A stretch of 64,000 nucleotides of DNA from Nemertoderma westbladi. Its lineage: Eukaryota > Animalia > Xenacoelomorpha. The notes beneath the pieces were generated by a model. That model was not told where the DNA came from. It ran no database searches and was given only the letters and a program-made list of their open reading frames with translations. The translations under genes were made by a program, and so were the position numbers. How positions within the stretch are numbered: position 1 is the stretch's first letter; each line of letters opens with the position of its first letter. Below are positions 1 through 64,000 of the stretch, piece after piece. The stretch covers positions 1-64,000 of the forward strand of contig JAUCBJ010003600.1 of assembly GCA_032718475.1 (NCBI GenBank), written 5' to 3'.

Positions 1-190
1 CAGAGTTCAGTTACATTAAAGAGTATATCCAACTAATGCAGCTTTTTCTCAACCGCAACCCTGCATCTCAGAAATCATTCCTTCTCCACAATCAATATCC
101 GGTGACTGGCCGGGGCTCGGTGGTCTGTAAAGTCACGTCTCCAGCATCGGTGTTTCCCCCCCCCCCCCTGGTGTAGGGATAACGGCAACA
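1..190 (+). repeat. possible 3' part of the 5' LTR of the BEL/Pao element
   Basis: ATTAAA at 16-21 and a segment ending ...GGCAACA (190) upstream of gag; no second LTR in the window to confirm. Confidence 0.3.
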
Positions 191-669
191 AAATTGAGAA
201 TAATTACGGTCAATTTTGACAGGGTGTCAAAATTGAGAGTAAAACGCGGCCAACTTCAACTGGTGGAAGTTGAGAATCCTTCAATACTCTTCAAAACTCT
301 CTACGTGCTTGCCAGCACCCACTACGAGGAAACTCTGGTATTTGAGTTAAGACGAAGTCGTGGTTTTATTAATCAACAAACTCGATCTAACAATTTGAGT
401 TAAGACAAAGTCGTGGTTTTATTAATCAACAAACTCGATCTAACCAACTCGTAGTTGGCAGATCACATATTTGGAGAGTTGTTAACAGGGAATGGAAGTA
501 TCGATCACACCCATTGATATAATCCAAGTTGAGCCAGGAATCTGGCACGTCGAAGTTGAAGTACAAGGAACAAACGTCGGACGATTCAGGATTACCGTTC
601 GGGTGGTCCAAGCTGAGTACAATACCTACGAGGAACTGTTTTATGACTAGCTATCGACGAGGCGCTACA

Positions 670-3600
670 ATGACGACCAATAACGTATCCGATACCGACG
701 AGATGGATCACCACACAGACTCGGAAGCCGACGAGGTACCAAACGTAAAAAACATGACCCGTTGGCTAGGGGCTCTCAAAGGCGGAGTAACCCGAGCGTA
801 TCAACGGATAGAGAAACAACTCAAGGGAATCAAAATCCCCCTCAACGAGATACAAACTCAGCTTCAAAGTATCTGAAATATCCTACAGCGGTACGAAAGA
901 ATGATACAGGCGTACCAAGAGCTAGTTACCTCCACTGATCAGGAAAACTACCCCAAGTTAGAAGAACACGTTGTACATCTAGATGGGTTCCGCAAACAAC
1001 ACCGTAGGACCCTCAGCCTTGTGAGTGGCTATGAAGAACAGTACTACAAGAGAGCTGAAAGAACAGACGCGGAATCAGTACGATCCTCCAGCATCAGGAC
1101 AGCAGTACATCGAAAGAGAACGGGGTCCTCGAGAAACCAGCACTCCAGCGCTCGGAGCGCGGTGTCCGGTTCAGCACACAGCTCTCAAGGGGGTCAACCA
1201 CTCCGAGACCAGCTACGAGAACGGAAGGCATTAGCCCTCAAAGCTCGGATGGAAGATGAGTATGTTCAACTACAAACCGAGCAAGATATATTAGCCGCCG
1301 AAATGCAAAAACAAGAGGCCGAACAAGAGGTCGAACGACGGGTTGAACAACGCAGACAGGAGGTCAGACAGGAGGTCAAACAACGTGAACGAGAGGCCAA
1401 ACAAGAGATCGAACAACGTAAATGGGAAGCAGAAATGCGTAAACAACACGCCGAGGCCCAAGCAATTCTCACTCACAAAAAGAATGCGGATATTGCGAAA
1501 CTTGCGGAATACGAAGCCGCGCTTATAGAACGAGATATTCAACTATACGAGGACTGGGAAAGGGATATAGATCAGAACTATGCACCCATACCGGTACCGG
1601 AATTAGAGAAGTCATTAACGACACCGGCGGTGAAACCTCCGAAACCCGAGTTCCCGCCTATCATACAGTCGGCGCTATCGGCACAAGCGCCGGTGTTCCA
1701 TCCCCCACCGGTTACGCCTAAAAATGAGGAACCGTATTTCCCATCCAACCCCACCATAGCGAGTGTACCCAAGTACGAGCCTGAAAGGGACTCGGAACGG
1801 GACGCCACTCCGCGTTCCAACAACCCGTTTACATCCACACCACAAACTCGTAAACACGTCATCATTAAGACTCCACCTATCATTGATCCATCGAGTATGG
1901 GAGTGAGTGCCAATAACTATAATCCTCCGAGTCACTCCAGTTCCGACGACGTCGGTATTATCCGGGCATTGGAAAACCGCCTTGCCATGCCCAAAATGGA
2001 GATCCGCACCTTCGAAGGAGACCCCGTCGATTACCTCAGATTTAAGAAACGGTTCTTTGCGCAGATTGGATCAACGGACATAGCCGACGCACAGAAACTG
2101 GTATATTTATCGCAATACCTGGGTGACAAACCACGCCGAATCATCGCATGTTTTGAGGGAGGTTCTCATGAGGCATACTATGACGCAAGGAAAACTCTAG
2201 ATAAAAGATACGGAAATACCGGAACTATAATTAATAAAACTCTGGAGAGACTGATACAGGACGCAGGATCACTAGGGGACCCACAGAACATCCAGGAATT
2301 CTCCGACTCTATGAAGGATGCCTACTATACTCTGAAACCCTTAAATAAGGAGAACCAGGTGAACAACATTCTAAATCTCTGACAGATCGCCCGGAAGTTC
2401 CCCGGATGGCTACAAAGTAAGTGGGCCTATAAATGCGTAGATCTCCGGCGCAGACATCCAGATCGAGATCCCAGCTTCCTTGAAATGTCGGCATTCCTGG
2501 ACGATATCTCCGAAGCCATGAATGACTCGATGTTTTCAAAACAGAGTCTCGCCAAGTTGGACGGAATAGAGAGCAACTCCAGGAGTAAGATACCCCCTCC
2601 GAAACCAAGATTCCGCCCCCCACCGGTGAGTACGATGGCCATCACCATGGCCGAGGATTCCAACGATGAAGACTACGAGGAACCGACATCCGCCGAGGAA
2701 TGGGCATGTTATCTCGCGAATTGGGCACCCGAGAGGGAAGGCATCACAAACTCCCTGCTATGTCTCTTCTGCAGAGAGAAACATAAAGTTGAATTCTGCA
2801 GGAAGTTCCAGTTTGCCGAACTCGTCCCACGCTTCGAAGCGATTATGAAACACCGAGGATGCTTCCGGTGTCTTGGAACAGGTCACTACGTTCGGGATTG
2901 CAACCAAAGGTCGTGTTGTGCGGTTTGTAACGACCTACGTCATCACAAGCTCCTCCACATCCCCGCGAACTTTGACTTCAATACCCTCCCCTTTCGGATT
3001 GAAACAAAGCGAAGAGGAGAAACGAACCACGTTTCCAAAGGAACCCGGATTACCCAACGGAGAGAAACCAATCCGTTTAAAATCTCCACCGATAAACCAC
3101 AAGTAACCAACATTTCAGCCACGATTAATCTTATAAATCGCCGCTACATGGTCTTCGCAAAGGTAATCCCGGTAAGGATTCAGGGAATCGGCAAATCCCT
3201 GACGACGCTCGCGTTCCTTGATAACGGGTCTGACGGAACCATCATCGACCGGGATTTCCTCGAGCAACTCGGCCTAGAATATGAACCTTGTAAATGGCCC
3301 ATACAAACCATCACCGATAACAGAGAGGTAGAGTCTGGGGAGGTGCAACTCCAAATGGAAGGAGTAATGAAGGGCTACGAGACAATCAGCCGAGTACGCC
3401 CCCCTCATACAATTGGACCGAGACGATGTAGATCTGAGGTGTCTGCAGTTGGACGTAAACCGCATCACCCTACTGATCGGACTTGATACACCGGAATTAC
3501 ACATACCTACCGGAGATGTCGCCCGATCCATAAAGAAGGATGACGGCTTTTACGCTGAACGAACAATAATGGGATGGACCCTCTGCGGCATCAAGGAAGA

Positions 3601-4050
3601 AACTACTACTGACACCTATACATATCTTCCTAAATGTCAGATTAAAGAAAATGTAACATCCGTGGGATATTGCTCAGCTACAGACCTCGATGAGGATTTA
3701 TTTCTCGAGACCGAAAAAACCCAGCGAGAGATGACTAAATACTTTAATCTAGAGACCCAAGAGTTTGCTGAAAAGAACAAAAACCCGTCCGAGGAAGATC
3801 GATATTGTATGGATGTTCTGGACCAGGCCACGTTCAACAACGGACACTGGTGTTCACCCATGTTATGGAAGGACCCGAATAAACCAATGGCAAACAACGC
3901 TAACATGGCCCTTAGGCGACTTAAGGGCATTCTCCGCCGGCTGAATGACCAACCCGAGATAAAGGAGAAATATAATACCGTAATCCAAGGATATCTCGAC
4001 GATGGATTAGCAGAAATGGTACCACGGAATGAACTGCAAGGAGGCAAAAG
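670..4050 (+). mobile_element. BEL/Pao LTR retrotransposon, degraded gag-pro-(partial RT), 3'-truncated
   Basis: Gag-like PKMEIRTFEGDPVDYLRFKKRF; three BEL-type Cys/His knuckles (CLFCREKH, CFRCLGTGHYVRDC, CAVCNDLRHHKLLH); aspartic protease AFLDNGSDGTII; pre-RT segment ALRRLKGILRRL..YNTVIQGYLDDG. ORFs 529/670-876, 901-2382 and 2485-3486 are one frame broken by TGA stops, then frameshift to 3413-4084. Similarity ends near 4050. Confidence 0.9.
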
Positions 4051-4227
4051 AACATCACTATGCCTGTGCCAAAACATTCCATGATTTATAGACTATGAGA
4101 TAGATTTCCATATGCGCCTGTGGTAAAAAGACTCTATATTTAATAGTTTGTGGCTGTTGTCGATAATCGATTACCACATGACGTAGCAAAACACTCATTT
4201 TATAGCCAAAAACAATTACCAATTGAT

Positions 4228-5445
4228 GGAAAGGAGCAGGTTAAGGCCGAGTTTTCTAACCAAAACAATAAACAGTCACTTTACCAAATCAGGGAAAGGA
4301 GCAGGTTACAGAGACGACAATAAACGATCACTTAACTAATTGAGGGAAAGGAGCAGGTTACAGAGGCGGGATTTTCTAACCAAAACAATAAACGATCACT
4401 TAACTTATTCAGGAAAAGGAGCAGGTTACAGAGGCGGGATTTTCTAACCAAAACAATAAGCGATCATTTAACTAATTGAGGGAAAGGGACAGGTTACAGA
4501 GGCGGAATTTTCTAACCAAAACAATAAACGATCACTTAACTAATTGAGGGAAAGGATCAGGTTACAGAGGCGGGATTTTTTAACCAAAACAATAAACGAT
4601 CATTTAACTAATTGAGGAAAAGGGGCAGGTTACAGAGGCGGGCCTTTCTAACCAAAACAATAAACGGTCACTTTACCAATTCAGGGAAAGGAGCAGGTTA
4701 CAGAGGCGGGATTTTTTAACCAAAACAATAAACGATCATTTAACTAATTGAGGGAAAGGAGCAGGTTACAGAGGCGGGCCTTTCTAACCAAAACAATAAA
4801 CGGTAACTTTACCAATTCAGGGAAAGGAGCAGGTTACAGAGGGGGGATTTTCTAACCAAAACAATAAACGATCATTTAACTAATTGAGGGAAAGCAGCAG
4901 GTTACAGAGACAGGATTTTCTAACCAAAACAATAAACGATAACATTACCAATTGAGAGAAAGGAGCAGGTTACAGAGGCGGGATTTTCTAACCAAAACAA
5001 AAAACGGTCACTTTACCAATTCAGGGAAAGGAGCAGGTTACAGAGGCGGGATTTTCTAACCATAACAAAAAACGGTCACTTTACCAATTCAGGGAAAGGA
5101 GCAGGTTACAGAGGCGGGATTTTCTAACCAAAACAATAAACGATCATTTAACTAATTGAGGGAAAGGAGCAGGTTACAGAGACGGGATTTTCTAACCAAA
5201 ACAATAAATGATAACATTACCAATTGAGAGAAAGGAGCAGGTTACAGAGGCGGGATTTTCTAACCAAAACAATAAACGATAACATTACCAATTGAGGGAA
5301 AGGAGCAGGTTACAGAGGCGGGATTTTCTAACCAAAACAATAAACGATCACTTAACTAATTGAGGGAAAGGAGCAGGTTAAGGCCGGATTTTCTAACCAA
5401 AACAATAAACAGTCACTTTACCAAATCAGGGAAAGGAGCAGGTTA
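4228..5445 (+). repeat. 68-bp tandem satellite, ~18 copies
   Basis: Unit gggaaaggagcaggttacagaggcgggattttctaaccaaaacaataaacgatcacttaactaattga with variants. Confidence 0.95.
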
Positions 5446-5487
5446 TCCGTAACACTACTCAGACAGTAGTCATGATCCATTATTGAT

Positions 5488-6554
5488 AGTAGTAAGATGA
5501 ACCCCTTTTCGGCGACAGTTAGACCCACTTCGCACCTTGGGTGTTAAGTAGGTCATTAATTAATTAAACAATTACTTAATTGGTCGATTAAACAATTAAT
5601 TAATTGTTTAATCAATCGATTTGTATCAAATAATTTTGCCAAAGTCAATTTAATTTGATACAAATCAATCATATAGGGACGCGAGATGAATAAATTGTAC
5701 TACAGCAAACGAAATATACAATACTATAGGCACTGTGCAATACAATATACAGTACATTTGTATTATTTTTGCCATACAGTAGGTAAAGGTAGAATGAAAT
5801 ATAAACATGCGAGCGGGGCCCAAAACATAAATTACCCTCACACGATAATAAAATGGGCCAGTTTGGCCCTGGTTCAATCCCTCAATAATCTACCGCTGCT
5901 CGGGCTCTTATTAGATGTAGCATGACTAACCCCAACATCGAATTTTATACTGTACGCCAACGCGCGGATGGGGCCTGCCACAGAGTTTAAATTATTCAAA
6001 CCTCCAGCTTCGCTATTACATCAATTCGCCCGAGAAATTATAATAAACATCTGCTCTTGCAATAGATTGCATTCTTTCGCATTGTACTTTATGAAGCAGT
6101 CCACGCGCGTATTAGCTCAACAACAAAGCCATCACCCAAACGCCATGTGTCAAATTAACCCCCTACCATCTCTATACTATGGTAGATACTGTAGTTTTTT
6201 GTTTGAAGTAATTTCAGATGCTCTAGTGTAACATTAATTAACATACCAATTCTGACGCAGCAACCCATTCATTACACGCACTTTTCTCCGGCGCACTAAT
6301 GTTTTACATTTAATGAACCCAATGAAATGTGTTTATTATTCCCGCAATCCAATAGCGCGTCTCTCTCCCCCTCTTTTTTATTTCTATTGGTTTCCCTCAA
6401 GCTTCACTTTTATTTTCATTGGTTACCCTTTCCCTTATAAACCCCCATCCATCGCTTTGAACTTTACTTACAAAAATATTATCGACCATTTTACTTTTTA
6501 TTTAATGTTATAATACATTTATTGTTATTCATAATATTATATTTTCTTCAAGAT
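5488..6554 (+). repeat. Polinton left terminal inverted repeat (~1.07 kb)
   Basis: Reverse complement of 20802-21910; near-identical at the tip, imperfect inside. Confidence 0.93.
6345..6445 (+). promoter_or_regulatory. Putative TIR-embedded Pol II promoter (CCAAT/ATTGG boxes and TATAAA); mirrored at ~20915-21010 on the minus strand
   Basis: ccaat at ~6349, attgg at ~6386 and ~6418, cccttataaacccc at ~6432-6445; the same motifs in the right TIR lie upstream of ORF 20803-19064. Confidence 0.5.
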
Positions 6555-6690
6555 TGTTATTCATTATACATTTATTATTATAAATAATATATTGTTGCAA
6601 ACATTTATAACATCAATGTGATTTGATTTTCCTTCTTATTATTCCTAATCGAGCAATTTTCTTTTTCCAATACCACGAATCAATCTGCAG

Positions 6691-6815
6691 GTAAGAAAAA
6701 TAAATTTGTATTTTTATGAATTCGTTTAGTTTTAACATTATTGCCTCAAAATAAATACCAACCCCGCGAAACCTTCCCAAACTTATTATTATTATTTAGT
6801 TTTTTTATTTTATAG
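6691..6815 (+). other. Probable 5'-UTR intron of pPolB
   Basis: CAG|GTAAGA donor at 6691; T-rich tract and TATAG| acceptor ending 6815, 5 nt before ATG 6821. Confidence 0.6.
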
Positions 6816-6820
6816 CAAAC

Positions 6821-9800
6821 ATGCCTATGTCATCAAAATTCGTTGACTGTCCTGTCTGCAATAAGAACATGCGTAGCGATCATCTCAACAAACATCTCGG
6901 AACTCATTTTAAACAATATTCATGCGATTGTTGTGACACCTGGTCCTCTGATAAGAAAACTATGGTTAGCCATCTAGCGCTATGTACGCAAGGTGGGACT
7001 GGGTTCAGATTTATCAATGAAGAAAACACTTGCAAATGTGGCGAATCATTCACTTTATCAGCCTTTAAAGAACACGATTGCTATACGCGACTCTTCTCTC
7101 GGAAACGCAAACAATCTCAAGCGCTTTTGTCACCACCACCTCCACCAAACATTCAATCTCCAAGGGTTGGCCCTTCTACTTCAAGACAACAGACTGGAGG
7201 TTCAACCAACAACCCATTTTTACCATCCGTGAATAGCTCATCCCACAACCGCTTATTTACATATACAAATACGTTACTTACACCACAATTAGATGTAGAG
7301 TTAACACTTAGAGAAAATGAAAGTTATATTTGGGATAGAGTGAGTCAACATTTTAATAATGAATTTAATTTTATAAAAGTTTGGTTAACTATTTCTATCT
7401 TAATGGAAAGGGAGACATCTGAGGGTACTCAATTAGAAACCTTCAGTTTCAAATCAAACGCTTCAAATAATCAAATAACTTCTAATTTAGATTTTGAAAA
7501 CTGGTTTTCGCAAACTATCCAACAAATAGATGAATTAATAGCAGTCTTTGTTTGCATGGGCAGTGGTTGGAATATTGTTTCAATTAAAGAAATCAATTTA
7601 CAAATTTATACCTTCAATCGCAACCCCTATTTCAAAGGACGTGGTGGTGGTTATATTCCTAAAATTTTAGCAAAGAAGCAGTGCATTATTAACTTAGATT
7701 GTCCCATCGGGGAATGTTTTAAGTACGCAGTAGTCGCTGCCGCTTGTTATAAAAAAATTGAAAGAAAGAAACAAAACATTAGTCGATTGTCAACATATAC
7801 TCCATACATGACCATGTTTGATTTCAGTACTGTGAGTTTCCCAGTAGATAGAGTAGTAGGCATCCCATGTTTTTTAGAAAGCAACCCTTTGTACTGCATT
7901 AATTTATTATTTTGGAGTACTGATAACATATTGAGCATTCTATCACAACCAGATTCAGAACATTGCTTCCAAAAAACTGTTTTAAATTTAATGTTTATAG
8001 AAGGAAATCAAAAAAATTCAGGACATTACTGCGCAATTGTCAACCTAAATAGACTTATTAATAAAACAGGACAAGGGGACAAAAAAATTTGTGAGCGTTG
8101 TTTGAGAGCTTTTTATACTATTAACTCATTGCAAACTCATCGGGAACTATGTTATACGAGCAAACGACAATTGGAACAAATGCCTACACCTGACAAATTA
8201 AAAATTAAATTCAATCGATTAGATAAGACTTTATCCCCTCCCTTTTGCATATATGCCGATATTGAAAGTGTTTTAGAACCTACATCAAACCCTAAATTAG
8301 TTCAAAAGCACATTGCTAGCGCCGCCGCATTTTATACAGTACCCAATCGCGAGCTAATAAATCCCCCGCAAACATCATTACAAATGTTTAGAGACACTGG
8401 AACAAACCATGTTATAGACGATTTTCTCACCGCTCTCGAATCACACTGTAGGGAATTATACGAGTGGACTATTTCTGGTACAAACACCAATGTTCCTAAA
8501 CATTTGACTCGAGCACAGCAACAAAATTTTGATAATGCTACAAACTGTTACACTTGTAACTGTTCTCTAACCCCTGATTCATATGGACTGAATCTAGCAG
8601 AAAATCTCAATACTAAAGTTTGTGACCACAACCATCTAACGGGAGCCTATCGTGGGGCGGCATGTGTTAGTTGTAACCGCAAACTTTCTCTTAAACGCAA
8701 TAAATTTTATGTAGTGCTACACAACCTGAGGCATTACGATTCCCATTTAATCTTAAAAGAAGGTCTGAAAAACAGTTCTAGAACTCATTGGAAGATAAAT
8801 GTAATTCCAAAGAACACTGAGACTTATATCAATATAGAAATATCATTTCCCATAGACAAAACCATGCAGACAGCAAATGCAAAAGAAAGTATTGTCATCA
8901 ATCTTCTAGACTCTCTACAGTTCATGACAGCTAGTCTAGATAAGCTCAGTAGTTATCTTACTGCAAACAATTCTGATCTAACAAAAGCTATCCCACACAC
9001 TTTGAAACAAATGAAAAATCTTTATCCCAATATTAGCGATTCCACTATTAAAAATAAAGGTATATTTCCTTATAGCTATATACAATCCATAACAAACTTA
9101 TACGAAACTCAATTACCACCAATCGAGAGTTTCTATAATGATTTACAGCTTGAAGACTGTAGCGAGCATAACTATCAGCGTGCCCAAACTAGTTGGGTTG
9201 AGCTTCAATGTCAAAACATATTTGATTATATGATGGGGTACTTGGCTCTAGATGTCACACTTCTTGCGGATACTTTCCAACAGTTTAGGGAACTATGTTT
9301 CTCCAATTATGGGTTAGATCCTCTGCATTATTATACTTCACCGGGGTTAACGTACGATGCGGCATTGAAATTTACAAACAGTGAAATTGAACTACTATCT
9401 GATGGAACTATTTACGCAGATTTTGAAAATAATATTCGCGGAGGGCTTGTATTTCTGAATACACACTTAGAGGAAGCTAATATACCTGGCAAACCAGAAT
9501 ACAACCCCTGTAAACCAGAAAAATACCTAATTCCTCTCGATGCAAATAACCTTTATGGTTCTGCTCTCTCTCAGAAGCTCCCCTGCAGTAATATGAAAAT
9601 TGTCGATACACCAATAGATCTGGCTACAGTTGATGCCACTGGGTCAGTAGGATATTACTGCATCGTTGACCTCGAATACCCCCGAGAGATCCACGACGAA
9701 ACTGCTGACCTACCACTAGGAGCGGAAAAAATGTCCATTCCCAAGAGCTTTCTTAGTACATACATGCAAGACCTCTGGCAACATTATAATCTCAATGATC

Positions 9801-10853
9801 AAGGGACTTATAAGCAATATAATGAGAAATATAGTAAACTGATTCTTCATCAATTCAAAAAAACTAATTATGGTATTCATATAAAATTACTCCAATTATA
9901 CTTAAAATTAGGACTTCAAATAACACAGGTGCATAAAGTATACTCATTCACTCAAAAATACATATTCAGAGACTATATCTCGTTTAATACATCCAAACGA
10001 CAATCCGCTAAAAATGCATTCGAAGTTTTATTTTATAAACTACTCAACAACTCACTCTATGGGAAAAGTCTTCAGAAGGTACGAGACCGGTTATCATTCC
10101 GACTCTGTACATCCCCAGAACAGTGCGACCTGCTATTATCAAAACCAAATCATGAGCGCTTCATCTCATTCTCCCCCTATCTCAGTGGTCACACTTTTAC
10201 TAAAGAAGTAGCAGTACTCAATCAAGCTGTTAGATCTTTCAAAGCTAGAGATGTATGATTACTATTACTGTAAACTGAAACCTCTCGAAGAAAAGCTGAG
10301 ATGTGAAATTCGAGCCTTAGCCGGGGACACAGACAGTTTCTTTCTTTCGGTTACCGGTGTTGAGCACAAATTATTCCTAGAAGCCATGTTTAACTCCGGC
10401 TTTCTAGACACTTCAAATTACGATCCCTCACGACATCTCTTTACAAATCAAAACAAGGCTTCCTTAGGTTTTTTGAAAGATGAAAGTAGAGGTCTATTAT
10501 ACAAATCATTTGTATTTTTGAAACCGAAAATGTATTCATTCGAGGCATACGACGCGCAACCAAAGCGGACTTGCAAAGGAATTTCAAAAAATATTGTAGC
10601 CAAGCAATTAACATATAAACACTATTTAGACTGTTTTATCAACGAATCAACAGATTACACAAACAATACAATATTTACTTCTAAGGAGCATCAAATGTTT
10701 ACAGGGAGAATAAAAAAAAAAACATTAAGTCTCTGGGATACAAAATCATTCTGGATGACGAAATATTACAGTAGACCATATGGCCACTATATTACAGGAT
10801 TAACTAAACCAGCAAAAAAAACTGTAATACCACCATATTTAGTTGCAGAATAA
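6821..10853 (+). pseudogene. Protein-primed DNA polymerase B (Polinton pPolB) with N-terminal C2H2 finger and endonuclease-VII-like insert; frameshifted near 10230
   Basis: ExoI YADIES, ExoII HNLRHYDSHLI, ExoIII YLALDVTLLAD, motif A LDANNLYG, motif B KLLNNSLYGK, motif C AGDTDSF (ORF 10251-10853); DHNHLTGAYRGAACVSCN. A short deletion joins ...VLNQ to out-of-frame LLDLSKLEMYDYYY. Confidence 0.95.
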
Positions 10854-11379
10854 AATACCATACAAAGCAAGCAGCGGATCAACACCAATTCAAATAATCA
10901 ATCGTCAATATACAGCTCAAACTGAATTTCCAATTGATATAATCAAAGTTTCTCAACAACTAAAAGGTCAGATGCGACAAAAACCAAAAATGTTTGTGTA
11001 TAAGACTGGATCTGCGACAATTATGCTATTCCCAACTGGTTCAATAACAATAGTGGGTCCATGTAAAAATGTTTGTAGTGATTTACTTTATCTGAAACAA
11101 TGTACCAACATACTAATTAAGAAAATTAAATTAAATACAGTGACCAGACTAATTAAGTTACCATCTCTTAATTTTAAATCATTAAGTAAAAAGTGTGGAC
11201 ATCATTTTGTAAACAATGTAAAGGTATATATTGATTTTACACCGGAGCTCTTTTGTGGAATTCGGTTGTATATTGGGCGATGTTATTTCAGTGTCTTTCA
11301 CTCAATGAAAGTTATAAGTATGTGTCCTGTTGGTGATTTTGAAGAAGCTCTTATTATATTATTTAGTTTATTGAATTAA
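10843..11379 (+). CDS. TATA-binding-protein (TBP)-like two-repeat protein; start uncertain (TTG or spliced)
   Basis: Repeat 1 IQIINRQYTAQTEFPIDI...ATIMLFPTGSITIVG; repeat 2 IKLNTVT...FTPELFCGIRL...FSVFHSMKVI; compare TBP KIQNMVGSCDVKFPIRL / YEPELFPGLIY / TALIFSSGKMVCTG. Confidence 0.7.
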   Translation: MQNKIPYKASSGSTPIQIINRQYTAQTEFPIDIIKVSQQLKGQMRQKPKMFVYKTGSATIMLFPTGSITIVGPCKNVCSDLLYLKQCTNILIKKIKLNTVTRLIKLPSLNFKSLSKKCGHHFVNNVKVYIDFTPELFCGIRLYIGRCYFSVFHSMKVISMCPVGDFEEALIILFSLLN

Positions 11380-11915
11380 TAAGTAAAATTATCTCTCAAT
11401 ATACTATATGTCATTATACTGTATGTGCGGTTTTATATATTTATGTGATTATACTGTCTCTCAATATACTATATGTGATTATATTATCTCTCAATATACT
11501 ATATGTCATTATACTGTATGTGTGGTTTAATATATTTATGTGATTATACTGTACGTGGTTCTATATATTCATGAAAGATATAGTTTTATTAAATTTATGT
11601 AAAAAATATATTGATTTATATTTTTAATAACATCTTACCTTGAGAACAATTCTCCCAAGTAATGGGGACCCACCTCTCCTCACCAAACCCTTCCCGAAAA
11701 AAAGTCCGTAAGGCCAAGTTTTACTGCACTTGTTCTCCATTGAGTGATTAGTTGTTAAACTGGTGAATTCAATATATAAATTTAAATATTTACTAAAGCC
11801 GCTAGATGGCCTGCATTTGTGATGCGAATATTAGTTTCATATTATACTGTATAAACGTTAAAAGTCAATTATTATTTTAATAAATATAATAATAATTGTA
11901 TTATAAAAGGAAAAC

Positions 11916-12545
11916 ATGATGAATATAGTAGATATGCGGTTTCGTTTTGGTATTACAATATTAATAGCCGGTCCTAGTGGTAGTGGAAAAACTTCTTTTT
12001 TGGAGAAAATGTTATTAAATAGGAAATTGATCTTTAACGAAACCCCAAACAGTATTACTTGGTTTTATGGACAGACGAAACCAATAATTAAAGGGGTTAA
12101 TATTACCGCTTTAAATGAAATTCCAGAACACTTTAATGAAAATGTGAAAAACCATTCTATCATTATAATCGACGATTTGATGACAGAACTACAAAATTCC
12201 AAACAAGCGACTACGCTATTTACTAAAGTAGCTCGACATACAAATTCATTGGTAATTTTTCTCACTCAAAACCTTTATCAAAAAGGAGGAGAATCTAGGA
12301 CCCGTTCCATTAATTCCACTTATTTCTTATTGTTCAAAAATCCAAGGGATCAGACACAGATAAGAACTTTAGCCTATCAGATGAAACCAAATACCCCCAA
12401 ATTCTTAATCGCGGCATTTCAAGACGCAACAAAGGTTCCCTTTTACCCACTTCTTATTGATTTTCATCAATTAACGGATGATAGCCTTCGTATACGTGGG
12501 TATTTATTTACAAATGAACATTGTGTTTATCAACCCATGTCGTAA
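11916..12545 (+). CDS. A32/FtsK-like genome packaging ATPase
   Basis: Walker A GPSGSGKT, Walker B IIIIDD, ARH..FLTQN, FKNPRD motifs typical of Polinton ATPases. Confidence 0.95.
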   Translation: MMNIVDMRFRFGITILIAGPSGSGKTSFLEKMLLNRKLIFNETPNSITWFYGQTKPIIKGVNITALNEIPEHFNENVKNHSIIIIDDLMTELQNSKQATTLFTKVARHTNSLVIFLTQNLYQKGGESRTRSINSTYFLLFKNPRDQTQIRTLAYQMKPNTPKFLIAAFQDATKVPFYPLLIDFHQLTDDSLRIRGYLFTNEHCVYQPMS

Positions 12546-12558
12546 TATACGTAGAAGA

Positions 12559-12696
12559 ATGCTTCTATTAGCAATTGTCTGTTATTTAGTTATATTATAC
12601 TTATTTGTGGTTTATCATCGACAAAGGTTTCTTAAATTTCTTAATATTATAGAACAAGTATGGAACTTAATATACGAAAGTATAGGAAAGAACTAG
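12559..12696 (+). CDS. Small putative single-pass membrane protein of the Polinton
   Basis: MLLLAIVCYLVILYLFVVY hydrophobic helix followed by basic residues; fills the gap between ATPase and the next gene. Confidence 0.35.
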   Translation: MLLLAIVCYLVILYLFVVYHRQRFLKFLNIIEQVWNLIYESIGKN

Positions 12697-13001
12697 AATT
12701 TTTGAAAAATAGCAACGCATTAGCGCAGGGAGCATTTATTCGAAAAAAAGCTAGTAGCGAATTAATACGACTTCTCGTTAATATTACACTGAATACGCTC
12801 TATGGGAATATAAATATTGATGGAAAGATTGTTAAAAAATTGAAGCCATATAAGAAATATATGAAGCGATTGAAATCGAAAAATTCAGTTTCACTTCAAA
12901 GACGTTCTCTCTCTCAGGCTGGGGGGTTCCTTCCACTTATTTTGCCACTGTTGATAGGCGCCACAAACATTGCCACAACTGTTGCCACAGCGTTAACATA
13001 A
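12660..13001 (+). CDS. Basic core/virion protein with adenovirus pX-like hydrophobic C-terminus
   Basis: Lys/Arg-rich body, then QAGG|FLPLILPLLIGA, resembling GG|FLPxLIP protease-cleaved tails. Confidence 0.75.
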   Translation: MELNIRKYRKELEFLKNSNALAQGAFIRKKASSELIRLLVNITLNTLYGNINIDGKIVKKLKPYKKYMKRLKSKNSVSLQRRSLSQAGGFLPLILPLLIGATNIATTVATALT

Positions 13002-13003
13002 CC

Positions 13004-13186
13004 ATGTCATTCAAGAAACTATATTTAATAACCCCCGAACAACATGATAGGTTGCAACCAACACATTTGAAAACTAAACCTTAAATTAAAGAAACAAAGA
13101 AAAAAGGTCAAAATAAACGGACAATAAACGATAGAAGAAAAGTGTTGAAACTGTTTGATTATACGCGTCGCAAATCGCGAAAATAA
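13004..13186 (+). pseudogene. Small basic Polinton ORF with internal stop
   Basis: MSFKKLYLITPEQHDRL...*...RRKSRK; in-frame TAA at 13082-13084; its stop overlaps the next ATG (TAATG). Confidence 0.4.
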
Positions 13187-13255
13187 TGTCTTGGTTAAAA
13201 AAACTTTCAGTAACTTGCAATTTTCGTTGTCTGTGCAATTCTAGCAGTGTTACCT

Positions 13256-14787
13256 ATGGCTATGATCAACAAGATGGTAGAAAAACGCTTAGTCAAAGCT
13301 TACTACAATCCTTCAAGTGTTGCAGGGTTTTCCACCGTAGGAAAGCTAGAAAAAGAGACAGGGGTCAATCCAAAACTCGTGAAAAGATGGCTCCAAAGTC
13401 AGCAAACCTACACATTGCATGCCCCAGCGAGGCGTCTGTTTCCCACAAGCCGAATGTATTTTTATGGAATTAGTGACACCATTCAGGCAGATTTAATTGA
13501 TATGCAAAAATATCGCGCAACAAACTCAGGTTATGGATATATGTGGCTGGCCACGAGAAAAGGGACCTTATGTTACCGGAGGTCGATTTTGAGTTATTAG
13601 GCCTATGAGATGCAGAATTTTACAGAGATTTTAACAAAAAAAAACGGTGTCTCAATATCTATTTCCAAAAAAAAGTTATAGCGATTTATGTGAAGGTGAT
13701 TCGGGTAGCTCTATTCCTACCTACCCGTATTAGTACCTTTTATTAAAGTCCTAAATTCAGACATGAAAACACTAAAACAGTGTTATATACAACACTGCAA
13801 CATCTTATATTGCTTCCTGTAATTAGTTCTTTCCTAGGTATCTTGAATATCAGACCCAATTTGAATTTCCCGCATCGTTTTATACATTTCTAAATTGATA
13901 ATCCAATTAAATTTGTTCAAAAATAGAGGGAAACTTTAAACACGATTATCTCAGAATCAGGTTTTGCGACATAAGGTCCCTTTTCTCGTGGCCAGCCACA
14001 TATTCTAACCGCAATCAACTGTTTTAGTAAGAAGGGGTGGGCATTACCATTGAAACGGAAGACTGGTATTGAAATTAAACATGCACTACAGTCTATTTTT
14101 ACTGAAGAAGTACCACGTAATTTATGTACAGATCAAGGGTTGGAATTCGACAATAAAGTTGTACTCAATTACTTGAAAATGAAAAAAGTTAAATATTATA
14201 CAACACGATCGCAGTTCAAAGCAGCCATTTGCGAAAGGTATAATAGAACATTGAAAACAAAGATGTATAAAATTTTTAGTAGAAGAGGTAACCATAAGTG
14301 GCTTGCTATTCTACCAAAAATTGTATACTCTTATAATAATTCTATACATAGATCTATTGGAATGCCCCCAATTCAAGTCAATAAGTCGAATGAAGATAAC
14401 GTGAGAAGAAAACTCTATGGAAATTTAGCTAAAATCATTGTAACAAAACCCAAATTGAGAATAGGTGACAATGTGCGACTTAATATAGCTAAAACGGCGT
14501 TTGAAAAAGGTTATACAAAAAATTGGACTGGTGAGGTGTTTACTGTGAAACGTATAAGACTAGATCGTTTTCCTCAGCCTATGTATCATATAATAGATTC
14601 AGTTGATAGAGAAATAGAAGGAAAATTTTACCCTCACGAATTGCAAAAGGTTACACAAACAACTGATATTCACCCAATCGAGTCCATTTTGAAGTCTCGA
14701 ATAAAAAATGGTCGGAAGGAATTCCTTGTAAAATTTAAAAACTATAAACGGAATTCTTGGTTGAACGAGTCCCAACTACGTAAATAA
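13256..14787 (+). pseudogene. Retroviral-like (RVE) integrase with C-terminal chromodomain, interrupted by a MITE
   Basis: AYYNPSSVAGFS, QADLIDM, TDQGLEF, AAICERYNRTLK (DDE), FEKGYTKNWT, IESILKSR..EFLVKFKNY..SW. Removing the insert restores GYGYILTAINCFSKKGWALPLK. Confidence 0.95.
13542..14000. mobile_element. Non-autonomous DNA transposon (MITE) inserted in the integrase
   Basis: TIR tgtggctggccacgagaaaagggaccttatgt / acataaggtcccttttctcgtggccagccaca; TSD TA (or ATAT if ends are 13543-13999). Confidence 0.93.
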
Positions 14788-14797
14788 ATCAACAAAA

Positions 14798-15624
14798 ATG
14801 AATAACTATATAACTTTATTCTCAAATGGACCTACAAACAAATTTCCTGATAACACCCTTTCGAAATTTACGGTTGATCTACCCTATACAATCAATCTCA
14901 GTGGTAATGTAGAAGTGGGACTATCTGAAATTCAATACTGTTCCTCATTCTATAATATACGTCAACAATCTCTGTTTACAATTTATTATGGAGATGGTCA
15001 TCGCAAGTTGTTGTATTTGAACCAGGACTATATACGAGTGTAGAAGCCATTATTAATAAAATCAATCAACAAATTGATCACCCGAAGTGGCCCCAAATTC
15101 AATATTTCAAACACTCAAATAAAATTGAGCTCGCTACTTCGCAACACTTTTCTTTTGAAATTACTGGAGATTTGATTACAATACTCGGTTTTGAGGAGTT
15201 TATGCAGGATTATGATCCGAGGGATGTACCTTATCTAGCTAATTGGTATGATTATTGGAGTGTAAATGTTAGTGAATTTGGCTCTTTAACATTCAAACAG
15301 CAACCGGGACAGCGTGCTCAACTTAGAGGGATTTGTCCCTTTTCTTGCGATTTAGTCTTAGGGCGACATAATTTGTTTATCTATAGTGACATTACTTCTC
15401 ATGTGACTGTAGGAAATACGACGGCACCATTATTACGCACGGTACCTCTCGAACTTGAGCATAATAAAGTTATAACACGCGAATTTAAAAAAATTTATTA
15501 CAGACCAGTTGCTAGAACAATTGTTAATCAGATAAATATTGAATTACGCAACAAAAAAGGAGAACTAATATTATTTAATGGAGGTGCAACAATAATTACC
15601 CTACACTTAAAAAGTAAGCCATAA
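14798..15624 (+). pseudogene. Minor capsid protein (penton, single jelly-roll) copy 1, frameshifted
   Basis: YITLFSN..FPDNTLSKFTVDLP..L.G.VEVGLSEIQY N-terminus and LFIYSDI..VGNTTAPLLRTV..INIELRN..IITLHLK C-terminus, split across two frames. Confidence 0.85.
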
Positions 15625-16417
15625 TGGAGAAAATATAATAATTTACCCTCGAATTCTTCACCTAAACGATTTCTATTAAATCAACCTTCTAACTTTAATG
15701 TGGAACTATCTGAACCATTGCGTTTTAGTGGAAAGTGGATGGTGGGTTTGTCAGAAATTGTTTACCTCTCCTCGGTTCATAATTTAGAAGATACATTCAT
15801 TTATATTCGGAGTTTACAAGGAACTAAAAGAAAATATATAATACCATCTGGTTGCTATACTGATGTGGAGGCGTTGCTTACACAGCTAAATATAGATGGT
15901 CTCAATTCCCATTTAGAAATAAGACAAAATGAGCTTTATGACAACATTAGTATTCAGTTTATCGGTGAAAGTAAAGTTGTTCGTTTTTATGGAAATAAGT
16001 TGATTGAGTTACTTGGATTGCGGGGATTAGAAAATGAGTATTATGTTAATAAAAATAAATTTCTTGTTAGCCTAAAAAATGATTATCTACAAATAACGCA
16101 AAGGGGGGAAATAGAGGGTGATTCTGATATTACATATTCAAAAAGCAGCAAATGTTTTTATGGGAAACATTAGTATATTTTCAAATATTTGCGGAAATGA
16201 GATTGTTGGAAATCAACTGAAACCCCTCTTAAGATCTATTCCTTATCAAGGAGATTATGGTAAGCTTGTTCATCATGAATTCACAAATATTAATTATAAA
16301 TCCATTGATATGCAAAATATAGAAACAATAAATATACAGTTAAAAAATGATCGAGATGAATTCATAAAGTTTAATAATGGTACTGTAATTGCGACATTAA
16401 TTTTGAAACGCCAATAA
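15624..16417 (+). pseudogene. Minor capsid protein (penton) copy 2, frameshifted
   Basis: KYINLPSNSS..NQPSNFNVEL..GKWMVGLSEIVY ... IVGNQLKPLLRSI..INIQLKND..VIATLILK; frameshifts near 15630 and 16150. Confidence 0.85.
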
Positions 16418-16448
16418 ACGATAAATAAGGAAATATATTCAGGAAGCA

Positions 16449-17063
16449 ATGAGTTATAAAGATTATTATCAAAGGAGTTTGTAGAAAACATTACAGAGAA
16501 CACTTTATAAGGTTATTTGCGGTGGTGTTAAAAATAAACAGACTGGGACGATGAAGGGTCTCAGCTCAGAAATTGTTACACCCCCTTCCATAATGAGGCG
16601 TCGATTACAATTATTAGAATGGAAACGAAAGGCGGGGGGAGGACTACCTTATTTTGAGGGGGGATATAGACATTGACACATGAACAGTCGCACAGTTTTT
16701 GTGAGACACGGTCAACGAGGTAAAGGTATCCTTGGAAATATTATTCGGATTGCAACTAAAGTAGTGCCCAAAGTTATTAAGCCCGTCGCGTGAGCAGCAA
16801 TTCGCAAAACTCTTCGCACTCCTTTTGTAAAAAAGACAGGGAGAAAAATTGTCAAACGAGTAATTCGTCGGGGAATTCCACAACTTAAAAAGATTGGAAA
16901 GAAATTAGCAGAACAGGCTCTCGCCAGCTCAAAACCTTCCACTAAACGAGTAGCTCATAAAATTATTGAAGAAGTTTTAAACGCAGCTGATGGGAGGTCA
17001 ATAAACGAAACTCGCAAAAAACGCAAATCAAAAAAGAATCACTGTCCAGATATTTTTGGTTAA
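16449..17063 (+). pseudogene. Basic Polinton core-like protein (QRGxG motif, ends PDIFG) with in-frame stops
   Basis: Single frame: GGGLPYFEGG...QRGKGILGNIIRIATKVVPKVIKP...RKKRKSKKNHCPDIFG*, broken by one TAG and two TGA codons; alternative ATG at 16593. Confidence 0.75.
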
Positions 17064-17077
17064 ACTAAATAATAACA

Positions 17078-18328
17078 ATGGAAGAAACCACGGAAGAACT
17101 AAATTTATTTAATCGCAGTAATGTTCAGACTGTAATTGAAGAAAGTTTTGAGCAGGAAATATACCCTGTGACTACATTGGGAGAGGGCACATCAGTTATA
17201 GATTTCATGATTGAAAAGTCAGAAGATTACTATACGATAGGAAATGAAACAACACTACAATTAGTATATCGTGTTGTAACAACAACACGACCTGACAATG
17301 GTGCAGTTTATCAAACACCACTAAGCCTCTCTACTCTAATTTCAAACATTAGTGTTTTGATTAATGAGCGGGAGGTAGAGTCTAATACTGCAAACTATCC
17401 CTATAAAGCTTTCCTAAAAGCGGTCTTACTTAACGATCAGAGTACAAAAGAAACGATTTTAGCTGCCAAAGGGTTTGCAGAACAAGAAGCATTTGGTGTT
17501 CCTGTAGACTTTGCTGCAGCTGCTCATTTGGAAAGTAAACCATATTATGTTCAGGGGTCTCTATTTGTTGACCTTTTTGAACAGGCTAAATTTATCCCAC
17601 CCAAAACTAGTATAAGAATTAGATTAACAAGAGCTACAAATGCATTTAACTTAGTATGTATTGCAGCTGTACAAGAGCCTCGAATCAATATATCTAATGC
17701 TTTGTTGAAAATTAAACGAGTAAAATTGGATCCATATATACGTCAACAACATATAGAACAATTAAAAATAGGAGATTATATTTATCCAATTATACAGAAT
17801 GAGGTGACAACCTTTACTATAGCAAATGGTCAACAATCTCATGTGAGGGAAAATTTGTTTACAAGCAAGAATGTACCTCGCTTTGTTAATATTGTCATGG
17901 TTCGAAATGACTCTTACAATGGAAACTTAAGATCTAATTCACTATTGTTTGATCACTTTAATGTGAATTACTTACAACTTACGCTGGATGGTAAGGTAAT
18001 TGGAGGTGTGACATATAAACCAAATTTTGCTACTGGACAATATATTAATGAGTATTGCGCCAGTCAAAAAAACCTGCTATCTATAACCAGAGGTACAAAC
18101 AACGGCATTACTCCCACTAGATTTCGTGATTTATATCCAATATTTTCTTGGAATTTATCCCCCACGGGATTTCTTGATGAAGACGAACGAAACCCACATC
18201 AAATAGGCAATGCTAGATTAGAGATTGCTTTCTCAGCTCCTTTACAAAATACAATTAACGTTATTATGTGGGTGGGATATGATAGAACTGTGAATATCAG
18301 CAATGTCGGATCAGTAACTATTTTCTAG
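17078..18328 (+). CDS. Major capsid protein (double jelly-roll), intact 416 aa
   Basis: ELNLF, YPYKAFL..LL, DLFEQAKFIPP, GNLRSNSLLFDHFNV, GNARLEIAFSAPL motifs of Polinton MCP; sits before the protease. Confidence 0.92.
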   Translation: MEETTEELNLFNRSNVQTVIEESFEQEIYPVTTLGEGTSVIDFMIEKSEDYYTIGNETTLQLVYRVVTTTRPDNGAVYQTPLSLSTLISNISVLINEREVESNTANYPYKAFLKAVLLNDQSTKETILAAKGFAEQEAFGVPVDFAAAAHLESKPYYVQGSLFVDLFEQAKFIPPKTSIRIRLTRATNAFNLVCIAAVQEPRINISNALLKIKRVKLDPYIRQQHIEQLKIGDYIYPIIQNEVTTFTIANGQQSHVRENLFTSKNVPRFVNIVMVRNDSYNGNLRSNSLLFDHFNVNYLQLTLDGKVIGGVTYKPNFATGQYINEYCASQKNLLSITRGTNNGITPTRFRDLYPIFSWNLSPTGFLDEDERNPHQIGNARLEIAFSAPLQNTINVIMWVGYDRTVNISNVGSVTIF

Positions 18329-18338
18329 AAAGAAAAAC

Positions 18339-18767
18339 ATGTTGAACTCATATGATTTGAATAATTTCCCAATAGGAGAACATTATCGTGGTTCTTTTGC
18401 CATTGATCAATTACCAGCAAAGGATGGCTCTAAAATGAGCTTCATTTCAAATACTCAAGCCGCTCATTTACCTGGTATGCACTGGGTCGCTGCTTTTATG
18501 AATGAAAATATAGGTGAATACTTTGATTCATTTGGAGTGTTCCCCCCGGCTCGTATAGAAGACTGGTTGTTGCGTAATACAATAAAATGGACAAGGACAC
18601 GAAAAGTGGTTCAACACCCTCTAAGGACAAGTTGTGGGGGATACTGTTTATATTACTTATCTGAACGATCAAAAACTGACACGCCTCTACGCAAGTTTGG
18701 AACAGACTTGAAACAAAATGAAAAGATACTTGCATGTTGGTTGCGGAACAAAGCCATAATGAATTGA
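18339..18767 (+). CDS. Adenain-like cysteine maturation protease
   Basis: NTQ..HLPGMHWVA (His), EYFDSFG (Asp), QHPLRTSCGGYCLYYL (Gln/Cys). Confidence 0.95.
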   Translation: MLNSYDLNNFPIGEHYRGSFAIDQLPAKDGSKMSFISNTQAAHLPGMHWVAAFMNENIGEYFDSFGVFPPARIEDWLLRNTIKWTRTRKVVQHPLRTSCGGYCLYYLSERSKTDTPLRKFGTDLKQNEKILACWLRNKAIMN

Positions 18768-19063
18768 TATTATTAATTGTGTTACAATGTGTTATATCTT
18801 ATGTGTTACAATGTGTTATATCTTAAATGTTACTCTGCTATATGTATATGTGTTATGTTATAAATATATATTTCAATGTTGCTATATTAAAAATATGAAA
18901 ATAGTCGACTATATTTCATTTTTCTTTTTCAACTTTGGATAAATAATATAAGGGTTAAACAAAGAACATCAAAACAGTTAAACAGTTACATTTAACATTT
19001 AGACAGTAAACAGTAACAGTAAACATTTACATGACCAGTTACAATAGACAAGTAACATAAAGT

Positions 19064-20803
19064 TTAGTTTATATCCACAGCATCTAGCTTTATCTTTTTC
19101 TGTTCTATTGGAGGATAGTGAGCTAATTTTCGTTTTACAATTTCCATCGAATATCTTTTAGAGACGTTGGGGGAATCATTAGGGTGAAATAGATTGAGGT
19201 GGATCTGCTTGGGGAGGAAAACTGCATCTTTTAGTGTGCGTTTGAGAAAGTTGATGCAACACTCAACAGCATAGTTTGAAGGTAGGGTTAATTTGTTTGT
19301 TGTCTTCAGGTTGACAATAATTGTTTCTGATGGTGTATGTTGAATGTGTATAAGGGGGGTGAGATAGTAATGGGAGGAAGTGGATTGTTGAATGAGATGA
19401 AAGTTGGAGAAATCACTCGCTTTTATATTTAAACCATCGGTAAACTGAAACGTAGTTGATTTCAAATCTTTTTTGATGACAGGCCATATGGCAACATAAG
19501 CTTCACCTTTGAATGAATAAATGAAAGCCGCTACTGATTCGTATAAATTAAGACACTGGTGATTAGGTAGTTGTAGTTGCTTTGGTTCATAATCACTATT
19601 GTTAGCCAATGACTTTAGTTCAGAGAGTGCTTCTCGGGCGCGATCTGTATTGTCAATAGAGAACATGTAGTCATAGCGTCTGTCAGAAATTTCGAGGGTT
19701 TCGCAGCTGTAAGAGGTATAAATTTTTATTCGATCAGAAATTAATTCTTCATGGTTGACTTCATCATAGCATTCGTATCCTTTGACCGCAGAATCGAACC
19801 ATGAAATTTTAAGAAGTTCATTTCTTGTGAGTAAAAGTGCATCTCTTGTGGAAACAATAACTTTGTTTGAATCAACCTCAACTCCGCTCGCGATTGCAAT
19901 ATTTCTTTTATTATTAATATTTGTGATATAACCAAAAGTAGAACTATCGAAAGAAACATAGTTCTCTGGCTCTAAGACAATGTGCGAGATTGGATTAATG
20001 TAAGGACGACAAATGTTTATATAATGTTGTAGTAAAGCAGCCGCAGTGTCTGAGATGGTTAACCAACCCCCATCTACTGTATCTTCTAGTTGTATTAAAT
20101 CAATAGGTTTCAGTGGGGATGTTTTCGAATAACGAACAACTTTAAAATTAAAACCAAAATAATGTGCTTTGCTGTTGTTGTAGAAACAGGTTATTTCATT
20201 CAATTGTTCAATAAAAGTTAGTACGTCATATCCAAACAGTTTGAAGAAACGAGATTCATCTTTGAGGGGGTGAATCGAGGCGTTCCAAATAATTAAAAGA
20301 ATTGAGTTTGAAATATTATGAAAATCAAACAGACACTCATCAACAAAAAAGGAAGCTTTGAGTGTTGACATACCAAGGAGCTTGTTTGCAGATTCTTGTG
20401 TTACATTGCTGTGGATATATTCAACAACCGGTTGAGGTATTACAAATGTTTCTAATGAGGTTGTCAGATTGAATGTTATATTCGATTCTGATTTGTGCAG
20501 TTTGAAACCATGGTTTGCGGAATGAAATTTATCATTATTTAGAGTTTGATATTGACCATCCTTCAACTCAAAGCAGGATCGTAGAATGAAATGTGCATAA
20601 TTTGCTGGAATGAGTTGGGGTTGGTTAGATGAAGTGGTAACCGTCATTGGAAAGCGTTTGTTTGAAGGATCAAAATATAAACCGAAAGAGTTGTCTGAGA
20701 GAGATATTTGATTTTCGTTGGAAACAATTTTTACTTGATTTTCGTTGGAAACAATTTTTACTTGAGGGAAGTTGAACTTTTGAAGGAGTTGAGCTTGAGC
20801 CAT
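19064..20803 (-). CDS. 579-aa Polinton protein with putative PC4-like (ssDNA-binding/co-activator) repeats and C-terminal NLS
   Basis: Intact ORF; LNLYESVAAFIYSFKGEAYVAIW...DGLNIKASDFSNF resembles PC4 (FKGKVLIDIR..GISL..EQW); weaker similar units upstream; KRK..KKIKL at the end. Confidence 0.6.
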   Translation of the reverse strand: MAQAQLLQKFNFPQVKIVSNENQVKIVSNENQISLSDNSFGLYFDPSNKRFPMTVTTSSNQPQLIPANYAHFILRSCFELKDGQYQTLNNDKFHSANHGFKLHKSESNITFNLTTSLETFVIPQPVVEYIHSNVTQESANKLLGMSTLKASFFVDECLFDFHNISNSILLIIWNASIHPLKDESRFFKLFGYDVLTFIEQLNEITCFYNNSKAHYFGFNFKVVRYSKTSPLKPIDLIQLEDTVDGGWLTISDTAAALLQHYINICRPYINPISHIVLEPENYVSFDSSTFGYITNINNKRNIAIASGVEVDSNKVIVSTRDALLLTRNELLKISWFDSAVKGYECYDEVNHEELISDRIKIYTSYSCETLEISDRRYDYMFSIDNTDRAREALSELKSLANNSDYEPKQLQLPNHQCLNLYESVAAFIYSFKGEAYVAIWPVIKKDLKSTTFQFTDGLNIKASDFSNFHLIQQSTSSHYYLTPLIHIQHTPSETIIVNLKTTNKLTLPSNYAVECCINFLKRTLKDAVFLPKQIHLNLFHPNDSPNVSKRYSMEIVKRKLAHYPPIEQKKIKLDAVDIN

Positions 20804-21910
20804 CTTGAAGAAAATATAATATTATGAATAACAATAAATGTATTATAACTTTAAATAAAAAGTAAAATGGTCAATAATATTTTTGTAGTAAGTAAAGTTC
20901 AAAGCGATGGAAGGGGGTTTATAAGGGAAAGAGTAACCAATGAAAATAAAAGTTAAGCTTGTGGGAACCAATAGAAATAAAAAGAGAGAGAGAGACGCGC
21001 TATTGGGTTGAGGGAATAATAAACACATTTCATTGGGTTAATTAAATGTAAAACATTAGTTAGGATGTGAAATGGGGTGAATTGAGAAGTGGGGGAGTGC
21101 GCTGGAGAAAAGTGCATGTAATGAATGGGTTGCTGCGTCAGAATGGGTATGTTAATTAATGTTACACTAGAGCATCTGAAATTACTTCAAACAAAAACTA
21201 CAGTAACTAGTATAGAGAAGGTTGGGGGTTAATTTGACACATGGCGTTTGGGTGATGGCTTTGTTGTTGAGCTAATACTGCTTCATAAAGTACAATGCGA
21301 AAGAATGCAATCTATTGCAAGAGCAGATGTTTATTATAATTTCTCGGGCGAATTGATGTAATAGCAGAGCTGGAGGTTTGAATAATTTAAACTCTGTGGC
21401 AGGCCCCATCCGCGCGTTGACGTACAGTATAGGATTCAATGTTGGGGTTAGTTATGCTACATCTAATAATAGCCCAACGGCTGCAGATTATTGAGGGATT
21501 GAACCGGGGCCAAACTGGCCCATTTTATTTTCTTGAAAGGGTAATTTATGTTTTGGGCCCCGCTCGCTTCTTTATATTTCATTCTATCATTCTATTGCAC
21601 GGCAAAAATAATATAAATGTACTGTATATTGTATTGCACAGTGCCTACAGTATTGTATATTTCGTTTGCTGTAGTACAATTTATTCATCCCGCGTCCCTA
21701 TCTGATTGATTTGTGTCATATTAAATTGCCTTTGGCAACATTATTTGATACAAATCGATTGATTAAACAATTAATTAATTGTTTAATCGACCAATTAATT
21801 AATTGTTTAATCGACCAATTAATTAATTGTTTAATTAATTAATGACCTACTTAACACCCAAGGTGCGAAGTGGGTCTAACTGTCGCCGAAAAGGGGTTCA
21901 TCTTACTACT
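20802..21910 (-). repeat. Polinton right terminal inverted repeat (~1.1 kb)
   Basis: Reverse complement of the left TIR, with an extra insert at ~21061-21096 and an extra copy of the ccaattaattaattgtttaat unit. Confidence 0.93.
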
Positions 21911-22364
21911 ATTGATTATAAAACTAATACAGTAATAGGCCTAAATTATGTGAAAGGTATATCCACATTTTCCACAATCCTGCAATCCAGTTTGGCCTAT
22001 CAATTATTTAAAATTTATTAGCACAACCGGTAGGCCTATCATTACCGTATTTAAATGGTAGGCTACACAGTAGGCCTATAGCAGTACCGGTGCCGGTACC
22101 GGTACTAAAATACAGAAATACCTGCTTTAAACCTACATCTGTACATACATAATACAGCAAAATAGTGCTATATATACTAATACCGGTACTGATAGCCTGA
22201 GAGAACAGCAGTAGAGAAACCGGTAGCATGGAACCTAACATTAGACTTTTGGAGGACATAAAAAATAAAAAAAAAAGGACAAAAAAAGGATTTAAACGGA
22301 CAATAAAATTATTGCGTTACTTATATTGCGCCTCTAAAGGTCTAAAGGTATTGTGCCTACGGTA

Positions 22365-22600
22365 CTAGGGACCATGGACCACCTCGTAGTATCCCTCGTT
22401 GTTAGTGAGTGAGGTGTCCACGGTCTCAATAATGGAGGCCGCATTTCCAACCTGGATGGCAACAGCCAGTCTCTGCAAGAGGAAGCAGTGGGATCGGGGT
22501 TCCTTGGTAACAGAGTGTAGTCTTGCCCTGATCTCCTTCAGGAACTCGGATGTTTCAGGGCCGGGGCGGCCCAAGGTCTCGTAGGCTACTTGGGGGGAGA
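22365..22600 (-). mobile_element. 3' fragment of a CRE-like (restriction-like endonuclease) non-LTR retrotransposon
   Basis: VAYETLGRPGPETSEFLKEI...FLLQRLAVAIQVGNAASII, the characteristic C-terminus. Confidence 0.75.
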
Positions 22601-22814
22601 GGTAGCCCTGGCCCATGAGTTCTCTGCAGTGAAGCCTCCGGCGGATAGCATCTGGGCGAGGTGGCTGGACGCCAGTGGGTCCTCCACCGTTGCGTCCCAC
22701 ACAAGGCTTATTATTATTATTACTCTTATCATTTTATATCTATAATTTTGTTATATTCTATATTTGTCTTCCTCTCGAACAGTTGCCCCCGCTCTTACCG
22801 CTTCCTTCTGCCGA

Positions 22815-22925
22815 GACTGGTGTTGCCCTCCTGGTCGGAAATGCGGCCTCCATTATGGGGACCATGGACCCCTCACTCACTAACAACAAGGGACTCTACG
22901 GGGTGGTCTATGGTCTTTAGTACCC
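22815..22925 (+). mobile_element. Second, oppositely oriented CRE-like 3' tail
   Basis: VALLVGNAASIMGTMDPSLTNNKGLYGVVYGL parallels VAIQVGNAASIIETVDTSLTNNEGYYEVVHGP. Confidence 0.65.
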
Positions 22926-23107
22926 CCCCCCCCCCCCTCTCCCTCCCCAATGAAACATACTAACTTACACCCCACACCCCCCCCCCCCCCCTCCCTATAG
23001 CTTTTATATATTAATATGTTATTAATATTTACATAATTTCTTTATTATGACTAAATATAAATAACTGGGACACAATCCAATTAAATCGCATCAATTAAAC
23101 CGAATAA

Positions 23108-23505
23108 TTACAAATAATTAATATAAAGGAATAGGGTTAGCTCACAATAATAATCCTTCAATAAATACAAATAATTAATATAAAGGAATAGGGTTAGCTC
23201 ACAATAATGATCCTTCAATAAATACAAATAATTAATATAAAGGAATAGGGTTAGCTCACAATAATGATCCTTCAATAAATACAAATAATTAATATAAAGG
23301 AATAGGGTTAGCTCACAATAATGATCCTTCAATAAATACAAATAATTAATATAAAGGAATAGGGTTAGCTCACAATAATGATCCTTCAATAAATACAAAT
23401 AATTAATAGAAAGGAATAGGGTTAGCTCACAATAATGATCCTTCAATAAATACAAATAATTAATATAAAGGAATAGGGTTAGCTCACAATAATGATCCTT
23501 CAATA
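23108..23505. repeat. 57-bp tandem repeat, ~7 copies
   Basis: Unit aataaatacaaataattaatataaaggaatagggttagctcacaataatgatccttc. Confidence 0.95.
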
Positions 23506-24959
23506 ATTACAACAGCTGAAAATCTGATTTGGTTTCATGTCAGTGTTCCATATAGGAATGTAAGTATATAGAGAAGGAACCCTGTGTAGTGTGTATCCAA
23601 TACAGACCCCCCCAGGTTTACTGAACAAGTCTGTAACCAATCCACTGATCGCTGTAATTAATTAATGCTAAATATATCCTTTATAAGGATATAAATAGCT
23701 GAACTGGTGTTTTTGGGTGCAGAATGGAGTGCGATTGTCCAAACAGAGTTGATAGTTTAGTAACACGGACGGACGTACAATGACAAAGGGTTGTCGGGTA
23801 ACTTTAGGGAAACCACAACCAGCCACAGTGGGACCGAGATAATTAGAATAGATTAGATAAACATATAACATTATAGTAGTTCTGAATGGGAACCAACTCC
23901 GTTACACTCATTGTAAACCAATGTATTATTGGTTAAAGAACCGATTGGTTAATAATATAACCAATGGGAACCTCTGAGTTATAATTAAATCGTTTTATTA
24001 GTAGGTGGTCCAGGTTTGTGTCTACCAAAGGGACGTAGCAGATACACAGGTATTACAAGAATACACAATACAGATAATATGGGAATAATATCGACCAAGA
24101 ACGAATTAAAATGGAAATAAATTGAAAGAAATTTATATCATTATTGTATTTACATCTGATATAAATTAATTATTTTATATCTAATTTTAGCAAACATTGC
24201 GAGCTCTCCCTATGGAAAATACTAATAAATCTTTGTTATTATTTTTTATATAAATAGAGTTAGAAAATTCCATAAATTAAAATTAATACAAAATACTCTA
24301 AATTATTTTTTGTAACTAAATGTAATATTCTGTAAGATACGGAATTGAACTGATGTTATTCAATTATTTGATCTGATCTTCAATGGAATAATTAGGACAG
24401 TTTGACGTTCCAACATCTGAACTTCTTTCTGTAGAGGGTTGGATTACTTTATTAGGATTTCTTTTTTGATTCGCGGTTATTCTGTAAATAAATAAATAAT
24501 ATAATAATATGTGATGGGATCCGAGTTGGCGTGGGATCCCGACCGGGTAAATCTCTTGTCGTGTTTCCTACGCATCGCCGTGTTTATAATGACTATGAAG
24601 GCTGAAGGCCGTAGGCTGGTAAAATGCAAGAGTTATTGGTTTATCGTTGTTAATAATAGCTGATAAATATATAAGTACCAGTAGACAAATTTCAGCACAA
24701 TCAATAGAAGATACCTCGACGGTGGTATACCGTCCAACATCCACAGTAATTAATAGCCAACTGAACACAGTTAATATTGTCCAACAGATATATGGAAACT
24801 ATGGGGAAACTTATTACACAGTCCTACCTACATGGCGACTGACCAAAGGATACACGTTATACTTGCCAGCTGCCCCCCCCCCCATTTGTTGGTTTTTCCC
24901 CCACTTCTGTCACCCCATGTTCCCTCAGCCCTTGCATCACCTCATATTCCTTGGTCCTC

Positions 24960-26130
24960 GATCGACACAAACGTTGTCGATCCATCGTATACTGATCTGA
25001 TTGCTGCAATAATTTCATCAGGAATCCCATATAATGAAAGTATGCTGAAGATACATAGGCGAGAGACTGAATCAAAGGCCTTGAAGAATTCAACAAAGAT
25101 AACAGCCAGATGCCTGTCTTCTCTTTGCAGCAGCCTTCACTTCTGCAAAGGAGATATCGCCAATGGGAATATCTGGGAGTACAGACTCAAACACTTTTAC
25201 TTCTATAAAGTTATCAGGCAATACCCTGTCATTATTGAGGAGCTTTTCAAAGTATGCCTTCCAACCATTGAGGCGATCGGCTGGTGATTCTGTATTAACC
25301 TTGGTGGTTGGTTGGCTTTTCCGCCCAGTAAGCAAGTTTATTAATTTGTATGCCTGGGATGATTGCCTGCTGTTGTCAGAATCATTGATGGCATCAACCT
25401 GTTGGTTTATTAGCTCCTGCATATTAACAGAGTACTGCCTGTTCGGGGATCTAGATGCAGCCTTAACTGCATTCTTGGCCGCTGTTGTCTGTTTGAGTCG
25501 GGACTCTTTCGGCGCCTTATAGAGGTCATTTCGGCACTTCTGAATTTTGTGGTCAGTCCAGGGGGCCCTTTTCCTGTTTCTTGGGTATACAGCAACTTTT
25601 TCTGCAGCTGCTAACTTAGCTGCTTCTGTGTAGGCAGTATAGCCCTCACAGTGATCTGCCGCCTCAGAGGAAAGAACCTCATACCTGTTGCTCAGCTGTA
25701 GTGTGAAGCTGTATCTCACACGTGGCTGTTGCAACTGAGAGGACCAGTCATGCTGCGGCAAGGCAGATTTCGTTGTTCTGCTAGCACGCAGACTGAGTAG
25801 TCTTACCTTAGCCACAATAAGGCAGTGATCACTGGAGAAGGGTCGAAGTGTTAAAGCATTACAGTCTTGTATAGAGCTCCTTTATTTCCTACGAAACAGA
25901 AAATAGTCTTTCTGGGACTTGTGACCACTGGGTCCACTATGAGTCCATAGCTTTCCAGCCCCTTTTTGACTAGGTTCCAGCCGAAAACAATCCATTTACA
26001 GAGATAAAATCCTGAAGATGGACAGAATTTCGATTAACACTATCGCTATAGACACTTGGTCCATTTCGCCACACTTTCGATTAGTTTGGTTCAGTTCGGC
26101 CCAGATTCGTGTTCGCGTGCTATCCAACTA
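24960..26130 (-). mobile_element. RTE-clade LINE fragment (APE endonuclease C-terminus, linker, piece of RT) with internal deletion
   Basis: NRNSVHLQDFISVNGL..KLWTH..SQKDYFL..SSDHCLIVAKV; SNRYEVL; then HLAVIFVEFFKAFDSVS; near-identical to 45065-46230. Confidence 0.85.
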
Positions 26131-27024
26131 ACAGCTTAGATTAACAAACTCTGTGCAACTTAATAAACACTAACTAGTCTGCTGTTGTTATTTAATAGGA
26201 GAACCAATACCGGTGCTGTACCATTGTAAAGATGTAAGTAAAAAAGTCAGTGTTTATTTTATGAATGGATGCTACACTTACTTCAAGGTTTAGTGAGATA
26301 GTGGCGACCAACTGGAGTTTGTAAATGGCGAATCATCTTAAGTTACACAAAATCGCTCAGTTCATTCATTTAATTTATTAAATTGTGTTTCTTTTTGCGG
26401 TTAAATTCTTAATCTATAAATAAATAAGGAATAATAAAATGTCGTTCTATCAGAAAAATGAAACATTAATGATAAACATAACATCTGGGGACAATAATAT
26501 GACAATACGAACATATGTCAACAATATGACATATAACACATTGATCAAACACACAACCCCCGTGAATGCAGATTAAGATTCAGTGGGCACTGCTGGAGAA
26601 GTAAACATGAGGTCTTAATACCAGATCTGCTTTTCTGCAACCAACACAATGAAAGTGTATGCGTGGACGACCGGCTATAACATAGAAAGACCAACTTGAA
26701 AGGGATACTGAACTTGAGAGAAACGAAATTGCGACAACTATGAATAAATCTCATTTCAACTGTCCAGTCCATTCTCTCTCGTCCTAGTAGTATGTATTAG
26801 TGACATAGTCTAGTCTACTCATGGTTTAGTTTCATTTAATTTATATAACTGTGACATGCAATATACTATATATCTAGTATATCATAGTTTAATGTATAGA
26901 AATATGTTTATTGACGAATGTTCGATGATAGGTTTGTAATGTGACCAAGCAAAGGCAAAAAAATCATATAATTATTACTTACCAGTAATTAAGATCCAGT
27001 TCAGTTGCCAAATCTTATAACTCA

Positions 27025-29900
27025 GATGGTTTAGTGGACAGAGTTTATAGTTCCGATGGGTTAGTGGATATAGTTTATGGTTCGGATGGGTTGGTGGATA
27101 GAGTTTATGGTTCCAATGGGTTGGTGGATAGAGTTTATGGTTCCGATGGTTTGGTGGATAGAGTTTAGGGTTCCGATGTGTTGGTGGATAGAGTTTATGG
27201 CTCCGATGGGTCGGTGGATAGAGTTTATGGTTCCGATGGTTTGGTGGATAGAGTTTATGGTTCCCGATGGGTTGGTGGATAGAGGTTATGGTTCCGATGG
27301 GTTGGTGGATAGAGGTTATGGTTCCGATGGGTTGGTGGATAGAGTTTATCAGTCCGATGGGTTGGTGGATAGATTTTATGGTTCCGATGGGTTGGTGGAG
27401 AGAGTTTATGGTTCCGATGGATTGGTGAATAGAGTTTATGGTTCCGATGGGTTGGTGAATAGATTTTATGGTTTCGAAGGGTTGGTGGATAGAGTTTATG
27501 GTTCTGATGGGTTGGTGGATAGAGGTTATGGTTCCGATGGGTTGGTGGATAGAGTTTAGGGTTCCGATGTGTTGGTGGATAGAGTTTATGGCTCCGATGG
27601 GTCGGTGGATAGAGTTTATGGTTCCGATGGTTTGGTGGATAGAGTTTATGGTTCCCGATGGGTTGGTGGATAGAGGTTATGGTTCCGATGGGTTGGTGGA
27701 TAGAGGTTATGGTTCCGATGGGTTGGTGGATAGAGTTTATCAGTCCGATGGGTTGGTGGATAGATTTTATGGTTCCGATGGGTTGGTGGAGAGAGTTTAT
27801 GGTTCCGATGGATTGGTGAATAGAGTTTATGGTTCCGATGGGTTGGTGAATAGATTTTATGGTTTCGATGGGTTGGTGGATAGAGTTTATGGTTCTGATG
27901 GGTTGGTGGATAGAGGTTATGGTTCCGATGAATTACTGGACAGAGTTTATGAGTCCGATGGGTTGGTGGATAGAGGTTATGGTTCCGATGGGTTGGTGAA
28001 TATAGTTTATGGTTCCGATGGGTTGGTGGATAGAGGTTATGGTTCCTATGGATTACTGGACAGAGTTTATGAGTCCGATGGGTTGGTGGATAGAGGTTAT
28101 GGTTCCGATGGGTTGGTGAATAGAGTTTATGGTTCCGATGGGTTGGTGGATAGAGTTTATGGTTCTGATGGTTTGGTGGATAGAGGTTATGGTTCCGATG
28201 GATTACCTGACAGAGTTTATGAGTCCGATGGGTCACTGGATAGAGGTTATGGTTCCGATGGGTTGGTGAATAGAGTTTATGGTTCCGATGGGTTGGTGGA
28301 TAGAGTTTATGGTTCTGATGGTTGGTGGATAGAGGTTATGGTTCCGATGGAATACTGGACAGAGTTTATGAGTCCGATGTGTTGGTGGATAGAGGTTATG
28401 GTTCCGATGGGTTGGTGAATAGAGTTTATGGTTCAGATGGGTTGGTGGATAGAGTTTATGGTTCCGATGGGTTGGTGGATAGAGTTTATGGTTCCGATGG
28501 GTTGGTGGATAGAGTTTAGGGTTCCGATGTGTTGGTGGATAGAGTTTATGGTTCCCATTGGTTAGTGGATAGAGTTTATGGTTCCGATGGGTTGGTGGAT
28601 AGAGTTTATGGTTCCGATGGGTTGGTGGATAGAGTTTATGGTTCCGATGGGTTGGTGGATAGAGTTTATGGTTCCGATGGGTTGGTGGATAGAGTTTATG
28701 GTTCCGATGGGTTGGTTGATATAGTTTATGGTTCTGATGGGTTGGTTGATAGAGTTTATCGTTCCGATCGGTTGGTGGATAGAGTTTATGATTCCGATGG
28801 GTTGGTGGATAGATGTTTTGGTTCCGATGTGTTGGTGGATAAATGTTTTGGTTCCGATGTGTTGGTGGATAGAGTTTATGGTTCCCATTGGTTGGTGGAT
28901 AGAGTTTATGGTTCCGATGGGTTGGTGGATAGAGTTTATGGTTCCGATGGGTTTGTGGATAGATGTTATGGTTCCGATGGGTTGGTGGATAGAGTTTATG
29001 GTTCCGATGGGTTGGTGGATAGAGTTCATGGTTCCGATGGGTTGGTGGATAGAGTTTAGGGTTCCGATGTGTTGGTGGATAGAGTTTATGGTTCCGATGG
29101 GTTGGTGGATAGAGTTTATGGTTCCGATGGGTTGGTGGATAGAGTTTAGGGTACCGATGTGTTGGTGGATAGAGTTTATGGTTCCGATGGGATGGTGGAT
29201 AGAGTTTATGGTTCCGATGGGTTGGTGGATAGAGTTTAGCTTTCCGATGTGTTGGTGGATAGAGTTTATGGTTCCGATGGGTTGGTGGATAGAGTTTACG
29301 GTTCCGATGGGTTGGTGAATAGAGTTTATGGTTCCAATGGGTTGGTGGATAGAGTTTATGGTTCCGATGGGTTGGTGGATAGAGTTTATGGTTCCGATGG
29401 GTTGGTGGATAGAGTTTAGGGTTCCGATGTGTTGGTGGATAGAGTTTATGGTTCCGATGGGTTGGTGGATAGAGTTTAGGGTTTCGATGGGTTGGTGAAT
29501 AGAGTTTATGGTTCCAATGGGTTGGTGGATAGAGTTTATGGTTCCAATGGTTTGGTGGATAGAGTTTATGGTTCCGATGGGTTGGTGGATAGAGTTTATG
29601 GTTCCGATGGGTTGGTGGATAGAGTTTATGGTTCCGATGGGTTGGTGGATAGAGTTTAGGGTTCCGATGTGTTGGTGGATAGAGTTTATGGTTCCGATGG
29701 GTTGGTGGATAGAGTTTAGGGTTCCGATGGGTTGGTGAATAGAGTTTATGGTTCCAATGGATTTTTTGGATAGAGTTTATGGTTCCGATGGGTTGGTTGA
29801 TAGAGTTTATGGTTCCAATGGGTTGGTGGATAGAGTTTATGGTTCCGATGGGTTGGTGGATAGAGTTTTTGGTTCCGATGGGTTGGTGGATAGAGTTTGT
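27025..29900. repeat. 30-bp minisatellite, ~95 copies
   Basis: Unit gggttggtggatagagtttatggttccgat. Confidence 0.97.
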
Positions 29901-30667
29901 GAGCTCTACCTATAAAATAAGTAGAAATAATATAATTTATTAATAATGTATTCAAAATAACGGTAATACCAGATTACACTTTGAGACCCCGACTGTAGGA
30001 TATTTTCCATGTAACAATTTATTACTAACTTATTCTGAAGTTTTCAATAATTGTGTTCCAAGTAATTTGGTTCCAACATCTCCATTAAGCCACTAATATT
30101 TGAGTTCCAGTAGATTCCAGGTTTGTGTTTCCAGATTTCCTGGTTTCCCAGACTACGACGAATATCTGATAAGGAACAAATCATGTCGGTTCATTACAGT
30201 CCAGAATCGGGGTTATCTTATCGGATCGGCGATACTAAAAGATTTCAAGTTATCTGTTTTATAATTTAGGCGGTTGTTTGATTTGGTTCAGAGCCTGACA
30301 GTTTACTGGTTTACGATTCCGAGATCAGGAGATATTCGTATTTCTATCTATAAAAGAGAAAACTTATAAAATATTTATTAAACTTTAACTTGAATGTATA
30401 TTTACCATAATATAATAGAAATTGCACTAAATTTTATATATTTAATATAGTAGATGGTAGGCTATAAATAGCTATAAAATGCTAGTAGAAATTGTGTGTC
30501 CGGCCCTGACTGGCACTATAAGTTAAAAATAAATATGAGATATTATCCTTACCATTCTTGCTAAATAACATTATTATGGGATATATTCCAATAATATCCA
30601 AAACATTATTTATCTCTGGTTGGTAACAAAATTAAACACTGAAAATTGTATATAATTATTTTTATAT

Positions 30668-31513
30668 TTAGACTAAATCATCTAAATTATGTACAGCTGT
30701 AGTCAGGATATCAGCTATTTGACCCTGATTTGTGTCTCTCAGACATTGACAGAATGTAATAAAATCGTTGAATGACCTTCTAATTATCGCGTTGACCAGT
30801 TCATTATTCTTTGCCAATGTGGATTCTTTACTATTGATTGATTCAGCTATAGAATCCCTAAACACTTGTTTCCTACAAAGTAATTTTATTACCAAGTTTG
30901 GTTCGATTCTATTAACTAAAACAAACTTATATTTAGTTAGTATCAACGGAAACTTTTTATCATCATCTGTTGTTTTATCCTCTAAAATATATACTATATG
31001 AGTTTGATATGTTTCCTTTAATCCTTCAATAAATATTCCGTAATTATTTTCTGTACCCCATTTTATTGCCTCCAATAAAGTCTTTATTTTACTGAATACA
31101 TTTGGTTTCGAGTTAATTATAGATAAAACATCCCGAGACAAAGTTCGCTTAGCTTCTAAGAAAATTATAAGTTCCAATATTTCTAGTTTATCTAGAAGTT
31201 CATTCTCCTTAGACGCTATTTTCTTCCAATTTGAACTTAAATCACCTGTATATTTTTCTCTTATTAAGTTGCTTTCCATATGTTTATGAAACTTACATTT
31301 GACTTTATTATGTGAAATATTTTCATCGATTTCAATAAAATGGAAACAAATTTCTTCTCTACAGTTAATTTCATTGTGCTGTTCGCATTTTGAATTACAT
31401 TGACATTTTAAATGAAAACTAAACGAAATGTTTTTTATTCGAATTTGTTTAAGGAATTCCTGCAATGAATTATTAAGATAACACTTCACTTTATTGACCA
31501 GCTGTGGATCCGG
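30668..31513 (-). CDS. Paralogous module: COR C-terminal tail plus two CARD-like domains (exon or remnant of a tandem paralog)
   Basis: PDPQLVNKVKCYLNNSLQEF..CQCNSKCEQH..CFHFI..LLDKLEILELIIFL..LKETYQTHIVYIL..CLRDTNQGQIADIL aligns colinearly with the C-terminal ~300 aa of ORF 36013-32624. Confidence 0.75.
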   Translation of the reverse strand, partial: PDPQLVNKVKCYLNNSLQEFLKQIRIKNISFSFHLKCQCNSKCEQHNEINCREEICFHFIEIDENISHNKVKCKFHKHMESNLIREKYTGDLSSNWKKIASKENELLDKLEILELIIFLEAKRTLSRDVLSIINSKPNVFSKIKTLLEAIKWGTENNYGIFIEGLKETYQTHIVYILEDKTTDDDKKFPLILTKYKFVLVNRIEPNLVIKLLCRKQVFRDSIAESINSKESTLAKNNELVNAIIRRSFNDFITFCQCLRDTNQGQIADILTTAVHNLDDLV

Positions 31514-32680
31514 GTAATGTCTATAACAGCAGCCTCTCTACCTTGATTGGTAACGTCTATAACAGCAGACTCTCTAGCTTCATTGGTAATGTCTATAACA
31601 GCAGCCCCTCTACCTTGATTGATATCGTCTATTACAGCAGCCTCTCCACCTTCATTGGTAATGTCTATAACAGCAGCCCCTCTACCTTGATTGGTATCGT
31701 CTATTACAGCAGCCTTATCTACCTTGATTGGTAATGTCTATAACAGCAGCCTCTCTACCTTGATTGGTAACGTCTATAACAGCAGCCTCTCTACGTTGAT
31801 TGGTAACGTTTATAACAGCAGCATCTTCACCTTGATTGGTAAAGTCTATAACCCCAGCAGCCTCTCCACCGGTTGATTGGTAACATCTATAACAACAGCT
31901 ACATTATATTGATTGGCAATGTCTATAACAGCAGCCTCTCCACCGGTTGATTGGTAACATCTATAACAACAGCTACATTACATTAATTGGCAATGTCTAT
32001 AACAGCAGCCCCTCTACCTTGATTGGTATCGTCTATTACAGCAGCCTCTCTACGTTGATTGGTAGCGTTTATAACAGCAGCCTCTTCACCTTGATTGGTA
32101 AAGTCTATAACCCCAGCAGCCTCTCCACCGGTTGATTGGTAACATCTATAACAACAGCTACATTACATTAATTGGCAATGTCTATCTATAACAGCAGCCT
32201 CTCCACCGGTTGATTGGTAACATCTATAACAACAGCTACATTACATTGATTGGCAATGTCTATAACAGCAGCCTCTCCACCGGTGGATTGGTAACGTTTA
32301 TAACAGCAGTCTCTCTACCTTGATTGGTAACGTCTATAACAGCAGCCTCTTCACCTTCATTGGTAATGTCTATAACAGCAGCCTCTTCACCTTCATTGGT
32401 GATGTCTATAACAGCACCCCCTCTACCTTGATTGGCAATGTCTATAACAGCAGCCTCTCTACCTCGATTGGTAATGTCTATAACAGCAGCTTCTCTACCT
32501 CGATTGGTGATGTCTATAACAGCACCCCCTCTACCTTGATTGGCAATGTCTATAACAGCAGACTCTCCACCTGTTGATTGGTAACATCTATAACAACAGC
32601 TACATTACATTGATTGGCAATGTCTATAACAGCAGCCTCTCCACCGGTTGATTGGTAACGTCTATAACCCCAGCGGCCTC
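31514..32680. repeat. ~36-bp minisatellite grown from the ROCO C-terminal coding sequence
   Basis: Unit ttgattggtaatgtctataacagcagcctctctacc; the minus strand reads GREAAVIDITNQ, as in the ORF tail GGEAAGVIDVTNQ. Confidence 0.9.
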
Positions 32681-35600
32681 TCCACCTTGATTAGTATTAT
32701 CTCTATCAGCAACTTCATCAGGTTGATCGGTAATGTCTACAATATCCGCATCATAACCTTTGGTAGCTTCCTCTAGAGTATCAGCTAAATGATGTTGGTT
32801 GGTGACACGAAGACATTTACAAAAAGATAGAAAATCCTTGTAAGATCTTTTCATTACTGCGTTTATAAGTACAACATTCTTACTATCTATCGATTCTTTA
32901 CATTCTATTATTTCTATGATAGATTTACTTATAACTTTTCTGATAACAAGAAGTTGTGCAACAAATTTAGTTTGTTCTAAATTTTTCATTAACATATATT
33001 TATACTTTGTTAGAATATCAGGGAACATTTGGTCTTCCATTTTGATTTTTTCATGCAAAATTTCAACCAAAAGCGGTTGATTGGTTACATATAATGCTTC
33101 AATAAATACTTTGTAATTATTTTCTGATCCCCATTTTATTGACTCCAACAAAATCTTATTCTTACTCATCAAATTCGACTTAGATTCAATAACAGCTAAA
33201 ACTTCCTTTGATATAGCCCCCTTACTTGCTAAGTATACAAGTAACTCTGAGATTTCCAGTCTATCAATAAGGTCATCTTGGTTAGTTGTAATGTTTAACC
33301 AATGTGAGCTAAATCTCCCAACAACAGGGAATTTTCCACTAATAAATCGACTTCTAACAGTGTTATTAAATTGACATTCAACAAAATCATTTGATAAAAT
33401 ATCAGCCAGTTTAACAAAGTGAAAACACCCTTCTTCATTGCAGTCAAGTAATCTATGTTGATCGCATTTAGCATTACATTCACATTTTATTTCGAACTCA
33501 AATGAAATATTTTTAAATCTCATTTGGGTAATAATTTCCTTCAATGAAGTATTAATAAAGTGATTTACTTTATTAACAATATCCGGATCTGGTGCAAGTT
33601 TACTTTCAGTTTGTTCATCGCCCGAACTAAACATCTCAGATCTAACTACCTGAACTTTAATCCAATTTAATGAAATAGAAGATCTTTCCAAAATTACCTG
33701 ATGATTAAAATCTAAAAATATTTGAGCAACTCTGTGGTAAAGTTTAGGTTGAATTACTCTATTACCTACAATGTAGGACAAATCAATAGTTCTCTTAATT
33801 AAACGGTAGTACAATCCTTGCGGTAAGAAACTCTTGAATGTAATATAAAATTCAACTTTACATTGTCTTGGTGTGAATGGAGTATATCTAACAGATTTAA
33901 GGCGGCAAGGTACATAATAAGCCAACTTTACATCATCTTGCAATGTTCTTTCGGTTTTTGGTAAAACTCGTTCACATAGTAAATCAAAACGTTCTAGAAT
34001 ATTCAACATAAATTGTTTTTTATCAAGAACGTCTTCCCACAGATAATCAAGGAGTTCTTCATGTAATATACCATTGTTGTCCAGGTCCTTCCAGAACGTA
34101 AAATGTTGTTTCTTTATTTTGTCTTTTACAGTTATTATTTTGGTAAACATTCCACTCAACCATTCTGGGCTCAGTATAACAGTATCCCTTAGAGATTCAT
34201 CATCAAAGTAAATTATTTTACCCATATCGTGGTAAAATTCTAACATTGTTTTCAAACCAATGTTATCCATTTCTACATCAATATCCTTTAATTTAATCTC
34301 TAGCAAGTCAATGTCAATATAAACTTTACCATCCGTTATTAATTGAGACACAAGTTGGTCAAATTTTAGATATTGCAAAGGTATTTCCTCCTTAAAATTT
34401 GCCATTTCGTTGACAATATCGGCCTGTAAATTTTCAAGTCCTTTCTCTCCACCATATATAATTTCTCTATTATTCTCTATAGCAATGTAATCTTTAATTA
34501 AATTATCTGTATATGAAGATTTACCCAAATGGGTCTTAATCTTTTCAAATATTTTACTTGCTATTACAGATTGAGTTGCAGGATCAGCATGTAAGCTGCC
34601 TTTATGAGTTCCAACTACAAAAACAGGTGGACAAGAATTTATTTCTAGTTTTGTACCAAATGAATAAATATTTTTTAACCAAAATTCAATAAACTCAATA
34701 TTCTTAATCTCACCGAAAACAAACTCATTAATATTGTTTTCATCTGATCTGAAAATAATATCAGGAGTTTTTTCAAGATTTTCCAAGAGATTAAATACAA
34801 TTATATAAATAGCACGTCTACTCAAAAATATCTGATGGGTTGTGTAATAAATACATTGGCCACCAAAATCGACTATCTGTAGAGAAAAGCGACTGTCTTC
34901 CTCATTAAATTTAGCCAGAATATCTTGAGGTTTACCAGATAACAATATATCCTCTACTCCCTTTGTGATGTTTTCAGGAATATCATTTTCCATAGCTTCC
35001 CTTATGGGTTGCCTAGAAAGATTTTCTTCAATAGGTTTACTTTCATTCTCACCAGTTAATAAAGTTGTACTAGATTTTTTATTTATCCACAAAGTATCCT
35101 TTTGAACTTTCTCAGCACCATAACTTGAAGTTGTAGTAGCAATCTTAGGTTGATCATCAGTAGAAGATGAAGGTGTTGCAACTGAGGGTGTCGCAATACC
35201 AATACCCATTGCCGAAGTTCCAGAAATATCAGACTCATCACCTGCAACTTGTTTTCTTTCTAGAACTGTTTTTGCAATTTCCTTAGTAATGACGACATCA
35301 ACAGCTGTCTCAAGCTCTTCTTTCATGTTGGTCCAATCTCTGTTTTGTTCGGTATTTATAATACAGTTAGCAGATGAGTCAATACCATCAGTTATTGGTT
35401 CATTTATATCAAACGGTTGACCAATAAGGGACTTCTTCAAACTAGTTTTACCAGCCCTCTCTTGTCCCACTAACATTAACCGGGTTTTCAATATCCATGT
35501 AGTCCCTTTAGAAAGAGCTGCTTTATATGCAGCCAATGCTTCTGGGCCTCTCGCCAGTATCTCTATCGGCAGTTTTTGTTCTTTAATATAATTAATTAAA

Positions 35601-35991
35601 AATTTTGGAAGTTTCAGTGTATTAAATCCACTTATATTCATAATCATAAGTCCCATGTCTCTGAATTTATTAACAATTTCAATTGTTAAAATTTCATTTA
35701 AACCCCAAATACTAACCAGATTCTGGGTTGTTAGCTCAGAAATATCTGCATCCAGTCTAAAGTAAAGTTCTTTCTCTTTATCTGAAAGAACATCAACAGT
35801 AGATATAATTATATCAGTTATCTTACCCTGGAGTGGTTTATTTATGGGACCAACCCATCCAATATACTCAACAATTTCCTTTACTTCTTCAGTTTTCTCC
35901 AATATACTTTCCACCTGTTTGATACTTTTCTTTCTTTCAGTTTGACCTTCACGGAACGTATCAATTACTGTAATTGTGCCGCCATTATCTC
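32624..35991 (-). CDS. ROCO gene exon 2: end of WD40, APAF1-like winged helix, Roc GTPase, COR, two CARD-like domains
   Basis: Acceptor tttatacAG|GA at 35991; P-loop LMLVGQERAGKTSL, TDGID, DFGGQ..YYTTHQIFL, VVGTHK; COR L.FYHDMGKIIYF..VILSPEWL, YYVPCRL; two C-terminal helical death-fold repeats (FIEALYVTNQPLLVEIL; FCKCLRVTNQHHLADTL). Confidence 0.9.
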
Positions 35992-36588
35992 CTGTATAAA
36001 GGATAATTATCATTAAGCTGTCTTTCCACTATGTTGACATCCAATAATACGATGAAAAATTCAGGGTTGGAGCAAGTTAAATTATCTAAAATCTCGAGGT
36101 AATTCATTCATATTTTCAGAACTAACTTAAACATAGTTTCAACAACAGTATCAAAACTTTAACCAATCTCGATTTATTAGGTAGGGTACAAATGTAGTAT
36201 TTGGGCGCTATGGAGGTATTTATATAGTAATAAAAAGAACACCAATTTGTTTGTAAAGGACAGACTTATTGCAATATTGTCGATGTTATTAACTACTTTG
36301 GTGGGTTTAGAATGGAGTATACGCATAAGCAAATTACAAATATAATTATAAATATATTTCGTTAAGGCTCTCCAATATGCACCTACGGTCCCTATACGTT
36401 TCCCTGCCTATGTCTTCTATTTTTTTGGTTATTTATTATGTTTTTAGTGCAATTTTCAACAGATAACAAGTCGTACGTTACGTTAGTCAATTCTGCAATT
36501 TATATTAGAATTTGTACTTTATTGATAATGAAAGCGCTGAGCTACCGCAATATATTTGTAATTATATTTGAAATTTGATTAATAATAT

Positions 36589-36743
36589 TTAACTTGCTCC
36601 AACCCAGAATCTTTCATCGAATATATCTGACATCTCAAACTTTCTTATAGTTAATCCAAAATTACGTATTATAGCAAGGATCTTTCTTTCAGTTTGATCT
36701 TTACTGAACGTATCAATTACTGTAATTGTGCCGCCATTATCTC
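36589..36743 (-). CDS. Duplicated acceptor / putative alternative terminal exon of the ROCO gene
   Basis: Copy of tttatacAG|GAGATAATGGCGGC encoding DNGGTITVIDTFSKDQTERK, then diverging to a stop at 36589. Confidence 0.45.
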
Positions 36744-37212
36744 CTGTATAAAGTATAATTATCGTTAAGCTGTCTTTCCTCTGAGTTGACATCCAGTATT
36801 AGAGTACGATGAAAAATTCTGGGTTGGAGCAAATTAATTTTTATTAATCAAATTACAAATATAATTATAAATATAATTCGTTAGGCTCTCCAGTATGCAC
36901 CTATGGTCCCTATACGTTTCCCTGCCTATGTCTTCTGTTTTTTGGTTACAACTTTTATTCTGTGCAATTCAGTGCAATTTTCAACAGATATAAAGTCGTA
37001 CATTACGTTAAGTCAATTCTGCAATTTATATTAGAATTTGTACTTTATTGATAATGATAGCGCTGAGCTACCGAAATATATTTGTAATTATATTTGAAAT
37101 TTGATTAATAATATTTAACTTGCTCCAAACCAGAATCTTTCATCGAATATATCTGACATCTCAAACTTTCTTATAGTTAATCCAAAATTACGTATTATAG
37201 CAAGGATAAACG

Positions 37213-37508
37213 GACAATAGGCGGGACAATAGGCGGGGCAATAGGCGGGACAATAGGCGGGACAATAGGCGGGACAATAGGCGGGACAATAGGCGGGACA
37301 ATAGGTGGGACAATAGGCGGGACAATAGGCGGGACAAAAGGCGGGGCAATAGGCGGGACAATAGACGGGACAATAGGCAGGACAATAGGCCGGACAATAG
37401 GTGGGACAATAGGCGGAACATTAGGTGGGACAATAGGCGGGATAATAGGCGGGACAATAGGCGGGACAATAGGCGGGACAATAGGCGGGACAATAGGCGG
37501 GACAATAG
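37213..37508. repeat. 12-bp tandem repeat (caataggcggga)n
   Basis: Directly visible, ~24 copies. Confidence 0.95.
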
Positions 37509-37584
37509 GATGGTTAAAATTATAAAAATATGTTTTTTGCAATATTTCTGAGCCGAAGTATGAAGCTGAAATACAATATCTCAC

Positions 37585-39387
37585 TAATACTGTATACTGT
37601 TAATATAAACAAGTACACCCGCAATACTGTATACTGTTAATATAAACAACTACCCGCGATACTGTATACTGTTAATATAAACAACTACCCGCGATACTAT
37701 ACTGGTAATATAAACAACTACCCGCGATACTGTATACTGTTAATATAAACAACTACCCGCGATAATGTATACTGGTAATATAAACAACTACCCGCGGTAC
37801 TGTATACTGTTAATATAAACAACTACCCGCGATACTGTATACTGTTAATATGAACAACTACCCATGATACTGTATACTGTTAATATAAACAACTACCCGC
37901 GATATTGTATACTGTTAATAAACAACTACCCGCGATACTGTATACTGTTAATAAAAACAACTACCCGCGATACTGTATACTGTTAATATAAACAACTACC
38001 CGCGATAGTGTATACTGTTAATATAAACAACTACCCGCGATACTGTATACTGTTACTAAAAAAAAAACTACCCGCGATACTGTATACTGTTAATATAAAC
38101 AACTACCCGCGATACTGTATACTGTTAATATAAACAACTACCCGCGATACTGTTAATATAAACAACTACCCGCGATACTGTATACTATTAATATAAACAA
38201 CTACCCGCGATATTGTATACTGTTAATATAAACAACTACCCGCGATACTGTATACTGTTAATATAAACAACTACCCGCGATACTATACTGGTAATATAAA
38301 CAACTACCCGCGATACTGTATACTGTTAATATAAACAACTACCCGCGATATTGTATACTGTTAATAAACAACTACCCGCGATACTGTATACTGTTAATAA
38401 AAACAACTACCCGCGATACTGTATACTGTTAATATAAACAACTACCCGCGATAGCGTATACTGTTAATATAAACAACTACCCGCGATACTGTATACTGTT
38501 ACTAAAAAAAAAACTACCCGCGATACTGTATATTGTTAATATAAACAACTACCCGCGATACTGTTAATATAAACAACTACCCGCGATACTGTATACTATT
38601 AATATAAACAACTACCCGCGATATTGTATACTGTTAATATAAACAACTACCCGCGATACTGTATACTGTTAATATAAACAACTACCCGCGATACTATACT
38701 GGTAATATAAACAACTACCCGCGATACTGTATACAGTTAATATAAACAACTACCCGCGATATTGTATACTGTTAATAAACAACTACCCGCGATACTGTAT
38801 ACTGTTAATAAAAACAACTACCCGCGATACTGTATACTGTTAATAAAAACAACTACCCGCGATACTGTATACTGTTAATATAAACAACTACCCGCGATGA
38901 TATTGATATTGATATTGATTTATTAGTGACGGGACACATAATAGATAATATTTAAGTTGGTATAGACCGTTAGCAACCATACAATTGTTATAGATACAGT
39001 ACGAGATATTTTTGTTATGAAATTAAATCAGTATGGTATGAAAAATATATGAACAGTACATCTTACGCGAGTTATATCGATAAAATTGTCACTTAATGGG
39101 ATAGCCACATGAGGCGCACCTCGTTTCCATGTGGGTCCCCGATACTGTATACTGTTAATATAAACAACTACCCGCGATACTATATACTGTTAATATAAAC
39201 AACTACCCGCGATACTGTATACTGTTAATATAAACAACTACCCGCGATACTGTATACTGTTAATATAAACAACTACCCGCGATACTGTATACTGTTAATA
39301 TAAACAACTACCCGCGATATTGTATACTGTTAATATAAACAACTACCCGCGATACTGTATACTGTTAATATAAACAACTACCCGCGA
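37585..39387. repeat. 35-bp minisatellite, interrupted at ~38898-39139
   Basis: Unit aaacaactacccgcgatactgtatactgttaatat. Confidence 0.95.
38898..39139 (-). mobile_element. Short retroposon-like 3' end (AATAAA plus (TCAATA)n tail) inserted in the minisatellite
   Basis: gatattgatattgatattgatttatt followed by unique sequence; the array resumes at 39139. Confidence 0.5.
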
Positions 39388-39388
39388 G

Positions 39389-39630
39389 ATGTGGTCGAGA
39401 ATAGTCTCCAACACTCCGCTAGCTCCAACAGTAGCACCCAAACCTACATACGATACTTATTGTGTTATACGATTTGTACCAACAGTCTCCAAAGCTATAA
39501 AAACAATCCTTGATCAGATTGGATTGCACACATTTAATTTCAAACGTAGCACTCGGTCAAATAAATTGGACCAGACGAACTACCAATTTAAACTTCGGTC
39601 TAATAGCAGTCAATAGTGCTGGTTTACAAG
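39389..39630 (+). mobile_element. Possible Penelope-like RT/GIY-YIG linker fragment
   Basis: YCVIRFVPTVSKAIKTILDQIGLHT resembles the PLE linker (LPYVPGLSEKIKRIL); degenerate. Confidence 0.35.
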
Positions 39631-40105
39631 GCTGAGATACTGTAACTCCCTCTTGAAATGACTCCCCAATCGTCTCAGCCTAGGCTGAGAACACTCCCCA
39701 CCACCAGTTATGACTCCCCTTAGGCTGAGATGACTCCCCTTAGGCTGATATGACTCCCCTTAGGCGGAGATGACTCCCCTTAGGCTGAGATGACTCCCCT
39801 TTGGCTGAGATGACTCCCCTTAGGCTGAGATGAAGCCCCTCAGGCTGAGATGACTCCCCTTAGGCTGATATGACTCCCCTAATTGAGTTATAATTCATAT
39901 CCGTACCTGTGCTATTTCCGTATATTGCAAAAATTAAACTGTTACCTATGTTAATGAGTTGTCGTTTATTGTTTTGGTTAGAAAAGCCCGCCACTGTAAC
40001 CTGCTCCTTTCCGTTAATTAAGAAATCTAGGAAGAAAACTGGGTAGTGTTCTCAGCCTAGGCTGAGAAGACTGGGGAGTCATATTTGGTGGGGAGTTATC
40101 TCAGC
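39631..40105. mobile_element. MITE-like element with imperfect TIRs and internal 20-bp repeats (taggctgagatgactcccct)
   Basis: ggctgagat..gactccccaatcgtctcagcctaggctgagaacact is inverted as agtgttctcagcctaggctgagaagactggggagtc..atctcagcc. Confidence 0.65.
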
Positions 40106-42480
40106 CAGTTACATCGGACGAACTTAAAATTTTTTTTACAAAGTTTAAGTTGACTCGATATGAAACTGTTTCGAAAATTTCTACAAATTTACTCCGATTT
40201 AAAGAGGGTTGGGAAAGAAGGTTAAACTCATGCAGGCAATATGTAAAATAGACTGTAATGCCTGAACTGACCATAATTACATTGGGAAACTTAAACGAAA
40301 ACATGTAAAGCGCCACAATGAACATTATTTATGGAGAGTGTTAGAGTTTTTACTGACAGTGTTGGTGGTGGGCTTAAAATTTGAATTTAAATAATGGTAA
40401 TTGGTAAATAAAAAGTATCGATTTACAGTTATATGCGGTCTTATATAATGGCTATAAACGTTGTGAAATAACACAACACTGTATCGACAATGGCCACTTA
40501 TTCGACGAATATAACGTGTCAGTTCTAGACTCCCATATATAGATCCAACCGATTTGGCAACTCACAAAACTATTCAAATACGAACTAATTTATATACATA
40601 TATTTTTATAATAATTTATTTTACCAGGAATAAAACGACATTAAAAATTGTACTTTCTTTGATGAGTGACACTTATATACTTATATGAACTTACATTAAT
40701 ATTTTTCCACATTCACTGTTCTGTACACTCGTAATTTTTGAAAAAGACACTTACTCTGCTATAAACAGTACAATAACACTTATTGTAACATGAGAAAACC
40801 TACCAAATCCAATGATACATTTCTCTGTTTGTGGGAAAGTATGTTTGTTTGTTGTGGTGGGAAATTTCAAAAAGGTCAGGGTATCATATTCTGTATCACT
40901 ACCCGTCTAAATACTATAGAGAAAAGTTGTCTTTGCCTGACCCCGTAAGAGATCAGAAATATTGCCATAAAGTTGTAAATAGTAAATGTGGCTGTAAATA
41001 AAATAGTCATATTCCAAACAGTATGAGTCAAAAATGAGCTCCCTACTGCACGATAATTTAACTCGCAGAAATAAGCTGTTTCCTTATTAAAAATTGTATT
41101 AGTTCAACTCAGAGCAGAGGACCCCATGTAACCGGAATTTTCAATTTTACATTTAAATTTTTACTTTAGCGTTTTATAAAAGTGTCTTTTACGAAATTGT
41201 TGCCTTCGTTTCGTTGTCATTTTTCTCATCAATAGTGATTTATTTTTTATATTTGAAAGTTTGCATTGTGAGGATTCCAAATATGCATAAATGTCTAAAT
41301 TTCGTTGATAAACAAATGAGATATGGGCGTTCTAAGATTGCAAGAAGTATCTTTCATTATAATATACCAGTTATTTATGTATATGTGTAGCTATGGATAC
41401 ATAAATATAATAATATATAATAAATAGGATAAATAAATACGATTTTTATCATAAAAATGATAAAAATAATAACACGTTCTAGAATGTTGTGTTTATATTA
41501 ACTATAATAAATGACTTCCAGCGAATGATAATTTATCACAATCTTTGAACGCCAGTATTATATCACAGCTGTTTCTCAACGAAACTCAAAATATATTTAT
41601 ATTTGGAATCCTTACAACTCAAGCTTTCTAAAAATATGCCATTGTGGCTAATAATATGAGGAATGGCCGTGATGCAATGAGGGCGATATCGCAAACGTTA
41701 AACGTATATAAATTCAAAATAGAAAATTATACGTAGCTCCATGTTAAATAAAGTATGATACAGATTGTATAAAAATAAGGTGGGGTGTGGGTTAGGGGTG
41801 TCCCTTCTTATCTAAAATGACACTTTATTACGGGCAAGGTGTTATATAATATAATACACCTTGTTGTATGCCTAAGTAATTGGACTGTGTGGCAGACCTA
41901 AAAATGAAAGTTTTTATTATACATTACCGGTTGTATTCTCTTACAGTTACTTTACTGCATTGCAGTACCGGTACGCATATTGGTACCATTATAGTTTGTT
42001 TATTTAAGTAGAACTACCAGTTGGTTAAAACGCCATTGATACAAACCAATAACAAACACCCTAACATATAACTGAATACATAATATTATTAAGCTAATTG
42101 CTGGTTTATTAGTTTATTTTTATGTTACATTTACCGAAACCAAACCGCACCTAAAACTATCCGACTACAGGGACTATGTTGTAATGGTCTATATTCTGAT
42201 ATTAGACTAATTTAAATTTCGTTCCCATGGTACCCAATATTGGCAGGAGGCAGTGAAGGTAATGTTCAGTTAATCCGCATCATATCGGTAAGTAAATTAT
42301 TAATTAAATAAAATAAAATTAAATACCGGTAATAGGCCCCTAATAATTAATGTAATTAATTCATTTAAGTGTTATAATGCTTATTACTTACTATGGTACG
42401 TGGTACGGTACTGAATTAGACCCTAGGCCTAATTAATTAATTTAACGTGTTTTAATAAAGGAGGTCTATTAATTAATTAC

Positions 42481-43336
42481 CTGTAATAATATGCCGGTCA
42501 TCTTTACAGAAATCGACAGCACGGATGCGGTTCCCCGTTCCTTCAATCCGGTTGATAACCTCCCCAGTTACAGAATTTAGAATATAAATCAACCCGGTGT
42601 TCCTCCCAACAGCAGCGATTCTGGATCCGTTCGGACTCAATACGATCGTCAGGACCTCAGGAGTTGCTTCCTGTTTCCACAAGGTCTCCCCTGAACCAAC
42701 AACGAAGCGATGGATCCCTCCTCCCTCATCTACCGACACCACTGACTCCCCATCCGGACCCCAACCCAGACTGTAGAACCTCCCACTGTACCCCCGGTAT
42801 TGATACAACATCTCCCGGGTTCCGGTCAACCAAACTTTTACTGTTCTATCCTCCGAACAGCTGGCCAACCGGGACCCGTTCGAGTCGAACCGAATACAGT
42901 AAACCGACCCAGAATGCCCCACCCAGTTCGTAACCTCATAGTTCCCCCCAGTTACTGATATAATAGAAATCCCCCCGTTGGACCCACAAGTTACAATGAC
43001 GTCCCGGTTGGAGGGATTTATATCTATTCCCAACCTCCATTCATGCTCCCCCCCACCAACCACTAACTTCCTCCCCGGTACCTCCACTACGACCCTCCAA
43101 CCGGTCGCTTCCCGCTCCCAGACAGTCACCAACCCCCTCCAACCGGTTCCCGAGGCAACGCGGTTCCCGTCCGTAGAAACCGCGACTGTTTCGTAGTAAT
43201 CGTTAGAACCTCCGGATCCCGGTAGATCTTCCTTTTTGTAGAGAGTTGTTGAATTTATGATACAGGGGAGGTTGTGAGACACAAAGACAACCTCCTCGGT
43301 ACCCGGGATCATTTTGAGTTCCCGGATCGGCGCCAT
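42481..43336 (-). CDS. ROCO gene exon 1: WD40 beta-propeller (~7 blades)
   Basis: GHSGSVYCIRFDSNGSRLASCSEDRTVKVW and related repeats; donor ACAG|GTAATT at 42481/42480 (phase 1); acceptor ttttAG| at 43356 upstream of the ATG. Confidence 0.9.
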
Positions 43337-44026
43337 TGTTAGGGGGATTATTGAATCTAAAAGATAAAATAAAGTAAATTGCCGCTAAATTGCTAAAGTA
43401 CTAATAAGTATTACAGCGCTAGTAATTGTTATTAGATAGTCAGCGTAGCCAGTAATTATTTACTAGCTGTTTTTATTTATTCGGTTTGTATAAACGATCA
43501 ATATAATATTTAATTTATTTTTAATGTTCCAGTAAAACAAAGTGTTCTAGAACCTTAATTGATAACGAACTTGTTCTAGGAGATTAAAAAGTAGCGACAA
43601 CTAGTTAGTTTAAATAATTTAGGTTTTTTTTAAATAAAATGTTCTAGAACAAAATAAATATGTTCTAGAACATGAATATTGAACATCCAGTATTTGTGCT
43701 ACATACCGTAGTTAGTATAAGGTTTGGTATTTAATAAATATACGGAAGGAAACCTTTTCAAACTAAAATTTATTTAGTTATTTTGCAAATAAGTTTTGCA
43801 AGTAATTTGACCAAAAATTCATTCAAAAACTTAAAAGTTATTGCAATTTTAGTGTCTGAAAGACGAACTCCATAACGGAACTCAATAACCACTATTGGTT
43901 TATGTAGTTAAGCGGCTCTCTAGTTACTTAATAAATATCCGAGAACACTAAATTATTTAACATTGAGTTAAGGCAGCCATCAGGAGTTGGGGAGTTCAAT
44001 AACAAAAAAGTAACAATATAATTACG

Positions 44027-45561
44027 TATTACTACTACTATTACTACTAGGATCGGCATGCTGCATTGCAGCTGCATTTTTAAGAATGCTGTGCCGGCTT
44101 GTCAACAAAATTGCACCGCCACAACTCCCTATCACCCATGACATTTGCTAGATCATCCGCATCTTCAAGGCCAGTGTCCTTTAAGATGCGTCTCAAGAAA
44201 GTCATGGGCTGTCCACTATGCTTATTCACTCCATGAGGCTGCCAAAGTACAAGATTATGCACTGGCTGGTCCTCACGGCGAAAGCAATGTCCTGCAAAGC
44301 GGAGACGATTTTGTTCTAGTGTCAAGCTTGGGGGAACCAATGAGACACCTCCAATGTTATATAGTGTCTGGTTGGAGATGTGTGCATTGTACTTGGCACA
44401 ATTAACCCGGCGTAGCATTCTTGTGAATGTGCCATCCAGAAATTTGGTGTCCTCAGCAGTTAGAGCCCAGCATGGACTCCCATAGAGGAGTACTGGAACT
44501 ACTGCTGCTCTAAATAATCGGACCTTAAGTTTTCGATTAATTCTCGGTGACTTCCAAATCCTGGAAAGCCTATTCAAGGCTGCCCGTGCCTTTCCCTTAC
44601 GTATTCAAAGGTCCTCACCTGACTTCCGGATCCATGATCCCAGGTAACAGAAGTCGTCCACATGCTCAAGCATACCATCCTTTGAGTTATGCTCATCCGA
44701 TCAGAGACTTGCTGAGGACTTTCAAAGTTAACTGTCAGAATTTTGGTCTTTCTGGAGTTAATAAAAAGACCAACACTAGAAGCAGCATTTTCTAATGAGC
44801 TGAGGAGCCGTTGGGCTCCCTCTAATGATTCTGAGAGTACTCATAAGTCATCAGCAAAGTCTAGATCAGTTAGGCACTTGGCAGGATTTCCTCGACTTCT
44901 GGAGCCAGTAGGTGGAGTTATCATCACCCCATCATCATTATGATGATCTAAGGACATGCGTAGAACATAGTCAACCACAATAATGAACAAGAATGGTGCA
45001 AGTGTGTCTCCTTGGGGGACGCCCCATAACACTTCAAATGGTTCTGTGTCACCGTCAACAGTAGACACAAATGTTGTCGAACCATCGTATACTGATCTGA
45101 TTGCTGCAATAATTTCATACGGAATCCCATATAATGAAAGTATGCTGAACATACGTGAGCGAGAGACTGAATCAAATTCCTTGAAGAAGTCAACAAAGAT
45201 AACAGCCAGATGCCTGTCTTTCTTTTTTGATAATTCTTCAATTATCCTTCTAAGTGCCAAAATGGGCTCCATGGTCCCACGACCTTTACGGAACCCATTC
45301 TGATTTCCACGGAGCAGTCTCTCAATGGGATCCTTGATGCGATTTAATAGAATCTTATTGTATAGCTTTGCAGCAATCGAGATCAATGAGATTCCCCGAA
45401 AAGAACCATAGAGTGTTAGGTTGCCCTTCTTGGGAACTACTGGCACCAACTTATTTGTTTTCATTTCTTGTGGGACTCTTGTTGTGGGGCGAGCCACGAA
45501 GTTGGCGGAGCCTTAGCGAATTGACACTGTTAGGGGGTGGGTCAATTTATGCAAATAGTTG

Positions 45562-45593
<32 letters not shown>

Positions 45594-46228
45594 GTCGTTG
45601 TCGTCGTCGTTACGATTTTGACATGCTAATAACTTTGTCGGATTTAAAGCTGCCAAGTTGAAAATTTGTAGGTATCAATATGAGCAAAAGTTGAGATTTT
45701 TGAGAGACTTTCAGACACCATCAGTGCAATGGTCTCCCGCTAGAGGGCCACATGTCTAAACATTAAATGCCCTCCCATTTCTTTGCTTTTAATCCGTTTA
45801 AGCTGAAACTTGGCAGATATGTATTAGACCATTAGCTGTGACTTTCAAAGGAGGCGAATCCATCTGCAGTTCTCCAGTCTGCCGCTAGAGGGCCAACGTG
45901 ACAACGACAACTATTTGCATAAATTGACCCACCCCCTAACAGTGTCAATTCGCTAAGGCTTCGCCAACTTCGTGCTGCGCGAAGTCCCCACTTCGTGTAC
46001 GGTACATGTCTACTATGATGGGATAGATGAGCTTTAAACACTCAGGTATTTTAAAGACCTCAGGGGGAACACCATCTACTCCACTGGCACGATTGGTCTT
46101 AATGCTCTTTGCAGCAGCCTTCACTTCTGCAAAGGAGATATCGCCGATGGGAATATCTGGGAGTACAGACTCAGACACTTTTACTTCTATAAAGTTATCA
46201 GGCAATACCCTGTCATTATTGAGGAGCG
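44027..46228 (-). mobile_element. 5'-truncated RTE-clade LINE (RT plus C-terminus, (TAG)n-like tail), frameshifted
   Basis: RASGVDGVPPEVFK, PKKGNL..FRGISL, QNGFRKGRG, FVDFFKEFDSV, GVPQGDTLAPFLF, DFADDL, LLYGSPCW, RLRFAGHCFR; tail tactactac at ~44030-44050. Confidence 0.93.
45483..45995. mobile_element. Non-autonomous element (Helentron/HINE-like or MITE) inserted in the RTE RT
   Basis: ~75-bp inverted repeats (45495-45570 / 45900-45974), (GTC)n microsatellite, terminal hairpin cgaagt-cccc-acttcg, flanking TGT duplication; excision restores MYRTRVPQE. Confidence 0.75.
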
Positions 46229-46235
46229 TATTACG

Positions 46236-46365
46236 TATTACATGGGAAAAAAGTGGAACATTTCTTTTCAATATTCTCTCGACCCTTTATTAACCTCGCT
46301 GACGCGGTAAATAAAATGCCTCGAGAATAGTGAAAAAAAGTTCTACTTTTTCTCCCATGTAATAA
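46236..46365. repeat. Imperfect ~130-bp palindrome (MITE-like hairpin)
   Basis: tattacatgggaaaaaagtggaac...tattctctcga vs tcgagaata...gttctactttttctcccatgtaata. Confidence 0.7.
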
Positions 46366-48507
46366 ATAATTATTATTTGTTGTATATAAGTCACTTTTTT
46401 AGTCAAAGTCGTTTGTCAAGTTTGACATAAAAATAGCACTTTTTCTGCCAACACAAAAAGTAATGTTTCCATGACATTAATTATAATATTGCATTTAAAT
46501 AGATTAAATAGATAATTTCTATAATAATAGCTAGTTTTTGCTTATTTTATTATAAATGTTCTAGAACAAGTGTTGGTTATCAATTTTGATAAATATTTTT
46601 GTTCTTGAACACATTTTTTTTCTAGAACATTTTTAGGAAAAAAAATACCATACTACTGTCAGAAGGTCAAATATTTGTTCTAGAATAAAAACCTCATGAT
46701 AAAAGCCTATTTATATGAAAAAAATTGGTTAAACTACGGGTACCCAAGGTGTTATAGTAATGGCCGTATTTAACTAACAAACCATCAGGGCATGAATGAA
46801 TAAAGCAAAATAAAACCCAATGAACCCTCACAAAGAAGCTCACAAACTAGGGCGCTAATCCTGTAGTAACAATCAGGACGCACCTCCCGAACCTCCCTTA
46901 TTTGGCTTAGCCTAATCACACCGCACAATTTTTAGCTAGGCGCCTACACTTCACCACTTACCCCTGCTGCCCTGTTATCAGTCACAATTGACCTCATAAC
47001 TTGACACCTGGTAGTAAATGCAAAGGGTAACAAAGTCAACTGTGCCCCTTTTTTGGGCCCCAATGTAAACACCAAGCAACTAAATAAAGGTAATGCGGTT
47101 AATCTCCCCTATTTTAAAACAAATACAACGCTTACTGCAGTGGCTGGCCTGGTACAATAGTTCAACTTCCCTGATTTTTGTTAGCTAACGCATCTCAGAC
47201 TTTCCCCCTTTCACATTCCATAGGCCTGCGTCGGGCCTAGATGATCCCTACTCCATATCACAGGGATTCACCGCCTTCAAGGTTGCAAGGTACGACAGCA
47301 CGGTCTGACGGTAGGCTCTGCACGGCACTGACCGCGGACTAGGTTTTAAAAGTCTGTATTATTGATCAGCACATTGCAGAATATTAATATGTTTAGAGTT
47401 AAATTAAATTTAAATTGTATAAGCAGTCAGGCAGCACCGGACCGGTACATATTCCAGTACAGCAGTACACAAGTACAGCAGCACGGTACAGAATTCAGAA
47501 TTTTAGAGTTAAAGAGTACAACTGTACAAGTATTGTGACTTATGCACATAGAATGAATCATATGCCCGCCTGGCCTAATGCAAGACTGGCGTCCAATAGA
47601 AATGTTGCAAATGGCACCTTTTTAAATATATTTTTTGGTGGGTTGTTTAAATAATACTTTCCTAATGTTATTTGTAGGTATCGTTGCACACAGTTTAGGT
47701 ATATTATACAGTAGATTTTAGATTTCTTACGACAATATGACTGACCATAATATATTATAAAATATCAAAATTTTCTTGGTGCGTACCTAAAGATAACTAA
47801 GCTAATCTAATGCCTTTCGATAAGAATATTACAATGGCGTGTACTCTCGCCAACACTCGTGGTATATTTACTTTTTCAAGAGATACTTAAATAAGCCCAA
47901 TCCAACGTCATGTTCCTGTGTTTTCACTCAACATATCCATTCAAGATGGCGTCCATTCATTGGCAATATCCAATCTACTTATGCTAATGAGTTCTTTACT
48001 ATAGTCACTGCGTACAGGCGCATTGCATTGTTACCTTGCTAGCCATAGCCATCCATTATTATTACATTGACACAACGTTCTTTAATACAACCCCACAGAG
48101 TTCATAGAGAGTTCACAGACAGTTGTTCGCGCATACCATCTCAATCAGGCCTACGCGACCGTAGCCTACTTGTTTCAGTTTACATTCAGTGGGCTTTATT
48201 TATACAAAGGCAACGGCCAGTGTCATTTCATTCAATAACAATACTTCTGTGTTACTTACCGTAGGTAGTTGTTACGTCGGATTACAATAATTAATTATCC
48301 GTTCGCAATCAAATATTATATTAAAGTGTTTCGGGACGACGCCATCCTTTGTTATTGCAAGGACTATTAATTCATTCAAAGCAAAGGTAATTTATTTATT
48401 ATAATCCCGTATATAATTATTACGTAGCTAGACTTACTATAAGAAGGCTGAACTTATTAATTAACTTATTATTTAAATTCATTTACTCAGGTTTACTCAA
48501 TTATTTT

Positions 48508-48654
48508 GGCGCTAATCTTCTGGTAGACTCGACCGGCCAGAAGCTGAAACTGTCTGACTTTGGTAGTACGGCAGCCCGTCTGCAGTCGCAACAAACGTTC
48601 GGTGGGGAATTCCAGGGTCAACTATTGGGCACCATCGCATTTATGGCTCCAGAA
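48508..48654 (+). pseudogene. MAP3K1: Isolated kinase subdomain VIb-VIII exon of MEKK1/MAP3K1, copy 1
   Basis: [49 protein letters not shown]|gtaagt matches MAP3K1 [41 protein letters not shown]. Confidence 0.85.
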
Positions 48655-49809
48655 GTAAGTTGTAGGGAATTCAGTAGTCACTCAGTCAATTCAGTAGAAC
48701 CCTCACTGACAACTAAACTAAAAATTAAAAAGTATGTAAGACAATCACCAAACTTATTTCATAAGAAAAATTACAAATCGAAATGATATATTGGCTTTCT
48801 ATCCACATAACCTGTTAGTAAATGGGCCGTACGGCGCTATGTAATCACAACGCCATCTGATTACGATGCCATTTTATATGAAATCGCTTTAAACAGTAAC
48901 TTCCATTGAGTTTCAATACGATCTATTAACATATTTATAATGCTGAAATGTGTAGCTTTTAAATAAGCTAAAAATCGTTAAATTCCGTTAATTAGAACGC
49001 GACTTACACTTGTTTTTATAAAGAACAATATTTATTTATCCATTAATTTCACTTTTTTTACGAAATTAATTAATTCTTGACTTCACCCCCCCCCCCCCCC
49101 CCCCCCCATCCCAGTTGTTGCTGACCAATAAGAACTCAAGGATTGTTATATTGCCGTAGCCCCTCCGCTATAGACGATACAGAGAGTTAAACTTATGAAA
49201 TCATAATAAACAACATTCATTGTGTTGGAGAGATTCATTTACGGTCTGGATCAATTCAATTACAAGTCGCTTATAAGAAAGTTTGATGTTCTGGATATGA
49301 CGACGGCCGTTTAATAAAACTGTTGTAGAGGTTCCGATAATATTTCTAGCTCTTAGTTTTGGGAAGATATTTATAAATTATATTGTGTAAATTATACGCA
49401 ATATAAATATGTTTTAAAACTATAAGTTAAGATACTATTACTATTCGTTTGTACTAATTAATTGATCTATCTGAATTATTGTTAATATTTTTTTTAGGAC
49501 AGACTACATTGAACGCCGCATGATGATGAACAACGCCGCTAATACTCCACACACTGCCTAGGGATGGGTTTCTACCATGTTGAAAAATCAATGTGTATTG
49601 GTCACTCGCGATTGATAATTTATATTAATTAGAACTAATTAATTAATTATGGACACAATAATGGTGATTTAACTGTTTTTAACTGAACTGATATTAAGTT
49701 ATATAACTGTGTGTTTCAAATATTTGGTTTATATCAGTTGTTGACATTACAAATAATTATTGATTCTTATCCAAGTTACATAACTGTATTTTTTCGAATT
49801 TATCTCAAA

Positions 49810-50472
49810 GACGTTTTGTTTGAACCCCAATATCTTCATAAGAACAAAATATATTTAAAAACGGTTACTGTATTTGGAATCTGCTGTTAATTTAACACTA
49901 AAAGAAGTATCACAAGTTAACTTTTCTCTAAATGTTACAGAAACGGACAGGGAATAGTTATGTCTGCCTTTTCAAGAAAAAATACCTAAAATATCATAAA
50001 ATATCAAAAAACGTTGTGTTTGAACCCAAATATCGCGAGAACTACCAATAATATGTAAAAACGGTTACTGTATTTGGAATCTGCTGTTAATTTAACACTA
50101 AAAGAAGTATCACAAGTGAACTTTTCTCTAAATGTTACAGAAACGGACTGGGAATAGTTATGTCTGCTTTTTCAATAAAAAATACCTAAAATATCATAAA
50201 ATATCAAAAAACGTTGTGTTTGAACCCAAATATCGCGAGAACTACCAATCATATGTTAAAACGGTTACTGTATTTGGAATCTGCTGTTAATTTAACACTA
50301 AAAGAAGTATCACAAGTGAACTTTTCTCTAAATGTTACAGAAACGGACTGGGAATAGTTATGTCTGCTTTTTCAATAAAAAATACCTAAAATATCATAAA
50401 ATATCAAAAAACGTTGTGTTTGAACCAAAATATCGCGAGAACTACAAATCATATGTAAAAACGGTTACTGTT
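49810..50472. repeat. 200-bp tandem repeat, ~3.3 copies (repeated at ~61005-61667)
   Basis: acggttactg recurs at 49861, 50061, 50261 and 50461. Confidence 0.93.
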
Positions 50473-50477
50473 TTTAG

Positions 50478-56705
<6,228 letters not shown>

Positions 56706-58260
56706 CCAATACCAATAATCAATACCGATACCAATAACCAATACCAATAATCAATACCGATACCGATAACTGATACCAATAATCAATACCAATAACCGAT
56801 ACCAATAATCAATATCGAAACCGGTAACCAATACCAATACTGATACCGATAACCGATACCAATAATCAATACCAATACCGATTTCCAATACCAATAATCT
56901 ATACCGAAACCAATAACCAATACTGATACCAATAATCAATACTGATAACAATAATAAATTCCAATACTAATAACCTATACCAATAATCAATACCGATACT
57001 GATAACCGATGCCAATGACCAATATCGATACCAATATCAATAACGTTTTTAATATCTATACCAATATCAATAATCTTTTTAATATCAATACCAATATCAA
57101 TAACCAATATCGATACCAATAACCAATATCAATAACCAATAATCAATAATCAATAACCAATATCAATAACCAATATCAATAACCAATATCGATACCAATA
57201 ACCATTATCAATAACCAATAACCAATATCAATAACCAATAATCAATATCAATAACCAATATAAATAACCAATATCGACACCAATAACCAATATCAATAAC
57301 CAATATCCAATAACCAATATCAATAACCAATATCGATACCAATAACCAATATCAATAACCAATAACCAATATCAATAACCAATATCAATAACCAATATCA
57401 ATATCAATAAACAATATCGATACCAATAACCAATATCAATAACCAATAACCAATAAACAATATCAATAACCAATATCAATAACCAATATTGATACCAATA
57501 ACCAATATCAATAACAAATATTGATACCAATAACCAATATCAATAACCACTAACCAATAACCAATATAAATAACCAATATCTATACCAATAATCAATATC
57601 AATAACCAATATAAATAACCAATATCAATAACCAATAACCAATATCAATAACCAATATCAATAACCAATATCAATAACCAATATCGATACCAATAACCAA
57701 TATCAATAACCACTAACCAATAATCAATATCAATAACCAATATCAATAACCAATATCGATACCAATAACTAATATCAATAACCAATAACCAATATCAATA
57801 ACCAATATCGATACCAATAACCAATATCAATAACCAATATCAATAACCAATAAACAATAACCAATATCAATATCAATACACAATATCGATTCCAATATCA
57901 ATAACCAATATCGATACCAATAACCAATATCAATAACCAATATCTATACCAATATCAATAACCTTTTTAATATCGATACCAATAACCAATATCAATAACC
58001 AATAATTAATAACCAATATCGATACCAATAACCAATATCAATAACCACTAACCAATAATCAATATCAATAACCAATATCAATAACCAATATCAATAACCA
58101 ATATCGACACCAATAACCAATATCAATAACCAATAACCAATAACCAATATCCATAACCAATATAAATAACCAATATCGATACCAATTACAATAACCAATA
58201 TCGATGCCAATATTAATAATCAATGTCGATATTAATTCACCGATACCGATACCAGTATCA
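56706..58260. repeat. Hexamer-based low-complexity satellite (AATACC/AATAAC/AATATC/GATACC)
   Basis: Directly visible; continuous with the GTACC satellite. Confidence 0.95.
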
Positions 58261-59700
58261 TTTCACAAGCATTTACATAATGATACATACCATGGCATTT
58301 AGCCGCAATGCATAGGCCTATAACAAATACTTACCATACATACCCCTGCTGCCCCCTTTGATCCATTGTATCAACTATGTTATTATAACTATAATTTCAA
58401 ATAAGGTTATTCTTCATCGTTTTAATTAGTACTTAATATGAATAGAAAGATAAAATTACGCTAATTCTAATGAACTTAAAATCAGCCAATTTCATCCACG
58501 TCAACCAAAGTTACAGGCCGCCAAAGTTTTCATTATTTTCAGAGTACACTAGTGGTTTCTAAGCCACGCTCAGTCATTACCTCTATGCCACGAAGATCTC
58601 TGATTCGTTCAAACGCTATCATTATTTCAATGGTGGGGAGAAAGTTAGTATTTAAAATTCAAATTAAACATAGAAAACATGATTCTCATGAGTAGCTAAA
58701 AAAAAAAATTTTAAGCAAAATTCAATCTAGTTCCCGAATCTGTCACTTTCCCGCCATCAAACCCTCAACTTTTCCAAATAATGTACAGGGGAAAATTCTG
58801 TCAAAAAGAAAAACCATTATTCCCCTTCACTTAATGTAAAATCTATAATGGTTGAAGCTATTTTCCCTTTGTCTCCACAGAAACAGCGAATCAGAAGCTT
58901 TGTTTACATCCCACCAACTCATCTTGCTAAACCCGGCTTTTTCCAAAAAAATATCGCGTTTTAAGCTAGTTTTTATGCAAAAACTCCTATTATACTATCC
59001 AAAATTATATTCAAAATATATACATCATATGGAATGCGACATGGCGAGTCTCGTGGTATATTTACTTTTTCAAGAGATACTTAAATAAGCCCAATCTAAC
59101 GTCAAGTTCCTGTGTTTTCACTCAACATATCCATTCAAGATGGCGTCCGTTCAAGGCAATATCCAATCTACTTATGCTAATGAGTTCTTTACTATAGTCA
59201 CTGCGTACAGGCGCATTGCATTGTTACCTTGCTAGCCATAGCCATCCATTATTATTACATTGACACAACGTTCTTTAATACAACCCCACAGAGTTCATAG
59301 AGAGTTCACAGACAGTTGTTCGCGCATACCATCTCAATCAGGCCTACGCGACCGTAGCCTACTTGTTTCAGTTTACATTCAGTGGGCTTTATTTATACAA
59401 AGGCAACGGCCAGTGTCATTTCATTCAATAACAATACTTCTGTGTTACTTACCGTAGGTAGTTGTTACGTCGGATTACAATAATTAATTATCCGTTCGCA
59501 ATCAAATATTATATTAAAGTGTTTCGGGACGACGCCATCCTTTGTTATTGCAAGGACTATTAATTCATTCAAAGCAAAGGTAATTTATTTATTATAATCC
59601 CGTATATAATTATTACGTAGCTAGACTTACTATAAGAAGGCTGAACTTATTAATTAACTTATTATTTAAATTCATTTACTCAGGTTTACTCAATTATTTT

Positions 59701-59847
59701 GGCGCTAATCTTCTGGTAGACTCGACCGGCCAGAAGCTGAAACTGTCTGACTTTGGTAGTACGGCAGCCCGTCTGCAGTCGCAACAAACGTTCGGTGGGG
59801 AATTCCAGGGTCAACTATTGGGCACCATCGCATTTATGGCTCCAGAA
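59701..59847 (+). pseudogene. MAP3K1: MAP3K1 kinase exon, copy 2
   Basis: Same sequence as 48508-48654. Confidence 0.85.
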
Positions 59848-62800
59848 GTAAGTTGTAGGGAATTCAGTAGTCACTCAGTCAATTCAGTAGAACCCTCACT
59901 GACAACTAAACTAAAAATTAAAAAGTATGTAAGACAATCACCAAACTTATTTCATAAGAAAAATTACAAATCGAAATGATATATTGGCTTTCTATCCACA
60001 TAACCTGTTAGTAAATGGGCCGTACGGCGCTATGTAATCACAACGCCATCTGATTACGATGCCATTTTATATGAAATCGCTTTAAACAGTAACTTCCATT
60101 GAGTTTCAATACGATCTATTAACATATTTATAATGCTGAAATGTGTAGCTTTTAAATAAGCTAAAAATCGTTAAATTCCGTTAATTAGAACGCGACTTAC
60201 ACTTGTTTTTATAAAGAACAATATTTATTTATCCATTAATTTCACTTTTTTTACGAAATTAATTAATTCTTGACTTCACCCCCCCCCCCCCCCCCCCCCC
60301 CATCCCAGTTGTTGCTGACCAATAAGAACTCAAGGATTGTTATATTGCCGTAGCCCCTCCGCTATAGACGATACAGAGAGTTAAACTTATGAAATCATAA
60401 TAAACAACATTCATTGTGTTGGAGAGATTCATTTACGGTCTGGATCCAATTCAATTACAAGTCGCTTATAAGAAAGTTTGATGTTCTGGATATGACGACG
60501 GCCGTTTAATAAAACTGTTGTAGAGGTTCCGATAATATTTCTAGCTCTTAGTTTTGGGAAGATATTTATAAATTATATTGTGTAAATTATACGCAATATA
60601 AATATGTTTTAAAACTATAAGTTAAGATACTATTACTATTCGTTTGTACTAATTAATTGATCTATCTGAATTATTGTTAATATTTTTTTTAGGACAGACT
60701 ACATTGAACGCCGCATGATGATGAACAACGCCGCTAATACTCCACACACTGCCTAGGGATGGGTTTCTACCATGTTGAAAAATCAATGTGTATTGGTCAC
60801 TCGCGATTGATAATTTATATTAATTAGAACTAATTAATTAATTATGGACACAATAATGGTGATTTAACTGTTTTTAACTGAACTGATATTAAGTTATATA
60901 ACTGTGTGTTTCAAATATTTGGTTTATATCAGTTGTTGACATTACAAATAATTATTGATTCTTATCCAAGTTACATAACTGTATTTTTTCGAATTTATCT
61001 CAAAGACGTTTTGTTTGAACCCCAATATCTTCATAAGAACAAAATATATTTAAAAACGGTTACTGTATTTGGAATCTGCTGTTAATTTAACACTAAAAGA
61101 AGTATCACAAGTTAACTTTTCTCTAAATGTTACAGAAACGGACAGGGAATAGTTATGTCTGCCTTTTCAAGAAAAAATACCTAAAATATCATAAAATATC
61201 AAAAAACGTTGTGTTTGAACCCAAATATCGCGAGAACTACCAATAATATGTAAAAACGGTTACTGTATTTGGAATCTGCTGTTAATTTAACACTAAAAGA
61301 AGAATCACAAGTGAACTTTTCTCTAAATGTTACAGAAACGGACTGGGAATAGTTATGTCTGCTTTTTCAATAAAAAATACCTAAAATATCATAAAATATC
61401 AAAAAACGTTGTGTTTGAACCCAAATATCGCGAGAACTACCAATCATATGTTAAAACGGTTACTGTATTTGGAATCTGCTGTTAATTTAACACTAAAAGA
61501 AGTATCACAAGTGAACTTTTCTCTAAATGTTACAGAAACGGACTGGGAATAGTTATGTCTGCTTTTTCAATAAAAAATACCTAAAATATCATAAAATATC
61601 AAAAAACGTTGTGTTTGAACCAAAATATCGCGAGAACTACAAATCATATGTAAAAACGGTTACTGTTTTTAGTTCCGGTACCAGTAAAAGTACCGGTACC
61701 AGTAAAAGTACCGGTACCAGTACAAGTACCGGTACCAGTACAAGTACCGGAACCATTGCTAGTACCGCTGCCAGAACCGGTACCGGTACCAGTAAAAGTA
61801 ACGGTACTACTACAAGTACCGGTACAATTACAAGTACCGGTACCTGTACAAGTATCGGTACCAGTACCGGTACCAGTAAAAGTACCGGTACCAGTAAAAG
61901 TACCGGTACCAGTACAAGTATCAGTTCAAGTACAAGTACCGGTACCAGTACAAGTACCGGTACCATTACAAGAACCAGTACCTGTACAAGTACAGGTACC
62001 AGTATCGGTACCAGTACCGGTACCAGTACCGGTACCAGTACCGGTACCAGTACCGGTGCCAGTACCGGTACCAGTACTGGTACCAGTAAAAGTACCGGTA
62101 CCAGTTTATGTACAAGTACCAGTACCGGTACCAGTAAAAGTACTGGTAACAGTAAAAGTAAAAGTACCGGTACCAGTACCAGTAATAGTACCGGTACCAG
62201 TACCGGTACCAGTACCAGTAATAGTACCGGTACCAGTACCGGTACCAGTAAAAGTACCGGTACCTGTTCATGTACCGGTACCAGTACCGGTACCAGTAAA
62301 AGTACCGGTACCACTAAAAGTAAAAGTACTGGTACCAGTAATAGTACCAGTACCAGTACCGGTACCAGCATCGGTACCATTACCAGTACCAGTACCAGTA
62401 CCGGTACCAGTAAAAGTACCGGTGCCAGTTTATGTACCGGTACCAGTACCGGTACCAGTAAAAGTACTGGTAACAGTAAAAGTAAAAGTACCGGTACCAG
62501 TAAAAGTACCGGTACCAGTTCATGTACCGGTACCAGTACCGGTACAAGTAATAGTACTGGTACCAGTACAAGTACCAGTACAAGTACCGGTACCTGTACA
62601 AGTACCGGTACCAGTACAAGTATCAGTTCAAGTACAAGTACCGGTACCAGTACAAGTACCGGTACCATTACAAGAACTAGTACCTGTACAAGTACAGGTA
62701 CCAGTATCGGTACCAGTACCGGTACCAGTACCGGTACCAGTACCGGTACCAGTTCCGGTACAAGTACCTTTACCAGTACCGGTACCAGTACCGGTACCAG

Positions 62801-64000
62801 TAAAAGTACCAGTACCAGTTTATGTACAAGTACCAGTACCGGTACCAGTAAAAGTACTGGTAACAGTAAAAGTAAAAGTACCGGTACCAGTAATAGTACC
62901 GGTACCAGTACCGGCTCCAGTAAAAGTACCGGTACCTGTTCATGTACCAGTACCAGTACCGGTACCAGTAAAAGTAAAAATACTGGTATCAGTAATAGTA
63001 CCAGTACCAGTACCAGTAGCGGTACCAGTACCGGTACCAGTAAAAGTACCGGTACCTGTTCATGTACCGGTACCAGTACCGGTACCAGTAAAAGTTCCGG
63101 TACCACCAAAAGTAAAAGTACCGGTAATAGTAATAGTACCGGTACCAGTACCGGTACAAGTACCTTTACCAGTACCGGTACCAGTACCGGTACCAGTAAA
63201 AGTACCGGTACCAGTTTATGTACAAGTACCAGTACCGATACCAGTAAAAGTACTGGTAACAGTAAAAGTAAAAGTACCGGTACCAGTAATAGTACCGGTA
63301 CCAGTACCGGCACCAGTAAAAGTACCGGTACCTGTTCATGTACCGGTACCAGTACCGGTACCAGTAAAAGTAAAAATACTGGTATCAGTAATAGTACCAG
63401 TACCAGTAGCGGTACCAGTACCGGTACCAGTAAAAGTACCGGTACCTGTTCATGTACCGGTACCAGTACCGGTACCAGTAAAATTTCCGGTACCACCAAA
63501 AGTAAAAGTACAGGTACCAGTAATAGTACCGGTACCAGTACCGGTACCAGTAAAAGTACCGGTACCTGTTCATGTACCGGTACCAGTACCGGTACCAGTA
63601 AAAGTACTGGTACCACTAAAAGTAAAAGTACCGGTGCCAGTAATAGTGCCTGTACCAGTACCGGTAAAAGTACCGGTACCTGTTCATGTACCGGTACCAG
63701 TACCGGTACCAGTTAAAATACCAGTACCAGTAAAAGTAAAATTAACGGTGCCAGTATCAAGTACTGGTACCAGTACCGGTACCAGTAAAAGTATCGGTAC
63801 CAGTACAAGTAGCAGTACAAGTACCGGTACCAGTAAAAGTACCGGTACCAGTAAAAGTACCGGTACCAGTACCGGTACCAATAAAAGTACCGGTACCTGT
63901 TCATGTACCGGTACCAGTAAAAGTACCGGTACCATTACCGGTACCAGTAAAAGTACCGGTACCTGTTGATGTACCAGTACCAGTACCGGTACCAGTAAAA

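Follow-up and report, generated by a model that had tools for sequence, protein, structure and literature searches.

Judged by sequence profiles and a predicted fold, the open reading frame (ORF) at positions 10843..11379 of the forward strand encodes a divergent, two-lobed TATA-binding protein (TBP), and it lies within a Polinton/Maverick element of Nemertoderma westbladi. All positions refer to the window, the whole 64,000-nucleotide stretch of DNA that was analyzed. The Polinton TBP is a real, selected gene that is probably spliced from an upstream leader. We further propose, with slightly better than even confidence, that this trimmed and divergent protein is likely made early through splicing and likely reads an ATAAACG-type box, so that the packaging, integrase and capsid genes are transcribed by host RNA polymerase II (Pol II).

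The element occupies 5488..21910 (16.4 kb), begins with AGTAGT, ends with ACTACT and is flanked by a 6-bp target-site duplication, ATTGAT, at 5482-5487 and 21911-21916. Polintons are defined by long terminal inverted repeats (TIRs), AG...CT ends and a 6-bp target-site duplication, and all three are present here. The TIRs are about 1 kb long (left, 5488..6554 on the plus strand; right, 20802..21910 on the minus strand) and align with 997 identities, 47 mismatches and 88 gap columns. The corresponding empty-site joint, 5480 to 21910, occurs in all four runs that contain the element. A 68-bp satellite (4317-5445, 16.6 copies) stops about 40 bp before the left end, and farther upstream, at 2383-4084, lie broken gag-protease-RT-like ORFs with a CCHC knuckle, which we take to resemble a BEL/Pao LTR retrotransposon. 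Downstream of the element, the window holds a 57-bp tandem repeat (23103-23512, 7.2 copies, 98%) and a 12/18-bp minisatellite array that is very long and contains inverted blocks (50380-63000).

The gene content is likewise that of a Polinton. The plus-strand ORF at 6816..10853, with a predicted acceptor at 6815|6816 and an ATG at 6821, is presumably pPolB on account of its family-B motifs; Pfam recognizes Endonuclease_7 and zinc fingers in it and nothing else. It is followed on the same strand by the packaging ATPase (11916..12545; Pox_A32, E 2.8e-5, above the cut-off), an rve integrase with a chromodomain (13274..14787; Pfam score below the cut-off), two putative minor capsid genes (14798..16417), a putative major capsid protein, MCP (17078..18328; 416 aa, open and conserved in 13 related loci), and an adenain-like protease, PRO (18339..18767), whose Peptidase_C5 match is weak (E 0.01) and below the Pfam cut-off. 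The capsid ORFs gave no match to Pfam jelly-roll domains or to any other Pfam family. We assume the minor capsid labels from gene order and the MCP label from size and gene order, and the ORF order is conserved in related loci. The minus strand carries an ORF of 579 aa (19064..20803) that belongs to no known family and sits directly behind the right-TIR promoter; it had no Pfam match, no usable Atlas match and no tblastn match in 119 related loci, and is a candidate second early gene served by the mirror TIR promoter. No TFIIB was matched among the ORFs scanned with Pfam.

The TBP-like ORF follows pPolB, overlaps its final codons and comprises 178 codons from stop to stop, with a ttgcag acceptor at 10843-10848 and an exon that starts at 10849. 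The initial annotation had called it an intact ORF with two TBP-like repeats; the ORF and both quoted motifs are present, but there is no start codon before lobe 1. Its identification as a TBP is borne out by both sequence profile and predicted fold. Alone, the window protein reaches the Pfam TBP family (PF00352) with E=0.0013 and 19.0 bits, against a gathering cut-off of 22.9, and over lobe 1 only. An Atlas search placed TBP clusters in 29 of its 30 matches (best score 0.95, with low recognition value), and the single sequence retrieved no match from the PDB by phmmer and none of 33 candidates in a word-indexed homologue search. A full HMMER scan yielded one relative, P0001, which is 28% identical to the window protein and led to six further sequences (P0002-P0007) and a canonical-like TBP (P0008). 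The profile built from the window protein together with P0001-P0003, which contains no canonical TBP, matched 38 PDB sequences, including 35 TBP chains, with a best E of 7.8e-10 and an alignment spanning both lobes.

The fold prediction agrees with this assignment. Built from a 9-row alignment that includes the canonical-like P0008, the model has a pLDDT of 84.8 and a pTM of 0.76. All Foldseek rows listed, to rank 44, were TBPs, with a TM of about 0.7 to isolated chains, and VIA-align superposed about 160 residues on TBP (Z 15.5, rmsd 2.4), the next fold scoring Z 8.0. The viral structures matched were nucleocytovirus TBPs in BFVD, such as Heterosigma akashiwo virus A0A1C9C511 and EsV-1-53. 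These results bear out the suggested fold and Foldseek check, with a canonical-like TBP included in the alignment. Folding the single sequence gave a pLDDT of 48 and no structural match; the fold result thus depends on the alignment, and the match of the four-sequence profile, which covers both lobes, provides the independent support.

Compared with cellular TBPs (PF00352; PDB 7o4i_O, 1qn3, 1cdw, 1mp9), the window protein is predicted to share the two-lobe saddle of about 160 residues and, by alignment, the equivalents of N69, F116, F190 and F207, numbered as in yeast according to Table 1 of PMC12529657, together with the F-x-P-E-L-F stirrup of lobe 2. Three of the four DNA-wedging phenylalanines are therefore retained in the alignment. 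The near-universal L5.1 phenylalanine of each lobe, as defined in PMC7221094, corresponds to F61 and F150 counted from 10849 (the F116 and F207 equivalents) and is invariant. The differences are considerable: the protein is only 13-17% identical to cellular TBPs, the P191 equivalent is a cysteine, S-G-K of lobe 2 has become S-M-K, there is no N-terminal extension, and the F99 position lacks an aromatic residue, reading K/R-P-x-M in all five family members (the window protein, P0001-P0003 and the locus L027 described below). In the C-lobe stirrup, where human E284 and E286 contact TFIIB, the first glutamate is replaced by threonine in the window protein (T-P-E), whereas P0001-P0003 and L027 keep both (E-P-E, in FEPE or YEPE). 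Helix H2 is short and its basic run is gone, so that, as far as the alignment tells, the basic helix gripped by host regulators is absent. Loss of this N-lobe helix and of regulator contacts is described for other viral TBPs in PMC7221094, and in PMC12236790 the intercalations are assigned to positions 2 and 8.

To place the gene among Polintons, an ATPase-motif scan of 6 of the 64 parts of the collection delivered 119 loci, 112 of them with an ATPase match. As to the suggested search for TBP across Polinton collections, one of the 112 other Polinton fragments, L027, carries a TBP-like ORF, and the remaining 111, which are partial, show none. The L027 gene has an E of 3.7e-18 and exceeds the PF00352 cut-off (Pfam 1.3e-12, 47.8 bits); it is 27% identical to the window protein over 123 columns. 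L027 is a 2.2-kb fragment and the sole TBP-bearing member of the comparison set; its TBP gene stands beside a Polinton ATPase, and CTATAAACAAA precedes both of its plus-strand genes. Between its TBP gene and its ATPase lies a 191-aa plus-strand ORF of no Pfam family (L027:845-1420), which is divergent from the TBP gene and preceded by TATAAACA. In another Polinton locus (L075:2-892, plus strand), a RING/zinc-finger ORF, presumably TRAF-like, is found upstream of the ATPase. None of the 13 loci with both pPolB and ATPase shows a TBP, and all 13 are partial; apart from L027, the comparison loci as a whole are partial contigs, often GC-richer, that may lack a TBP. Searches for TBP relatives in viral contigs, in metagenome contigs (with the TBP profile) and in phages found none, and neither did searches for MCP and ATPase relatives in viral contigs.

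A motif particular to the family is common to the window protein and four relatives at 22-28% identity. In a TBP tree of 33 rows (26 of them archaeal, chosen out of 98 that had been extracted; the tree contains no named eukaryotic TBP, and L121 and L122 yielded no ORF for it), the five family members grouped at 100/100, and the window protein formed the longest branch, at 6.5 changes per column. The tree says nothing about the TBP donor because long branches meet at the family node.

The window copy itself is probably dead because pPolB, the integrase and the minor capsid genes are also broken, and function would then belong to its sister copies. Specifically, pPolB is frameshifted near 10212-10258, the integrase is interrupted by an insert of about 461 bp, and both minor capsid genes are frameshifted. 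The insert (13538-14000) has terminal inverted repeats of about 19 bp, is MITE-like and is skipped by contigs of three runs (X1-X3). That the TBP-like ORF is open while its neighbours are broken, as had been pointed out, carries little weight because open frames are also found for the ATPase, the putative MCP and PRO, and likewise in the pX-like ORF and the 579-aa minus-strand ORF. Three runs cover this site, and in each of them the sister copies carry a start codon a short way behind the acceptor, which indicates that the missing ATG was lost in the window copy. A TTG start, proposed as one solution, is consequently unnecessary.

Between copies, the ORF differs largely at synonymous sites. 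The TBP exon shows 12 differences and no indel. Ten of these differences were classified, and 8 of the 10 are synonymous, where 21-34% would be expected (P 1e-4 to 4e-3), in a small sample pooled over three runs. Counting the two omitted 5' sites as non-synonymous leaves the bias at P 9e-4 to 0.02. The same bias argues against the view, to which we return below, that the gene is a functionless, captured host TBP paralogue and that the junction, sequenced from a DNA library, arose by genomic deletion across a 5-bp microhomology.

Evidence on expression comes from the four runs (X1-X4) that contain the element, none of which is recorded as RNA and one of which, X4, is tagged 'DNA?'. In X1-X3, all 30 bins are covered at high depth and variant contigs are numerous, as a multi-copy family would produce. 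X4 covers 26 of the 30 bins and is the sole run with a joint from the leader region into the TBP ORF; the joint is absent from the three deep runs X1-X3. In X4, a read-through contig (depth 14.7) and the joined contig (14.6) lead into one body contig (29.9). The joined contig forms an exact GT..AG junction between the donor at 6690, just inside of the left TIR, and the AG at 10848 that serves as acceptor, and its loose letters, compared by eye, match the leader up to that donor. This supports the suggestion of splicing into the neighbourhood of 10849 from an upstream leader, which is non-coding and provides no start codon. A coding leader was considered and rejected: an in-frame stop lies upstream of the donor, one ATG opens a two-codon ORF, and the other ATG falls within a 74-nt segment missing from sister copies. 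That segment of the leader region (6605-6678) is absent from the sister copies in X1-X3.

The 3' part of the leader exon is placed at 6525..6696 (plus strand), with its 5' end estimated from the length of the joined contig and the splice donor CAG|GTAAGA at 6690|6691, the only AGGTRAG on the plus strand of the element. At the other side (10801..10848), a branch-point-like TAACTAA at 10801 stands 47 nt upstream of the TTGCAG| acceptor used by the joined contig. The junction carries a 5-bp TGCAG microhomology, and 319 microhomology deletions are possible between the leader and acceptor regions, of which just one, the observed junction, gives GT..AG. X4 has no cover over 7062-9277 and 11536-11600, a pattern compatible with RNA that proves nothing because contigs can be filtered out. 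A 30-bp tandem repeat behind the TBP stop (11392..11557, plus strand), where X4 cover ends, is likely the 3' UTR. Based on one contig in one run of guessed type, we consider it highly probable that the joint reflects splicing in an RNA library.

Acceptor-like AGs also occur at 6815, 11909 and 18328, 5-10 nt before the ATGs of pPolB, the ATPase and PRO, and TBP has the same arrangement. Several genes may receive the TIR leader by splicing, much as in the adenovirus major late unit. A second X4-only joint, 18031 to 18339, has 24 letters on its short side, is not GT..AG and ends at the protease ATG, and TATAAACC occurs at 18014 within its 5' side.

The leader region is preceded by a predicted Pol II promoter in the left TIR (6386..6443, plus strand), with ATTGG (CCAAT) boxes at positions 6386 and 6418, followed by TATAAACC at 6436. 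The right TIR carries the same inward-facing promoter, with two CCAAT boxes and TATAAACC, which faces the 579-aa minus-strand ORF. Within the block of genes behind TBP, another word recurs: ATAAACG is present at six sites on the plus, or coding, strand and none on the minus strand, before the ATPase, the integrase (twice), the first minor capsid gene, the ORF at 16449 and the MCP. In order along the plus strand, TATAAACG at 11850..11857 is 66 nt away from the ATPase ATG and lies shortly ahead of the AT-rich stretch 11870-11915 named in the initial annotation; two AATAAACG words at 13112..13130 lie 161 and 150 nt before the integrase ATG; TATAAACG at 14743..14750 is followed 55 nt later by the first putative minor capsid gene; AATAAACG at 16413..16420 lies 36 nt before the broken ORF at 16449 and overlaps the preceding gene's stop codon; and AATAAACG at 17000..17007 lies 78 nt before the putative MCP ATG, with further TAAACG words at 16943 and 16978. 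Spacing from ATAAACG to the start ranges from 35 to 161 nt.

After merging, five of five sites fall 20-165 nt before a start, in windows that make up 22% of the block. The family-wise P of this placement is 0.013 among 7-mers and 0.077 among 6-mers, for a box picked after a first unbiased scan that lacked significance (P 0.07-0.6). The word precedes 5 of the 11 downstream gene starts and is missing from the other 6. TAAATA was rejected as a box, with P 0.07-0.2 and equal frequency on the minus strand. A canonical-looking TATAAAA stands 14 nt before the ATPase. Among relatives, the region before the ATPase has TATAAA[AT] in 19 of 46 and TATAAAC in 1 of 46, namely L027, and ATAAAC stands before 3 of 98 scored starts, the background being 4.4%. 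According to its title, PDB entry 1qn3 shows wild-type TBP on a C(-25) TATA variant. We take this variant to read TATAAACG, so host TBP might itself read two of the ATAAACG sites.

Together, these elements suggest a scheme in which a host-type CCAAT-CCAAT-TATA promoter in the TIR would drive the leader. The contigs contain the join from 6690 to 10849, which would represent RNA splicing, and the leader would pass either to pPolB, through the predicted acceptor at 6815, or to TBP, making both early genes. The trimmed TBP would then bind the ATAAACG box and recruit host TFIIB and Pol II to the virion block. The placement of the box lends circumstantial support to a redirection of Pol II to late promoters, and a late-promoter role is likely. 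A stronger version can be put forward tentatively, and we lean against it: a lineage of Polintons would possess the smallest viral early-to-late switch known, in which mirror TIR promoters feed one leader whose splicing partner is either pPolB or a re-specified TBP that works as a single protein. The N-lobe of TBP touches the 3' half of the TATA box; in the Polinton protein, a rebuilt N-lobe would read the altered 3' half of the ATAAACG box and bring host TFIIB and Pol II to the virion genes, with no further viral factor involved.

The same observations allow a somewhat unlikely reading in which the viral TBP is expressed and has no private box. It would serve all element promoters, including that of the TIR, or act as a decoy for host factors, and would escape control by host Mot1, NC2 and TAF1, while the ATAAACG words would be poly(A) signals or weak host-type TATA boxes. 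The promoter of the TBP gene has the same ATAAAC core within TATAAACC; four of the six sites read AATAAACG and so contain the AATAAA poly(A) signal, which ranks third among the positionally enriched 6-mers; and the protein has lost the basic helix of its N-lobe, a loss shared with other viral TBPs (PMC7221094). However, poly(A) signals would not be expected to conserve a CG after the core, to stack as three TAAACG words before the MCP, or to show the change from a canonical TATA in relatives to TATAAAC in the lone TBP-bearing one.

Alternatively, the saddle may work outside initiation and bend DNA at the AT-rich ends while the element is packaged or replicated by protein priming. TBP has its leader and 3' end in common with pPolB, TAAACA words are repeated near both termini (5565, 5589 and their mirrors), and the TFIIB and regulator surfaces are degenerate in the window copy, all of which would suit such a role. 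We consider it quite unlikely, given that the four relatives keep both stirrup glutamates, a surface known for TFIIB binding (PMC7221094), and that the enriched word sits before genes, away from the termini. The functionless paralogue introduced above is the least probable explanation and, in our view, very improbable. The window copy lacks a start codon and forms the longest branch of the tree, and the 'DNA?' tag of X4 and the TGCAG microhomology would fit a genomic deletion; in addition to the synonymous bias, this account is opposed by the family-specific motif in four relatives as little as 22-28% identical, one of them beside a Polinton ATPase, and by a junction that is the single GT..AG candidate in 319 and is absent from three deep runs of the same organism.

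The reading we prefer, in which the Polinton TBP acts on late promoters, has known systems to be compared with. KSHV ORF24, a late TBP mimic of the beta/gamma-herpesvirus type that uses TATTWAA, follows the proposed logic as presented in PMC12529657: a viral TBP on a variant TATA steers host Pol II to late genes. That protein differs in being large, with a Pol II-binding N-terminal domain, all four phenylalanines and a need for five further viral activators (PMC12529657), whereas the window protein, at about 175 aa, amounts to the saddle and comes from a 16-kb genome in which no partner was identified. The predicted model is the saddle alone, and neither it nor the Pfam search of the ORFs revealed a Pol II-binding domain or viral activator partners. 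The herpesvirus late TBP can serve as a working analogy for the Polinton protein. Nucleocytoviruses mostly encode their own RNA polymerase, while none was seen in the element. Their TBPs share a divergent viral TBP fold and, as described in PMC7221094, the loss of N-lobe regulator contacts. According to the same source, viral TFIIB is present in almost all viruses with TBP, in contrast to the Polinton, in which no TFIIB was detected.

The Polinton TBP is a variant of this viral TBP strategy, and its precedent is a label. The legend to Fig. 5 of Starrett et al. 2021 (PMC8502044) labels a TBP in a MELD virus, which has an adintovirus-like PolB. As here, a TBP-like gene is placed in a mid-size Polinton-like genome; unlike here, the legend offers a label without expression, promoter or mechanism, and does not establish that the two belong to the same family. 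TBP and TATA were not found in the supplementary file of PMC8502044, and terms for a Polinton TBP had no match in 10.64898/2026.10.13.758929 or PMC12220804. A literature search that left subscription papers and Repbase aside returned no other report on a Polinton TBP and no paper on Polinton promoters.

These findings bear on whether and how Polinton capsid genes are timed, for which a conserved, spliced TBP and a matching box offer a small and concrete test system. A TBP that naturally lacks one wedging phenylalanine additionally bears on the re-engineering of TATA specificity. The viral TBP strategy, seen in herpesviruses and giant viruses, would reach down to an endogenous element of 16 kb. 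Should the minimal switch prove true, it would attest directly to a timed virion programme in Polintons, and it would provide a natural orthogonal TBP-promoter pair.

What the first reader, a model, noticed from the sequence alone, without database searches (positions are those of the whole stretch)
32624..43336. Spliced WD40 - APAF1-like winged helix - Roc - COR - CARD - CARD protein: an apoptosome-like sensor with a GTPase core
Seen: the WD40 ORF ends HIIT-G|gtaatt (phase 1, 42481) and the Roc ORF has an acceptor tatacag|GA (35991). Joining them gives ...AVDFCKDDRHIITGDNGGTITVIDT, completing the last WD40 blade, for ~1407 aa in total. After the propeller, IIISTVDVLSDKEKELYFRL..NLVSIWGLNEILTIEIVNKFRDMGLM..LPKFLINYI resembles the APAF1 winged helix (SISVEML..KDYYTDL..VLCILWDMETEEVEDILQEFVNKSLL..LHDLQVDFL). 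Roc-COR and two CARD-like folds follow. Known: APAF1 is CARD-NBARC-WHD-WD40; ROCO proteins (LRRK2, DAPK1, MFHAS1) use Roc-COR for nucleotide-dependent dimerisation. Inference: this is a reversed-order APAF1-like receptor in which Roc-COR replaces NB-ARC, possibly for innate immunity or cell death. I do not recognise this architecture from any named protein.
Basis: partly seen in the sequence, partly recalled or inferred. Interest (0 to 1): 0.85.

Follow-up and report, generated by a model that had tools for sequence, protein, structure and literature searches.

The report
Roco GTPase carrying an Apaf-1-type winged helix
An animal gene encodes an LRRK2-type GTP switch ending in two cell-death (CARD) domains, likely spliced to a propeller-shaped sensor and preceded by what is likely a lone piece of an Apaf-1-type ATPase, so it is predicted to be an immune or cell-death sensor with a domain mix I did not find described, inside a family already known for swapping such parts.

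Summary
A GT donor (42480) and an AG acceptor (before 35991) join two ORFs in phase 1 into a stop-free 1407-aa frame. Pfam confirms WD40, Roc, COR-A and two CARDs, and GTPase motifs G1-G3 are intact. The splice is inferred, not shown; sequence tests favour it (about 75%). The segment before Roc is probably an AP-ATPase winged helix (profile z 6; 0 of 500 shuffles, 0 of 444 control windows), but no structural match was obtained and the MHD-type His-Asp is lost.

The interpretation needs turning round. This is a Roco, not a reversed Apaf-1. Its core belongs with invertebrate Roc-COR proteins that swap N-termini (Neuralized, FN3, NACHT, TPR, ankyrin) at the same point. It lacks NB-ARC, HD1 and HD2, and has one propeller. 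Roco-CARD proteins (Trichoplax) and propeller-Roc proteins (bacteria) are in print, and this scan noted both on other DNA, though not this combination.

Likely a sensor-switch-CARD scaffold. New variant of a known kind; interest 0.5.

The parts
42481..43336 (-). Exon 1: WD40 beta-propeller, residues 1-285, ending inside what is by eye the seventh blade; 53% GC (GC3 58%) against 32% (GC3 24%) for exon 2
   Evidence: fold confidence 81-82; seven-blade count is my reading of the sequence
43357..43375 (-). Pyrimidine-rich acceptor-like site 20 nt before the ATG, in frame in phase 1: exon 1 may be an internal or shuffled phase 1-1 exon, or follow a 5' UTR intron
   Evidence: sequence; no upstream coding exon recognised in 43400-50500
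35992..42480 (-). Predicted intron, 6489 nt, GT...AG, phase 1, holding 12-, 20- and 35-nt minisatellites
36690..36840 (-). Duplicated copy of the intron end and the first ~50 nt of exon 2 (about 90% identical), with an intact acceptor at 36743; its use would give a 336-aa propeller-only protein. Part of a ~520-nt tandem-like duplication (36845-37207 matches 36326-36681)
32624..35991 (-). Exon 2: end of the propeller, helical linker, winged helix, Roc, COR, CARD, CARD, short repeat-derived tail
35576..35824 (-). Likely winged-helix domain of AP-ATPase (Apaf-1/NB-ARC) type, residues 342-424, standing alone and lacking the MHD-type His-Asp
   Evidence: for; blank
34469..35557 (-). Roc GTPase with a long low-complexity insert; G1 GQERAGKTS (35467), switch I Thr (35395), G3 DFGG (34870), G4 GTHK (34612), G5 region IENN (34480)
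33320..34333 (-). COR-A (33977-34333, Pfam) followed by a COR-B-like region that ends in a Cys/His cluster shared with some Neuralized-Roco relatives (possible zinc site)
   Evidence: (COR-B only E 0.14)
33053..33292 (-). CARD 1
32765..33025 (-). CARD 2
   Evidence: second stretch; weak match to the CED-3 CARD, E 0.15
31513..32696 (-). 36-nt minisatellite, 32 copies, starting inside the last codons of exon 2; units carry AG|GT; recurring 38-41-nt units break the frame
30668..31513 (-). Second module: COR-B tail, Cys/His cluster, CARD, CARD; 281 codons without a stop, 130 of 278 aligned residues identical to module 1, dN 0.40 / dS 1.08; link to the main ORF unresolved

Best explanation
This is a kinase-less animal Roco GTPase ending in two CARDs that likely splices to a WD40 propeller exon, likely carries a lone AP-ATPase-type winged helix, and is predicted to work as a cytosolic sensor-switch-scaffold in immunity or cell death. 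Shown: the open frames, splice signals, WD40/Roc/COR-A/CARD matches and intact G1-G3 motifs. Inferred, step by step: (1) the two exons form one 1407-aa protein (about 75%); (2) the propeller binds the trigger; (3) the winged helix (about 80% that it is one) has lost its nucleotide-reading His-Asp and serves as a hinge or packing surface coupling propeller to Roc; (4) Roc-COR cycles between a GDP dimer and a GTP monomer, as the Chlorobium Roco does, and so hides or frees the CARD pair; (5) the freed CARDs recruit a CARD-bearing caspase or adaptor. Historically it is a Roco that gained new N-terminal parts at the family's usual swap point, not an Apaf-1 that lost its ATPase.
For: Join: phase-compatible GT/AG and a 1407-aa frame. 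Of 775 AG sites in 29000-42480, the one at 35991 ties for second (with its own duplicate) as completion of a WD40 blade, and is the only one of the top 12 that opens a frame over 300 aa (1121 aa). Exon 1 product with the first 140 residues of exon 2 scored 0.54 against a best control of 0.01 (weak support; runs share at least 65% of contacts, partner pLDDT at least 56; the mark was reached by 51 of 78 solved and 2 of 108 mismatched pairs, but at 0.60 or under by only 5 of the 78 and by all 4 mismatches that passed; halves of a split gene tend to pass by likeness to solved propellers). Winged helix: end-to-end score 32.3 against a profile of 120 bacterial NB-ARC-WD40 winged helices; shuffles -11.0 +/- 7.2, 0 of 500 as high; 0 of 444 natural control windows; only the winged-helix window of the ATPase matches (z 5.4; windows not overlapping it at most 1.6); the profile's seed matches human Apaf-1 366-435 (E 0.007); Atlas neighbours are WHD_MalT (0.90), HTH_77 and DUF7779 clusters. 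Roco origin: 66 relatives, best 30-36% identical over about 67% of exon 2; 31 of 66 list Neuralized; others carry FN3, NACHT, GT4, TPR, ankyrin, DED; alignment begins at the shared P-E-I-x-x-R-G motif. Sensor-Roc-COR-effector logic is proposed for prokaryotic Rocos in PMC8195603 section 15.
Against: No transcript evidence for the join. Exon 1 and exon 2 differ sharply in base composition (GC3 58% vs 24%), and exon 1 alone reads to a stop three codons past the donor. One unrelated AG (41042) scores slightly higher in the blade test. No protein with the full architecture was found, so conservation cannot vouch for it. All functional steps are by analogy.
Confidence: 0.5

Rival explanations
1. 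Two separate genes: a short WD40 gene (287 aa, or 336 aa through the duplicated acceptor) and a winged-helix-Roc-COR-CARD-CARD gene with another first exon.
For: Base composition of the exons differs strongly; 6.5 kb of repeat-rich DNA lies between them; an equally good acceptor at 36743 comes first; no relative with the fused form among 66 + 74 hits (candidate lists capped, domain lists truncated).
Against: The first residues of exon 2 fit the missing strand of a WD40 blade; exon 2 has no Met before the winged helix (first Met after the acceptor lies inside it); duplicated junctions did not disturb normal splicing in lancelet genes (PMC3087553 passages).
Confidence: 0.2
2. An Apaf-1-like receptor in reversed order: the winged helix still relays sensor state to the nucleotide site, and GTP loading drives an apoptosome-like ring that clusters CARDs.
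For: The winged helix matches the AP-ATPase type; propeller, winged helix and CARD are all Apaf-1 parts; an unchecked scan note reports a caspase-Apaf-1 fusion in this genome (e1-10585771), so the parts are being shuffled here.
Against: No NB-ARC, HD1 or HD2 signal; His-Asp replaced by Pro-Lys; the propeller is no closer to Apaf-1 than to other WD40 proteins; Roc-COR forms dimers and monomers, not rings (PMC5714945 abstract, PMC6337361 passages).
Confidence: 0.12
3. The true product is longer and carries four CARDs: the 36-nt array is an intron (or a disrupted linker) and the second module is a third exon.
For: Module 2 is intact and under purifying selection (dN/dS about 0.37), starts exactly at the array's end, and several weak donor/acceptor pairs join it in frame (for example 32740 to 31501); no AATAAA/ATTAAA lies within 600 nt after the first stop, two follow the second.
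Against: The in-frame donors are poor matches to the consensus; the natural first-to-last AG|GT join ends at a stop out of frame with module 2; module 2 has its own Met before the CARDs (31279) and could be a CARD-only gene or the remnant of a tandem paralogue.
Confidence: 0.25
4. A Roco scaffold for trafficking or development rather than defence, the CARDs serving as plain interaction modules.
For: Characterised Rocos act in chemotaxis, vesicle traffic and leaf patterning (PMC4104024 section 5); no paralogue expansion could be tested here.
Against: Tandem CARDs, a duplicated CARD module, a long branch (1.4 changes per column) and relatives bearing TIR, Death, DED, NACHT and GT4 domains point to conflict or death signalling.
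Confidence: 0.15

Closest known systems
Invertebrate Neuralized-Roc-COR-Death-TIR proteins (e.g. Saccoglossus 'neuralized PATS1', Strongylocentrotus LOC755988; Aplysia ROCO-MyD88-like, PMC9334734 passages)
   Same: Closest Roc-COR core (30-36% identity), same long insert in Roc, same N-terminal swap point, death-fold output at the C-terminus.
   Different: WD40 plus winged helix in place of Neuralized; two CARDs in place of Death-TIR; outside that clade in the tree (clade support 98, query on a long branch).
Trichoplax ROCO repertoire (Civiero et al. 2014, PMC4104024 section 5 part 1)
   Same: Kinase-less Roc-COR flanked by CARD and death domains, repeats and AAA-type ATPase domains.
   Different: The text names TPR and LRR sensors, not WD40 or a lone winged helix; its Figure 1 could not be seen.
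Coral NACHT-Roc-COR-Death protein (Oculina, P0045) and brittle-star CARD-FN3-Roc-COR(-TIR) proteins (P0043, P0055)
   Same: STAND-derived parts or a CARD fused to the same kind of Roc-COR core.
   Different: P0045 keeps a whole NACHT module; the brittle-star CARD is N-terminal and single.
Prokaryotic propeller-AP-GTPase-COR-effector proteins (Kaur et al. 2021, PMC8195603 section 15 and supplement file 6)
   Same: Sensor-Roc-COR-effector order; 'BetaPropeller+AP-GTPase' occurs 41 times in the supplement.
   Different: Bacterial; TIR, caspase and other effectors; 'wHTH+AP-GTPase', 'COR+CARD' and 'AP-GTPase+CARD' occur 0 times in the 13 files (file 4 is cut when stored).
Apaf-1 (PDB 1z6t, 3jbt) and bacterial TIR-NB-ARC-WD40 proteins (P0102 family)
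   Same: Winged helix of the same type; WD40 and CARD folds present.
   Different: No NB-ARC, HD1 or HD2; His-Asp lost; one propeller, placed N-terminally; CARDs C-terminal and paired; GTPase core.

Membership tests
Roco (Roc-COR GTPase) | Roc domain with G1-G3 motifs | tested here: met
   Pfam PF08477 E 1.3e-11; motifs aligned with 8 relatives
Roco (Roc-COR GTPase) | COR directly after Roc | tested here: met
   COR-A E 8.9e-13 above cut-off; COR-B only E 0.14 but aligned through with relatives
Roco (Roc-COR GTPase) | GTP binding, hydrolysis and nucleotide-dependent dimer-monomer cycle | not testable with these tools
   needs biochemistry
Neuralized-Roc-COR-Death-TIR orthologue group | Neuralized N-terminus, Death-TIR C-terminus, placement inside the clade | tested here: not met
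   No such Pfam domains; outside the 35-row clade in a FastTree tree, though on a long branch
Apaf-1 / AP-ATPase STAND | NB-ARC ATPase (Walker A/B, HD1) | tested here: not met
   No Pfam hit; no hit of a 119-sequence NB-ARC-to-HD2 profile in exon 2 or in six frames of the window; HD1-tail test z -0.6
Apaf-1 / AP-ATPase STAND | Winged-helix domain of AP-ATPase type (sequence) | tested here: met
   End-to-end profile z 6.0, 0 of 500 shuffles, 0 of 444 control windows; specific to the WHD window; local HMMER and HHalign blank
Apaf-1 / AP-ATPase STAND | Winged-helix fold (structure) | tested here: inconclusive
   Single-sequence model too poor (pLDDT 43) for the fold searches
Apaf-1 / AP-ATPase STAND | MHD-type His-Asp at the end of the winged helix | tested here: not met
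   Aligned positions read Pro-Lys
Apaf-1 / AP-ATPase STAND | HD2 followed by two C-terminal WD40 propellers, N-terminal CARD | tested here: not met
   HD2-start test z 0.3; one N-terminal propeller and C-terminal CARDs
CARD (death-fold) | Two CARD domains | tested here: met
   PF00619, two stretches, E 2.5e-14; six-helix pattern in the low-confidence model
WD40 propeller | Closed seven-blade propeller completed across the junction | tested here: inconclusive
   Blade-end score and weak complex support without interface; the joined protein was not folded

The most novel reading that the evidence does not exclude
An animal has rebuilt an apoptosome-type receptor on a GTPase: a propeller and an Apaf-1-type winged helix gate a Roc-COR switch that exposes two, or with the downstream module four, CARDs, while the duplicated acceptor yields a propeller-only decoy isoform. 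It would be a natural hybrid of the STAND and Roco switches and a direct test of whether the winged helix can regulate a nucleotide switch other than its own ATPase.
Probability: 0.15. Interest if true: 0.8.

Novelty: new variant of a known kind. Interest (0 to 1): 0.5.

Why it matters
Invertebrate Rocos are a large, almost untested pool of candidate immune receptors that may use GTP where NLRs use ATP. This one has a compact sensor, an intact-looking GTPase and a CARD pair that gives an easy readout, so it is a practical case for asking whether a Roc-COR switch can control death-fold signalling. The lone AP-ATPase winged helix fused at the Roc boundary is the unusual element: I did not find it outside its ATPase module in the searches run, and it shows parts moving between the two switch families.

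Full report
Observation. The minus strand holds a WD40 ORF (ATG at 43336) and a long ORF ending at 32624. A GT donor follows 42481 and an AG acceptor precedes 35991. The exons are 856 and 3368 nt, the phase is 1, and the join reads 1407 aa without a stop. Pfam finds WD40 in exon 1, and Roc, COR-A and two CARD stretches in exon 2.

Is the splice real? It could not be shown with reads. Three indirect tests favour it. First, I scored how well each of 775 AG sites in 29000-42480 completes a WD40 blade, using a matrix from 251 repeats of unrelated proteins; 564 gave a stop-free segment. The site at 35991 tied for second with its own duplicate at 36743 (6.2 bits), behind a site at 41042 (6.5) that opens only 54 codons. 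It is the only one of the top 12 that opens more than 300 codons. Second, by my reading of the repeats exon 1 stops inside the seventh blade. Third, the exon 1 product and the first 140 residues of exon 2 were placed together at 0.54 against a best control of 0.01. The tool calls this weak support: scores at or under 0.60 were reached by 5 of 78 solved pairs and by all 4 mismatches that passed, no interface is given, and halves of a split gene tend to pass by likeness to solved structures. Against the join, the exons differ in composition (GC3 58% vs 24%), and a copy of the acceptor about 90% identical, with the first 50 nt of exon 2, lies 750 nt earlier; its use would give a 336-aa propeller-only protein. 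Such duplicated junctions resemble the 'mirage' repeats of lancelets, which did not disturb splicing there (PMC3087553, passages); an unchecked scan note reports them elsewhere in this genome. I put the join at about 75%. An in-frame phase 1 acceptor-like site 20 nt before the ATG leaves open an upstream exon; none was recognised.

The winged helix. Residues 342-424 have no detectable relatives: Pfam is blank, and phmmer over 1.84 billion proteins gave one spurious hit. The ESM Atlas put the segment next to an unnamed cyanobacterial cluster (0.93) and next to WHD_MalT (0.90), HTH_77 and DUF7779 clusters, a lead only. I collected 120 bacterial NB-ARC-WD40 proteins (the best 120 of 741); the seed's winged helix matches human Apaf-1 366-435 (E 0.007) and plant ADR1-type NLRs. 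Local hmmsearch with this narrow profile missed the segment (E 4.1) and HHalign gave 1.9%. An end-to-end profile alignment scored 32.3, against -11.0 +/- 7.2 for 500 shuffles (none as high), -14 for the reversed segment, and at most 12.7 for 444 natural windows. Sliding the profile along the ATPase, only the winged-helix window matches (z 5.4); HD1-tail and HD2-start tests are blank. The His-Asp that ends this domain in the profile aligns with Pro-Lys; that this motif contacts the nucleotide in Apaf-1 and plant NLRs is recalled. Structure models were too poor to test the fold. I put a winged helix of AP-ATPase type at about 80%, and read it as a lone domain that no longer reads a nucleotide.

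The core. The 66 relatives of exon 2 (of 7993 candidates scored) are nearly all animal or unnamed Rocos. The best are 30-36% identical over about two thirds of the query, and 31 of 66 list a Neuralized domain. Others carry FN3, NACHT, GT4, TPR, ankyrin-KH, B-box or DED domains (ten proteins scanned). PF00400 is listed for 0 of 66 and CARD for 2 of 66 (N-terminal in P0043). Similarity starts at a shared P-E-I-x-x-R-G motif just before Roc (for the query), which is where the winged helix ends: it occupies the family's variable slot. G1, the switch I Thr and G3 are intact; G4 and G5 match the relatives, and these two are known to vary in Rocos (PMC6337361, passages). In a FastTree tree of all 67 rows the query is a long branch in an unresolved fork with the Neuralized, sea-urchin and brittle-star groups (support 93), outside the Neuralized clade; its exact place is unsure.

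Beyond the stop. The ORF runs into a 36-nt array of 32 copies. Directly after it lies a second copy of the COR-B tail and both CARDs: 281 open codons, 130 of 278 residues identical, dN 0.40 and dS 1.08. It is old and maintained. It may be a third exon (weak in-frame splice pairs exist), a CARD-only regulator from the Met at 31279, or a paralogue's remnant.

How it most likely works. The order sensor-Roc-COR-effector is the one proposed for prokaryotic counter-invader Rocos (PMC8195603, section 15 read). I infer that the propeller binds a trigger, the winged helix passes the change to Roc, and the Roc-COR dimer-monomer cycle (GDP dimer, GTP monomer in the Chlorobium protein; PMC5714945, abstract) frees the CARD pair to recruit a caspase or adaptor. 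Every functional step is analogy; overall confidence 0.5. An apoptosome-like ring is less likely (0.12), since the ring-forming ATPase is absent.

Comparison and novelty. It is a Roco by both testable criteria, and it is not an Apaf-1 family member. Rocos with CARD and death domains are described in Trichoplax (PMC4104024, section 5 part 1 and passages; figure not seen), and ROCO-TIR or ROCO-Death proteins in Aplysia and sea anemones (PMC9334734, PMC5094078, passages). Propeller-Roc fusions are listed for bacteria: 41 occurrences in the supplement of PMC8195603, with 0 for wHTH+AP-GTPase and COR+CARD. PMC11378527 (passages) mentions WD40 among N-terminal Roco repeats. PMC2575513 was read in passages and added nothing specific. 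The scan has noted Roco-CARD proteins in other animals and WD40-Roc-COR proteins in bacteria and a protist (unchecked), but no look-alike of this gene. The combination WD40-winged helix-Roc-COR-CARD-CARD did not appear in the seven architecture searches listed under Tried and rejected. It is a new variant of a known kind. The lone winged helix is the part a specialist would notice; the rest is the shuffling expected of this family. Interest 0.5.

Noticed in passing
window 6800-20821: Polinton/Maverick-like gene set: 1152-aa ORF (only an Endonuclease_7 hit), A32-type ATPase (11907-12542), rve integrase with chromodomain (13975-14784), and several ORFs without Pfam hits. The element label is from recall of the gene set.
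   Followed up: partly
window 877-4081: DUF1759 and aspartyl protease ORFs in pieces, typical of a BEL/Pao LTR retrotransposon (label recalled).
   Followed up: no
window 44080-46286 and about 24775-25881: Decayed non-LTR retrotransposon fragments; RVT_1 E 5e-21 at 44841-45512.
   Followed up: no
window 47856-52805 and 59050-64000: A direct duplication of at least 4952 nt at 99.8% identity, running off the window end: recent segmental duplication or assembly artefact.
   Followed up: no
window 27025-29898 and 50476-58231: A 30-nt minisatellite of 96 copies and a long GTAC-rich short-period array that give long spurious ORFs.
   Followed up: no
window 33380-33490 and 31290-31410 (minus): Cys/His cluster between COR-B and the CARDs, kept in both modules and in some Neuralized-Roco relatives: a possible zinc site.
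   Followed up: partly
P0045, P0048, P0049, P0056 (corals); P0043, P0055 (brittle star): Relatives with NACHT-, GT4-, TPR- or ankyrin-KH-Roc-COR(-Death) and CARD-FN3-Roc-COR(-TIR) architectures: an under-described receptor-like family.
   Followed up: partly
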